Part shown: positions 1-32,000 of the stretch, in pieces
Layout of the letters: every line of letters starts with the position of its first letter
Position numbering within the stretch: the stretch's first letter is position 1
DNA from: Coprobacillaceae bacterium
GTDB taxonomy: Bacteria; Bacillota_I; Bacilli_A; Erysipelotrichales; Coprobacillaceae
Direction: 5' to 3'
NCBI GenBank assembly: GCA_963675515.1
Contig: OY776328.1
Span: forward strand, 1,290,001-1,322,000
Length of the DNA stretch: 32,000 bases
Position numbers and translations under genes: made by a program
Notes under the pieces: generated by a model
Databases searched by the model: none
Told to the model about the DNA's origin: nothing
Seen by the model: the letters and a program-made list of their open reading frames with translations, nothing else

Positions 1-111
1 CATAACCCATATCAAAAACGGAAATAAAATGTAAACGCTTGTAATGATGTTGTCGTCGAATCCGCTCATAGGCAGTCTTTGCACTCTTCCAGCCAGAAAC
101 CAAAAGGGGAT

Positions 112-137
112 AGAAAAAGCCAAGGATTATCCTTGGC
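112..137 (-). terminator. rho-independent terminator after the UPF0145 gene
   Basis: Hairpin GCCAAGG-ATTAT-CCTTGGC at 119-137. On the minus strand it is followed by a T-run (plus-strand A5 at 114-118). It lies about 20 nt past the stop of the 157-468 CDS. Confidence 0.5.
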
Positions 138-156
138 GGTTTTGGTGTTGTGGGAT

Positions 157-468
157 TTATTTGAAGCGCACGGCTGTGCCGTAGACAATCACTTCAGCGG
201 CCCCTTGCATGATGGCAGATGAGGCGTAGCGGATATTGACAATCGCATCGGCGTTCAGCCCCTGAGCTTCTCCTACCATCCGCTTGGTGGCCAAAGCCCT
301 GGCGTCATCCATCATCCTGGTGTAGGCGTTAAGCTCCCCGCCGACCAGGGTCTTGGATCCCTGGGTGATATCGTGGCCCACGTTGCGTGTCTGGATGGTG
401 CTGCCTTTTACAATTGTGAGTGTTTCAATTTCTTTTCCTGTGATGTAATCAGTATTTACTAAGATCAT
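157..468 (-). CDS. YbjQ/UPF0145 family (heavy-metal-binding domain) protein, 103 aa
   Basis: Collinear by eye with E. coli YbjQ: TGKEIE...VGGELNAYTRMMDDAR..A...M..EA..LNADAIVNIRY......GAAEVIVYGTAV. AGGGAGA ribosome-binding site lies upstream of the ATG. Confidence 0.8.
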   Translation of the reverse strand: MILVNTDYITGKEIETLTIVKGSTIQTRNVGHDITQGSKTLVGGELNAYTRMMDDARALATKRMVGEAQGLNADAIVNIRYASSAIMQGAAEVIVYGTAVRFK

Positions 469-668
469 CGGTTTCTCCCTTTCTTATTTCCTTGATTCTT
501 TCAATGGTGCGAAACGTTTCCCTATAAGTGCCTAGGCATGAAATGGGAGGATTTTCCAATAGGAAAATCACAACTGAATATTCAATACTTGGAATGATGG
601 CTGTCATGTTAGCCTGAAACAAGTAGTCTGATACTCCTACACGCATGAGGTTATAACAGTAAAATTAT

Positions 669-3090
669 GTGTGAAGCTAGGTGAAGTCGGCTGAACAATA
701 CCTAAGTGATATATCATATGGTAAAGGATAGGCCGGGACGCTATAAATTATCTATGGTGAGAATGTCCGTGTAAGGACTGACGAAACTGCGAATGTACGG
801 GTCTAGAAAGTCGTGCTATTGAAAGGTGGCATGTTGCGTGCGCAACGATGAATATCGAAAAGTAAGAATCGTTGATATGAAATTCGAGATACTCGACAAT
901 GAGGGTATAATTCATCAGGCTCATAGCAGGAACCTAAGGATAAATGTAAAGCTAGAATATTTGGAACGTTGTAAGCGAGAAACGTCTATTAAACGACTGT
1001 TATCGGGACGGTAACTATAAGTGTAAACGAAGTGTTTTTATTCTCGTGAAAGTAGGGGCACAGTACCGATGAAGCCACGAAAAATGGTGGAGGGATAGCC
1101 CCAAGTCTGGTTCTTTAAAAATCAGTTACAGTTAAATGAAGCTCACAGGGTCTGATAAGATGATGGGAAACAATTGTTCTAAACGAAAGGAATAATCCAT
1201 CGGTGAGCACGGGATTACGAAACAACGAATATTACAGTATGCAGGAAACTTTTGACTGGTTGTATCAAATGAGTTTAAACAATGATACTTACGGGATAGA
1301 TCTTTATAATCTGGTGATATCCAGGAACAATATACTCCTCGCCTATCGAAACATCAAAAGCAACACCGGAAGTCACACTAAAGGCACTGACGGCCTTACT
1401 ATTGATGATTACAAGATAGAAAACGTTGAGAAATTTATTCAGGATATTAGACTATCGCTATTGGACTATAAACCAAAAACGGTAAGAAGAGTAGAAATAC
1501 CTAAACCTAATGGAAAATTACGACCATTGGGAATACCAACGATGCATGACAGACTGATTCAACAGATGTTCAAACAGATACTTGAACCAATCTGCGAAGC
1601 GAAGTTTCATAAGCATTCATATGGATTTAGAGCCAATCGCTCAACCCATAATGCTTTGTCAAGATGTTGCCATATCGCCAATATGACGCACAATCACTAT
1701 GTTGTTGATTTGGATATCGAATCGTTCTTTGACAATGTCAATCATACCAAGTTAATCAAACAACTTTGGAATATCGGCATCAAGGATAATCAGGTACTGA
1801 CGATTATAAGTAGAATGCTGAAAGCTCCCATCAAAGGAGTAGGTGTCCCACACTGTGGGACACCACAGGGCAGGAGTGCTTTCGCCATTACTTTCAAACG
1901 TAGTGTTGAACGATCTGGACTGGTGGATAAGCAATCAATGGGAAACATTCAATGCTGATTATAAATGTCCATATAAGTATAGAGTACTCAAGAAAACCAA
2001 TCTAAAAGAAATGTATGCGGTAAGGTATGCCGATGACGCACGAGTCTTCACTTGCAGTTATAAAAATGCGGTAAGGATATATCATGCGGTCAAGGAATAT
2101 CTGAAGAATGAACTTAAACTTAATGTTTCACCTGAAAAGTCAAAGATTACCAATCTAAGGAAACGTAGGTCGGACTATTTGGGGTTTGAAATGAAGCTGG
2201 TACCAAAGCGCAAGAAGTACGTTGCGAATACCTTTGTATCGGCGAAAAGTAAAATAAAAATCAAAGCGGAAATAAGGAAAAGAGTTATCGAGATACAGCG
2301 TCATACAATTTCCAAGAATATCCACAATTATAATTCATATATACTGGGGATAAGAAATTATTATGAAGCTGCAACACATGTAAATATAGATTTTAGAAAT
2401 GTTTACCATCAGACGCTCAAGACCTTGTACAACCGATTGAAACCAATAGCTAAATATGAAGTACCCAGGAGTCCCCCACCGTTGTATAAGAAGTTATTTA
2501 AGAATAACTATCGCACATTCACGATTGGAGCCATTTCATTGTTTCCACTGGCGGATACGCAGTGGAAATTGAAGACAAACTTCAATCAAAACATATGCAA
2601 CTATACCCAAGAGGGGCGCAAATTAGTTTATAAACGATTAGAAAATAATGTAACCTCAGTTATGAAGAGGTTGCTGGAACTGCCAATTGGAAACGGAAGT
2701 GTGGAATATCGGGATAACACAATCTCAAAGTATTCAATGCAAAAAGGGCGTTGTGGAATCACCCAGTTGTTTCTAACGGCCGAGGAAATACACTGTCATC
2801 ACATTGTTTCCGTTGGAGATGGTGGAACCGATAATTTTGACAATCTAATCATTATTCACAAAGAAGTACATAAACTAATACACGGTAATAATCAGGAAAC
2901 TGAAAAAACGCTATTGAAAAAGTTCAATCTAAACAAAACACAGCTTAAAAAACTGAACATGTTGCGTAAGAGATGTAATTTAACTGAAATAAATTAAAGA
3001 AGAATTAGATGGAACGCCGTGTGCGGTGAAAGTCGCATGCACGGTGTGGAGCGGGGGAAAAGATGGAGATAACATCAAAGTCTTACCTAT
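669..3090 (+). mobile_element. group II intron (boundaries approximate)
   Basis: 5' GTGTG at 669-673, about 530 nt before the intron ORF. Domain V helix at 3016-3045 (GCCGTGTGCGGT-GAAA-GTCGCATGCACGGT, GNRA loop, 2-nt bulge). A domain VI-like hairpin GGAGA...TCT[TA]CC has a bulged A, and the element ends ...CCTAT near 3090. The RT/maturase/HNH ORF sits in the domain IV position. Confidence 0.8.
1203..2997 (+). pseudogene. group II intron reverse transcriptase/maturase with C-terminal HNH endonuclease, frameshifted
   Basis: RT motifs RPLGIPTMHDRLIQQ, FRANRSTHNAL and YADD. The conserved GTPQG-GVLSPLLSNVVLNDLD block is split between ORF 1203-1958 and ORF 1843-2997. Removing the single A at 1872 restores one frame. 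The HNH-like tail reads HCHHIV..GGTDNFDNLIIIHKEVHKLIH. Confidence 0.85.
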
Positions 3091-3092
3091 CG

Positions 3093-3260
3093 CTATAGCA
3101 CATGAATTGCGAAAAAACAAATTCCCAGCCCGATTATGGCCATCAGTATTTTTTCACTGATTTCCCCGGCAAATCTTATGCCAAGGTAAAGCAGGAACCC
3201 GCCGTATCCTACCACAATCAGGGTGATGAGAATCGGTGCGATAATTTTCTTTAGTTTCAT
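3093..3260 (-). CDS. small two-TM membrane protein, 55 aa (below the ORF-track cutoff)
   Basis: Hand translation gives MKLKKIIAPILITLIVVGYGGFLLYLGIRFAGEISEKILMAIIGLGICFFAIHVL. CCGGAGG ribosome-binding site lies 7 nt before the ATG at 3260. Confidence 0.45.
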   Translation of the reverse strand: MKLKKIIAPILITLIVVGYGGFLLYLGIRFAGEISEKILMAIIGLGICFFAIHVL

Positions 3261-3308
3261 CAAAAACCTCCGGTTACAAGTATAGTCAATATGTCTGGAG
3301 CCTGGTGA

Positions 3309-3620
3309 TTAGCTGTTCCAGAAGAATGTGAAGATTACTGCCCAGACACTGACAAGAACCACAAAGGTGACCAGCGTGATTGTCAGGGCGGAATTCCGGT
3401 CCTTTTTTTCATATGCCTTGGCGGACTTGAAACCGACGGGGATCCATACAATCAAAAATATCGCAGCGAACAGCCCAATCGTTCCCACATATTCCATCAA
3501 AGGATAACCGAAGACTTTCCCGCCTGTCATGAGTTCAGGCATGAAAGGAATGATGATGGAGCTTGCCAGCCAACCGCAAATCGAAAACAGCCAGCCAGGG
3601 TTAAATTTTTTCATTCGCAT
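3309..3620 (-). CDS. hypothetical integral membrane protein, 103 aa
   Basis: Three hydrophobic segments. GAAAGAAGGA ribosome-binding site lies before the ATG. No family recognised. Confidence 0.6.
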   Translation of the reverse strand: MRMKKFNPGWLFSICGWLASSIIIPFMPELMTGGKVFGYPLMEYVGTIGLFAAIFLIVWIPVGFKSAKAYEKKDRNSALTITLVTFVVLVSVWAVIFTFFWNS

Positions 3621-3671
3621 GTCCTTCTTTCGTTATGGAACGAACACAATTCAAATGGATTACCTACCTTA

Positions 3672-3700
3672 AATCTAATCCTTTTAGCTAAAATTGTCAA
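3672..3700 (-). promoter_or_regulatory. putative sigma-A promoter for the 3620-3093 membrane-protein genes
   Basis: Minus strand TTGACA (3695-3700), 17-nt spacer, TAGATT (3672-3677). Confidence 0.35.
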
Positions 3701-3756
3701 TCATGACGATATTTGGATTTGTATGGGTGTTACTTTTTTACTTAAGTGTCTAGCCT

Positions 3757-3801
3757 GAAAAAAAAGGCGCCTGCCTCACCTAAATGGTAGCCAGTGCGCC
3801 T
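3757..3801 (-). terminator. rho-independent terminator after the ZIP transporter gene
   Basis: Minus-strand stem AGGCGC/GCGCCT (3796-3801 pairs with 3765-3770) with an imperfect extended stem. A T8 run follows (plus-strand A8 at 3758-3765). Confidence 0.55.
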
Positions 3802-3845
3802 GATTGTTTGATGATAACCTGATAATTGCCGGGATAGATGGTACA

Positions 3846-4670
3846 TCATCCAAGGGCCACATCCAGAATCATCATGATCGCGAATCCGACCATGCAGCCG
3901 ATCGTGGCGATGTCGGTTTTCGAGCCGCCTTTTTCCCTTTGGGCTTCGGGAATAAGTTCTTCGACAACGACATAAATCATTGCTCCGGCTGCAAAAGCCA
4001 AGGCATACGGTAGCAGGTGCTGCATCCTGACTACCGTGATTGCCCCGATAACCCCGGCAATCGGTTCGACTATACCTGATGCCTGGCCGTAGATGAATGA
4101 TTTCAGGCGGCTGAACCCTTCGCGACGCAAAGGTATCGATACCGCGGCTCCTTCGGGGAAGTTTTGCAGCCCGATTCCGAGGGCCAGGGCCACGGCTCCG
4201 GCCAGTGAAGCTGCCGTTCCGATTCCGGCGCCAACAGCTCCAAATGCCACCCCGACAGCAAGGCCTTCAGGAATGTTATGGAGGGTGATTGCCAGTACAA
4301 GCAGGATGCTTCGCTGCCAGTTGGTCTTGATTCCCTCAGCCTCGGAAGTCTTGAGACCCATATGCAGATGGGGCAGCAGTTTGTCGACCAGAAACAAAAA
4401 CAATCCGCCAAGCAGAAATCCGCTTGTTGCCGTAATGTATGGTATCTGGCCAAGTTCGCCGGCCATCTCGATGCTTGGCGCAAGCAAAGACCAGAAGCTC
4501 GCCGCAATCATTACCCCGGCGGCGAATCCCAACATGACATTTAGGACGGTCTTGTTTATTGATTTGAAGAAGAACACCAGGGATGCTCCAAGCGCTGTGA
4601 CCCCCCAGGTAAATAGTGTTGCAAATAATGCCTGTTCAACCGGGCTGAACTGGCTGATCCATTGAATCAT
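3846..4670 (-). CDS. ZIP family divalent-metal (zinc) transporter
   Basis: Multi-TM protein carrying the ZIP signature [14 protein letters not shown] and a second [10 protein letters not shown] start it at the internal ATG 4670 (MIQWISQF...), preceded by AAGGAGGGG, rather than at 4700. Confidence 0.85.
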
Positions 4671-4797
4671 GATTGTCCCCTCCTTTATCATTATACTCAA
4701 CTTTTCATTTTTACCATTTTACCTTTTTTTGCTTGTGATTTCAAGAAATCGGTCCTGGATTTTTCTGGTTAGGGCTCAATGCCTGGTCACTTACGGT

Positions 4798-7354
4798 TCA
4801 TTGACGGGTCTTTGGCTTTTCATGGTGTGAGTAGAATATCTTTTTTACCACCTCTATTGTGAGTGCGTATGTGCAGGTAATTGCGATAAGGGCAATAAAC
4901 ACCCAAATTGGCAGTTGAACGAATCCCATCAAAGGACTCAGGGGTGTGTAAATCAGAATTAGAGATGTCAAAGCCGTGGCCACCGAAAGGTACAGCAGCT
5001 TTGTTCCTGGTTTGCTTTTGAAAAAAGCATACCTTGTCCTTACTACCAAGGCAACTGCCAATTCGGTAAGCAACGACTCGATGAACCAGGCGGATTGGAA
5101 CTGCGCCTGGGATGCTCGAAGGACAAACACCAAAAAACCGAAAGTTGCAAAGTCAAACACTGAACTGACCAGACCGAATACGATCATGAAATCACGGATA
5201 AACCTGATGTCCCAATGATGGGGTGTTGTGATCTGGTTGTCATCGACATTGTCGCCAGGTATTCCGATTGCCGGAATGTCGGACATGAAATTGTTCAGAA
5301 GAATCTGTTTGGCTGACAGGGGTAGAAATGGCAAAAACATCGAGGCGCCGGCCATCGAAAGCATGTTGCCAAAATTGGCACTCGTGGTCGTGAAGATGTA
5401 TTTGAGGGTGTTCGCAAACGTCCTGCGTCCTTCGAGAATGCCGGAGATGATCAGATTCAGGTCCTGAGAGACCAGGACGAAATCCGCTGCTTCCTTGGCC
5501 ACGTCCACAGCCTGGTCGACGGATATTCCCACGTCCGCACCGTGAAGAGCGGGCGCATCATTTATGCCATCGCCCATGTATCCGACCACATGGCCCTTTT
5601 TTTTCAAGGCAAGAATGATCCTCTCCTTCTGGGCTGGGTCGACCTGTGCGAACACGGTCATCTTTTCGGCGTTGTACATCAGGGCCTCCTCGCTCATCTC
5701 CTTGATTTGATCGGCGGTAATCACTCCGCTTATTGGCAGCCCAATGGAATCGGCAAGATGGGCGGCCACAAGATGATTGTCGCCGGTTATTATTTTGGTT
5801 GTCACCCCGAGATTGCCAAGTGACCTGATCGTTTTTGCCACATCATCCTTGGGGGGATCGAAAAAAAGCAGGAAGCCCCGGAAGGTCATTTCACACTCGT
5901 CTATTGAAACGTCATATTGCTCCTTTTTTTCAACTTGCTTTGTGGCCAGCCCCAGCACGCGGTAACCCTGGTTGGACCAGTTTTTAAAGAGCTGTTCGAT
6001 TTTTCCAAGGTGGTCAAGGTCTAAGGGAATTGCCTGGTTCATGCTTTGAAAGCTGCTGCAAACAGCCAGGATCTTTTCGAGGGCCCCTTTTGAAATCATT
6101 AATGGTGCGACGACGCTACCGGGATTTGAATCGATTACTACGCTAAGCCGCTTGCGCTGGAAATCGTATGGAATTTCGGCTAGTTTGTCCAGTCCGGCGA
6201 TATCCCGGGTCTTATTTGCCAGGATGGCCTGGTCGAGTGGGTTCTCGATTCCAGTCTGGAAAGAAGCGTTGAGATAGGCCAAACGCATCACCTCATTGTC
6301 AGGGTTTCCAGCAACATCAAGTGCTCCGTCGAGTTTTACAACTCCCTTGGTTATCGTTCCGGTCTTGTCGGTGCAAAGGATATCCATGCTTCCCAGGTTT
6401 TCAATGGCGCTTAGTTTCTTGACCACAACCCCAGCCTGGGCCATTTTCTGGGCTCCTTTGGACAGGGTGATCGTGATAATGGCAAGAAGCAGTTCGGGAG
6501 CGACCCCAACAGCCAAAGCGATGGCAAAAAGCAGTGAATCGATCGGTGGGTGATGCAGTGAAAGGTTGATCACCAAGACGGCCAGAATCAAGACTGTGCT
6601 GATGCGAACAAGCAGGACTCCAAATTTCCTGATGCCCCGCTCGAACTCCGTCTCCATGGGACGTTGGCGCAAATGAAGGGCAATCCTGCCGAATTCGCTT
6701 GATGTCCCAGTCGCGACAATGACGACTTTGGCGGTTCCGGACCGGACGTTTGTCCCCATATAGGTTACATTCGTCCGGTCGCTTAGTCCGCTGTTGCTCG
6801 CAACATTGCCGGCTTTTTTTCCACCGGAAATGATTCACCGGTCAAAATGGCCTGGTTGACAAAGAAATCCTGGGATTCGATAAAGACGCCATCGCCTGGG
6901 ATCATGCTGCCGGCATTGAGCGCGATTATATCGCCTGGAACGATATCGGTTGCCGGTATCGAGGTAAACCGGCCATCACGCAACACATTTACCTTGATTA
7001 CGAGCCGTGACTGCATTTTGTGACCGCTTTGCCGGCACGATATTCCTGAAAGAAGCTTAAAAGGACGCTGCCGATGGCAATGGTTACCACGATTATCGTA
7101 TCCATATATTCGCTACCAAAAAATGATATCACCGCCGCAAAAAGCAAAATCAAAATCAGCGGGCTGGTGAATTGTCTTGCCAGGGATTTGATGATGCTCA
7201 TTTGATGATGTTCTTTGATCCGGTTGGGGCCGAACTTTACCAAGCGTGCCTGGGTTTGCGTGGCGGTCAGGCCTAATGGCGAGCTGGCGAGCTCCTTCAA
7301 TATTTCCTTGGCGTCCATGCTCCAATAGTTTTTCAAATTTTCACTTCGATTCAT
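4798..7354 (-). pseudogene. mgtA: Mg2+-importing P-type ATPase (MgtA-like), broken into three ORFs by two frameshifts
   Basis: Collinear pieces are 7354-6998 (N-terminus, GLTATQTQARLVKFGPN), 7016-6783 (actuator, TGES) and 6759-4798 (DKTGT, MGDGINDAPAL, C-terminal NFGN...LPFLP...WD..FI like MgtA). The frame breaks sit at the T4 run 7016-7019 and the T7 run 6814-6820. GGAGGAG ribosome-binding site lies before the ATG at 7354. Confidence 0.85.
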
Positions 7355-7660
7355 GACAAACTCCTCCATCATGGTTGGCTGTTGGTGCAAATGATATTTA
7401 ATGGCTGCCACAAGTGTTGGTGCTCATAGAAGGCATTGGACAATCGACTTGATCTATCAAGTAAATTATACTCCAAAACAATAATGATATGGATAAAAAT
7501 TTAAATCCAAATATAATTCCATGGTTAAACGCGAACTCCAGAATTTTTGATACGAATCATTGGAGCAGACGGATACTTTAGGTGTACAATTGTAGAAAGG
7601 GCGGGGCGTTAAAGTTTCCACCAACGTTTGCAGCAAAGCGGGCTCCGCCATGGGGACTCA

Positions 7661-8148
7661 ATGAAAAAAATACTGAATTTTGATAATGTAGGATTGAGTT
7701 TCAATCTGACAATCGTTGTCAAGGTTGTCTTCGACTTCTTGGAAATCCTTTCAGGCCTGGTGTTCGCATTCCTGTCTCCAGCCAGGCTATCCGAGCTTAT
7801 CTCTATATTTCCCGGCGCGAACTTATCGAAGATCCGACCGATTTTGTGATGATCCATCTGGTCTGTCTTGGTCGTGCCTTCACCGTCGATGCCAAGAACT
7901 TCGCATCTTTATATCTGATTTTACATGGCGTAGTCAAGGTTGCACTTTTGTATCTGCTCTGGCGCAATATAATTTGGGCTTATCCGATCGCCATTGCACT
8001 GCCAGGGTTTTTCATCGCGGTCCAGGTGCAGCGTTTCGTGGCGGATCAGGCGCTTCTTCTCATATTCCTTACCCTGCTGGCTGTCTTGATGATGGTTCTG
8101 ACTTCCCTGGAGTACCGCAATCTCAATAGATCCAGGCCAGGCGGTTGA
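7661..8148 (+). pseudogene. DUF2127-like membrane protein, frameshifted
   Basis: The N-terminal part is in frame 7661-7849 and the C-terminal part in frame 7846-8148. The conserved RELIEDPTDF...LHGVVK..LLYLLWRN..WAYP block continues in the second frame upstream of its listed start. The shift is near TTTCCC at 7808-7813. Confidence 0.6.
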
Positions 8149-8247
8149 AACTCAAACCACTACGCAAAAACAGGCCTCATGCAAGAATTAGTTGCACGGT
8201 GCCTGTTTGATTTACTTTTCCCTCGCCAATCAAGGTGATCCGGTAGC

Positions 8248-8799
8248 TCACTTTTTTCGATTTGAGTAGGTAGCAATGTCAATCCTGTTTTCCATTGCAA
8301 AGGCGTTGAGGGAATTGAACACATCAATTGTCGTCATCACGTCGCTTAAGGCGCGGTGATGTTCCCTTTCGATGTTGAAGTAGTCCGAAAGGTCGACCAG
8401 CCGGTGACGTCTCAAGGTAGGGATGCACCGCCTTGAGATTGAAAGGGTGTCGACATGGTCGTTTTCAATTTGACAGATATGGGCATCAACAAAATTGATG
8501 TCGAACTTCACATTATGTCCAAGGATGACCCTGTCACCGATAAGCCTCTTGATCTTGCGCCGGATATGGTCATCGAGTTTTGGCGCATCCAAAAGCATGT
8601 CATTGGTTATACCGGTGAGCCTGGCGATGAAATCGCTTATCGGGGCACTGGGCTTTAACAGGGTGTCGAATGTTTCGACAATTGTGTTGTTTTCAACGAC
8701 GACGATGGCAATCTCGATGATCTCATCAATGTTCTTCGCAAGACCCGTTGTCTCGATGTCGATGCATACGTAATCTCTCACAAATTCTTTTATCAGCAT
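8248..8799 (-). CDS. DEDDh 3'-5' exonuclease (DnaQ/epsilon-like domain), 183 aa
   Basis: Exo I DIETTG, Exo II GHNVKFDINF, Exo III HRALSDV. Confidence 0.8.
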   Translation of the reverse strand: MLIKEFVRDYVCIDIETTGLAKNIDEIIEIAIVVVENNTIVETFDTLLKPSAPISDFIARLTGITNDMLLDAPKLDDHIRRKIKRLIGDRVILGHNVKFDINFVDAHICQIENDHVDTLSISRRCIPTLRRHRLVDLSDYFNIEREHHRALSDVMTTIDVFNSLNAFAMENRIDIATYSNRKK

Positions 8800-8815
8800 T
8801 AAATAATCTCCTTGT

Positions 8816-9952
8816 TCATAGTCTGGTGATCTTCCGGATTATCCAGATAAGCCGGTTCATCATGGTAGGGTCCAGTTTGATCGCCCGCTTTTCGCACACA
8901 TACAGGCAGCGGTAGCAGTTGATGCACTTGTTACGGTCGATTACGATCCGGTCGTTTTCCTTGGCTATCGCGTTTACCGGACAGGCTGTAATGCAGTCGA
9001 AACACTGGTTGCATTTTTTCATGTTTATCTTCAGGTCCACAAAGGTCTTGGTCACGAAGATGCTTTGTTTGTTGTAGGGCAGATCAAGTGGGGTGGTCAC
9101 CAGCTTGGTGAAATTGAATTGGGGAACTGATCCGATCACTTCAATGTCATCTTCGCCTTTTATCATTCCCCGTTTGATGGCCTGGATGAAAAGAGGAACC
9201 TTGTTGATATCATAGCCGATCATCTTAGCAGCGGTGAAGTCAAGGGCGGCTGGATTTGTTGCGGCGAAAACCATGTCGGTCTTGACCGGTTTTCCCAGTG
9301 CCGTCGGTCCGCCATCGAGGCTGACGATCGCATCCATGACACAAAGGGTCGGTGGGATGAATTTAAAGATATCGATAAAGATATCGCACAGCTCGAACTC
9401 GCTGTCGACCCACTGGTGGATTTTTTGCTTGTAGCCCCCGGGCAGACAGCCAAACATGTTCTTGATTGCTCCCGAAAACCTGGTGGCACTGTGTGTTTTG
9501 AGTTTGCAGGCGTCAATGATCAGATCAACCTTGATGAGAATTTTTGGGATGTACAACTTGTCCAGACCATTGGTCCGGTTTCTGTCTGTTATGACTTTTA
9601 TTAGCTGGCATTTTTCAAATTCCACCAGATGGGCATGGTATTTATTGGCAACCTTTTTGATTCCTGATGTCACGTAAGCCTTTCTGGTCAGTCCCTTCTG
9701 GAAAAAGGCGATCGATTCGCCGATGAAAATCTCGTTGTGGTTCTCGCGGCAGATCCGACACAATGCATCGATAAGGGCATAGTGGGTTATCGTATGCTGC
9801 CCAGGCTTGTTCTGGGATACGAGGTTGGGCTTGATCAATATCCGTTTGTTTTCGGGCACGACAAAGCCGATATCATCAAGGGCCCTTTTTACTGCGCGGT
9901 ATACTTCTTCTTCGTCATAAGAACCGCATCTCACTGCTGAAACTTTTTGCAT
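8816..9952 (-). CDS. DUF362 domain protein with C-terminal 2x[4Fe-4S] ferredoxin domain
   Basis: N-terminus typical of DUF362 (RCGSYDEEEVYRAVKRALDDIG....KRILIKPNLV). The C-terminus carries CNQCFDCITACP and CINCYRCLYVCE. GGAGG ribosome-binding site is present. The gene ends 16 nt upstream of the exonuclease gene. Confidence 0.8.
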   Translation of the reverse strand: MQKVSAVRCGSYDEEEVYRAVKRALDDIGFVVPENKRILIKPNLVSQNKPGQHTITHYALIDALCRICRENHNEIFIGESIAFFQKGLTRKAYVTSGIKKVANKYHAHLVEFEKCQLIKVITDRNRTNGLDKLYIPKILIKVDLIIDACKLKTHSATRFSGAIKNMFGCLPGGYKQKIHQWVDSEFELCDIFIDIFKFIPPTLCVMDAIVSLDGGPTALGKPVKTDMVFAATNPAALDFTAAKMIGYDINKVPLFIQAIKRGMIKGEDDIEVIGSVPQFNFTKLVTTPLDLPYNKQSIFVTKTFVDLKINMKKCNQCFDCITACPVNAIAKENDRIVIDRNKCINCYRCLYVCEKRAIKLDPTMMNRLIWIIRKITRL

Positions 9953-10100
9953 AGAAATTCCTCCGTTTGGACGATTTATCTTCTAAGTTAATAGTAGCAC
10001 TTTTTTTGATGTTACTCAATTTTTTCCTTTAATCAGTCATGATGATATCGATATTGTTAAGCTTCAGTTCCCTGACCGTCACAAAAATAAGCCACATAGC

Positions 10101-10129
10101 TTGACAGTATCGGCTTGAATTCTTAAAAT
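10101..10129 (+). promoter_or_regulatory. near-consensus sigma-A promoter
   Basis: TTGACA (10101-10106), 17-nt spacer, TAAAAT (10124-10129). It lies about 75 nt upstream of the ATG at 10203. Confidence 0.5.
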
Positions 10130-10202
10130 CATTTCATGATAGGAAATGCCTTGGTAGACCATTTGACTTTTGGGGGCTGCCAAAAGAAGGAGGAACTCGA
10201 AA

Positions 10203-10702
10203 ATGAAAATCGCTGTTATCGCAGCTGCTCACAAAGCCGGCAGATTGATTGTAAAAGAATAATTGGAACGCGGCCATGAAGTGACCACCATTGTCAAGGA
10301 TGCAAAGAAGCTGACACAGACCGGAATCGATGTAGTTGTCAAGGATATTTTCGACCTTGAAATGGATGACCTGAAGGATTATGACGTTGTTGTCAATGCT
10401 TTCAATGCACCCGCCGGCCAGAAGAAGGGCATGTCATAGCGCCCCGGGTTCTTACCGATGCCTTGGCTGAATTGTCGAAGATAGAAAATATGGACTGGAC
10501 CGATATCTCACTGGCTATATTTTTTGATCCAAGCGGCATCAGGATAGGAAAATATACATTGTCTAATGACAATGTGATCACCAATTCCAGTGGCCAAATC
10601 TATGTGAGCTATCCGGATTTTGTGGTGGCACTGGTGGATGAGATTGAAAATGGCAATCATATCAAAGAAAGATTTACTGTTTTTTCTCAAAACCAGGCTT
10701 GA
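10203..10702 (+). pseudogene. NAD(P)H-binding (NmrA/YwnB-like atypical SDR) gene, degraded
   Basis: The protein starts MKIAVIAAAHKAGRLIVKE, so the GxxGxxG motif is eroded, and hits an in-frame TAA at 10260-10262. It continues LERGHEVTTIVKDAKKL..., reaches a second stop near 10437, and shifts frame into ORF 10463-10702 (DWTDISLAIFFDPSGIRIGKYTL...FVVALVDEIENGNHIKERFTV). The central GGAGSL region appears deleted. Confidence 0.75.
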
Positions 10703-10953
10703 AGTCGCAGTATAATGATAATGGAATAAGAAAATACCGGTAGTGGGTATGATTGCAGGTCCATATGGGATAGTGGCTCTTTCTGGTTGGGTGGGATTGA
10801 TGGTGTACATATCCGAAGTCTGATGGACGATATTTAAGGACGCGGCGGCGAAGCAGTTTGCTTGACATTTTTGGATGGATGTTTATCATTAGGGTATCAA
10901 AAATCATGTATCAGGGGCGTTGATTCGAATACATTAGTTGCAGGAGGTGGCAT

Positions 10954-11235
10954 ATGGGATATCCATATATTTTCAATATCACAATCGAGCAGGACAAGTA
11001 TCGCAGTGACGATGAGATGATCGGTGATGATAGCAGTGTGATTGGACGGGTTCTTTTTGGGGAGCGGATTGTCATGAAAAATGGTGATTCGCTGTACACA
11101 TACGATGTCGAATCCAAAAAAGAAGTTTTTGAAAAGCTTAAGTTTGGAAAAACGAGAATTGCCGGGTTGGATGATTACATGATCGCGGATAGTGCGACCG
11201 TCTACCGGATCAAAAAAGATGATACGTGTTGCTAA
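10954..11235 (+). CDS. hypothetical protein, 93 aa
   Basis: Strong ribosome-binding site GCAGGAGGTGG 5 nt before the ATG, and a terminator directly downstream. No family recognised. Confidence 0.55.
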   Translation: MGYPYIFNITIEQDKYRSDDEMIGDDSSVIGRVLFGERIVMKNGDSLYTYDVESKKEVFEKLKFGKTRIAGLDDYMIADSATVYRIKKDDTCC

Positions 11236-11262
11236 AGTCGGATGATAGGTCCGGCTTTTTTG
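11236..11262 (+). terminator. rho-independent terminator
   Basis: Stem AGTCGGA/TCCGGCT (one G-U pair) followed by a T6 run. Confidence 0.55.
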
Positions 11263-11289
11263 TTTCCATGATTTTCAGGTTTCCCAGTT

Positions 11290-12370
11290 CGTTTTCCCGC
11301 GTAGCTAAGCGGACCTGGTTTTGGAATGAATGGAAAATGCTTTTATTATGTATCTTGATTGTCCTGGGTTTGTCAGAGTGACCAATAGAAAAGTCACCCC
11401 TTTTTCAGGTGGTGACAGTGTCGCATCGCAATTCAGATCGCACATCCAGTATGACTTCCAGGGACTCGATGAACTCTTTTTTGAGATCCAGCGATCCGTT
11501 TTTAATGCACCTCATGCATTCATGCAGCTAGCCATTTTATTTGATGCAGTAGTCTATAGTAGCTGGTGGAGGTATTATATGGATAAAAAAGAACAAGAAT
11601 TTGTTGCATTGATGCGTCACCTCATCATCCATGACATCATTACTGGAAATTCTGGATATCCTATTATTTCCTTAGTTCCATCTAGAGTCACGCCTATGGC
11701 GATATGAACCGCCTCTTTAGACACGGTATCGCGCCGCAAAGGAATAACTGTAGCGTCGGTATAAACAACTGCGTATTGCATGTTTAACGGGCGATTTTTA
11801 AAGGCTTCAACATGGGCAACTATTTCCTTGGTGATATTGGAAACTGTCTGTCTGGAGTATTTCTTGCCGTAGATTGATTCAACAGTTTTGACAATATCGC
11901 TGTTGGCCATCCCTGAATTAAATAGATCGATGACAGTGTTGGTGGTAGCTAGATCGTTTCGTTGATATTTAGGAACCAGCGGAGAATCAAAATCACCCTG
12001 ACGGTCACGTGGTATGCGCAGGTTCAACACACCAAATTTAGTGTTGTAATCACGGGTGTAATAGCCATTTCTTGAATTAGAATTATTAGATCGGTCATAT
12101 TTCTCATAATCAAGAAAAACTGTAAGTTCAGACTTCAAAATATCGTTAATGGCATTCTCCAATTCGCTCCGGAAAAGTTCTGAGACCACTTGTTCAAAAG
12201 CAGGTAGATTATTATCATTAGATATTAGACTTCTAAGTAAGGTTGTTGTAAAATAGTTCATGGGTGTAATCCTCTCGTAAATTGTTTTTTGTCGAACTAA
12301 TTTTACAAGGGTTGCATCCTTTTTTATACTTAAAAGTTGAAATCCTATTTACACAAAATATTTTACACTA
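11290..12370 (-). mobile_element. IS256-family insertion sequence remnant (ends approximate)
   Basis: The transposase N-terminal 214 aa are intact (11617-12261). An IS256-like terminal sequence ...TGTGTAAAT... lies near 12340-12370. Downstream, 11290-11617 holds only scattered out-of-frame echoes of the C-terminal half (LHQI, DLKKEFIESLEVI, NKSIF) in far too little DNA for a full gene. Confidence 0.65.
11617..12261 (-). pseudogene. IS256-family (Mutator-type) transposase, truncated after about 214 aa
   Basis: SELTVFLDYEKYDRS.NSRNGYYTRDYNTKFGVLNLRIPRDRQGDFDSPLVPKYQR...YAVVYTDATVIPLRRD matches the N-terminal half of IS256 transposases as I recall them. Full-length proteins are about 400 aa. 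Confidence 0.8.
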
Positions 12371-12606
12371 TTATCGTAAATAATCCGGGTAAAGAACGAG
12401 TGATGTATGCCGTTCACTCGAAAATCTTGCAAGTGCTCAAGACGAAATTTTTACATCGGCCAAATTATTTTACAATTTTAATCATATTTATGGTTTCATG
12501 ACTAGAATGAAGATGAAAGCTGACAACCCTTTTCGAATAGTGATTTGGCAAATGAAATCAGACATGTTTAGCACATGTCGAAAAATATGGTTTGGGAGGA
12601 ATATTT

Positions 12607-12702
12607 ATGGTCTGGGAAATTACAAAAATTGCAGTTATATTATTTTTCGCGATTATATTTGTCATTGACATTTTGGTGGTTATGTCAAAAAGGGGCGGAT
12701 AG
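12607..12702 (+). CDS. candidate 31-aa hydrophobic peptide (type I toxin-like)
   Basis: Hand translation gives MVWEITKIAVILFFAIIFVIDILVVMSKRGG. GGGAGGA ribosome-binding site lies 7 nt upstream. It is a single TM helix with a basic tail and is below the ORF-track cutoff. Confidence 0.35.
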   Translation: MVWEITKIAVILFFAIIFVIDILVVMSKRGG

Positions 12703-12901
12703 TCATAAAATTTAAAATGAAATGAACCCACCAATGACTCTTTGTTATAATCACACAGTGGGCTACAGTATATGTAAATTCAAATGAAAATCAATATGGC
12801 GATAAATGCTGATTTAGACTTTATGGATGCCATCACAATTCATTGATGTTCGAGGTGCAAGCAATTGATGTCTGGCATTTTTGCGCTTGCATCCAATCCA
12901 A

Positions 12902-13006
12902 TTAATCGCCTGCGTCTTGGTACTCGTTACTTTCAACCGCATTGTTATCGTAATATGTCAATTCCTTTTCAAATGTGATTACGATCATGATTTCATCTTC
13001 GCTCAT
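12902..13006 (-). CDS. candidate 34-aa acidic peptide
   Basis: Hand translation gives MSEDEIMIVITFEKELTYYDNNAVESNEYQDAGD. AAAGGGGA ribosome-binding site lies 6 nt upstream of the ATG at 13006. There is no other support. Confidence 0.25.
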   Translation of the reverse strand: MSEDEIMIVITFEKELTYYDNNAVESNEYQDAGD

Positions 13007-13122
13007 AATTTGTCCCCTTTCAATTTGCCTAAAATCATCAAGTATAGAAAGTTAATGAATTTCCATTTTGCGCATATAATTGGATAATGTCATAAACATT
13101 TTTCATTCAAATTAAATTACTC

Positions 13123-13494
13123 TTGGTAAAATGTTACCACTTTTCGTGGAAATCACAACGAAAACGAATGATTCACGGGGTTGGGTTGACACAATACTTT
13201 CAGGTGGTGTTTATATCGCTGGGCCACACACGGGGGCTCCAAAACACTTATTGCAACGAATATGAGCGAAATATGTGGCTACAGGAGTCTTATGGAAAAG
13301 TGTCGGAACTGTTAGAATTCATAGAATTCAGATTAAGTATAAATATTACCAATGAACTACTAGAACAGCATTACCAAGTTTTGAAATATCAGAGAAAGAT
13401 ATCTGATGAGATTGCGGGTTCAAATGAAAGGCTAGGGATGTATTTGGAGATTGAGCGACTGAAAGAGCTTGAAAACATAGTCGAAAAAAGCTAA
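13123..13494 (+). CDS. hypothetical protein (true start uncertain, possibly ATG at 13273)
   Basis: Open frame in the AT-rich island. The C-terminal half looks helical or coiled. No convincing ribosome-binding site and no family recognised. Confidence 0.35.
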   Translation: MVKCYHFSWKSQRKRMIHGVGLTQYFQVVFISLGHTRGLQNTYCNEYERNMWLQESYGKVSELLEFIEFRLSINITNELLEQHYQVLKYQRKISDEIAGSNERLGMYLEIERLKELENIVEKS

Positions 13495-13617
13495 AACTAT
13501 TTTCTAGGAAAAATCCTTTGAAACCGTTGCTGGATAAGGTGTTCTGGGTTTTGAACTGAGGCAATATAATATTAGGGTTATTTTGCATGGATTATTGACA
13601 AAATTGGGGGTAAAAAA

Positions 13618-14118
13618 GTGATAATTACAATAAATACGATTCATATCCTTAGAGCGGAAGTACAAATGTATCAAGGAGTGCTCGAGGCGGCTACTGAGTT
13701 AATATCAAAAAAGATAGAGGAATATGAATCGAGGTCGGCCAAAATAGAGTCAATCCACGATAAATTGTACAATAAGGTTAGAAATGCAAATTACGGGATT
13801 GACTATTCTGGTATGATTACTGTTGAATTAGATTATAAATATCTTTCATTGATTGAAGAGCAGCTGATATTGGAGAATGATCTACGGAGAAAGTATTTAA
13901 ACGGCTTCGATATCGTGAACGAATTTAATCATGACTATCTTAAAGAACTTGATTATTGGTGTACCAGGATTGAAACGGTGGAATATTATTTGATTATGTT
14001 GGATAAAATTATTTTGAGTTTATTGCACATCCGGGCGATATATATAGGAAAAGTAAGCATATACTTAATAGACTGGTATGAAAGAGGTGTGTTTGTCAAT
14101 GATGGATGCACCAATTAG
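13618..14118 (+). CDS. hypothetical protein, 166 aa
   Basis: GTG start preceded by TGGGGGT. The sequence is AT-rich and K/E/Y/I-rich. No family recognised. Confidence 0.45.
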   Translation: MIITINTIHILRAEVQMYQGVLEAATELISKKIEEYESRSAKIESIHDKLYNKVRNANYGIDYSGMITVELDYKYLSLIEEQLILENDLRRKYLNGFDIVNEFNHDYLKELDYWCTRIETVEYYLIMLDKIILSLLHIRAIYIGKVSIYLIDWYERGVFVNDGCTN

Positions 14119-14178
14119 TGCGTTTATCGTTGACAAACAAGGAATAGCATAGTAATATTATCGTACAAGGAGGGGACT

Positions 14179-14484
14179 ATGAGCACTCATTATAATCAAC
14201 AATATTCTAGATCGGAGATTGAAGAGTTACTCGAAACAATCAAAGATTATGTACGCAACGATAAGCATTCTATGGCGTTGAATGAAAATAGGGAAGAAAA
14301 CAGGGGTTTTGTGAATGACTATAATGTTAATCGTCGAAAATTAAAAGAGATTTTGTTATGCATTGTAGTTGAAGATTTTTGTCATTCTCTAAATAATGTT
14401 AATAGAGGATTTGAACATGAGATCTTATATGTCTTTGTGCCAAAAGTGGATTTATTAACTGGTCGAGAACACTCGCGACTTTAG
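14179..14484 (+). pseudogene. MqsR-like toxin gene, 5' fragment (native sequence to about 14458, then read-through into the IS left end)
   Basis: Strong ribosome-binding site AAGGAGGGG. The EDFCHSLNN...HEILYVFVPKV pattern resembles MqsR (SDFYKSMTT...WQDVYRPRL). The ORF ends in the IS hairpin region. Confidence 0.5.
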
Positions 14485-14624
14485 TCGTGGAGATGAATCG
14501 ACTTTTTTGTGACTCTTTTCAACTGTGTTCTATTGGCTACATATATTGTTAAAATTATGGACTAAAAGTGCTTTAAAGCTGTAATTTTTTGCAACCATAT
14601 GTTAAAATGTATATGAGGTGATAA

Positions 14625-15053
14625 ATGATGGCTGATATTAATTACGGACGTGGTTATGTCTATTCGATTCAATACCATCTGGTCTGGTGTGTGAAATACC
14701 GTCACGATATTTTGACTGGTCAAGTTGACGATGATGTCAAGAAATTGTTGACTAAGATTGCAGCTGATAATGACATAAATATCGTTGAAATGGAATCGGA
14801 TAAGGACCATATCCACTTGCTTATCGATTGCAAGCCCCAACACCATATTCCCAGTATGGTAAAAGCGTTCAAAGGGTTATCTGCAAGATTCCTGTTCAAG
14901 CAACATCCTGAGCTTAAAAGTCGTCTATGGAAAGGTCATTTGTGGAATCCCAGCTATTTCGTAGCCACTGTTAGTGATAATACTCAACAGCAGATAATAG
15001 ATTATATAAAAAGTCAGAAGAAGAAATTAGGTGATGATGTTGTTGCACCATAA
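14625..15053 (+). CDS. tnpA: IS200/IS605 family Y1 (HUH) transposase TnpA
   Basis: YHLVWCVKYR, HUH motif HIHLLI, WNPSYFVATV and a C-terminal catalytic-Tyr region IIDYIKSQ. GAGGTG ribosome-binding site. 142 aa. Confidence 0.9.
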   Translation: MMADINYGRGYVYSIQYHLVWCVKYRHDILTGQVDDDVKKLLTKIAADNDINIVEMESDKDHIHLLIDCKPQHHIPSMVKAFKGLSARFLFKQHPELKSRLWKGHLWNPSYFVATVSDNTQQQIIDYIKSQKKKLGDDVVAP

Positions 15054-16179
15054 GGCATACAAGTTCAGGATCTACCCTGATAGTGAACAGGTAATACTGA
15101 TCTGTAAAACGATCGGATGTGCCCGATTTGTCTACAATCATTTCCTTAATCTGTGGAATGAGGCGTATGTCAATTCCGGTAAAGGTCTGTCTTACAATTC
15201 CTGCTCAGCCATGCTTCCGCAAATGAAACGGGATGATAATACGGAATGGCTAAAGGAAGTAGACAGCATCGCCCTCCAATCATCGGTGAAGAATCTTTCC
15301 GATTCTTTCGCGAGGTTCTTTAAAAAGCAAAACAGCCACCCGCGATACAAGAGCAAGAAGAATCCGGTTCAAAGCTACACTACAAAGAATGTGAACAACA
15401 GTATCGCTGTAATCGGCAAGTCGATCAAGTTGCCTAAGTTAGGTCTGGTAAGGTTCGCCAAGAGTCGGGAGATCAAGGGAAGGATAATTAAGGCGACAAT
15501 CCGGAAAAATCCCAGTGGCAAATACTTTGTTGCAATTGTTGTTGAAGAAAAGATCGAACAATTGCCCAAAGCGAATTCGATTATCGGTATTGACCTTGGC
15601 ATCCGTGACTTCGCGACATTTTCAAATGGCAGAAAAGTCGCAAATCATAAGTTCACTGGCAAGATGGAAAAGAAACTAATCTGCGAACAGAAAAAGCTGT
15701 CAAGACGGGCACGCCTAGCCAAAAGCAAAGGAATCAATCTTCTTGAAGCAAGAAACTACCAGAAACAAAGACGCAAAGTGGCATTGCTCCATGAAAAGGT
15801 AATGAACCAACGCAATGACTTTTTGAACAAGTTGACAACCCAGATCATCAAAAACCACGATGTAATCTGCATAGAAGACTTGAACACATTAGGAATGTTG
15901 CGTAATCATAGACTGGCTAAAAGCATATCCGATGTTTCCTGGTCGGCATTTGTGGCTAAGCTTATCTACAAGGCTGAATGGTATGGCAGAGAAATCATCA
16001 AGGTGGACCGCTGGTATGAGTCCAGCCAGATATGCAATAAATGTGGCCACAAGGATTGCAAGAAACCACTCCACATCAGGGAATGGACTTGTCCTAATTG
16101 TGGCAGTACCAATGACCGAGACATAAATGCAAGCAAGAACATCCTGAAAGAAGGACTGCGCATAATAGCATCAACATAA
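15031..16179 (+). CDS. tnpB: TnpB (IS605 OrfB) RNA-guided endonuclease; start may be ATG 15034 or 15037
   Basis: N-terminal AYKFRIYP..EQ. RuvC-like acidic residues sit in IGIDLGIRDF, ICIEDLN and NDRDINASKNI. Zn finger CNKCGH...CPNCG. The 5' end overlaps the tnpA 3' end. Confidence 0.9.
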   Translation: MMMLLHHKAYKFRIYPDSEQVILICKTIGCARFVYNHFLNLWNEAYVNSGKGLSYNSCSAMLPQMKRDDNTEWLKEVDSIALQSSVKNLSDSFARFFKKQNSHPRYKSKKNPVQSYTTKNVNNSIAVIGKSIKLPKLGLVRFAKSREIKGRIIKATIRKNPSGKYFVAIVVEEKIEQLPKANSIIGIDLGIRDFATFSNGRKVANHKFTGKMEKKLICEQKKLSRRARLAKSKGINLLEARNYQKQRRKVALLHEKVMNQRNDFLNKLTTQIIKNHDVICIEDLNTLGMLRNHRLAKSISDVSWSAFVAKLIYKAEWYGREIIKVDRWYESSQICNKCGHKDCKKPLHIREWTCPNCGSTNDRDINASKNILKEGLRIIAST

Positions 16180-16311
16180 ACAACTACTTAACTGTAGGGA
16201 CTACGGGGATAGCTTGGTAAAGAAGAGAAACCGCTGATTATGGTGGATGCACCATAATCAAGTAAGCTCTGTTCCCAAGAATCCCGTGACTTTCAGTCAT
16301 GGGAGGTTCAA
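16140..16311 (+). ncRNA. predicted omega RNA (reRNA) scaffold of TnpB (5' boundary is a guess)
   Basis: By analogy with characterised IS200/IS605 TnpB loci, the RNA spans the tnpB 3' end to the right end. A perfect 10-bp hairpin GATTATGGTG-GATG-CACCATAATC lies at 16236-16259 and a 9-bp hairpin at 16283-16303. Confidence 0.4.
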
Positions 16312-16439
16312 ACAATATTGATGGAGAAAAAGAGGAGGTGGAAATATATATTAAATTCAACATTTTGAATGATCGGGATAAAGTAGTGGTAATTTCTTTT
16401 CATAAATTAAACAGACCGATAGATTATTTGTTTGTGTAG
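16312..16439 (+). pseudogene. MqsR-like toxin gene, 3' fragment
   Basis: Hand translation gives NNIDGEKEEEVEIYIKFNILNDRDKVVVISFHKLNRPIDYLFV*. Compare the MqsR C-terminus GQVYLKITVIHDVLIVSFKEK. Confidence 0.5.
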
Positions 16440-16464
16440 TAAGTTGAAAAGTGGGGAAAAGAAA

Positions 16465-17501
16465 ATGAAAATGAAAATTGAAAATTTAAATGAAAATGAA
16501 AATGTAAATGAAGAAGAAAAAGTATTTTGTTATGAATGTAGAGATGATGTAAGTTATAATTTGCAAAGTATAAATCTTATTGGCAAATTAAAAGGTATTA
16601 AATATGAGTATGTCGGAAAAGTAGCTTATTGCGATGAATGTGGTCTTGAAGTATATATACCAGATGTTGAAGATTTTAATTTAAAAGCGCTTTATGATGT
16701 TTATCGTGAGGCAAACGATATTATATCTTTAGAAAAAATCAAAGAAATACCCAGTAAATATGATATTGGAAAGAGACCATTGTCATTGCTATTAAATTGG
16801 GGAGAAAATACTTTCAGCCGATTTGTCAATGGGGATATGCCATCAAAGCATATTCTGATGTGCTGAAAAAAATATATGAAAGTCCAGAATATTTCAAAGA
16901 AATTTTGGAAACTGGCAAATCTAATTTAAAATCCGAATTGTCATATGAAAGGAGTATAAAAAAAGTTAACAGTTTGCTAAATTCAAAAGTTTTACAAAGT
17001 AGTAAAATTGATGAAGTTATAGAATATATTTTGTACAAATGTGAAGATACAACACATTTGGCACTTCAAAAAATTTTGTACTATGTTCAGGGCTTTAATT
17101 ATGCTTTTTATGAAAAATTTTGTTTCGAAGATGAATGTGAAGCCTGGGTACATGGTCCTGTCTTTAGGAATGTTTATAGTAAATATTCTTCTTCTGGATA
17201 TGATTCTATTGAATCACCAAAGGAACTTTGTTTTATAACGCTCACTTCAATAGAAGTGGCAATTTTGGACAGTGTTATTAAAAATTTTGCATGTTATAGT
17301 GGTAAAACTTTGGAGAGTTTTACACATTCTGAAGAGCCTTGGATCGTAACTAGAGGAGATTTGCCGATGGGAATGCCATCTGATAAAGTTATTGAAAAAG
17401 AATTGATTGCTAAGTATTTTAAAGAAGTTAAGAATAAGTATGAAATGTTAAAACCTTCGGATATAAAAAAATATTCATCTTCTTTATTTGATGAAATTTG
17501 A
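16465..17501 (+). pseudogene. MqsA-like Zn-ribbon/HTH antitoxin fused to a Panacea (DUF4065, SocA/GepA-like) domain, frameshifted
   Basis: Zn ribbon CYEC...CDEC followed by LSLLLNWGENTFSRFVNGDMPSK (HTH). The frame breaks near 16846-16850, and ORF 16797-17501 continues AYSDVLKKIYESPEYFKEIL, which parallels MqsA STIKLLRVLDKHPELLNEI. The Panacea core follows: LALQKILYYVQGFNYAFYEK.....EAWVHGPVF..VY. Confidence 0.7.
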
Positions 17502-17670
17502 AATAGTATTTTGAATGACCACATGGCTCAGGTTGAGAATTTTAGTAGTGAAATGTCGAAATTTGGCCGCTTAATAATCCAACAAATTTCAGCATTTCAG
17601 AACAGTTATCGCATTTTCGCAAACCAATAGAATTGCTGCCTGTGTTTTATGGTCATTCAAAAATAGTATT

Positions 17671-17713
17671 GACTTACTTTTGATTTACATTTTAGAAAGT
17701 AAGTCTTTTTTTT
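17671..17713 (+). terminator. rho-independent terminator of the TA locus
   Basis: Perfect 10-bp stem GACTTACTTT (17671-17680) / AAAGTAAGTC (17696-17705) followed by a T8 run (17706-17713). Confidence 0.7.
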
Positions 17714-17949
17714 CCTTTCATTAATTGTTTAATGCATTATATAAACAATTTTAAAAAGAATGCTGTATTAAGCATGGTGTTAAAGTGATAATATTTAAAT
17801 GTGAAGCAAACGAAAATATTTTTAATAGAGTCATTGTTTACTATGTACATAGTATTAATCAAGTTGATTGCTTGTGACCATTTTGGTGACCGTTAGAAAT
17901 GCATATCTACAAAACACTTAGTAAACACCTACACAATTTTGTGTTAAAA

Positions 17950-17993
17950 ACAAAAAAAGGTATTAAACAACTATTGAATAGTTGCTTAATACC
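17950..17993 (-). terminator. rho-independent terminator of rpsD
   Basis: Long minus-strand hairpin GGTATTAAGCAACTATT-CAA-TAGTTGTTTAATACC (17959-17993) followed by a T7 run (plus-strand A7 at 17952-17958). Confidence 0.75.
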
Positions 17994-18009
17994 TAAATTT
18001 TTATTTGGG

Positions 18010-18615
18010 TTACCCCATTCTATTGTAGTACTCAACGATTAATGATTCATTGATTTCTTGGTTCAATTCTGATCTTTCAGGTAATCTAGTCATTTTACCT
18101 GTCAGTTTAGCTCCGTCAACTTCAACGAAAGCTGGTACATGAGTACGTCCTTCGATAGCTGCTTTGATAACTGCCATGTTTAAAGATTTTTCTCTGACTG
18201 CTACTACGTCACCAACGTTTACTTTCATTGATGGGATGTCAGCTTTGATTCCGTTTAAAGTGAAGTGTCCGTGGTTTACTAATTGTCTAGCTGCTCTTCT
18301 TGTAGGAGCGAATCCTAAACGGTAAACTACGTTGTCCAAACGGCTTTCCAGTAAGCAGAAGAAGTTGTAACCAGTGATTCCATCCATCTTAGATGCTCTT
18401 TTGAAAGTGTTGTGGAATTGTTTTTCGTTAACACCATACATATGTCTCACTTTTTGCTTTTCAGCTAATTGTGCCCCATATTCAGTTTGTTTTTTTCTTT
18501 TTTGTCCGTGTTGCCCAGGAGCGTAAGGACGTTTGTTTAGTTCTTTACCGTTTTCTAAAGTAGAGAATCCTAAACGACGTGATAATTTCCATTGTGGTCC
18601 AGTATAACGTGCCAT
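18010..18615 (-). CDS. rpsD: 30S ribosomal protein S4
   Basis: [16 protein letters not shown]...[10 protein letters not shown].(S/T)EYG.QL.EKQK.R..YG. GGAGGAAAAA ribosome-binding site. I start it at the internal ATG 18615 rather than at 18666. Confidence 0.95.
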
Positions 18616-18784
18616 TAATATTTTTCCTCCGTATATTGTTTTAGCAAGTAAAACAATAACATGCATAGATTATCCAGGTTGTGTCCATATTAAGTATTTC
18701 TCTTTGCAGCAAGATACTCTACAAACATTGGTTATGAACGCAATTGCTGAAACTCCATGTGCTGCTATCATTTATTGCCTTTCA

Positions 18785-18813
18785 ACTATAACGCAAGCCA
18801 ATGACAAAGTCAA
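18785..18813 (-). promoter_or_regulatory. rpsD promoter, leaving a leader of about 170 nt
   Basis: Minus strand TTGACT (18808-18813), 17-nt spacer, TATAGT (18785-18790). Confidence 0.55.
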
Positions 18814-18927
18814 GGTAAAAATGGATGAAATATTCGAATGTTTCATTGTTTTAGGATGATTGATTGCCTATTGACTTGGATCGGGTGAATTTGGGAAAAT
18901 GTCTGATTTTTACATGAGCAAGTCTTT

Positions 18928-18959
18928 TTGTTTCAAACTAGTGTCTTATGTGCTATACT
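18928..18959 (+). promoter_or_regulatory. putative extended -10 promoter for DUF3783-pyrF-pyrE
   Basis: TGCTATACT at 18951-18959 with a weak -35 (TTTCAA at 18931-18936). Confidence 0.4.
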
Positions 18960-19010
18960 TGTTGTAAGTATGGGGTATTTATGATATTCTAACTAATCGA
19001 GGTGAATACA

Positions 19011-19400
19011 ATGAAAGAATTAATCTTATTGGTAAATTTGGATGGAACCCAGGATGGCATCGCCATCGGTTCGATTGCCCGGAATTTGGGCGTGGATGTA
19101 AGGCATCTTGGCGACACTGATTTCAATCAGGAAGTCGGTTATCTTGTCGGTCTTGAGTCATATGACTTCGATGATGAGGCAAAGGTGACTTCGCTCGAGG
19201 AGAAGATGATGGTGCTTCACAATTTCTCGGATGAACAGATCGAACTGTTTTTGGATGTCTGCCGCCAGGCGGAAGTTTCGTACATTCCTTTAAAAGCAGT
19301 GACAACGCCGACAAACGTGCAATGGCGCTTTGTCGAGCTTTATAAAAACGTGAAAGCCGAATATGAAGAGATGCAACGGCTTCACTCAAGTGAAAATTAG
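19011..19400 (+). CDS. DUF3783 domain protein
   Basis: The pattern MMVLHNFSDEQIELFLDVCRQAEV.YIPLKAVTTPTNVQWRFVELYKNVKAEYEEM is typical of DUF3783 as I recall it. GAGGTG ribosome-binding site lies before the ATG at 19011. Confidence 0.7.
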   Translation: MKELILLVNLDGTQDGIAIGSIARNLGVDVRHLGDTDFNQEVGYLVGLESYDFDDEAKVTSLEEKMMVLHNFSDEQIELFLDVCRQAEVSYIPLKAVTTPTNVQWRFVELYKNVKAEYEEMQRLHSSEN

Positions 19401-19409
19401 GAGGGGCGC

Positions 19410-20120
19410 ATGAATTCTAGAGTATGTATCGCATTGGATTTTGATTCGACTGCAAAGGTGGTTGAATTTTTGGACTCGTTTCCCAAAGGTGAAAAGCTGC
19501 TGGTGAAAATCGGGATGGAAGTTTTCTATGGGCAAGGCTTGGAAATCATCAAGACGGTGAAAAGCTATGGCCATGACATCTTTCTGGATCTCAAACTTCA
19601 CGACATTCCCAATACCGTCAAATCGGCTATGAGCCAGCTGGCCAAGCTTGATGTGGATATTGTCAATGTCCATGCCAGCGGATCGATCGCGATGATGAAA
19701 GCCGCGATTGAAGGATTGGAACAGGGAAAAATCAAGGACAAGCGTCCACTTTGCATTGCGGTTACCTGTCTGACTTCGCTTTCGCAGGAAGTGTTGAACA
19801 AGGAACTTCTTATCGACAAGACTATCGATGAGACGGTGTTGCAGTTTGCCACCAATGCCAAAGAGGCGGGACTTGACGGGGTTGTCTGTTCGCCGTTGGA
19901 ATCGAAACTGATCCACGACAATCTGGGTCTCGACTTTTTGACAGTCACTCCAGGAGTGAGATTGAAGGATGATTCGACCGATGATCAACAACGGGTGACG
20001 ACACCAAGCGACGCTCGTGCGCTGACTTCAAGCTACATCGTCGTGGGCCGGCCGATAACCAGGGCAAACGACCCTTATGCAACATATAGAAAAATAGTAA
20101 GAGAATTCGAAGGGGAATAA
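19410..20120 (+). CDS. pyrF: orotidine 5'-phosphate decarboxylase
   Basis: CIALDF......F......[30 protein letters not shown] and VVGRPIT. Confidence 0.95.
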
Positions 20121-20122
20121 TA

Positions 20123-20755
20123 ATGGAAAAATTGATCGCAACACATTTATTGGATATTCAGGCAGTATTTTTAAAACCGAACGACCCGTTCACATGGGCG
20201 AGTGGAATCAAGTCACCGATTTACTGTGACAACCGCCTGACTCTTTCATTTCCAAGAGTCCGCAAAGATATCGAAGCCGGTCTTGCCAAACTGATCCAGG
20301 AAAACTATCCTGAAGTCGAGTGCCTGATGGGTACGGCGACAGCAGGAATCCCGCACGCGGCGTTGGTTGGAGACATTCTTGATCTGCCGATGGGTTATGT
20401 GCGCGGTGGTGCCAAAAGCCACGGCCGCAACAACCGCATCGAAGGAGTTGTCAAACCTGGCATGAAGGTTGTCGTTGTCGAAGACCTGATCTCGACTGGC
20501 GGTTCGTCGCTTGAGTGTGTCGAAGCCTTGAGGGAAGCCGGTTGCGAGGTGTTGGGTCTGGTTGCCATCTTCACTTACGGTCTGGCTAAAGCGGAAGCCA
20601 ATTTTGCCGCGGCAGACTGTTCTTACCGTACTTTGACCAATTACGATGCTTTAGTTGAAGTAGCTGTGGCTAAAGATTATATCGCGGAATCTGACAAAGA
20701 AAAGCTGTTCGCGTGGAAAAAAGACCCAAGCGACCAGTCATGGATGGACAAATAG
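20123..20755 (+). CDS. pyrE: orotate phosphoribosyltransferase
   Basis: [16 protein letters not shown] and the PRPP loop [14 protein letters not shown]. It starts 2 nt after the pyrF stop. Confidence 0.95.
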
Positions 20756-20762
20756 GCGCTTT

Positions 20763-21620
20763 ATGAACAACGCCAAAATCCGTTTTGATACAGCTACAGT
20801 TTTAAAAGAAGCTTTCCAGCCTTTGTTTTTGACTTTTCTGTTCATATTGCTCATCAACCAGGGGATCTCCACCTTCGCCTCGATGTTTGGCGATACGATC
20901 GGCCAGATACTGACGCTCATTGGAACAGTTGCGACATTGCCGTTGGCCCAGGGTCAGGTAAAAGCGGCATTGAAGGCGGTCAACAACCAGGTTGATGCCA
21001 TCGATCCCAAAGATGACGGTCTGGTGGGGCTTCGCCATTACACCCGCTATTTCTCGACCTATTTCGTGATTTTCATGATCACGCTTATGAGCGTGCTGGT
21101 AATCGTCCTGATCGGGGTGGTTCTTGTCATGGCGACCCAGGGAAATGTCCTGGCAAGTCTTGGTGACTACTATCTGACATTTACCGATGTCAACGCCCTG
21201 GTGGCGGCGATGCAAAGCGACGCGGCTTTGATGAGTGCGATCTATTCGACCCTTGGCATCATCCTGGTGATCCTTGCTTTGATCGGGATTGTGTATCTTT
21301 TCATCTACAGCCATATCGCCCTGGCGCCGTTCATCCTGGAAAAGTATGACTACCGCGGGTTTAAGGCTGTTACCACGAGTGCTGCATATATGAAAAACAA
21401 GAAGTGGGACCTGGTCAAGTTGATGATTTCCTTCATCCCCCACGCCTTGCTTGGGGTGCTGGCGATGACGTTCATTGACGGTTTCATTTCCAATGCCGTG
21501 CTTGCCTCGCTGATTTCAAGTATCGTATTTATCGCTATCTTGAACATCCGGTTCAAGGTCGCCTTGGCATACTTCTTCGAAGAGGCAGATATCGCCTATG
21601 AAGGATCGACGCATGAATGA
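20763..21620 (+). CDS. integral membrane protein, DUF975-like
   Basis: Multi-TM protein whose N-terminal layout resembles DUF975. This is a weak assignment made by eye. Confidence 0.55.
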   Translation: MNNAKIRFDTATVLKEAFQPLFLTFLFILLINQGISTFASMFGDTIGQILTLIGTVATLPLAQGQVKAALKAVNNQVDAIDPKDDGLVGLRHYTRYFSTYFVIFMITLMSVLVIVLIGVVLVMATQGNVLASLGDYYLTFTDVNALVAAMQSDAALMSAIYSTLGIILVILALIGIVYLFIYSHIALAPFILEKYDYRGFKAVTTSAAYMKNKKWDLVKLMISFIPHALLGVLAMTFIDGFISNAVLASLISSIVFIAILNIRFKVALAYFFEEADIAYEGSTHE

Positions 21621-22359
21621 CCGGTTGAGAATCGATGATTCCGTTCTCGCCGGGAAACTTACCGGTAACATGATCGCCTATGGCTACCTTACCGGCAGTG
21701 CGATGTACTTCTTTTCCGCTCCTTTGATCGGCCAATACCTGGCAGTCTTGCTGGTAGGCCATTATGGCAGTTACAACCTGCTTCTGGCGGTGTTAAACCT
21801 GTTTTTCCAGCTGATCATGCTTGTCACGATGATTGCCATCATGAAGGATTTCGTTATCGAAAGCTTCCGCCACTTTGCAAGAGGCTGGAAGGTCGAGCTG
21901 TTGTGGAGCTTCAGTGTCGGCTTTCCGGTGATGTTCATCATCAATGCCCTGCTTGGTGGGTTGGTTACCTTGTTTGTCTCGAGCGAGAGCGCCAACGAGG
22001 CTGCCATCACCCAGCAGGCCCAAAGCAACTTCGCGATAATTGTAATCACCTCGGTGATCCTGGCGCCGGTTGTGGAGGAACTGTTTTTCAGAGGGGTCAT
22101 CTTCCGCTCGCTGTCCCGGTACAATGTGGTGCTGGGCATGATTGTCTCATCGCTGGTTTTTGGATTCATCCATATATATCAGGCTTTGTTTGCGGGTGAT
22201 CTAAGCCAGCTGTACTACCTGATCCAATACGGCGGGATGGGTTTGGTGCTTTCCTGGGTGTACGTCACGAGGCGCAACATCTTTTCGGCCGTTGTCGTCC
22301 ACCTGCTCAACAATGCCATCTCGATGGTGCTGTTGTGGATTTCGTTTGGATTAATGTGA
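21598..22359 (+). CDS. CPBP family intramembrane glutamic endopeptidase (CAAX/Abi); alternative start ATG 21613
   Basis: Motif 1 PVVEELFFRG, motif 2 FGFIH and motif 3 HLLNN, set in a multi-TM protein. Confidence 0.85.
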   Translation: MKDRRMNDRLRIDDSVLAGKLTGNMIAYGYLTGSAMYFFSAPLIGQYLAVLLVGHYGSYNLLLAVLNLFFQLIMLVTMIAIMKDFVIESFRHFARGWKVELLWSFSVGFPVMFIINALLGGLVTLFVSSESANEAAITQQAQSNFAIIVITSVILAPVVEELFFRGVIFRSLSRYNVVLGMIVSSLVFGFIHIYQALFAGDLSQLYYLIQYGGMGLVLSWVYVTRRNIFSAVVVHLLNNAISMVLLWISFGLM

Positions 22360-22408
22360 TAGCGACTGGGAGTCTTATCAAGGGCTTCCGGTTTTTTTTG
22401 TGCGATAA

Positions 22409-22438
22409 TTGTAAACAAAGAGATAATTGTGGTAAAAT
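22409..22438 (+). promoter_or_regulatory. putative promoter of the jet operon
   Basis: TTGTAA (22409-22414), 18-nt spacer, extended -10 TGGTAAAAT (22430-22438). It lies about 30 nt upstream of the RBS/ATG at 22468. Confidence 0.45.
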
Positions 22439-22467
22439 GAATGAAATATTGTACCCGGGGGAATCAT

Positions 22468-23937
22468 ATGCAATTAGAACCAATCAAACAAACATCATAC
22501 CTGACAGCCTTGAACTGTCACCTGTATCGAAGGATCATGCGGATCGTCTATCTCGAGAGCACCCATTACAACTATCATCTCGACCTTGAGAAAATCATGG
22601 AGAAACTTGAAAATGACGGGTTCGATGGAGCCGTTGATGAGACGACGCTCAAAAACGCCCTTGATGCCCTGGTGGACTGGGGCAATCTGACCGCCATCCA
22701 GGATGCCAAACAGGTCAACACGATTGCCGAATTCAAGGCCCGCAAGTTCCGCTATTCGATCAGTGATGCCGCCCTGGAAGTCGAGCGGATGGTGATGAAA
22801 CTCGAAAACCTGACTGTAAAAAGCAACACCGCCTCGCTAGGCTATCTCAAGCGGCTGTACCAGGAATTCAAAAGGATCCTTACGATAAGCGATGCCAGCG
22901 ATATGCAGCTGCTCGAGTGGTGGGAGTATGTCGGAAACGATTTTGCGACCTTGAACCTGGTTTACAGCGACTATCTCCGGGATTTTTCCGGCGACCGGTC
23001 AGCGAAGCTGATGCAGTCGCTGGAGTTCTTGCAACACAAGGAGTACTTCGTCAAGATGCTCAAGGATTTCGTCACCCAGTTGCAGATTTATGCCATCGAG
23101 TTCGAGAAGATCCTGGTGAGCCTTGAGAGCGACTATGTCGACAATATCCTTGAGAGCATCATAACCGCCCAGAAGAAGAACCCGTCTTCGCTTGGTGCGC
23201 TTGAATACACCGATGAAAAATACCTGAGAGACGGGGTTTTTGGCCGCTACAGCGAGCTGCGAAGGTGGTTTGTCAAGTCACCAGGCAGCCAGAGTGAAGT
23301 TGAAGCGATCATGGATAGAACGAACATCATTATCCGCCAGATTATCCAGAATGCCGGCCTGATCATCGACTTCCATGAAGGGATAATATCAAAGAAGGAT
23401 GATTACCGCCATTACCTGAAACTCTTCGCCAGGATATCCGAGCTAAGTGAGGCCCACAGGCTGGCGGCCCATCTTTTCGGGGTCCATGACATCCGTCATT
23501 ACCAGACCAATGCGCCCCGCCTGAGCGAGAGCAGTGCCATTTCGACTTTCGACGAGGCGCCCCAGGTGTTCGAAGTCAAGCCGATGACCCGGAAATACCG
23601 GATCAAGCAGGAAAAAATCAGACTGGTCGACCGCTCGCTGGAAAAGCAACTCCAAAGCCAGGCCCATCAGGCGATGATTGCCGGTCAGATCAAGATCGCC
23701 AATACCTACATCAAGGCCAAACGGATCGACTTCAAGGACATCGTTGACGAAATATCGCCCTCGACCCGGCTGCTGCTGCTGTCGTGGGTAGCCAGCGCAT
23801 CGGGCACGATTGACAAGGTCGGCACAAGCGAGTTTGGCCGGCGCTTCAAACTAATGAGAATGGATGAGACAATCACGCTTCGCTGCAGTGATGGCGACCT
23901 TGAGATGCCCCGTTTCATCCTGGAATTCGAGGATTAA
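22468..23937 (+). CDS. jetA: Wadjet JetA-like protein (DUF2397 / TIGR02677-like; kleisin/MksF analogue), 489 aa
   Basis: First gene of the four-gene operon. The N-terminal YLTALNCHLYRRIMRIVY resembles the TIGR02677 start as I recall it. GGGGGAA ribosome-binding site lies before ATG 22468, so the ORF-track start 22441 is probably too early. Confidence 0.75.
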   Translation: MQLEPIKQTSYLTALNCHLYRRIMRIVYLESTHYNYHLDLEKIMEKLENDGFDGAVDETTLKNALDALVDWGNLTAIQDAKQVNTIAEFKARKFRYSISDAALEVERMVMKLENLTVKSNTASLGYLKRLYQEFKRILTISDASDMQLLEWWEYVGNDFATLNLVYSDYLRDFSGDRSAKLMQSLEFLQHKEYFVKMLKDFVTQLQIYAIEFEKILVSLESDYVDNILESIITAQKKNPSSLGALEYTDEKYLRDGVFGRYSELRRWFVKSPGSQSEVEAIMDRTNIIIRQIIQNAGLIIDFHEGIISKKDDYRHYLKLFARISELSEAHRLAAHLFGVHDIRHYQTNAPRLSESSAISTFDEAPQVFEVKPMTRKYRIKQEKIRLVDRSLEKQLQSQAHQAMIAGQIKIANTYIKAKRIDFKDIVDEISPSTRLLLLSWVASASGTIDKVGTSEFGRRFKLMRMDETITLRCSDGDLEMPRFILEFED

Positions 23938-23943
23938 GATAAG

Positions 23944-25053
23944 ATGATACCAAAGGAATTGCTTGAAAACTTCTGGGTCCAAAAAAGCGACGACCCCAAG
24001 AAGTTCTATCAGCTAAAAAGAGAACTCAAAGAGTCGCAAAGCTTCATCAACAACCAGATCGGCTGGAAAGTCATTGCCAATGACAATCTCCTCAAGATAG
24101 AAAAGACCCCTTACCTGGCTTCAAGCTACATGGGGATTGGAGAATTTAACGATGTCGACGATTACCTTTTCCTGGTGGCCACCCTGATCTTCCTTGAGGA
24201 CAAGGGCGTGCATGAGCAGTTTTTGCTTTCAGGCTACATCGAAGGAATCGAGGTCATCCTGGGCGATCTTGTCGAACTGGACTGGACGAGCTATTCTAGG
24301 CGCCGGACGCTGATCAGGGTCATGGAATACTGTCTAAGTCTTGGTCTGCTCAAGGTGACTGACGGTTCGCTGGATGGCTTCAAGAGCGGGGGCGAGGGCG
24401 AGGTGCTCTACGAGAACACCGGACTGTCGAAGTATTACCCGGTGAGTTTCAACTTCGATGTCACCAAGATCGAAGGGGTTGACGACCTGGTCGTGCAAGC
24501 CAATGAGTCGACCGACATCCTGCGCAACTGCGTCTATCAACTCCTTATCACCAGTCCGGGGGTGACCTGGAGCTCAAGCGAGGATGTCTTTGGCAAGTAT
24601 CTCAAGAACCAGCGTTTCAATATCCAGAAAAACATCGACCGCTATTTAAGCGGTGAGCTGATGATATTCAAGAACTCGGCCTATCTGATGGTCTCGAGCG
24701 ATGACAAATATGGAACCCTTCATCCCAGCGGCAAATCGATCAGTTCGCTGGTGCTGTTTGTCCAGAAGCGGATTGTTCAAAGCTGCAACGATGGCGAACT
24801 CAAGCTTTTGAGTGAGGATGTGATCGAGATAGGCGAGGAAGAATTTTCCAAGCTGGTGATCGGTGTTTACAACCAGGTTCTTCCGGGGTTGTCGATCGAG
24901 TATCGCAATATGGATATCGACAACGTGATCAAGGCGGTGGTTTGCTATATGGAGGAATTCCACCTGATCAGACGTGACGAAAATAAGATAATAATACAAG
25001 GGGCGGTGGCCCGTCATGAGGGAAGCTACCCTTATGATTTTGTGGAGGCGTAG
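23944..25053 (+). CDS. jetB: Wadjet JetB-like protein (DUF2398 / TIGR02678-like; MksE analogue), 369 aa
   Basis: The position, size and acidic character fit. It starts 6 nt after jetA, has a GAGGAT ribosome-binding site, and its stop abuts the jetC ATG. Confidence 0.7.
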   Translation: MIPKELLENFWVQKSDDPKKFYQLKRELKESQSFINNQIGWKVIANDNLLKIEKTPYLASSYMGIGEFNDVDDYLFLVATLIFLEDKGVHEQFLLSGYIEGIEVILGDLVELDWTSYSRRRTLIRVMEYCLSLGLLKVTDGSLDGFKSGGEGEVLYENTGLSKYYPVSFNFDVTKIEGVDDLVVQANESTDILRNCVYQLLITSPGVTWSSSEDVFGKYLKNQRFNIQKNIDRYLSGELMIFKNSAYLMVSSDDKYGTLHPSGKSISSLVLFVQKRIVQSCNDGELKLLSEDVIEIGEEEFSKLVIGVYNQVLPGLSIEYRNMDIDNVIKAVVCYMEEFHLIRRDENKIIIQGAVARHEGSYPYDFVEA

Positions 25054-28000
25054 ATGAAAGAAAGATGGCAGATGCATCGGATGGGACTTGTGAATTTCTG
25101 GTATTTCGATGACCAGGAGTTCGAGTTTGCCAATGGCAAGCTTCTGATCCGGGGACAGAACGGATCGGGGAAATCGATATCGACCCAATCGTTCATCCCG
25201 TTCATATTGGATGGCAACAAGGCACCATACCGGCTGGATCCCTTCGGGTCCAAGGACCGGCGAATGGAATATTATTTCCTGCTCGATGGCAAGAATGACG
25301 AATCGGTCGGGTATATCTGGCTGGAGTTCAAGAAGATGGGATCCGACCAGTACCGGACCCTGGTCATCGGACAGCGGGCCCGCAAGAACAGCGACATGCA
25401 GTTCTGGAGCGGCATCATCCTGGACAACCGCAGGATCAACCGCGACTTCCAGCTCAAAAAGCGCCTGGGCGACTCATGGGTTATCCTTGCCAAACAGGAA
25501 TTCAAAAACGCGCTGGGGGAAAGCAATTTCTACTCTGAGCGGGCGGTGGAGTACAAGGCCGCGGTCAACAAGCATATTTTCGGTTTCGACCAGCTGGAAC
25601 AGTACGACCAGTTCGTTGATCTGCTTATCAAGGTGCGGGCGCCCAAGCTTTCCAAGGAATTCAAGCCGACCAAGATCTACGAGATCTACAATGAAAGCCT
25701 CCAGGTGCTAAGCGACAGCGACATCCTGCCGATGGTCGAATCGATGGAAGAGATCGACCGGACCCAGGCTAAGCTCGATGAATTCCAGGCGACCAAAAAG
25801 GCGCTGGACAATGTCGGTCGCGTCTACAATGTATATAACCGCTACTACCTGGCCAAAAAGGCGCAAAATTACATCCGTCATCGCGATGAGTTCAAGGATC
25901 TTTCCAACCGGCTTATAGCCGGAGAGGGACAGTATGACGCCAACCAGAAAGCGATGGAGGAAATCGATAAAAGGACCGGTGAGCTAGGTGAAGCCAACTC
26001 CCTGCTCCAAACCGAAAGGGCCAGTCTCCCGCTTGATGATATCGAAGCCAAGATTGAAAGCTACAAACTAGCCAAGAGCGAAGTTCAAGATCAGGTAAAT
26101 GAACTCAAGGCGCTTCAAGTCAAACTCGACGGGGCCCTGGTGGAAAAAGATGTCAAAATCACCCAGCGCCGTCAACTTGAACAGGATGCAAGTGACTGCG
26201 AGTATCTCGCTTCAAAAGGGATCAAGGAACTTGACTCGATCAACGAGATTGCGAAATTGCCTGGACATCAAAAGATCCGCCGCCTGGAAAATCCCAATGA
26301 ACTTCTAGGCCAGTGCGACGAACTGGAAGGGGAGTTGAACAAGGTTGCCAAAAAGGTCGACCAGGTTCTTGGCTGCCTTGACTCGCGCCATCAAGAACAG
26401 CTAAAGCGTGATGAACTCGCGCAAGAGCTGTCTCATGTCAATGAACAGATCGCCCAAAGCAACAGTCTCCTTGATGGAAAGACCCGGGAGATTGAAAATG
26501 CCAAGGATGAGCTGATCAACCGGTTCTATCACTACGTCCAGGAGAATCACGCCCTGGATATTTCAAGCCGGACTGGCGATCTGGCCAATATTATCAGGGA
26601 ATACAAAGGCTATGGCGATTTCAAAATGATCGACCGGATCCTGGTGGAACTAAAAGGCGACCAGGCGATGACTTTAAGCAAGTCGGTGCTGGAGATGCGT
26701 TTTGCCTTGAACAACTTCCAGAAGGACAGGGATCTGCTTAACCAGGAACTCATCAGCCTCATCCAGGCGCAGGATCTGGAATACCCGGCCAATGATTCCG
26801 TTGGCCTGGGTCGGAAAATCCTCAAAGACAACGGGATTGATTTTATCAGTGTTTACCAGGCGTTGGAGTTCGACGAATCGCTTGGTGTCGAGTCAAAAAA
26901 CATCCTCGAAGCCCAGCTGGTAGCGACCAATCTGATCGATGCGATCATCGTCAATCATGAAAACTACCAGCAAGCCAAGGAGCTGTTGCGGGGTCATGAC
27001 CAGATCCTGGTGGCTCCTACAAGCCAGGGCCATAAGGGCAGACGGTTTGTAAGGGGGAACCATCCCCGCTTTGAATCGGAAATCGATGATTTCATCGCGA
27101 TGTTCGATGCCGATGAAAAATTCGGGCTTAACGGCCATTACCGCTACGGGCTGGTTGAAGGTTTCGTCTCATCCAGGCATGAAAGCGTCTATGTGGGCGA
27201 ACAGTCGCGCAAGGCCAATCGTAAAAGACAGATCGCTTCGATCGAAACAAAAATCGCCCTGCTCGAAAAACAGATCGCAACGGCCAGCCAGGAAATTGAC
27301 CAGCTCGAACAAGCCGGGATCAGGCTGGAGGAAGACTATGAAAGCCTCCAGGTATTCGACGGCCTCGACGAGTTGCTTGGACAGCTTGGTGAACTTGAAG
27401 CCTGGCTGATCCAGGCCGCCAGAAGGCAACAGGAGCTTTCCAACCAGGTCGAGCAAGTCAAGGCCAGGCTGGTGAAAATCAAGAACGACATGCTTGGACT
27501 GTCCCGGGACCTGCCATACCATCTTGAAAGTGGTATTTATCAGGATGTCAAAGAGAGCCTGGGCGACTATCGGACCGCATTGAACCAGGTGAACCGCGAA
27601 TTGCTTCTATGGCAGACCAAGAGTGTCCAGGTGCAAACGATCGGCGAGGTTGTCGACAAGATAAGTGAACAGGTCGATCAATTCTATGCCCTGACCCGCC
27701 AGGAAGAAAGCAGGATTGCCAAAAACCGCACCATTATCGCGACAATCGAAAACTACCTCAATCAAGAATCGACCAAGGAGCTTCATAAGCGGGTCAGAAG
27801 AATCGACGAAACGCTCGAAGTGAACGGGCTTGAACTCGAAGAACTCACCAGCCAGCGCCATCTATACCGGGAAGCGAATCTCCTGCTTGAGCGCGATATC
27901 GCCCTTATGGCAGGCCAGAAAGAAAAAGCGGAGGTCTGCCTCGATCTTTCAAGGGAACTGTTTGTCCAGGAACTTGACCTGGAATACGTGCCTGGGATAA

Positions 28001-29064
28001 TGGGCAATCTCGATGAACAGGCAAAAAAAGCCGGCGGGCTGCTTTTGCCAAATGAGGCGCAAAAAAGCGACAGCGAGCTGCTGCAGTCATTGAACGATGT
28101 CCAGCGCAACAATTTCTCGGCCTTGACCAACTATGGCATCAACACGGTTAAAATGTTCAAGGCCAATGAGTACAACCTGGTCTCCCAGCGTTACGCGATC
28201 GTGCTCAAGTACCAGAACAACACTGTCGACTTCTTCGAGTTTTACGAGAAGATCGCTCAGACGATCGAGAATACCCAGCTGCTTATCGTGGAAAAGGACA
28301 AGGAGCTTTTCGAGAAGTTCTTCTCCGACGCCCTGGCCAACAAGCTCATCCGCAAGATCAATGACGCCAAAAGCTGGGTCAAGGACATGAGTGAGCTGAT
28401 GGAGGATCTCAAGACGACATCCGCCATTTCTTTCTCGCTGGCATGGAAGCCCAAAGCGGCACTTTCCAGCGACGATCTTGCGACTATGGAACTGGTCCGG
28501 CTGCTTGAAAGCGACCGGGAGATATTGAGTTATGAGAACCTCAATGCCCTCTCGCAGCATTTTTCCAAACGGATCAAGCTGGCCAAACAGGAATATCTCG
28601 AAAATGACATCCAGGAGTTCAATTACGGCGACCTGGTGCGCCAGGCCCTGGATTACCGGGAATGGTTTGAGTTTTGCCTTTATTACAGGCGGGCCGGTTC
28701 TGTCAAGAAGGAACTTACCAATTCAGCTTTCAACGTCCTTTCCGGGGGTGAGAAGGCGATGGCAATGTATGTTCCGCTGTTCACGGCGGTCAATGCCCAG
28801 TACAAGAAATCATCTAAGCTGGACTTCCCAAGAATCATCGCCCTTGACGAGGCCTTTGCCGGGGTCGACAGCGAGAATATCTCGTCGATGTTCGACCTGG
28901 TTGAGAAACTGGATTTCGACTTCATCATGAATTCGCAGGTGCTTTGGGGCACTGATGGAGCGGTCAAGGAACTTGCGATAGCCGAGCTGTACCGCCCGCT
29001 CAACTCCCAGGTCGTATCGACCATAAACTACCACTGGAACGGAAAGGTCAAGACGCTGTTATGA
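25054..29064 (+). CDS. jetC: Wadjet JetC-like SMC/MukB-type ABC ATPase (TIGR02680-like), 1336 aa
   Basis: The N-terminus reads RWQMHRMGLVNFWYFDDQEFEFANGKLLIRGQNGSGKS, with the Walker A at 25153-25176. The C-terminus carries the signature LSGGE (28738-28752) and Walker B IIALDE (28834-28851). About 1190 residues of E/K/Q/L-rich, coiled-coil-like sequence lie between them. Confidence 0.9.
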   Translation: MKERWQMHRMGLVNFWYFDDQEFEFANGKLLIRGQNGSGKSISTQSFIPFILDGNKAPYRLDPFGSKDRRMEYYFLLDGKNDESVGYIWLEFKKMGSDQYRTLVIGQRARKNSDMQFWSGIILDNRRINRDFQLKKRLGDSWVILAKQEFKNALGESNFYSERAVEYKAAVNKHIFGFDQLEQYDQFVDLLIKVRAPKLSKEFKPTKIYEIYNESLQVLSDSDILPMVESMEEIDRTQAKLDEFQATKKALDNVGRVYNVYNRYYLAKKAQNYIRHRDEFKDLSNRLIAGEGQYDANQKAMEEIDKRTGELGEANSLLQTERASLPLDDIEAKIESYKLAKSEVQDQVNELKALQVKLDGALVEKDVKITQRRQLEQDASDCEYLASKGIKELDSINEIAKLPGHQKIRRLENPNELLGQCDELEGELNKVAKKVDQVLGCLDSRHQEQLKRDELAQELSHVNEQIAQSNSLLDGKTREIENAKDELINRFYHYVQENHALDISSRTGDLANIIREYKGYGDFKMIDRILVELKGDQAMTLSKSVLEMRFALNNFQKDRDLLNQELISLIQAQDLEYPANDSVGLGRKILKDNGIDFISVYQALEFDESLGVESKNILEAQLVATNLIDAIIVNHENYQQAKELLRGHDQILVAPTSQGHKGRRFVRGNHPRFESEIDDFIAMFDADEKFGLNGHYRYGLVEGFVSSRHESVYVGEQSRKANRKRQIASIETKIALLEKQIATASQEIDQLEQAGIRLEEDYESLQVFDGLDELLGQLGELEAWLIQAARRQQELSNQVEQVKARLVKIKNDMLGLSRDLPYHLESGIYQDVKESLGDYRTALNQVNRELLLWQTKSVQVQTIGEVVDKISEQVDQFYALTRQEESRIAKNRTIIATIENYLNQESTKELHKRVRRIDETLEVNGLELEELTSQRHLYREANLLLERDIALMAGQKEKAEVCLDLSRELFVQELDLEYVPGIMGNLDEQAKKAGGLLLPNEAQKSDSELLQSLNDVQRNNFSALTNYGINTVKMFKANEYNLVSQRYAIVLKYQNNTVDFFEFYEKIAQTIENTQLLIVEKDKELFEKFFSDALANKLIRKINDAKSWVKDMSELMEDLKTTSAISFSLAWKPKAALSSDDLATMELVRLLESDREILSYENLNALSQHFSKRIKLAKQEYLENDIQEFNYGDLVRQALDYREWFEFCLYYRRAGSVKKELTNSAFNVLSGGEKAMAMYVPLFTAVNAQYKKSSKLDFPRIIALDEAFAGVDSENISSMFDLVEKLDFDFIMNSQVLWGTDGAVKELAIAELYRPLNSQVVSTINYHWNGKVKTLL

Positions 29065-30341
29065 TCGAAGAGTGCGCAGCCTACTTCAAGGCGAAGCCGG
29101 AATTCGACCGGGTCTTCATCCTGATGAAAAAGCAGTGGGAGAAGTACGGCCGGATTGCCGGTTACATAATTCTAAACAAGCCAACAGCCGGCGAAAAGGA
29201 TGTCCTGTCCAAGTTTTTGCATCAGGATTTTGGCTATCCCGCCAATCTGACCAAGATCAGGTTCAAGATGGCTGACTTCCAGGAAGCGCTGGAGATAACA
29301 AGGTTCAAAAAACTTGATTTAAAGGAAATCCTTGACGCCTACTTCCAGGTGGAAATATCGACGACCGGCCACAAACGGATGGCCGCTCAAAAAAAACAGG
29401 CCGATTTTTTCGGGGAGCTGGCACAGCTGATAAGCCAACCGCAGGTGGCAAACTGGTTTGACTGGCTGCGCCATTCCAAAAGCAGCGGCTATGTCCTGAT
29501 AAAGTCATTGGCCAAAGAAGACGAACAGGCAGCGCGCCAGGCGATCAAGGCGGTAGATGACGCTGTTGCCTGTCTTGATGAAAGTGCTTTTGCTCTGGCG
29601 GTTCTAAGTGCCCGGGTTACGGGCAATCCCCACTATTTCGACCGCAACACCAAGCCGGGGAGGCTGCTTATAAGTTGCCTCGCCCATATCCACAAGCTTG
29701 CAACGCCAGGCCATGCCCAGGGGATATTGGAACTGTACGCTTTGGCCAAAATAACGCCGGATGACATCTCGTCGAGTGTGGTCATCAAAAACATCGATCT
29801 TTTTCAAGGGGATAAAATCCATCCTGGGGTAGCCGGATTCAATGAGCTAAACGAGCCTTGCGTGGTGACCCTGGGAAATCTGGCGAACGTCAGCTTTGCT
29901 TCAAGCAAGCCCTGTGTTTTTGTTTTTGAAAACCAGATGGTCTTTTCCCATCTGGCAAGCGAGCGCTTCTACAACTGCTCCCTGGTATGCACTTCGGGGC
30001 AGCTCAAGGTCGCGGCATTGAAGCTTTTCGAGATGCTTGACAAGGATGTGAAAATTTTTTACAGCGGCGATTTCGATCCCGAAGGCCTGCAGATAGCCGA
30101 CAAGCTTCTAGGCCGTTTTTCCAACGTGGAGCCGTGGGGTTTTGATGAGGAACTCTACTTCCAGGCGCTTTCAAACGAGAACATCAGCGAGATCCGTCTT
30201 TCCAAGCTCGATTCGCTTAATGACTCGCGGTTAAAAGAAGTGGCCAAGGCGATCAGGGAAAACAAGCTGGCCGGTTACCAGGAAAATATCCTCGATTTCT
30301 ATCGTAAAGACATTCTCAGGATCATTGCGGAAAACCAATAA
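29061..30341 (+). CDS. jetD: Wadjet JetD-like protein (DUF2399 / TIGR02679-like) with C-terminal Toprim nuclease domain, 426 aa
   Basis: ATGA start/stop overlap with jetC. The Toprim glutamate sits in VFVFENQ (GAA at 29928-29930) and the DxD in SGDFDPEG (30069-30077). Confidence 0.85.
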   Translation: MIEECAAYFKAKPEFDRVFILMKKQWEKYGRIAGYIILNKPTAGEKDVLSKFLHQDFGYPANLTKIRFKMADFQEALEITRFKKLDLKEILDAYFQVEISTTGHKRMAAQKKQADFFGELAQLISQPQVANWFDWLRHSKSSGYVLIKSLAKEDEQAARQAIKAVDDAVACLDESAFALAVLSARVTGNPHYFDRNTKPGRLLISCLAHIHKLATPGHAQGILELYALAKITPDDISSSVVIKNIDLFQGDKIHPGVAGFNELNEPCVVTLGNLANVSFASSKPCVFVFENQMVFSHLASERFYNCSLVCTSGQLKVAALKLFEMLDKDVKIFYSGDFDPEGLQIADKLLGRFSNVEPWGFDEELYFQALSNENISEIRLSKLDSLNDSRLKEVAKAIRENKLAGYQENILDFYRKDILRIIAENQ

Positions 30342-30343
30342 TG

Positions 30344-30377
30344 ACCATCGCGCCTTCTTGGGCCCGGTGGTTTTTTC
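30344..30377 (+). terminator. rho-independent terminator of the jet operon
   Basis: GC-rich hairpin ACCATCGCGCC...GGCCCGGTGGT (30344-30371) followed by a T6 run, immediately after the jetD stop. Confidence 0.65.
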
Positions 30378-30453
30378 GATACTGAAAGGGTCTTGATTCT
30401 GGTTATCCAAAATAGAGGCGGATTCCAACAGATAACCGGGCATGATTATTAAA

Positions 30454-30485
30454 TTGTGCCAAAAGTTATTATTTGATGCTATAAT
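30454..30485 (+). promoter_or_regulatory. putative extended -10 promoter for the GyrI-like gene
   Basis: TGCTATAAT at 30477-30485. The -35 is poor. Confidence 0.4.
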
Positions 30486-30545
30486 CTAGTTAGCGACAGG
30501 CAATCGGGATGGCAATTGCATCTAAAAATAGAAGGAGATGGATTT

Positions 30546-31004
30546 ATGGCATTCATCATGGAAATAATAGAAACTAATGAACAGCCGGTTCTCACAGTCA
30601 GGACAACGACATCGGTTGAAAACCTGCCCAATATCCTCGGTCCGATTTTCGGGGAGATAGCAGGCTACATCATGGCCCAGGGGCAGGAACCGCTGGGACC
30701 GGCATTTATCGCGTACCACAATATGGATATGAACAATCTTGATATCAAAATCGGCTTCCCGGTGGCCGCACCTTTGCCAGGAAATGACCGGATCAAGGCT
30801 GGCTTCATTCCGGCTGGGAAAAGGGCCACCACCTTCCACAAGGGAGCTTATGGGGATATCGGACCGGCCTACCAGGCGTTGGGCGAGTTTCTGGTCAAAG
30901 AAGGCTACGAGGCCACCGGGATAGCTTACGAATATTACTACAATTCACCTGGGGAAGTGCCTGAAAGCGAATTGTTGACGAAGATCGAATTTTTGCTTAA
31001 ATAA
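30546..31004 (+). CDS. GyrI-like small-molecule-binding domain protein
   Basis: The pattern EQPVLTVRTTTSVENLP..LGPIFGEI..Y....G....GPAF..YHN.D...LDI.IGFPV...GAYGDIGPAYQAL..F...GYE is typical of GyrI/AraC-E-binding domains. GAAGGAG ribosome-binding site lies before ATG 30546. Confidence 0.8.
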   Translation: MAFIMEIIETNEQPVLTVRTTTSVENLPNILGPIFGEIAGYIMAQGQEPLGPAFIAYHNMDMNNLDIKIGFPVAAPLPGNDRIKAGFIPAGKRATTFHKGAYGDIGPAYQALGEFLVKEGYEATGIAYEYYYNSPGEVPESELLTKIEFLLK

Positions 31005-31031
31005 GATAAGTACCGTTGCCTGTTTCATCGC

Positions 31032-31061
31032 ACAAAAAAAAGCTCCTTTTTGGGAGCTTTT
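31032..31061. terminator. bidirectional terminator between convergent genes
   Basis: Stem AAAGCTCC/GGAGCTTT (31039-31060), flanked by an A-run upstream and a T-run downstream. The minus-strand reading has the stronger T tract. It overlaps the HAD gene stop codon. Confidence 0.65.
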
Positions 31062-31707
31062 AACGTTTTTCCAGGTAGTCGATCACGTGATTTAGACTTG
31101 GCAGGATTTCAGTTGCGAGTTGGGCCGGTTGCCCTTCGATGGTGACCATGTCCGGGATGGCGATGACTTTGACATCAGCCAAAAACGATGCCATGATGCC
31201 AGCTGGCGAATCCTCGAGGACATAGGCTTCATGGGATTCGATATTTAGCTTCTTGATCGATTCCAAAAAGATGTCCGGTGCCGGTTTGCCGTTTTTGATC
31301 TCGTCGCCACAGATAACGTCATTGAAGTAGTGAGTCAGGTTGGCTTTGTCGAGAATATGGTCAACGCGGTGGCGTGAAGACGAAGTTGCAACCATGGTAA
31401 GGTAGTTGTTTGTCTTGAGGTAGTCGAGCAGTTCGAGCAGACCGGGTTTGATGGTCGGGCCGACTGTGTCGAATTCCTTGGCGATCAGCTCGTAGACATC
31501 GGATACAAGTTTCTTGCAGTCGACTTTCCTGTAGCTTAGCTGCAGGCGGTTGAGGTTGTCTTTATGATTGGAACCGATCATCGAGCGGTAGAATTCCTCG
31601 CTCATCGATTCTCCTTGTAATTTTAACAGGTGGTTATAATAATTGTAAGTGGTGCGCTCGCTGTCGATCATCAAGCCGTCCATATCAAAAATTATCGCTT
31701 TTATCAT
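31060..31707 (-). CDS. HAD-IA family hydrolase (beta-phosphoglucomutase/phosphatase-like)
   Basis: Motif I IIFDMDGLMIDSE, motif II VATSS, and the motif III/IV region KNGKPAPDIF...VLEDSPAGI. Confidence 0.85.
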   Translation of the reverse strand: MIKAIIFDMDGLMIDSERTTYNYYNHLLKLQGESMSEEFYRSMIGSNHKDNLNRLQLSYRKVDCKKLVSDVYELIAKEFDTVGPTIKPGLLELLDYLKTNNYLTMVATSSSRHRVDHILDKANLTHYFNDVICGDEIKNGKPAPDIFLESIKKLNIESHEAYVLEDSPAGIMASFLADVKVIAIPDMVTIEGQPAQLATEILPSLNHVIDYLEKR

Positions 31708-31782
31708 TGGTATCTCCTTGTTTGTTGTGGGTCCATATTATCACAAATGTTTGTGGAATTAAAGTCTTTCCAGAATTTGAAA

Positions 31783-31807
31783 ATAAAAAAACGTCCCATA
31801 GGAACGT
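31783..31807 (-). terminator. terminator downstream of the tRNA genes
   Basis: Minus-strand hairpin ACGTTCC-TAT-GGGACGT (one G-U pair) followed by a T7 run (plus-strand A7 at 31784-31790). Confidence 0.5.
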
Positions 31808-31819
31808 ATGTTTTTTAGT

Positions 31820-31896
31820 TGGCGGTCTGGACGGGACTCGAACCCGCGACCTCCGCCGTGACAGGGCGGCATTCTAACCAACTGAACTACCAGACC
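31820..31896 (-). tRNA. tRNA-Asp (anticodon GUC), 77 nt with encoded CCA
   Basis: The reverse complement GGTCTGGTAGTTCAGTTGGTTAGAATGCCGCCCTGTCACGGCGGAGGTCGCGGGTTCGAGTCCCGTCCAGACCGCCA folds as a cloverleaf with anticodon loop CTGTCAC. Confidence 0.95.
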
Positions 31897-31904
31897 AAAA
31901 AATA

Positions 31905-31995
31905 TGGCGGAGACAGAGAGATTTGAACTCTCGCGCCAGTTACCCGACCTACGCCCTTAGCAGGGGCGCCTCTTCAGCCTCTTGAGTATGTCTCC
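31905..31995 (-). tRNA. tRNA-Ser (anticodon GCU), 91 nt with long variable arm and encoded CCA
   Basis: The reverse complement is GGAGACATACTCAAGAGGCTGAAGAGGCGCCCCTGCTAAGGGCGTAGGTCGGGTAACTGGCGCGAGAGTTCAAATCTCTCTGTCTCCGCCA. Its anticodon stem-loop is CGCCC-CTGCTAA-GGGCG and it has a 19-nt variable arm. Confidence 0.9.
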
Positions 31996-32000
31996 AGGTT

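Follow-up and report, generated by a model that had tools for sequence, protein, structure and literature searches.

We analysed a stretch of 32,000 nucleotides (the window) from an Erysipelotrichaceae chromosome, in which an AT-rich, strain-specific island carries a two-gene cassette interrupted by mobile DNA. Upstream of the first gene is a promoter-like site that agrees with 10 of the 12 consensus positions and is the top match in 13900-17800; its -35 box is overlapped by the right arm (14130-14139) of an inverted repeat, which might serve as an operator. The locus is best explained, with good confidence, by an intact IS200/IS605 element that splits and inactivates an MqsR-like toxin gene belonging to a toxin-antitoxin pair of phage type. 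Its features are as follows:

14090..14139 (+): perfect 10-bp inverted repeat, candidate operator, seen in the sequence (arms TGTTTGTCAA, 14090-14099, and TTGACAAACA, 14130-14139)
14130..14158 (+): promoter-like TTGACA-17-TAATAT, 21 nt 5' of the toxin start (pattern match)
14179..14455 (+): 5' part of the putative toxin gene, codons 1-92 and one base of codon 93 (the T of TAC, Tyr); family HMM positions 1-94
14451..14455 (+): TTTAT, site of insertion and of left cleavage, also predicted as the TAM of TnpB (three sibling insertions)
14456..16311 (+, the orientation of the toxin gene): complete IS200/IS605-family element, 1856 nt (sibling similarity)
14456..14484 (+): end of the truncated ORF contributed by the IS, reading ...L-TGREHSRL-stop (translation)
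14472..14492 (+): left-end subterminal imperfect hairpin, CTCGCGAC-TTTA-GTCGTGGAG (DNA fold)
14625..15053 (+): tnpA, Y1 HUH transposase, 142 aa (Pfam Y1_Tnp, NF033573)
15037..16179 (+): tnpB, RNA-guided endonuclease, 380 aa (NCBIfam NF038281, IS200_TnpB)
16180..16311 (+): right end, also the predicted scaffold of the omega-RNA, with a hairpin at 16283-16303, GAAT before it and TCAA at 16308-16311
16312..16439 (+): 3' part of the putative toxin gene, from the second base of codon 93 through codon 134 and the stop; family HMM positions 94-135
16465..17501 (+): antitoxin gene, Zn-ribbon-HTH (MqsA-like) plus Panacea (TIGR03830, PF13274)

An initial annotation had described the first gene as one of toxin type split by an insertion sequence, and examination of the reading frames bears this out. 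The ORF at 14179-14484 (101 aa) ends in a TAG stop (14482-14484) that lies inside the loop of the left-end hairpin in the DNA fold, an open frame extends without stops from the right end of the element to the TAG at 16437-16439, and the join first proposed (280 + 128 nt) is indeed in frame. An in-frame join would arise by luck alone in one case out of three. With a hidden Markov model derived from 119 full-length homologs, the left fragment was aligned to positions 1-94 (134.9 bits, E = 3.5e-43) and the right fragment to positions 94-135 (53 bits, E = 6e-18); as these matches abut exactly at position 94 of one family model, the splitting of a single gene is established far beyond chance. Both halves are otherwise free of stops and frameshifts in the HMM match, and removal of the element in silico gives a complete protein belonging to a conserved family whose members are ~136 residues long. 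Of the 101 residues of the truncated product, 92 are native and the other 9 are encoded by the element.

The break between native and element sequence had been placed near 14458; its neighborhood is correct but the exact site lies 3 nt further left, at 14455|14456. When 30 in-frame joins were scored with the family HMM, 14455|16312 came out on top (193.6 bits) and yields 134 aa, so that the restored ORF has 134 rather than 135 codons and its junction reads ...VDLYNIDGE... instead of ...VDLLNNIDGE...; the peptide reported downstream of the element also contained one surplus glutamate, the actual sequence being GEKEEVEI. The boundaries as first drawn, with an element at 14459-16311 lying 3' of TTAA and an excision product of 135 codons, appear quite unlikely. 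That join (14458|16312) is in frame and still reaches 187.9 bits, and TA(A/T) might conceivably be part of a longer target preference of 8 nt (TTTATTAW), but the join scores 5.7 bits lower, requires a one-residue insertion that is absent in 119 of the 119 homologs, and puts a leucine where the homologs show F (94), Y (12), M (3), T (3), H (2) or N (1), a column into which the tyrosine of our join fits; moreover, an 8-nt target would be atypical for the IS200/IS605 family, whose targets are 4-5 nt (IS608 TTAC, ISGst2 TTTAT). Our left boundary draws on three or four insertion sites together with this 5.7-bit difference, and we infer the exact cut within TTTATTAW from the HMM scoring. The search for an uninterrupted allele in relatives that had been suggested did recover homologs, but none closer than 60% identity in the collections searched, and the exact pre-insertion sequence given here is a reconstruction.

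The element has a GC content of 41%, against 29% for the cassette, and encodes both proteins typical of its family. TnpA matches Y1_Tnp (PF01797, E = 1.1e-41) and NF033573 (E = 1e-43; score 148.5 bits, cut-off 55), with the HIH motif and C-terminal tyrosine visible in its translation, and TnpB covers positions 1-360 of the 360 of NF038281 (score 545.9 bits, cut-off 425), the form of TnpB on record having 380 aa. A repeat search recovered no inverted repeat between the two ends of the element; instead both bear subterminal hairpins. Before the left hairpin stands AACA, which by analogy to GL/CL of IS608 (PMC5934647) occupies the place of the left guide sequence, and the right end folds as DNA with a z-score of -2.6. 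The RNA fold of 16100-16335 (z -3.4) is better than all 200 shuffles, and from this fold the omega-RNA is predicted; no Rfam family matched the ends of the element.

Sibling copies, 89-91% identical with similarity spanning 14451-16311, define the termini. In three independent sibling insertions the right end is fixed at 16311 (...GGTTCAA) and the right flanks differ from the first base beyond it, which confirms the terminus ...TTCAA of the initial annotation. On the left, TTTAT-TA(A/T)-CTGGTCGAG is common to the window, to L004 and L009 and to two contig starts (L006/L007), with differing sequence upstream; the target, previously read as TTA(A), is instead TTTAT, common to the three independent sibling insertions. 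TTTAT occurs once on the + strand of the restored gene, and the flanks of the three independent insertions lack a direct repeat, that is, there is no target-site duplication. The exact left-end pattern gave a single match in the genome contigs, at the site of L001-L005, and none in the metagenome contigs, the exact right-end pattern gave none in the genome contigs, and a pattern scan for the empty site of a sibling insertion found nothing. Within the window we found no further copies of the element; our analysis suggests that the same genome carries about six further copies of tnpA.

In phage and plasmid collections megablast recovered only one relative, on an Enterococcus faecium plasmid; at 72% DNA identity this is the nearest annotated relative found. 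Two well-studied systems, IS608 of Helicobacter pylori and ISGst2 of Geobacillus stearothermophilus, share with it the combination of Y1 TnpA and TnpB, the subterminal hairpins and the lack of target duplication. At the right end, IS608 has the same pair of guide and cleavage sequences (GR GAAT, CR TCAA) as the window element, whereas its target is TTAC rather than TTTAT (PMC5934647); in ISGst2, TTTAT is both TAM and target (bioRxiv 10.1101/2023.03.14.532601), the TAM being identical to the target of the window element.

The gene downstream of the split one encodes a probable MqsA-like protein: it matches TIGR03830 over positions 1-126 of 127 (E = 5.6e-17; 61.7 bits against a cut-off of 61.8) and scores 23.8 bits with PF15731 (cut-off 30), and two CxxC pairs are visible in its sequence. 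Its frame is broken by an apparent 1-nt deletion near 16850-16853 into the ORFs 16465-16866 and 16797-17501, the frame change falling at residue 115 of the intact homologs (332-334 aa) used as tblastn queries. After repair of the frame the protein also matches SocA_Panacea (PF13274, E = 2.4e-17; 64.3 bits against a cut-off of 25.7). The toxin-first order and the Zn-ribbon/HTH protein downstream, both recognized earlier, are supported, the latter by the TIGR03830 (MqsA family) match, but the assignment to plain mqsRA is not: the C-terminal Panacea/SocA domain is an addition, which makes the module an MqsR:PanA pair of the PanAT type already described (PMC8832971, PMC10440598).

The same gene pair is conserved elsewhere. 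Toxin homologs adjoin an antitoxin with MqsA-like and Panacea parts, ~332 aa in length, in four further loci (L010, L012, L013 and L014), and the cassette also occurs on 50 plasmids of the Bacillus cereus group (including L018 and L019), on whose megaplasmids toxin homologs 41-46% identical adjoin a SocA/Panacea antitoxin. Within the PanAT systems (Kurata et al. 2022, PMC8832971), experiments have validated MqsR:PanA pairs whose antitoxin is of the ZBD-HTH-Panacea type, in Bacillus fungorum and in Lactobacillus rossiae (MqsR(D2):PanA; Ernits et al. 2023, PMC10440598). Like the window cassette as we read it, these have the toxin gene first, an MqsR-like toxin with its catalytic tyrosine near residue 100, an antitoxin with Zn-binding domain, HTH and C-terminal Panacea in that order (349 aa in B. 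fungorum against about 345 aa in the window after frame repair), Firmicutes hosts and a mobile-element context. The window cassette differs in its interrupted toxin gene, in the broken frame of its antitoxin and in a toxin family that falls below the Pfam MqsR_toxin cut-off; the comparison with the B. fungorum toxin (WP_099686063.1) is by description only.

The rejoined protein has 601 homologs, mostly of 136 aa, which cover 99% of it; homologs are 52-60% identical. The family comprises about 670 representative clusters, ranges from Clostridia prophages to Bacillus megaplasmids and is annotated as 'hypothetical'; a tblastn search against phages gave no match. The likeness to MqsR claimed for the restored protein stands as a remote kinship, though the Pfam cut-off was missed and structural searches did not return MqsR. 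A profile of 92 family sequences aligned by hhalign with a profile of 43 MqsR sequences with a probability of 93.3% (E = 2.6e-7) over 89 columns that cover MqsR residues 10-98; the probability is 70% when the E. coli MqsR sequence by itself is the counterpart and 28% when the close-family profile alone is compared with the MqsR profile. MqsR_toxin (PF15723) was matched by 35 of the 92 members at E <= 0.1 (best E = 3.5e-6) and other families by at most 2, whereas the gathering cut-off of 26.2 bits was reached neither by the 134-aa protein (17.6 bits, E = 0.005) nor by the 135-aa version (14.5 bits). The motifs DF..S, IY.K and ISF(H/K) align between the two families, so that the DF segment and the C-terminal strand motif singled out by the initial annotation do line up with MqsR in the profile alignment. 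Tyr105, which all of 72 close homologs share and at least 90% of the 92 diverse ones retain, aligns with the catalytic Tyr81 that is essential in MqsR (PMC9636575); the catalytic Lys56 of MqsR is replaced by His69 (in the motif DFCHS) in the window toxin, a position that is not conserved in the wider family. The AF2 model of a 60% identical homolog (P0002; pLDDT 90) shows the order beta-alpha-beta-alpha-alpha-beta4+, and MqsR, whose fold we take as RelE-like alpha/beta with a six-stranded sheet and three helices, has been described with a matching order of elements (PMC2791442). Foldseek with this confident model gave no match in the PDB at E <= 0.001 and no MqsR among the 50 matches listed, and HMM searches of the PDB sequences with the family profiles missed MqsR. 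From these sequence profiles, the family is supported as a remote relative of MqsR.

Several other names surfaced in these searches. The weak top Foldseek matches in the PDB include NTF2-like and CaMKII-hub chains, and the one significant match in BFVD is named 'HTH-type transcriptional regulator'. One homolog bears the NCBI name 'PBECR3 domain-containing', a family absent from the Pfam scans, and weak matches to Dsr2, Tad5 and phiKZ_gp29PR were dismissed as noise.

The E. coli MqsR/MqsA system (PDB: 3HI2; PMC2791442, PMC9636575) shares with the window the toxin-first operon and, probably, an antitoxin with Zn-ribbon and HTH, and its toxin is homologous to the window toxin at the profile level over residues 10-98, with ~17-21% identity to the family in the profile alignments. 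The Tyr81 equivalent and the C-terminal (I/V)SF(K/H) strand are kept. In contrast, the window toxin exceeds MqsR by ~36 residues, being extended at the N-terminus and bearing an additional beta4/beta5 hairpin, Lys56 is replaced by His69 and the C-terminal Lys96 by a near-invariant histidine, and the antitoxin has a Panacea domain that MqsA lacks. More speculatively, and with low probability, the family might form its own Tyr/His-type branch among the MqsR-like RNases, one that Pfam and genome annotation currently miss.

It could be argued that the gene is truly split but encodes a phage protein of another function with a few MqsR-like motifs, such as a non-catalytic partner of a Panacea protein. 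The lack of a Pfam match above cut-off, of a RelE/MqsR match by Foldseek in the PDB and of a conserved Lys56 would agree with this, as would the function-unassigned status of PHROG 34059 and the finding that some PanA-associated proteins were non-toxic on testing (PMC8832971). We consider it unlikely in view of the profile-profile probability over nearly the whole length of MqsR, of MqsR_toxin being the only recurrent Pfam match and of the agreeing secondary-structure order; furthermore, the partner bears an MqsA-type Zn-ribbon/HTH, and the same architecture is that of the toxin:antitoxin pair validated in B. fungorum and L. rossiae (PMC10440598).

Entirely possible, if somewhat doubtful, is a reading in which the whole cassette is a decaying remnant with a true frameshift in the antitoxin, neither gene working and the insertion as one of several lesions. 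Besides the apparent 1-nt deletion, its isolation is consistent with this: the prophage genes that flank such cassettes elsewhere are missing (tblastx against prophage loci found only the two genes in common), and a fragment of an IS256-type transposase lies beside it. To the left of 17935, related strains share no similar sequence with the window and therefore lack the cassette. On the other hand, the window also contains a P-type ATPase gene with at least 2 frame changes at 4798-7411 and a split intron RT, which makes assembly indels a live alternative, and the deletion in the antitoxin gene may be such an error. Even if it is real, the N-terminal ORF retains the Zn-ribbon, and in the B. fungorum system the Zn-binding domain alone neutralises the toxin (PMC10440598); the intact frames of the toxin halves also speak against general decay.

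In the explanation that we prefer, an otherwise sound toxin gene disabled by one insertion, the element would have inserted 3' of TTTAT by single-strand 'peel-and-paste', within codon 93 (the Tyr codon TAC) of a gene of 134 codons. Its product would be a putative endoribonuclease toxin, remotely MqsR-like (RelE-fold), encoded first in a two-gene cassette with the probable 'PanA' antitoxin (Zn-ribbon-HTH-Panacea) second, and would be cut between the strands equivalent to beta4 and beta5 of MqsR. The invariant Tyr105, Lys107 and Ser-Phe-His121-123 all lie in the 3' part (16312..16439), and because the 101-aa product lacks them the toxin is, judging from the sequence, almost certainly inactive. 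The split itself, the nature and termini of the element, the assignment of both halves to one family and the conservation of the gene pair are shown by our analysis; RNase toxicity and the guide of TnpB, discussed below, are, like the loss of function, what we infer for this locus.

As the insertion duplicates nothing, precise TnpA-mediated excision would restore the gene exactly, with a joint reading GGATTTAT|ACAATATT. The first ~16-20 nt of 16312..16439 are the predicted guide match (ACAATATTGATGGAGA) under the known TnpB mechanism, and the restored joint, TTTAT followed by ACAATATTGATGG..., would thus be the expected cut site of the element's own TnpB/omega-RNA; through such cutting, stable reversion should be disfavoured. 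One might go further and regard the insertion as a locked-in state, in which the toxin-antitoxin remnant serves as an addiction module for the element instead of simply decaying. We rate this as very unlikely; if true, excision would both recreate the TnpB cut site and revive the toxin beside an antitoxin that may be crippled, making loss of the element doubly lethal.

Both the disruption of toxin genes by insertion sequences and MqsR:PanA modules are already documented, and the present case is a clean but ordinary disabling of a toxin gene by mobile DNA. Its value is mainly for annotation and curation, and it opens no long-standing questions. It provides a well-resolved natural knockout of a toxin gene by an IS200/IS605 element with base-precise ends, and adds a further independent TTTAT-targeting tnpA/tnpB element, from Erysipelotrichaceae. 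It also links a widespread 'hypothetical' family of ~136 aa, paired with ZBD-HTH-Panacea antitoxins, remotely to MqsR.

The gene beginning at position 14179 is interrupted by an IS200/IS605 element, as the initial annotation had proposed: the sequences on both sides of the insertion match a single protein family, and the two halves abut. The locus comprises the following features:

14179-14484: truncated ORF of 101 aa
14472-14492: left subterminal imperfect hairpin, typical of the family
14625-15053: tnpA, Y1 HUH transposase (Pfam Y1_Tnp, 1.1e-41; NCBIfam IS200 transposase, 148.5 bits against a cut-off of 55)
15037-16179: tnpB, overlapping tnpA, TnpB nuclease (NF038281, 545.9 bits against a cut-off of 425, whole model length matched)
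16283-16303: right subterminal imperfect hairpin, typical of the family
up to the TAG at 16437-16439: stop-free frame
16465-17501, + strand: antitoxin gene, about 345 aa after bridging one frame change
16465-16866: first antitoxin ORF, with the Zn-ribbon and part of the HTH
16797-17501: second antitoxin ORF, with the Panacea domain

The rejoined protein has 601 homologs, mostly 136 aa long (99% query coverage, 52-60% identity), chiefly from genomes and metagenomes of Clostridia and Lachnospiraceae. With a family HMM built from 119 of these homologs, against which the fragments were scored separately, the left fragment alone matched positions 1-94 (134.9 bits, E 3.5e-43) and the right fragment alone positions 94-135 (53 bits, E 6e-18), so that the two matches meet at a single position of one family. 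By chance alone, one join in three would be in frame; the homology of both halves is decisive for a split gene. As initially described, the 101-aa ORF ends in a hairpin, its stop codon sitting within the loop of the left one. The element has a G+C content of 41% versus 29% for the interrupted gene pair, and no second copy was found within the window. Its right end folds more stably than every shuffled control (z -3.4) and matched no Rfam model. The 90% tnpA cluster contains seven distinct TnpA sequences, three of 142 aa and four of 134 aa, that appear to come from the source genome and suggest that several related copies of this element are present in it.

Sibling elements, 89-91% identical, were retrieved from metagenome contigs via the tnpA protein cluster. 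In the three cases where the right flank can be read (the window and metagenome loci L004 and L009), the elements lose similarity exactly after GGTTCAA, which ends at window position 16311, and their flanks diverge at once; the terminal TTCAA of the initial annotation is thus shared by all three. On the left, TTTAT-TA(A/T)-CTGGTCGAG is common to the same three and to the first bases of two further contigs (L006 and L007), and the flanks upstream are unrelated, so that the target and the start of the element both fall within the eight bases TTTATTAW. Given the right end at 16311, the frame is preserved by just three left boundaries (…VDY|NIDG, …VDLY|NIDG and …VDLL-N|NIDG). When 30 in-frame joins were scored against the family HMM, 14455|16312 ranked first with 193.6 bits; the originally proposed join, 14458|16312, scored 187.9 bits, requires an extra residue present in 0 of 119 homologs, and places Leu where the homologs show F94/Y12/M3/T3/H2/N1. 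This ranking and the homolog column place the junction 3 nt further left and point to an element of 1856 nt at 14456-16311 with TTTAT, rather than TTA(A), as its probable target. Excision would give 134 codons instead of 135, with codon 93 restored as T|AC (Tyr).

The Geobacillus element ISGst2 has TTTAT as its native target and TAM (bioRxiv 10.1101/2023.03.14.532601). GAAT, which precedes the right hairpin, and TCAA, with which the element ends, are identical to the right guide and cleavage sites of IS608 (PMC5934647), and the four bases at the position equivalent to the IS608 left guide, AACA, would under the IS608 left-end pattern pair better with TTAT than with TTAA. The restored gene contains a single + strand TTTAT, which is the insertion site. 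In a comparison of the element (14456-16311) with 12300-17935, the motif was absent from the element's top strand and occurred six times on its bottom strand. Its density is about 8 per kb in the AT-rich island, compared with 2.2 per kb over the remainder of the window, which argues that AT-rich acquired DNA is a target-rich sink for the element.

The product of the split gene had been described as an MqsR-like toxin. No Pfam domain scores above threshold in the rejoined protein or its close homologs, the best match, MqsR_toxin, falling below the cut-off (17.6 bits, E 0.005; cut-off 26.2), but homology to MqsR is detectable at the profile level. Among 1.84 billion representative proteins, a profile search recovered 670 relatives at E <= 0.001; of 92 diverse full-length members, 35 matched MqsR_toxin at E <= 0.1 (best 3.5e-6), and no other Pfam family was matched by more than two. 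Alignment of the 92-sequence profile with one of 43 bona fide MqsR proteins using hhalign gave a probability of 93.3% (E 2.6e-7; 89 columns, MqsR residues 10-98); the probability was 70% against the single E. coli MqsR sequence (verified against PDB 3HI2) and just 28% with a shallow close-family profile. The MqsR motifs DFYKS, VYLKITVI and LIVSFKEK align with DFCHS, IYIKFNIL and VVISFHKL of the family. Tyr81 of E. coli MqsR, essential for cleavage (PMC9636575), corresponds to the family's invariant Tyr105, whereas the likewise essential Lys56 is replaced by His69 in the split toxin, a residue conserved in the close family only, and Lys96 by a near-invariant His. A confident AlphaFold model of a 60% identical homolog, P0002 (pLDDT 90, pTM 0.85), has three helices, strands in the order reported for MqsR, and an additional hairpin. 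On the basis of the profile comparison, the motifs, Tyr105 and this model, we classify the product as a putative RNase toxin, remotely MqsR-like and of RelE fold, that lies outside Pfam PF15723 as this family is defined.

The downstream gene had been read as a Zn-ribbon/HTH antitoxin. Its N-terminal part does resemble an MqsA-type Zn-ribbon plus HTH (TIGR03830, E 5.6e-17, 61.7 bits; cut-off 61.8), but the protein is of the PanA type, with a C-terminal Panacea/SocA domain (PF13274, 2.4e-17), and its frame is possibly broken. Using intact homologs, tblastn places a frame switch at homolog residue 115, where the window has AAG-CAT-ATT-CTG against K-Q-Y-S; within 16840-16860 it reads AAGCATATT where homologs read K-Q-Y, an apparent 1-nt deletion near 16850-16853. 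The Zn-ribbon would remain encoded by the first ORF, and in the B. fungorum system this domain suffices for neutralisation. Assembly indel errors are a live alternative to a genuine break: in the same window, a P-type cation ATPase gene (4798-7411, - strand) needs at least two frame changes and a group II intron reverse-transcriptase ORF (1203-2997, + strand; Rfam group II intron matches at 569-747 and 3012-3096) is divided into two parts, this region being either pseudogene-rich or affected by such errors. Hence, we do not take the antitoxin frameshift as established. Homologous antitoxin genes are frame-broken beside intact toxins at two other loci, L011 (6451-7446; two shifts) and L012 (2374-3367; GGG to GG), and at L011 two IS91-family transposase genes lie directly downstream.

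Elsewhere the pair recurs in the order toxin, 30-40 bp gap, antitoxin of about 332 aa: in Clostridium magnum and metagenome loci, in prophage DNA between replication and HNH/terminase genes, and on 50 Bacillus cereus-group megaplasmids, where the toxin is annotated as 'hypothetical protein' and its partner as 'SocA domain-containing antitoxin'. One B. cereus-group plasmid (L018) has an IS200/IS605 tnpB gene about 2.3 kb upstream of the pair. The combination of a toxin with a Zn-ribbon-HTH-Panacea antitoxin is already known: the commonest recognised toxin domain beside Panacea antitoxins is MqsR-like (PMC8832971), and the MqsR:PanA pairs of B. fungorum and L. rossiae have been validated, with neutralisation by the Zn-binding domain (PMC10440598).

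In the window the two-gene cassette stands alone, without a prophage, in an AT-rich stretch flanked by rpsD and an IS256-type transposase fragment, the latter at the left edge of the stretch:

11617-12261, - strand: truncated Mutator/IS256-family transposase, 214 aa, profile positions 18-200 of 379

The cluster names of PyrF and PyrE indicate that the host belongs to the Erysipelotrichaceae. Related strains are syntenic with the window from 17935 rightwards only, so the AT-rich island is strain-specific; the sequence left of rpsD (about 10000-17935) is not common to the related Erysipelotrichaceae contigs L015, L016 and L017, and L016 has a group II intron reverse transcriptase at the corresponding place. 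Variable DNA appears to have a hot spot in this intergenic neighbourhood. A perfect 10-bp inverted repeat (14090-14139; TGTTTGTCAA … TTGACAAACA, 30 bp between arms) precedes the toxin gene; its right arm coincides with the -35 box of the best-matching promoter candidate upstream of that gene, and the HTH antitoxin may use the repeat as an operator. The window also holds a cluster conserved in L015-L017:

22441-30341: four-gene Wadjet-like (JetABCD) cluster of DUF2397, DUF2398, a 1336-aa SMC/SbcC-like ATPase and DUF3323-DUF2399

Beyond the demonstrated element and its ends, the gene split, the family of both halves and the conserved cassette, established knowledge of the IS200/IS605 family suggests that the element would have entered as single-stranded DNA, 3' of TTTAT, without target duplication. 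The 101-aa product, which is without the strands bearing Tyr105, Lys107 and Ser-Phe-His, is predicted to be inactive. TnpA could excise the element precisely, and the joint so restored, flanked by TTTAT, would be cut by TnpB/omega-RNA, whose guide would read into ACAATATTGATGG…. The initial observation was thus essentially right, and its interpretation is supported. Element and toxin-antitoxin pair are both of known kinds, and it is no surprise that an insertion sequence disrupts a toxin gene; what is usefully gained is a base-precise example of IS insertion, together with the identification of an MqsR-like family that lacks annotation.

What the first reader, a model, noticed from the sequence alone, without database searches (positions are those of the whole stretch)
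16465..17501. Antitoxin architecture: MqsA-type Zn-ribbon + HTH fused to a Panacea (DUF4065) domain, itself frameshifted
Seen in sequence:
- The protein has CYEC...(31 aa)...CDEC and then an HTH-like LSLLLNWGENTFSRFVNGDMPSK.
- The frame breaks near 16846-16850.
- The second frame continues seamlessly with AYSDVLKKIYESPEYFKEIL, then HLALQKILYYVQGFNYAFYEKFCFEDECEAWVHGPVFRNVY.

Established knowledge:
- The last block matches the SocA/GepA-like Panacea domain, described as a hyperpromiscuous antitoxin domain (Kurata et al. 2022).
- MqsA is a Zn-ribbon + HTH antitoxin.

Inference:
- One polypeptide combined both neutralisation and regulatory modules opposite an MqsR-like toxin.
- I do not recall this pairing being characterised.
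- Toxin (IS insertion) and antitoxin (1-nt frameshift) are both inactivated, consistent with loss of the antitoxin being tolerated only after toxin loss.
Basis: partly seen in the sequence, partly recalled or inferred. Interest (0 to 1): 0.65.

Follow-up and report, generated by a model that had tools for sequence, protein, structure and literature searches.

The report
Broken copy of known MqsR–PanA module
This is a decayed copy of an already described toxin–antitoxin pair (an MqsR-like toxin with a zinc-ribbon/HTH/Panacea antitoxin): a mobile element has split the toxin gene and a one-base deletion has broken the antitoxin gene, so it is ordinary rather than new.

Summary
Window 16465-17501 is one antitoxin gene broken by a 1-nt deletion at 16846-16851. 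The repaired 345-aa product has an MqsA-type Zn-ribbon (C22/C25/C56/C59), an HTH and a Panacea/DUF4065 domain. It aligns end to end with more than 100 single-ORF proteins of about 331 aa.

The gene upstream is the cognate 135-aa toxin, split by a 1853-bp IS200/IS605 element at 14459-16311. Removing the element in silico restores a full-length match to the 136-aa proteins found just upstream of intact antitoxin homologues. The toxin family is only distantly MqsR-like (hhalign E 1.7e-5; 19 of 75 members hit Pfam MqsR_toxin). Foldseek did not recover MqsR.

The claim of novelty fails. Ernits et al. 2023 (PMC10440598) validated MqsR:PanA pairs with this ZBD-HTH-Panacea architecture in Bacillus fungorum and Lactobacillus rossiae. 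They showed that the ZBD, not Panacea, neutralises the toxin.

The order of inactivation cannot be inferred, because the truncated product keeps the ZBD.

The locus sits in an island of about 8 kb with low GC and several other broken genes, in an Erysipelotrichaceae genome. Relatives about 84% identical in DNA lack the island.

Verdict: a degraded new member of a known kind, of low interest.

The parts
14130..14159 (+). Best sigma-70-like promoter of the region (TTGACA, 17 nt, TAATAT), 20 nt upstream of the toxin start. Putative promoter of the operon.
   Evidence: 10 of 12 matches, the top hit in 13900-18050. The total number of promoter-like sites there is not above chance, so this is suggestive only.
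14179..14458 (+). 5' part of the toxin gene (codons 1-93), up to the IS insertion point.
   Evidence: Joining it to 16312-16439 gives a 135-aa ORF with 53-60% identity and 99% coverage to 136-aa homologues.
14459..16311 (+). IS200/IS605-family insertion sequence of 1853 bp (ends uncertain by about 2 nt because of flanking A residues). tnpA is at 14625-15053 and tnpB at 15031-16179.
   Evidence: Y1_Tnp E 1.1e-41; OrfB_IS605, Cas12f1-like_TNB and HTH_OrfB_IS605; subterminal hairpins at both ends; excision restores the toxin frame with no target duplication.
16312..16439 (+). 3' part of the toxin gene (codons 94-135 plus the stop codon).
   Evidence: Contains the conserved YIKFN and ISFH motifs of the family.
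16456..16520 (+). (GAAAAT)n hexanucleotide array of about 10.8 copies over the antitoxin RBS and start. It adds about 14 N/E/K-rich codons that no homologue has.
   Evidence: a 14-residue N-terminal insertion relative to all 11 aligned homologues.
16465..16848 (+). Antitoxin 5' part (residues 1-128): MqsA-type Zn-binding domain (Cys codons within 16528-16641), a linker helix and HTH helices 1-3. The broken frame runs on to a stop at 16864-16866.
   Evidence: TIGR03830; profile against E. coli MqsA 3GN5/2KZ8, E 1.2e-4; model pLDDT above 90 here; Foldseek 3GN5 E 1.5e-4.
16846..16851 (+). Frameshift site: a 1-nt deletion relative to the family (AAG CA- TAT).
   Evidence: The site is not a long homopolymer, and the A6-A7 runs elsewhere in the gene are in frame.
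16851..17501 (+). Antitoxin 3' part (repaired residues 130-345 plus the stop codon): HTH helices 4-5, a long linker helix and the Panacea/DUF4065 domain (Pfam match 17064-17342).
   Evidence: (SocA_Panacea 201-293, E 2.4e-17).

Best explanation
Window 14130-17501 is a recently inactivated, horizontally acquired type II toxin-antitoxin operon of the MqsR-like:PanA kind, with the toxin gene first. When intact, it would have encoded a 135-aa MqsR-like (RelE-superfamily) RNase toxin and an antitoxin of about 331-345 aa.

By analogy with the characterised Bacillus fungorum homologue (inferred, not tested here), each part of the antitoxin would have had its own role:
- The N-terminal four-Cys zinc-binding domain binds and neutralises the toxin.
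- The central HTH dimerises and autoregulates the promoter.
- The C-terminal Panacea domain has an accessory role. Ernits et al. suggest that it senses an activating cue.

In this genome the toxin gene is split by an apparently intact IS200/IS605 element (tnpA plus tnpB). The antitoxin gene carries a 1-nt deletion between HTH helices 3 and 4. The gene can therefore yield at most two products: a 133-aa product with an intact ZBD and a truncated HTH, and possibly a separate Panacea fragment from an internal start. Neither product has a toxin left to control.
For: Shown here:
- Domain hits for the repaired antitoxin.
- A family profile hits E. coli MqsA over residues 8-129 of 131.
- An AF2 model (mean pLDDT 87) whose best PDB match is MqsA 3GN5 (E 1.5e-4). 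Its HTH superposes on 3FMY with TM 0.77 and rmsd 1.8 A.
- 119 of the 120 best listed hits (of 1734) are single-ORF homologues that align straight through the break.
- The reconstructed toxin is 53% identical over its full length to the gene 30 nt upstream of an intact antitoxin in L001/L002. The same holds in L010, L013 (B. cereus plasmid) and L014 (C. estertheticum plasmid).
- Toxin family against MqsR: hhalign E 1.7e-5, probability 78.6%, 86 columns. Pfam MqsR_toxin is the only family hit repeatedly, by 19 of 75 members, best E 3.5e-6.
- IS parts and terminal hairpins.
- Both genes keep every family-invariant residue, so the lesions look young.
- The island is absent from relatives 84% identical in DNA.

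From the literature:
- Truncation analysis of B. fungorum PanA (ZBD 1-71, HTH 72-174, Panacea 175-349) shows that ZBD or ZBD-HTH neutralises MqsR_D2, while Panacea alone or HTH-Panacea does not (PMC10440598).
Against: - The window's own toxin is below the Pfam MqsR_toxin cut-off (14.5 against 26.2 bits).
- Foldseek of a confident toxin model (pLDDT 83) found no MqsR or RelE structure at E<0.07.
- I could not obtain the B. fungorum or L. rossiae sequences. Membership of the same subfamily therefore rests on domain architecture and on 40-42% identity to B. cereus-group plasmid pairs.
- A single assembly cannot prove that the 1-nt deletion is real.
- No function was assayed.
Confidence: 0.88

Rival explanations
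1. The frameshift is a sequencing or assembly error. The organism would then carry an intact ZBD-HTH-Panacea antitoxin as an orphan beside the toxin that the IS has destroyed.
For: - Only one assembly holds this sequence: clusters of the window's own ORFs have one member and one contig.
- Another frame break in the window, in the P-type ATPase, lies in an A7 run, which is typical of long-read errors.
- Orphan or toxin-less intact antitoxins of this family exist (L005, L011).
Against: - The break is at AAGCAT, not in a homopolymer.
- Three A7 and two A6 runs inside the same gene are in frame.
- All long conserved genes in 18-31 kb, including one of 1336 aa, are intact.
- The gene also carries a microsatellite expansion at its start and more departures from conserved columns than any of 40 homologues (14 against a median of 4, though the window's protein is also the most divergent row).
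Confidence: 0.17
2. The split is functional. The 133-aa ZBD/partial-HTH product, the free-standing Panacea product (from the internal GTG at 16860, 213 aa as called in the source genome), or both are made and retained for a role. One such role would be cross-neutralising a paralogous MqsR-like toxin elsewhere in the genome.
For: - An isolated ZBD is enough for neutralisation in the B. fungorum homologue (PMC10440598).
- Standalone Panacea antitoxins exist (PMC8832971).
- The gene caller of the source genome called the 213-aa C-terminal ORF (P0002).
Against: - No homologue among the best 120 is split in this way.
- The cut removes HTH helices 4-5, which form the dimerising part in MqsA.
- There is no RBS-like sequence before the internal GTG in the sequence read.
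- The cognate toxin is destroyed and the surrounding island is full of pseudogenes.
- The rest of the genome could not be searched for paralogues.
Confidence: 0.07
3. Programmed -1 ribosomal frameshifting on A_AAG (16845-16848) restores a full-length antitoxin reading ...PSK-AYSD....
For: tRNA-Lys slippage on A-AAG is a known shift-prone event (my own knowledge). The -1 shift there would give exactly the in-frame continuation.
Against: - There is no full X_XXY_YYZ heptamer.
- The downstream 82 nt fold no better than shuffled sequence (z = -0.06).
- All homologues are plain single ORFs with Q at this position.
Confidence: 0.02

Closest known systems
MqsR_D2:PanA systems of Bacillus fungorum (WP_099686063.1 / WP_099686064.1) and Lactobacillus rossiae (WP_017263062.1 / WP_017263061.1), Ernits et al. 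2023, PNAS 120:e2305393120
   Same: - The antitoxin architecture is ZBD (MqsA type) + HTH + C-terminal Panacea, of similar length (349 aa against 331-345 aa).
- The upstream partner is MqsR-like and the gene order is toxin first.
- B. cereus-group megaplasmids carry pairs 42% (antitoxin) and 40% (toxin) identical to the window's proteins.
   Different: - The window's copy is dead: an IS in the toxin gene, a frameshift in the antitoxin gene and a microsatellite at its start.
- Direct sequence comparison with the two validated systems could not be done.
- The nearest database relatives of the window's proteins are clostridial, at 60-61% identity at most.
E. coli MqsR/MqsA (YgiU/YgiT; PDB 3HI2, 3GN5, 3O9X)
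   Same: - The CxxC-x30-CxxC zinc ribbon followed by an XRE-type HTH.
- A profile hit over almost the whole of MqsA (E 1.2e-4) and the best Foldseek match.
- Toxin-first operon.
- The toxin family aligns to MqsR residues 10-97.
   Different: - MqsA has no Panacea domain (131 aa).
- The toxin here is 135 aa with an N-terminal extension of about 35 aa.
- The toxin has His where MqsR has Lys in the DFYK and SFK motifs (alignment; the catalytic roles of the MqsR residues are from memory).
- Toxin similarity is detectable only with profiles.
SocA of Caulobacter (type VI antitoxin, founding Panacea/DUF4065 protein)
   Same: Shares the Panacea domain (Pfam PF13274).
   Different: - The NCBIfam SocA equivalog scores 43.4 bits against a cut-off of 190.
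- SocA has no ZBD or HTH, pairs with SocB and acts as a ClpXP adaptor.
IS200/IS605-family elements such as IS608 (tnpA plus tnpB)
   Same: - A Y1 transposase plus TnpB.
- Subterminal hairpins.
- Insertion without target duplication, next to a short A/T-rich tetranucleotide (TTAA here), with a right end ...TTCAA.
   Different: Nothing unusual was seen. It is relevant only as the agent that killed the toxin gene.

Membership tests
PanA (Panacea-domain antitoxin), ZBD-HTH-Panacea subtype | Panacea/DUF4065 domain above the Pfam gathering score | tested here: met
   PF13274, 64.3 bits against 25.7, E 2.4e-17, residues 201-293, profile positions 1-112 of 113.
PanA (Panacea-domain antitoxin), ZBD-HTH-Panacea subtype | N-terminal MqsA-type zinc-binding domain with four Cys | tested here: met
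   C22/C25/C56/C59 are invariant or nearly so. TIGR03830 scores 61.7 bits, 0.1 bit below its 61.8 cut-off, but covers 126 of 127 positions. The profile hits MqsA structures at E 1.2e-4. Foldseek 3GN5 E 1.5e-4.
PanA (Panacea-domain antitoxin), ZBD-HTH-Panacea subtype | Central XRE-type HTH | tested here: met
   MqsA C-domain 3FMY TM 0.77, rmsd 1.8 A; HigA2 5J9I TM 0.79-0.84; five helices, 89-150.
PanA (Panacea-domain antitoxin), ZBD-HTH-Panacea subtype | Bicistronic with a conserved adjacent toxin gene | tested here: met
   The toxin stop is at 16439 and the antitoxin start at 16465. The same pair, with a gap of about 26-40 nt, occurs in L001/L002, L010, L012, L013 and L014.
PanA (Panacea-domain antitoxin), ZBD-HTH-Panacea subtype | Uninterrupted reading frame | tested here: not met
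   A 1-nt deletion at 16846-16851. The window therefore holds a pseudogene of a family member, not a working member.
PanA (Panacea-domain antitoxin), ZBD-HTH-Panacea subtype | Neutralises its cognate toxin, and forms a complex through the ZBD | not testable with these tools
   Known only for the B. fungorum homologue (PMC10440598).
MqsR toxin family (RelE superfamily RNase) | Pfam MqsR_toxin (PF15723) at or above the gathering score | tested here: not met
   14.5 bits against 26.2 (E 0.047) for the reconstructed toxin. Among 75 diverse family members, 19 hit at E<=0.01, best 3.5e-6. One member examined individually scored 23.1 bits over profile positions 5-95 of 95.
MqsR toxin family (RelE superfamily RNase) | Profile-level homology to E. 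coli MqsR | tested here: inconclusive
   hhalign probability 78.6%, E 1.7e-5, 86 columns, MqsR residues 10-97.
MqsR toxin family (RelE superfamily RNase) | MqsR/RelE-like fold | tested here: not met
   Foldseek against the PDB with a model of pLDDT 83 gave no hit at E<0.07 and no MqsR or RelE entry in the top 50. The order of secondary structure (helices, then a 5-stranded sheet) is compatible but proves nothing.
MqsR toxin family (RelE superfamily RNase) | RNase activity and toxicity | not testable with these tools
   No assay was possible, and the gene is disrupted by the IS in any case.
SocA (type VI antitoxin) | NCBIfam SocA_antitoxin equivalog score | tested here: not met
   43.4 bits against a cut-off of 190. 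Only the Panacea core matches.
IS200/IS605 | Y1 (HUH) transposase TnpA plus TnpB, subterminal hairpins, no target duplication | tested here: met

The most novel reading that the evidence does not exclude
The frameshift has produced a natural 'domain dissection': a ZBD-only neutraliser and a free Panacea protein. One or both would be retained, for example to neutralise a paralogous MqsR-like toxin elsewhere in the genome, or with Panacea acting as a stand-alone sensor.
Probability: 0.05. Interest if true: 0.35.

Novelty: new member of a known kind. Interest (0 to 1): 0.12.

Why it matters
It matters little in itself. The ZBD-HTH-Panacea antitoxin opposite an MqsR-like toxin is a widespread family. 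This work found more than 1,700 antitoxin homologues, and 656 toxin clusters at 50% identity. The architecture has been dissected experimentally.

The locus is a tidy example of how a toxin-antitoxin module decays inside an acquired island. It also carries a caution: in multidomain PanA antitoxins a frameshift after the ZBD need not abolish neutralisation, so 'toxin must have died first' arguments are unsafe.

For annotation, the two ORFs should be merged as one pseudogene, and the two toxin fragments likewise.

Tried and rejected
- Foldseek of the toxin model against the PDB gave only weak NTF2/cystatin-like noise and no MqsR.
- phmmer and hmmsearch of the toxin, and of its profiles, against PDB sequences found no MqsR hit.
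- NCBIfam gave nothing for the toxin family. PADLOC gave nothing for either protein.
- The genome-contig scan with the repaired antitoxin returned only one distant clostridial MAG locus (44% identity). That locus is an orphan without a toxin. The source genome and close orthologues are not in that collection.
- No protein closer than 61% (antitoxin) or 60% (toxin) exists in the 5.8-billion-protein collection, so no intact orthologous pair from a related genome could be found.
- Programmed frameshifting was rejected because there is no downstream structure.
- 'Two genuinely separate genes' was rejected because the break falls inside the HTH domain, and 119 of the 120 best homologues listed read through it; the other is the window's own C-terminal fragment.

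Full report
**Observation.**
- The ORF from ATG 16465 carries CYEC (residues 22-25) and CDEC (56-59). These are 30 residues apart, not 31. It then reads ...LSLLLNWGENTFSRFVNGDMPSK, followed by HILMC and a stop at 16864-16866.
- The +2 frame is open from 16797. It continues AYSDVLKKIYESPEYFKEIL... through HLALQKILYYVQGF...AWVHGPV, to a stop at 17499-17501.
- Joining the frames after K128 gives a 345-aa protein.

**What the repaired protein is.**
- It hits Pfam SocA_Panacea (PF13274) at E 2.4e-17 (64.3 bits against a cut-off of 25.7; residues 201-293).
- It hits NCBIfam TIGR03830, 'type II TA system antitoxin MqsA family', at E 5.6e-17. The hit covers 126 of 127 model positions and scores 61.7 bits, 0.1 bit under the curated cut-off.
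- A profile of 41 family members hits the E. coli MqsA/YgiT structures (3GN5, 3O9X, 2KZ8) at E 1.2e-4, over residues 8-129 of 131.
- An AlphaFold2 model (mean pLDDT 87) has MqsA 3GN5 as its best PDB match (Foldseek E 1.5e-4, probability 1.00). Its HTH superposes on the MqsA C-domain 3FMY at TM 0.77 and rmsd 1.8 A.
- The model places the frameshift exactly at the start of HTH helix 4. The strands of the zinc ribbon are at 20-56, the linker helix at 66-83, HTH helices 1-3 at 89-121 and helices 4-5 at 128-150. A long helix follows at 158-176, and the Panacea domain runs from about 181 to 344.

**One gene, not two.**
- The protein search found 1734 homologues at E<=1e-3. 119 of the 120 best listed are single ORFs of 329-340 aa, 52-61% identical over 91-97% of the query. 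The remaining one (P0002, 213 aa, 100% identity, 62% coverage) is the window's own C-terminal ORF. Several of the homologues are named 'putative zinc finger/helix-turn-helix YgiT family protein', 'DUF4065 domain-containing protein' or 'type II toxin-antitoxin system antitoxin SocA domain-containing protein'.
- They align without a gap through the junction (GDMPSK|AYSDVL against the consensus GDMPTKQYSDIL).
- K128 and Q129 are at least 90% conserved, and Y130 is invariant.
- The simplest lesion is therefore loss of the third base of a CAA/CAG codon between 16850 and 16851.
- The site is not a homopolymer, and three A7 and two A6 runs in the same gene are in frame. All long conserved genes in 18-31 kb are intact. 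I therefore rate a genuine mutation as more likely than an assembly error (about 0.8 against 0.17). Only raw reads can settle this.
- Programmed -1 frameshifting on A_AAG is formally possible. It has no downstream structure (z = -0.06) and no parallel in any homologue.

**The partner gene.**
- Upstream, ORF 14179-14484 and the tail of ORF 16299-16439 are two pieces of one gene. An IS200/IS605 element separates them.
- In the element, tnpA is at 14625-15053 (Y1_Tnp E 1.1e-41). tnpB is at 15031-16179 (HTH_OrfB_IS605, OrfB_IS605 and Cas12f1-like TNB).
- The element has similar subterminal hairpins at both ends.
- Removing 14459-16311 (1853 bp, ends uncertain by about 2 nt) joins ...VPKVDLL to NNIDGEKEEVEIYIKFN... 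in frame, with no duplication.
- The resulting 135-aa protein is 53% identical, end to end, to the 136-aa ORF that lies 30 nt upstream of an intact antitoxin homologue in L001/L002. It has 601 homologues, almost all of 135-137 aa and unnamed.
- The same toxin-then-antitoxin pair is present in four further loci:
  - L010 (Anaerosacchariphilus);
  - L012;
  - a B. cereus megaplasmid (L013), with the toxin 40% and the antitoxin 42% identical;
  - a C. estertheticum plasmid (L014), with 49% and 53%.
- In L011 (Thermodesulfobium) the toxin is itself frameshifted beside an intact antitoxin. L005 has an orphan antitoxin.

**Is the toxin MqsR-like?** Only distantly.
- The window's protein scores 14.5 bits on Pfam MqsR_toxin (cut-off 26.2).
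- Foldseek of a confident model (pLDDT 83) found no MqsR or RelE structure.
- An exhaustive profile search gave 656 clusters at 50% identity. Among 75 diverse members, MqsR_toxin is the only Pfam family hit repeatedly (19 members, best E 3.5e-6).
- hhalign of that profile against E. coli MqsR gives probability 78.6% and E 1.7e-5 over MqsR residues 10-97. The alignment matches DFCH to DFYK, YIKFN to YLKIT and ISFH to VSFK.
- The MqsR sequence and the catalytic roles of its residues are from my memory.
- I therefore call the toxin 'MqsR-like' at superfamily level. I do not file it as a Pfam MqsR family member.

**Comparison with the literature.**
- Kurata et al. 2022 (PMC8832971) report MqsR-like as the most frequent known toxin domain next to Panacea (n=90). 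They cite a 2013 prediction of a DUF4065 antitoxin for MqsR. They also note that many PanAs carry N-terminal HTH domains.
- Ernits et al. 2023 (PMC10440598) validated MqsR_D2:PanA systems from Bacillus fungorum and Lactobacillus rossiae, both annotated 'Panacea; ZBD (MqsA); HTH'.
- They dissected the B. fungorum antitoxin into ZBD 1-71, HTH 72-174 and Panacea 175-349. ZBD alone or ZBD-HTH neutralises the toxin. Panacea alone or HTH-Panacea does not.

**Consequences for the interpretation.**
- Neutralisation maps to the ZBD, which lies wholly upstream of the frameshift. The broken gene still encodes a plausible neutraliser (residues 1-128 plus 5 out-of-frame residues). What is lost is HTH helices 4-5 and the covalent link to Panacea.
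- The inference that the antitoxin could only be lost after the toxin is therefore not justified. Either order is viable.
- Both genes keep every family-invariant residue, so both lesions are probably recent.
- The antitoxin departs from conserved columns more than any of 40 homologues (14 of 145 against a median of 4). Two of the 14 are artefacts of the repair and of the N-terminal extension. The window's protein is also the most divergent row, so this is only a weak hint of relaxed constraint.
- A third oddity is a (GAAAAT)n array (16456-20, about 10.8 copies) across the RBS and start. It adds 14 codons that no homologue has.

**Context.**
- Housekeeping proteins in the window cluster at 90% identity or more with proteins of Erysipelotrichaceae MAGs. 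The source contig is 2.88 Mb.
- Relatives about 84% identical in DNA are collinear from 18007 onward. They have only 475 bp (L007) where the window has about 8 kb (9968-18006). GC there is 29-42%, against about 50% in the flanks.
- The island also holds a truncated IS256/Mutator transposase.
- Elsewhere the window has a group II intron with a split RT ORF and a P-type ATPase broken at an A7 run.
- The toxin-antitoxin module is thus one of several decaying accessory genes in an acquired island. Its closest relatives are clostridial.

**Verdict.**
- The locus is a pseudogenised new member of the known MqsR-like:PanA (ZBD-HTH-Panacea) toxin-antitoxin kind.
- Interest is low (0.12).
- The only reading with some novelty is a functional natural split into a ZBD neutraliser and a free Panacea protein. 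I give it about 5%.

Noticed in passing
window 569-3096 (+): A group II intron (Rfam RF02004 at 569-747, RF00029 at 3012-3096). Its RT/maturase/HNH ORF is split over two overlapping frames (1203-1958 and 1843-2997), so it is probably frameshifted.
   Followed up: partly
window 4798-7411 (-): A P-type cation ATPase in two pieces (Cation_ATPase_N in 6998-7411, the rest in 4798-6759). The frame break is at a GAAAAAAAG (A7) run near 6815. It could be a slippage mutation or a homopolymer sequencing error.
   Followed up: partly
window 11617-12261 (-): A truncated IS256/Mutator-family transposase, matching Pfam Transposase_mut positions 18-200 of 379 only.
   Followed up: no
window 9968-18006; L006 10610-15439; L007 10610-11085: An island of about 8 kb with low GC, between a DUF362/4Fe-4S gene and rpsD. 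It is absent from relative L007, which has 475 bp there. L006 has a different insert at the same spot, carrying a reverse transcriptase. The site looks like an insertion hot spot.
   Followed up: partly
window 16456-16520 (+): A (GAAAAT)n hexanucleotide array of about 10.8 copies, covering the antitoxin RBS and start codon. It adds about 14 N/E/K-rich residues that all aligned homologues lack.
   Followed up: partly
window 17485-17672: An inverted repeat (17509-17532 and 17639-17662, 79% complementary) immediately 3' of the antitoxin stop. The stretch 17485-17661 is 76% identical to L006 12766-12949, beside that locus's RT gene. It may be a small mobile-element remnant.
   Followed up: no
window 22441-30341 (+): A complete type II Wadjet anti-plasmid system, JetA2-JetB2-JetC2-JetD2 (PADLOC E from 1e-103 to 0). 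It is conserved in the related MAGs.
   Followed up: partly
L011 1059-1464; L005 3700-3998: Other decay states of the same toxin-antitoxin family. In Thermodesulfobium the toxin is frameshifted next to an intact antitoxin. A Clostridiales MAG has an orphan antitoxin with no toxin upstream.
   Followed up: partly
window 13123-14118 (+): Two ORFs (123 and 166 aa) just upstream of the toxin-antitoxin promoter have no significant Pfam hit. They were not examined further.
   Followed up: no

What the first reader, a model, noticed from the sequence alone, without database searches (positions are those of the whole stretch)
22409..30377. Complete four-gene SMC-ATPase/Toprim operon: a Wadjet-type (JetABCD / MksBEFG-like) anti-plasmid system
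Seen in sequence:
- Four co-directional genes of 489, 369, 1336 and 426 aa carry their own promoter-like element and terminator.
- They are packed for translational coupling: a 6-nt gap, then TAG directly followed by ATG, then an ATGA overlap.
- The 1336-aa protein has a Walker A (GQNGSGKS) within its first 41 residues. Its ABC signature (LSGGE) and Walker B (IIALDE) lie in the last roughly 110 residues.
- About 1190 residues of coiled-coil-like sequence separate them, giving an SMC/MukB/Rad50 architecture.
- The last gene ends in a Toprim fold (E in VFENQ, DxD in GDFDPEG).

Established knowledge:
- This composition matches Wadjet (Doron et al. 2018): a kleisin-like subunit, a KITE-like subunit, an SMC-like ATPase and a Toprim nuclease.
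- Later work (Deep et al. 2022; Liu et al. 2022) showed it recognises small circular DNA by loop extrusion and cleaves it with JetD.
- From memory, the DUF2397 / DUF2398 / TIGR02680 / DUF2399 combination is the type II Wadjet flavour. That flavour is far less studied than type I.

Inference: this locus restricts plasmid establishment in the host.
Basis: partly seen in the sequence, partly recalled or inferred. Interest (0 to 1): 0.9.

Follow-up and report, generated by a model that had tools for sequence, protein, structure and literature searches.

The report
Intact type II Wadjet anti-plasmid operon

Summary
Four co-directional genes (489, 369, 1336 and 426 aa) lie at 22468-30341 with the stated junctions, a conserved promoter-like site and a terminator hairpin.

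All four proteins match the type II Wadjet models in PADLOC over nearly their full length: JetA2 5.8e-131, JetB2 7.1e-103, JetC2 at 1145 bits, JetD2 2.2e-127. JetA, JetB and JetC are full-length sequence homologues of the Neobacillus vireti Wadjet-II complex solved by cryo-EM (PDB 9QE0/9QE1).

- **JetC:** it has Walker A, signature and Walker B motifs. Its AlphaFold model shows two long helical arms around an alpha/beta hinge and matches nvJetC best.
- **JetD:** its model (pLDDT 92.5) matches MksG, JetD-I, topoisomerase VI-A and Spo11. The Toprim E290 and D337/D339 are invariant in 43 homologues.
- **Selection and inheritance:** the genes are under purifying selection (dN/dS 0.08-0.19). They sit at the same housekeeping locus in two related Erysipelotrichaceae-like genomes.

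The mechanism is inferred from the N. vireti work, not shown here: ATP-driven loop extrusion senses small DNA circles, and JetD then cleaves them.

Two corrections. The stretch between the ATPase motifs is not all coiled coil. Type II is no longer uncharacterised. Verdict: a new member of a known kind, of low interest.

The parts
22409..22438 (+). Promoter-like site: TTGTAA, 18-nt spacer, TG-n-TAAAAT (extended -10)
   Evidence: Consensus scan gives 9/12 plus TG. The TGTAAA and TGnTAnAAT cores are conserved in L001 and L002.
22468..23937 (+). jetA (489 aa): type II kleisin subunit (DUF2397 / TIGR02677)
   Evidence: Pfam 3.8e-101. NCBIfam 203 bits, above the 165.85 cutoff. PADLOC JetA2 5.8e-131. 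PDB 9qe0_E JetA 3.4e-48 over residues 4-488. Start codon conserved.
23944..25053 (+). jetB (369 aa): type II KITE subunit (DUF2398), homologous over its full length to the tandem-KITE nvJetB
   Evidence: Pfam 2.7e-65. PADLOC JetB2 7.1e-103. PDB 9qe0_D JetB 2.1e-41, residues 6-366 against 20-382. NCBIfam TIGR02678 scores 92 bits, below the 124.65 cutoff.
25054..29064 (+). jetC (1336 aa): SMC-family ATPase (TIGR02680)
   Evidence: NCBIfam 627.9 bits, above the 462.85 cutoff. PADLOC JetC2 1145 bits. PDB 9qe0_A JetC 1.5e-143, residues 3-1335 against 5-1356. The AlphaFold fragment model matches 9qe0 at 4.6e-35, then condensin, MukB and Smc5/6.
25153..25176 (+). JetC Walker A, GQNGSGKS (residues 34-41, lysine K40)
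   Evidence: Conserved in the homologues of alignment A2.
26794..27198 (+). JetC hinge, alpha/beta domain (about residues 581-715), between the two long helical arms
   Evidence: AlphaFold secondary structure, fragment residues 411-545.
28738..28851 (+). JetC ABC signature LSGGE (1229-1233) to Walker B IIALDE (1261-1266)
   Evidence: Pfam SbcC_Walker_B 1e-22. SGGEK and ALDEAFAGVD are conserved in A2.
29061..30341 (+). jetD (426 aa): nuclease with a helical N-terminal domain (DUF3323, CAP-like) and a C-terminal Toprim domain (DUF2399)
   Evidence: Pfam 3e-42 and 5.3e-24. PADLOC JetD2 2.2e-127. AlphaFold pLDDT 92.5. Foldseek hits: MksG 8b7f 2.1e-8, JetD 7til 2.8e-6, Topo VI-A 1.5e-5, Spo11 3.8e-4.
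29928..30077 (+). JetD Toprim metal-binding residues: E290 (29928-29930) and D337-x-D339 (30069-30077)
   Evidence: Invariant in 43 homologues at 33-81% identity.
30343..30378 (+). Intrinsic terminator: 13-bp bulged hairpin followed by U6
   Evidence: dG -17.8 kcal/mol, z = -2.78. The hairpin arms are retained in L001.

Best explanation
The locus is an intact chromosomal type II Wadjet (JetABCD-II) operon in an Erysipelotrichaceae-like Bacillota genome.

**Shown here**
- Four translationally coupled genes encode a kleisin (JetA), a large KITE protein (JetB), an SMC ATPase with two long helical arms and a hinge (JetC), and a CAP-like/Toprim nuclease (JetD).
- All catalytic motifs are present, and the genes are under purifying selection.

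**Inferred from the reconstituted Neobacillus vireti type II system and from type I systems**
- JetA, JetB and two JetC chains form a motor unit, and two units dimerise through JetA.
- The complex loads on DNA and extrudes loops using ATP.
- On a small circular molecule (up to tens of kilobases) extrusion runs to completion and stalls. The chromosome and linear DNA do not cause this.
- The stalled complex recruits and activates the JetD dimer.
- JetD cuts the DNA without sequence specificity, probably with Mn2+, and so blocks plasmid establishment.
For: **Family assignment**
- PADLOC type II models match all four proteins over nearly their whole length.
- The matching Pfam and NCBIfam families were found.

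**Solved relatives**
- JetA, JetB and JetC are full-length sequence homologues of nvJetABC, PDB 9QE0/9QE1.

**JetC**
- ATPase motifs are present and conserved.
- The arm-hinge-arm model matches nvJetC, then condensin, MukB and Smc5/6.

**JetD**
- The model matches MksG, JetD-I, Topo VI-A and Spo11.
- E290, D337 and D339 are invariant.

**Operon and evolution**
- The gene order is conserved in L001, L002 and a Lachnospiraceae genome.
- dN/dS is 0.083-0.188, with dS like that of the neighbouring genes.

**Plasmid survey**
- In 72,556 plasmid records, JetD-II relatives occur on only 9. All 9 are at least 149 kb, which fits a system that destroys small circles.

**Published activity**
[quoted passage not shown] It needs ATP, JetABC, JetD and Mn2+ (bioRxiv 10.1101/2025.03.10.642339).
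- Deleting the native jetABCD in Clostridium cellulovorans raises conjugation about 1e5-fold (PMC12287153).
Against: - No activity was or can be measured here. Expression in the host is unknown.
- JetC and JetD are only about 36% and about 40% identical to the bulk of the family. The structure-based alignment of the arms to nvJetC has 19% identity. Substrate range and metal requirement could therefore differ.
- TIGR02678 (92 bits against a 124.65 cutoff) and TIGR02679 (175.5 against 196) fall below NCBIfam's curated cutoffs.
- The locus is fixed at a housekeeping position rather than in a mobile or defence island. This is compatible with defence but not typical of it.
Confidence: 0.9

Rival explanations
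1. The system is a domesticated, MksBEF/MukBEF-like chromosome-organising condensin. It happens to retain a nuclease gene, and its main job is chromosome folding or segregation rather than plasmid restriction.
For: - The operon sits at the same housekeeping locus (rpsD-pyrF-pyrE ... jetABCD-GyrI-HAD) in three genomes that span 100-67% JetC identity. Its dS is like that of its neighbours, so it has been inherited vertically for a long time.
- No other defence genes lie next to it.
- The N. vireti paper notes a MukBEF-like geometry and hinge in type II, and proposes that Muk/Mks arose from Wadjet.
Against: - JetD is retained full-length under purifying selection (dN/dS 0.19), with invariant Toprim residues.
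- All four proteins score best on the Wadjet type II models.
- JetC and JetD diverge faster than their neighbours: 64-67% identity where pyrE is 96%. That fits a conflict gene better than a housekeeping gene.
Confidence: 0.04
2. It is a different SMC/Rad50-type system: Wadjet type I or III, Lamassu, or an SbcCD/Rad50-Mre11 repair nuclease.
For: Weak secondary hits only:
- JetC1 9e-18, C-terminal head only;
- JetD1 2.4e-8;
- JetD3 1.6e-5;
- LmuB 1.2e-4;
- Rad50 1.3e-3, residues 7-41 only.
Against: - The type II models outscore all of these by hundreds of bits and cover the full lengths.
- The window holds no Mre11/SbcD phosphoesterase gene and no Lamassu effector gene.
- The solved relative found by sequence is the type II complex only.
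Confidence: 0.01
3. It is a decaying or silent relic: an intact-looking operon that is not expressed or no longer active.
For: - Other genes in the window look disrupted: a split group II intron reverse transcriptase, a split P-type ATPase and a truncated transposase.
- There is no expression evidence.
Against: - All four reading frames are full-length against their profiles.
- All catalytic motifs are intact.
- dN/dS is 0.08-0.19 against two relatives.
- The promoter core, ribosome-binding site and coupling junctions are conserved.
Confidence: 0.05

Closest known systems
Neobacillus vireti LMG 21834 type II Wadjet (nvJET-II; PDB 9QE0/9QE1; bioRxiv 10.1101/2025.03.10.642339)
   Same: - Same four-gene composition and the same protein families.
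- Full-length sequence homology for JetA (3.4e-48), JetB (2.1e-41) and JetC (1.5e-143).
- Similar sizes: JetB 369 against 388 aa, JetC 1336 against 1371 aa.
- The JetC arm and hinge model matches nvJetC best (E 4.6e-35, TMq up to 0.51).
   Different: - The sequences are diverged. The structure-based alignment of the arms has 19% identity.
- The host is an Erysipelotrichaceae-like anaerobe, not a Bacillus relative.
- Activity, Mn2+ dependence, the tandem-KITE fold, the channel-less hinge and the elbow position were not tested for this copy.
Type I Wadjet / MksBEFG (E. coli GF4-3 and P. aeruginosa PA14 JetABCD; C. glutamicum MksBEFG)
   Same: - The same logic: kleisin, KITE, SMC ATPase and a Toprim nuclease.
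- The JetD model matches MksG (8b7f, 2.1e-8) and PA14 JetD (7til, 2.8e-6).
   Different: - The protein families differ. Only weak or partial profile hits were found (JetC1 9e-18, JetD1 2.4e-8).
- No PDB sequence hit for JetD.
- JetB is about 370 aa, a single tandem-type KITE, against about 240 aa.
- In N. vireti, JetD and JetABC are not interchangeable between the two types.
MukBEF / MksBEF chromosome condensins
   Same: - SMC ATPase with kleisin and KITE partners.
- The JetC model matches MukB structures (9gm7, 7nyx, about 1e-10).
   Different: These lack the nuclease subunit and act in chromosome organisation. This locus has an intact, conserved JetD.
Topoisomerase VI subunit A / Spo11
   Same: The JetD model shares the CAP-like plus Toprim fold (1d3y 1.5e-5; 8urq 3.8e-4) and the Toprim acidic residues.
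   Different: JetD is a nuclease partner of an SMC motor, not a topoisomerase. nvJetD does not stay attached to the cut ends.

Membership tests
Wadjet type II (JetABCD-II) | Four co-directional genes in the order jetA-jetB-jetC-jetD, forming one operon | tested here: met
   ORFs and junctions. A promoter-like site and terminators bracket the operon. The same order is seen in L001, L002 and L003.
Wadjet type II (JetABCD-II) | JetA of the DUF2397 / TIGR02677 kleisin family | tested here: met
   Pfam 3.8e-101. NCBIfam 203.2 bits, above the 165.85 cutoff. PADLOC JetA2 5.8e-131. PDB nvJetA 3.4e-48.
Wadjet type II (JetABCD-II) | JetB of the DUF2398 family, large (about 370-390 aa) tandem-KITE type | tested here: met
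   Pfam 2.7e-65. PADLOC JetB2 7.1e-103. Full-length homology to nvJetB, 2.1e-41. Caveats: NCBIfam TIGR02678 scores 92 bits, below the 124.65 cutoff; the four-WHD fold was not modelled here; the two halves show no BLASTP similarity, as was also reported for nvJetB.
Wadjet type II (JetABCD-II) | JetC of the TIGR02680 family: ABC-type head with Walker A, signature and Walker B motifs | tested here: met
   NCBIfam 627.9 bits, above the 462.85 cutoff. PADLOC JetC2 1145 bits. Motifs at 34-41, 1229-1233 and 1261-1266, conserved in homologues.
Wadjet type II (JetABCD-II) | JetC with long antiparallel coiled-coil arms and a hinge (SMC architecture) | tested here: met
   AlphaFold fragment, pLDDT 81.3: long helices at 221-571, 716-976 and 1060-1118 around an alpha/beta hinge at 581-715. 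Best fold matches are nvJetC at 4.6e-35 (TMq 0.38-0.51), then condensin, MukB and Smc5/6. Antiparallel packing follows from these matches; I could not inspect coordinates.
Wadjet type II (JetABCD-II) | [quoted passage not shown] | not tested
   This needs inspection of model coordinates or a dimer model. Only overall fold similarity to 9qe0 is available.
Wadjet type II (JetABCD-II) | JetD with DUF3323 (CAP-like) plus DUF2399 Toprim domain and conserved E and DxD | tested here: met
   Pfam 3e-42 and 5.3e-24. PADLOC JetD2 2.2e-127. E290, D337 and D339 invariant in 43 sequences. Model matches MksG, JetD, Topo VI-A and Spo11. Caveat: NCBIfam TIGR02679 scores 175.5 bits, below the 196 cutoff.
Wadjet type II (JetABCD-II) | ATP-dependent cleavage of circular but not linear DNA; restriction of plasmids in vivo | not testable with these tools
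   Shown for nvJET-II and for native C. cellulovorans jetABCD. Inferred for this locus.
Wadjet type I / type III | Best matches to the JetA1-D1 or JetA3-D3 families | tested here: not met
   Only partial or weak hits: JetC1 9e-18 (C-terminal head), JetD1 2.4e-8, JetD3 1.6e-5. No JetA or JetB hits of type I or III.
MukBEF / MksBEF condensin | Three-gene SMC-kleisin-KITE set without a nuclease subunit | tested here: not met
   An intact jetD overlaps jetC by ATGA and is under purifying selection.
Lamassu (LmuB with an effector) | LmuB SMC-like protein with an LmuA effector and no kleisin/KITE pair | tested here: not met
   LmuB hits reach only 1.2e-4 and 3.7e-4. Kleisin and KITE are present, and no Lamassu effector is present.
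SbcCD / Rad50-Mre11 | Rad50-type ATPase paired with an Mre11/SbcD phosphoesterase | tested here: not met
   Rad50 models match only residues 7-41 or 7-56, at 1.3e-3 to 4.8e-3. No phosphoesterase gene is in the operon.

The most novel reading that the evidence does not exclude
In this Erysipelotrichaceae-like lineage the type II Wadjet operon is not a mobile defence cassette. It is a long-standing, vertically inherited resident of a housekeeping locus, at the same position in genomes whose synonymous sites are already near saturation. Divergence rises steadily along the operon: JetA 80%, JetB 73%, JetC 67%, JetD 64% identity, where pyrE is 96%. The most novel reading not excluded is that this copy has taken on a host function as well as or instead of plasmid restriction, such as chromosome folding or resolution of small chromosomal circles. 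Alternatively, its fast-evolving JetC arms and JetD have shifted its substrate range.
Probability: 0.06. Interest if true: 0.5.

Novelty: new member of a known kind. Interest (0 to 1): 0.2.

Why it matters
- **Practical use:** an intact Wadjet-II predicts that this organism and its close relatives will resist small plasmids. Anyone trying to make this gut-type Erysipelotrichaceae lineage genetically tractable would do well to delete jetABCD or use linear or integrative DNA. Deleting the native system in C. cellulovorans raised conjugation about 1e5-fold.
- **Research use:** it adds a diverged type II sequence, about 36-40% identical to the main clade, for comparative work on SMC arms, the hinge and the tandem KITE.
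- **Limit:** it changes nothing in what is known about how Wadjet works.

Tried and rejected
- **Naming the source genome.**
  - JetD and JetC are 100% identical to database proteins on a 2,881,239-bp NCBI/ENA contig.
  - The look-up of encoding contigs had no record of the JetD protein, and the cluster look-up gave no name.
  - The host is therefore only placed near an Erysipelotrichaceae MAG, at 83.6% nucleotide identity over 14 kb.
- **PDB sequence search with JetD.** It found nothing even at E = 1. I therefore built a model and compared folds instead.
- **Internal duplication in JetB.** BLASTP of the two halves found no similarity (E 7.6). This is uninformative, because the nvJetB lobes are also reported as strongly diverged.
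- **Heptad periodicity in JetC.** A crude Fourier measure gave clear 3.5-residue signals at about 267-322, 379-490 and 715-860 but was noisy elsewhere. The AlphaFold model superseded it.
- **Defence island test.** A PADLOC scan of ten neighbouring ORFs matched only a DEDDh exonuclease 13 kb away, so the island idea was rejected.
- **Horizontal transfer signal.** GC and GC3 of the jet genes (0.49-0.52 and 0.63-0.70) match the flanking genes. There is no compositional sign of recent acquisition.
- **Literature.** The Doron 2018 paper is not held, and a text search for Wadjet with the DUF names found nothing. The 'type II' label rests on PADLOC model names and on homology to nvJET-II.
- **Internal promoter.** The promoter-like site inside jetC at 27974-28001 (10/12 plus TG) was treated as a chance match inside coding sequence.
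Full report
**Observation**

The window holds four co-directional ORFs on the + strand: 22441/22468-23937, 23944-25053, 25054-29064 and 29061-30341.

I read the junctions directly.
- jetA TAA is followed by six bases (gataag) and then jetB ATG.
- jetB TAG is followed at once by jetC ATG.
- jetC and jetD overlap in ATGA at 29061-29064.

That ATG follows a GGGGA ribosome-binding site. It and the following codons are conserved in two related loci, while the upstream ATG at 22441 is lost in one of them.

A promoter-like site lies at 22409-22438: TTGTAA, an 18-nt spacer, TG-n-TAAAAT. As a consensus match it is not remarkable, since the region has 16 such sites against 8.3 +/- 2.8 in shuffles. Its core is nevertheless conserved in three loci.

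The upstream gene has its own terminator at 22364-22393. After jetD, a bulged hairpin at 30343-30372 plus U6 folds at -17.8 kcal/mol, z = -2.78. The next gene has its own conserved TGCTATAAT promoter. The four genes therefore form a self-contained transcription unit at the coordinates given.

**Identity of the proteins**

| Protein | Pfam | NCBIfam | PADLOC |
|---|---|---|---|
| JetA | DUF2397, 3.8e-101 | TIGR02677, above cutoff | JetA2, 5.8e-131 |
| JetB | DUF2398, 2.7e-65 | TIGR02678, 92 bits, below the 124.65 cutoff | JetB2, 7.1e-103 |
| JetC | SbcC_Walker_B, 1e-22, plus AAA_29 | TIGR02680, 627.9 bits, above the 462.85 cutoff | JetC2, 1145 bits |
| JetD | DUF3323, 3e-42, plus DUF2399, 5.3e-24, plus a weak JetD_C hit | TIGR02679, 175.5 bits, below the 196 cutoff | JetD2, 2.2e-127 |

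The PADLOC matches each cover almost the whole profile. Type I and type III Wadjet, Lamassu and Rad50 models give only weak or partial hits.

Against solved structures, JetA, JetB and JetC each match one complex over their full length. That complex is the Neobacillus vireti Wadjet-II JetABC, PDB 9QE0/9QE1, at 3.4e-48, 2.1e-41 and 1.5e-143.

**JetC**

- Walker A GQNGSGKS is at residues 34-41, with the lysine at K40.
- The ABC signature LSGGE is at 1229-1233 and Walker B IIALDE at 1261-1266.
- These motifs are conserved in a sample of 33 homologues.

I modelled residues 171-1180 with a 34-sequence alignment, which gave a mean pLDDT of 81.3. The model shows:
- long helices at about 221-571;
- an alpha/beta hinge at about 581-715;
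- long helices at about 716-976 and 1060-1118.

Its best structural matches are nvJetC chains A and B (4.6e-35 and 2.7e-34; TMq 0.38 and 0.51). Condensin Smc2/4, MukB, Smc5/6 and cohesin follow.

It also corrects one detail. The 1187 residues between Walker A and the signature motif include head segments and a hinge, not only coiled coil.

**JetD**

No solved structure matches JetD by sequence. With a 43-sequence alignment the AlphaFold model has pLDDT 92.5. It consists of a helical N-terminal domain followed by an alpha/beta domain from about residue 239.

Foldseek finds, in order:
- the C. glutamicum MksG nuclease (8b7f, 2.1e-8);
- P. aeruginosa JetD (7til, 2.8e-6);
- topoisomerase VI-A (1d3y, 1.5e-5);
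- Spo11 (8urq, 3.8e-4).

E290 (in VFENQ) and D337 and D339 (in GDFDPEG) are invariant across homologues that are 33-81% identical.

**Context and evolution**

The nearest genome in the species collection is a MAG labelled Erysipelotrichaceae bacterium. It is collinear with window 17947-32000 at 83.6% nucleotide identity.

A more distant metagenomic contig (JetC 67% identical) has the same order: rpsD, DUF3783, pyrF, pyrE, DUF975, Rce1-like, jetABCD, GyrI-like, HAD. A Lachnospiraceae genome (JetC 37%) has the same four genes in the same order, but next to serine recombinases.

| Protein | Identity to the 83% relative | Identity to the 67% relative |
|---|---|---|
| pyrE | 96.7% | 95.7% |
| JetA | 91% | 80% |
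| JetB | 90% | 73% |
| JetC | 83% | 67% |
| JetD | 80% | 64% |

(All.)

- dN/dS against the closer relative is 0.083, 0.091, 0.140 and 0.188 for jetA to jetD.
- Their dS (0.63-0.75) is like that of the neighbours.
- GC and GC3 match the flanks.

In this lineage the operon is therefore vertically inherited and under purifying selection. It evolves faster than core metabolic genes, and fastest in the motor arms and the nuclease.

In the wider database, JetC has more than 1,400 relatives at E <= 1e-20. Identity falls from 67% straight to about 36-37%, so this is a small diverged sub-lineage of a large family.

A PADLOC scan of ten neighbouring ORFs found no adjacent defence system.

JetD-II relatives occur on only 9 of 72,556 plasmid records, and all 9 are at least 149 kb. 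This fits a system that removes small circles.

**Mechanism**

*Shown here:* the parts list, the motifs, the folds, the operon structure and the selection.

*Inferred from the N. vireti reconstitution (bioRxiv 10.1101/2025.03.10.642339) and from type I work cited there:*
- JetA1B1C2 motor units dimerise through the JetA N-terminus.
- They hydrolyse ATP and extrude DNA.
- Circular DNA, whether supercoiled, nicked or artificially circularised, is cleaved at random positions. Cleavage leaves short 5' overhangs.
- Cleavage requires ATP, JetABC, JetD and Mn2+.
- Linear DNA is spared, and restriction wanes for circles of about 50 kb and more.
- JetD and JetABC of different types are not interchangeable.

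[quoted passage not shown] I put 0.9 on this locus being a functional type II Wadjet that works this way.

**Rivals**

- *A nuclease-bearing condensin domesticated for chromosome work.* The fixed housekeeping position favours it. The conserved JetD and the fast-evolving JetC and JetD count against it (0.04).
- *Another SMC/Rad50 system.* The profile scores and the missing partner genes exclude it (0.01).
- *A silent relic.* Full-length frames, intact motifs and low dN/dS argue against it (0.05).

**Comparison and novelty**

The locus meets every sequence-testable defining feature of type II Wadjet. Biochemical activity and the finer type II structural traits (four-WHD KITE, channel-less hinge, elbow position) were not tested.

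It is a new member of a known kind. Its high interest score is not, because type II Wadjet now has a solved structure and a characterised activity.

**Value**

The main practical value is as a predictor of poor plasmid uptake in this lineage.

Noticed in passing
window 569-3096 (+): A group II intron: Rfam D1-D4 match at 569-747 (109.8 bits) and domain V/VI match at 3012-3096 (61.6 bits). Its reverse transcriptase/maturase-HNH reading frame is split into two overlapping frames, 1203-1958 and 1843-2997. The RVT_1 profile is broken at about nt 1880-1900. This is either a frameshifted pseudogene or an indel error in the assembly.
   Followed up: partly
window 4798-7411 (-): A P-type cation ATPase appears disrupted. 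The N-terminal domain is in ORF 6998-7411. The rest is in ORF 4798-6759, in a different frame. The first ~71 positions of the E1-E2_ATPase profile are missing between them.
   Followed up: no
window about 12300-17900: A low-GC stretch (29-36% against about 50% around it). It carries an IS200/IS605 pair (TnpA 14625-15053, TnpB/Cas12f-like 15031-16179), a weak MqsA-like ORF (16432-16866) overlapping a SocA/Panacea-domain ORF (16797-17501), and several ORFs with no family hit. Collinearity with the related MAG L001 begins only at 17947. The stretch looks like a lineage-specific insertion next to rpsD.
   Followed up: partly
window 11617-12261 (-): A truncated IS256-family (Transposase_mut) gene. 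Only profile positions 18-200 of 379 are present.
   Followed up: no
window 29061-30341 (JetD residues Y8 and Y94): Two tyrosines in the CAP-like N-terminal domain of JetD are invariant in all 43 type II homologues. Type I JetD is described as lacking the catalytic tyrosine of topoisomerase VI-A/Spo11. nvJetD does not stay bound to cut ends, so they are probably structural. I could not check whether either one superposes on the Top6A/Spo11 catalytic tyrosine.
   Followed up: no
window 22468-30341 compared with L001 and L002: Protein divergence rises monotonically along the operon: JetA 91/80%, JetB 90/73%, JetC 83/67%, JetD 80/64% identity. dN/dS rises from 0.083 to 0.188 against L001. This may reflect stronger diversifying pressure on the motor arms and the nuclease.
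   Followed up: partly
window 30516-31004 (+): A stand-alone GyrI-like small-molecule-binding protein lies directly downstream of jetD in all three syntenic genomes. It has its own conserved promoter (TGCTATAAT, 30477-30485) and is absent next to the Lachnospiraceae operon. This is probably lineage synteny, not a functional link.
   Followed up: partly
window 8248-8799 (-): A DEDDh (RNase T / DnaQ-like) exonuclease matches PADLOC's CRISPR-associated DEDDh model (5.1e-38) and candidate system PDC-S48 (1.6e-27). No cas genes or other defence genes lie nearby in the window.
   Followed up: no
window 31820-31995 (-): tRNA-Asp (GTC) and tRNA-Ser (GCT) genes at the window edge.
   Followed up: no
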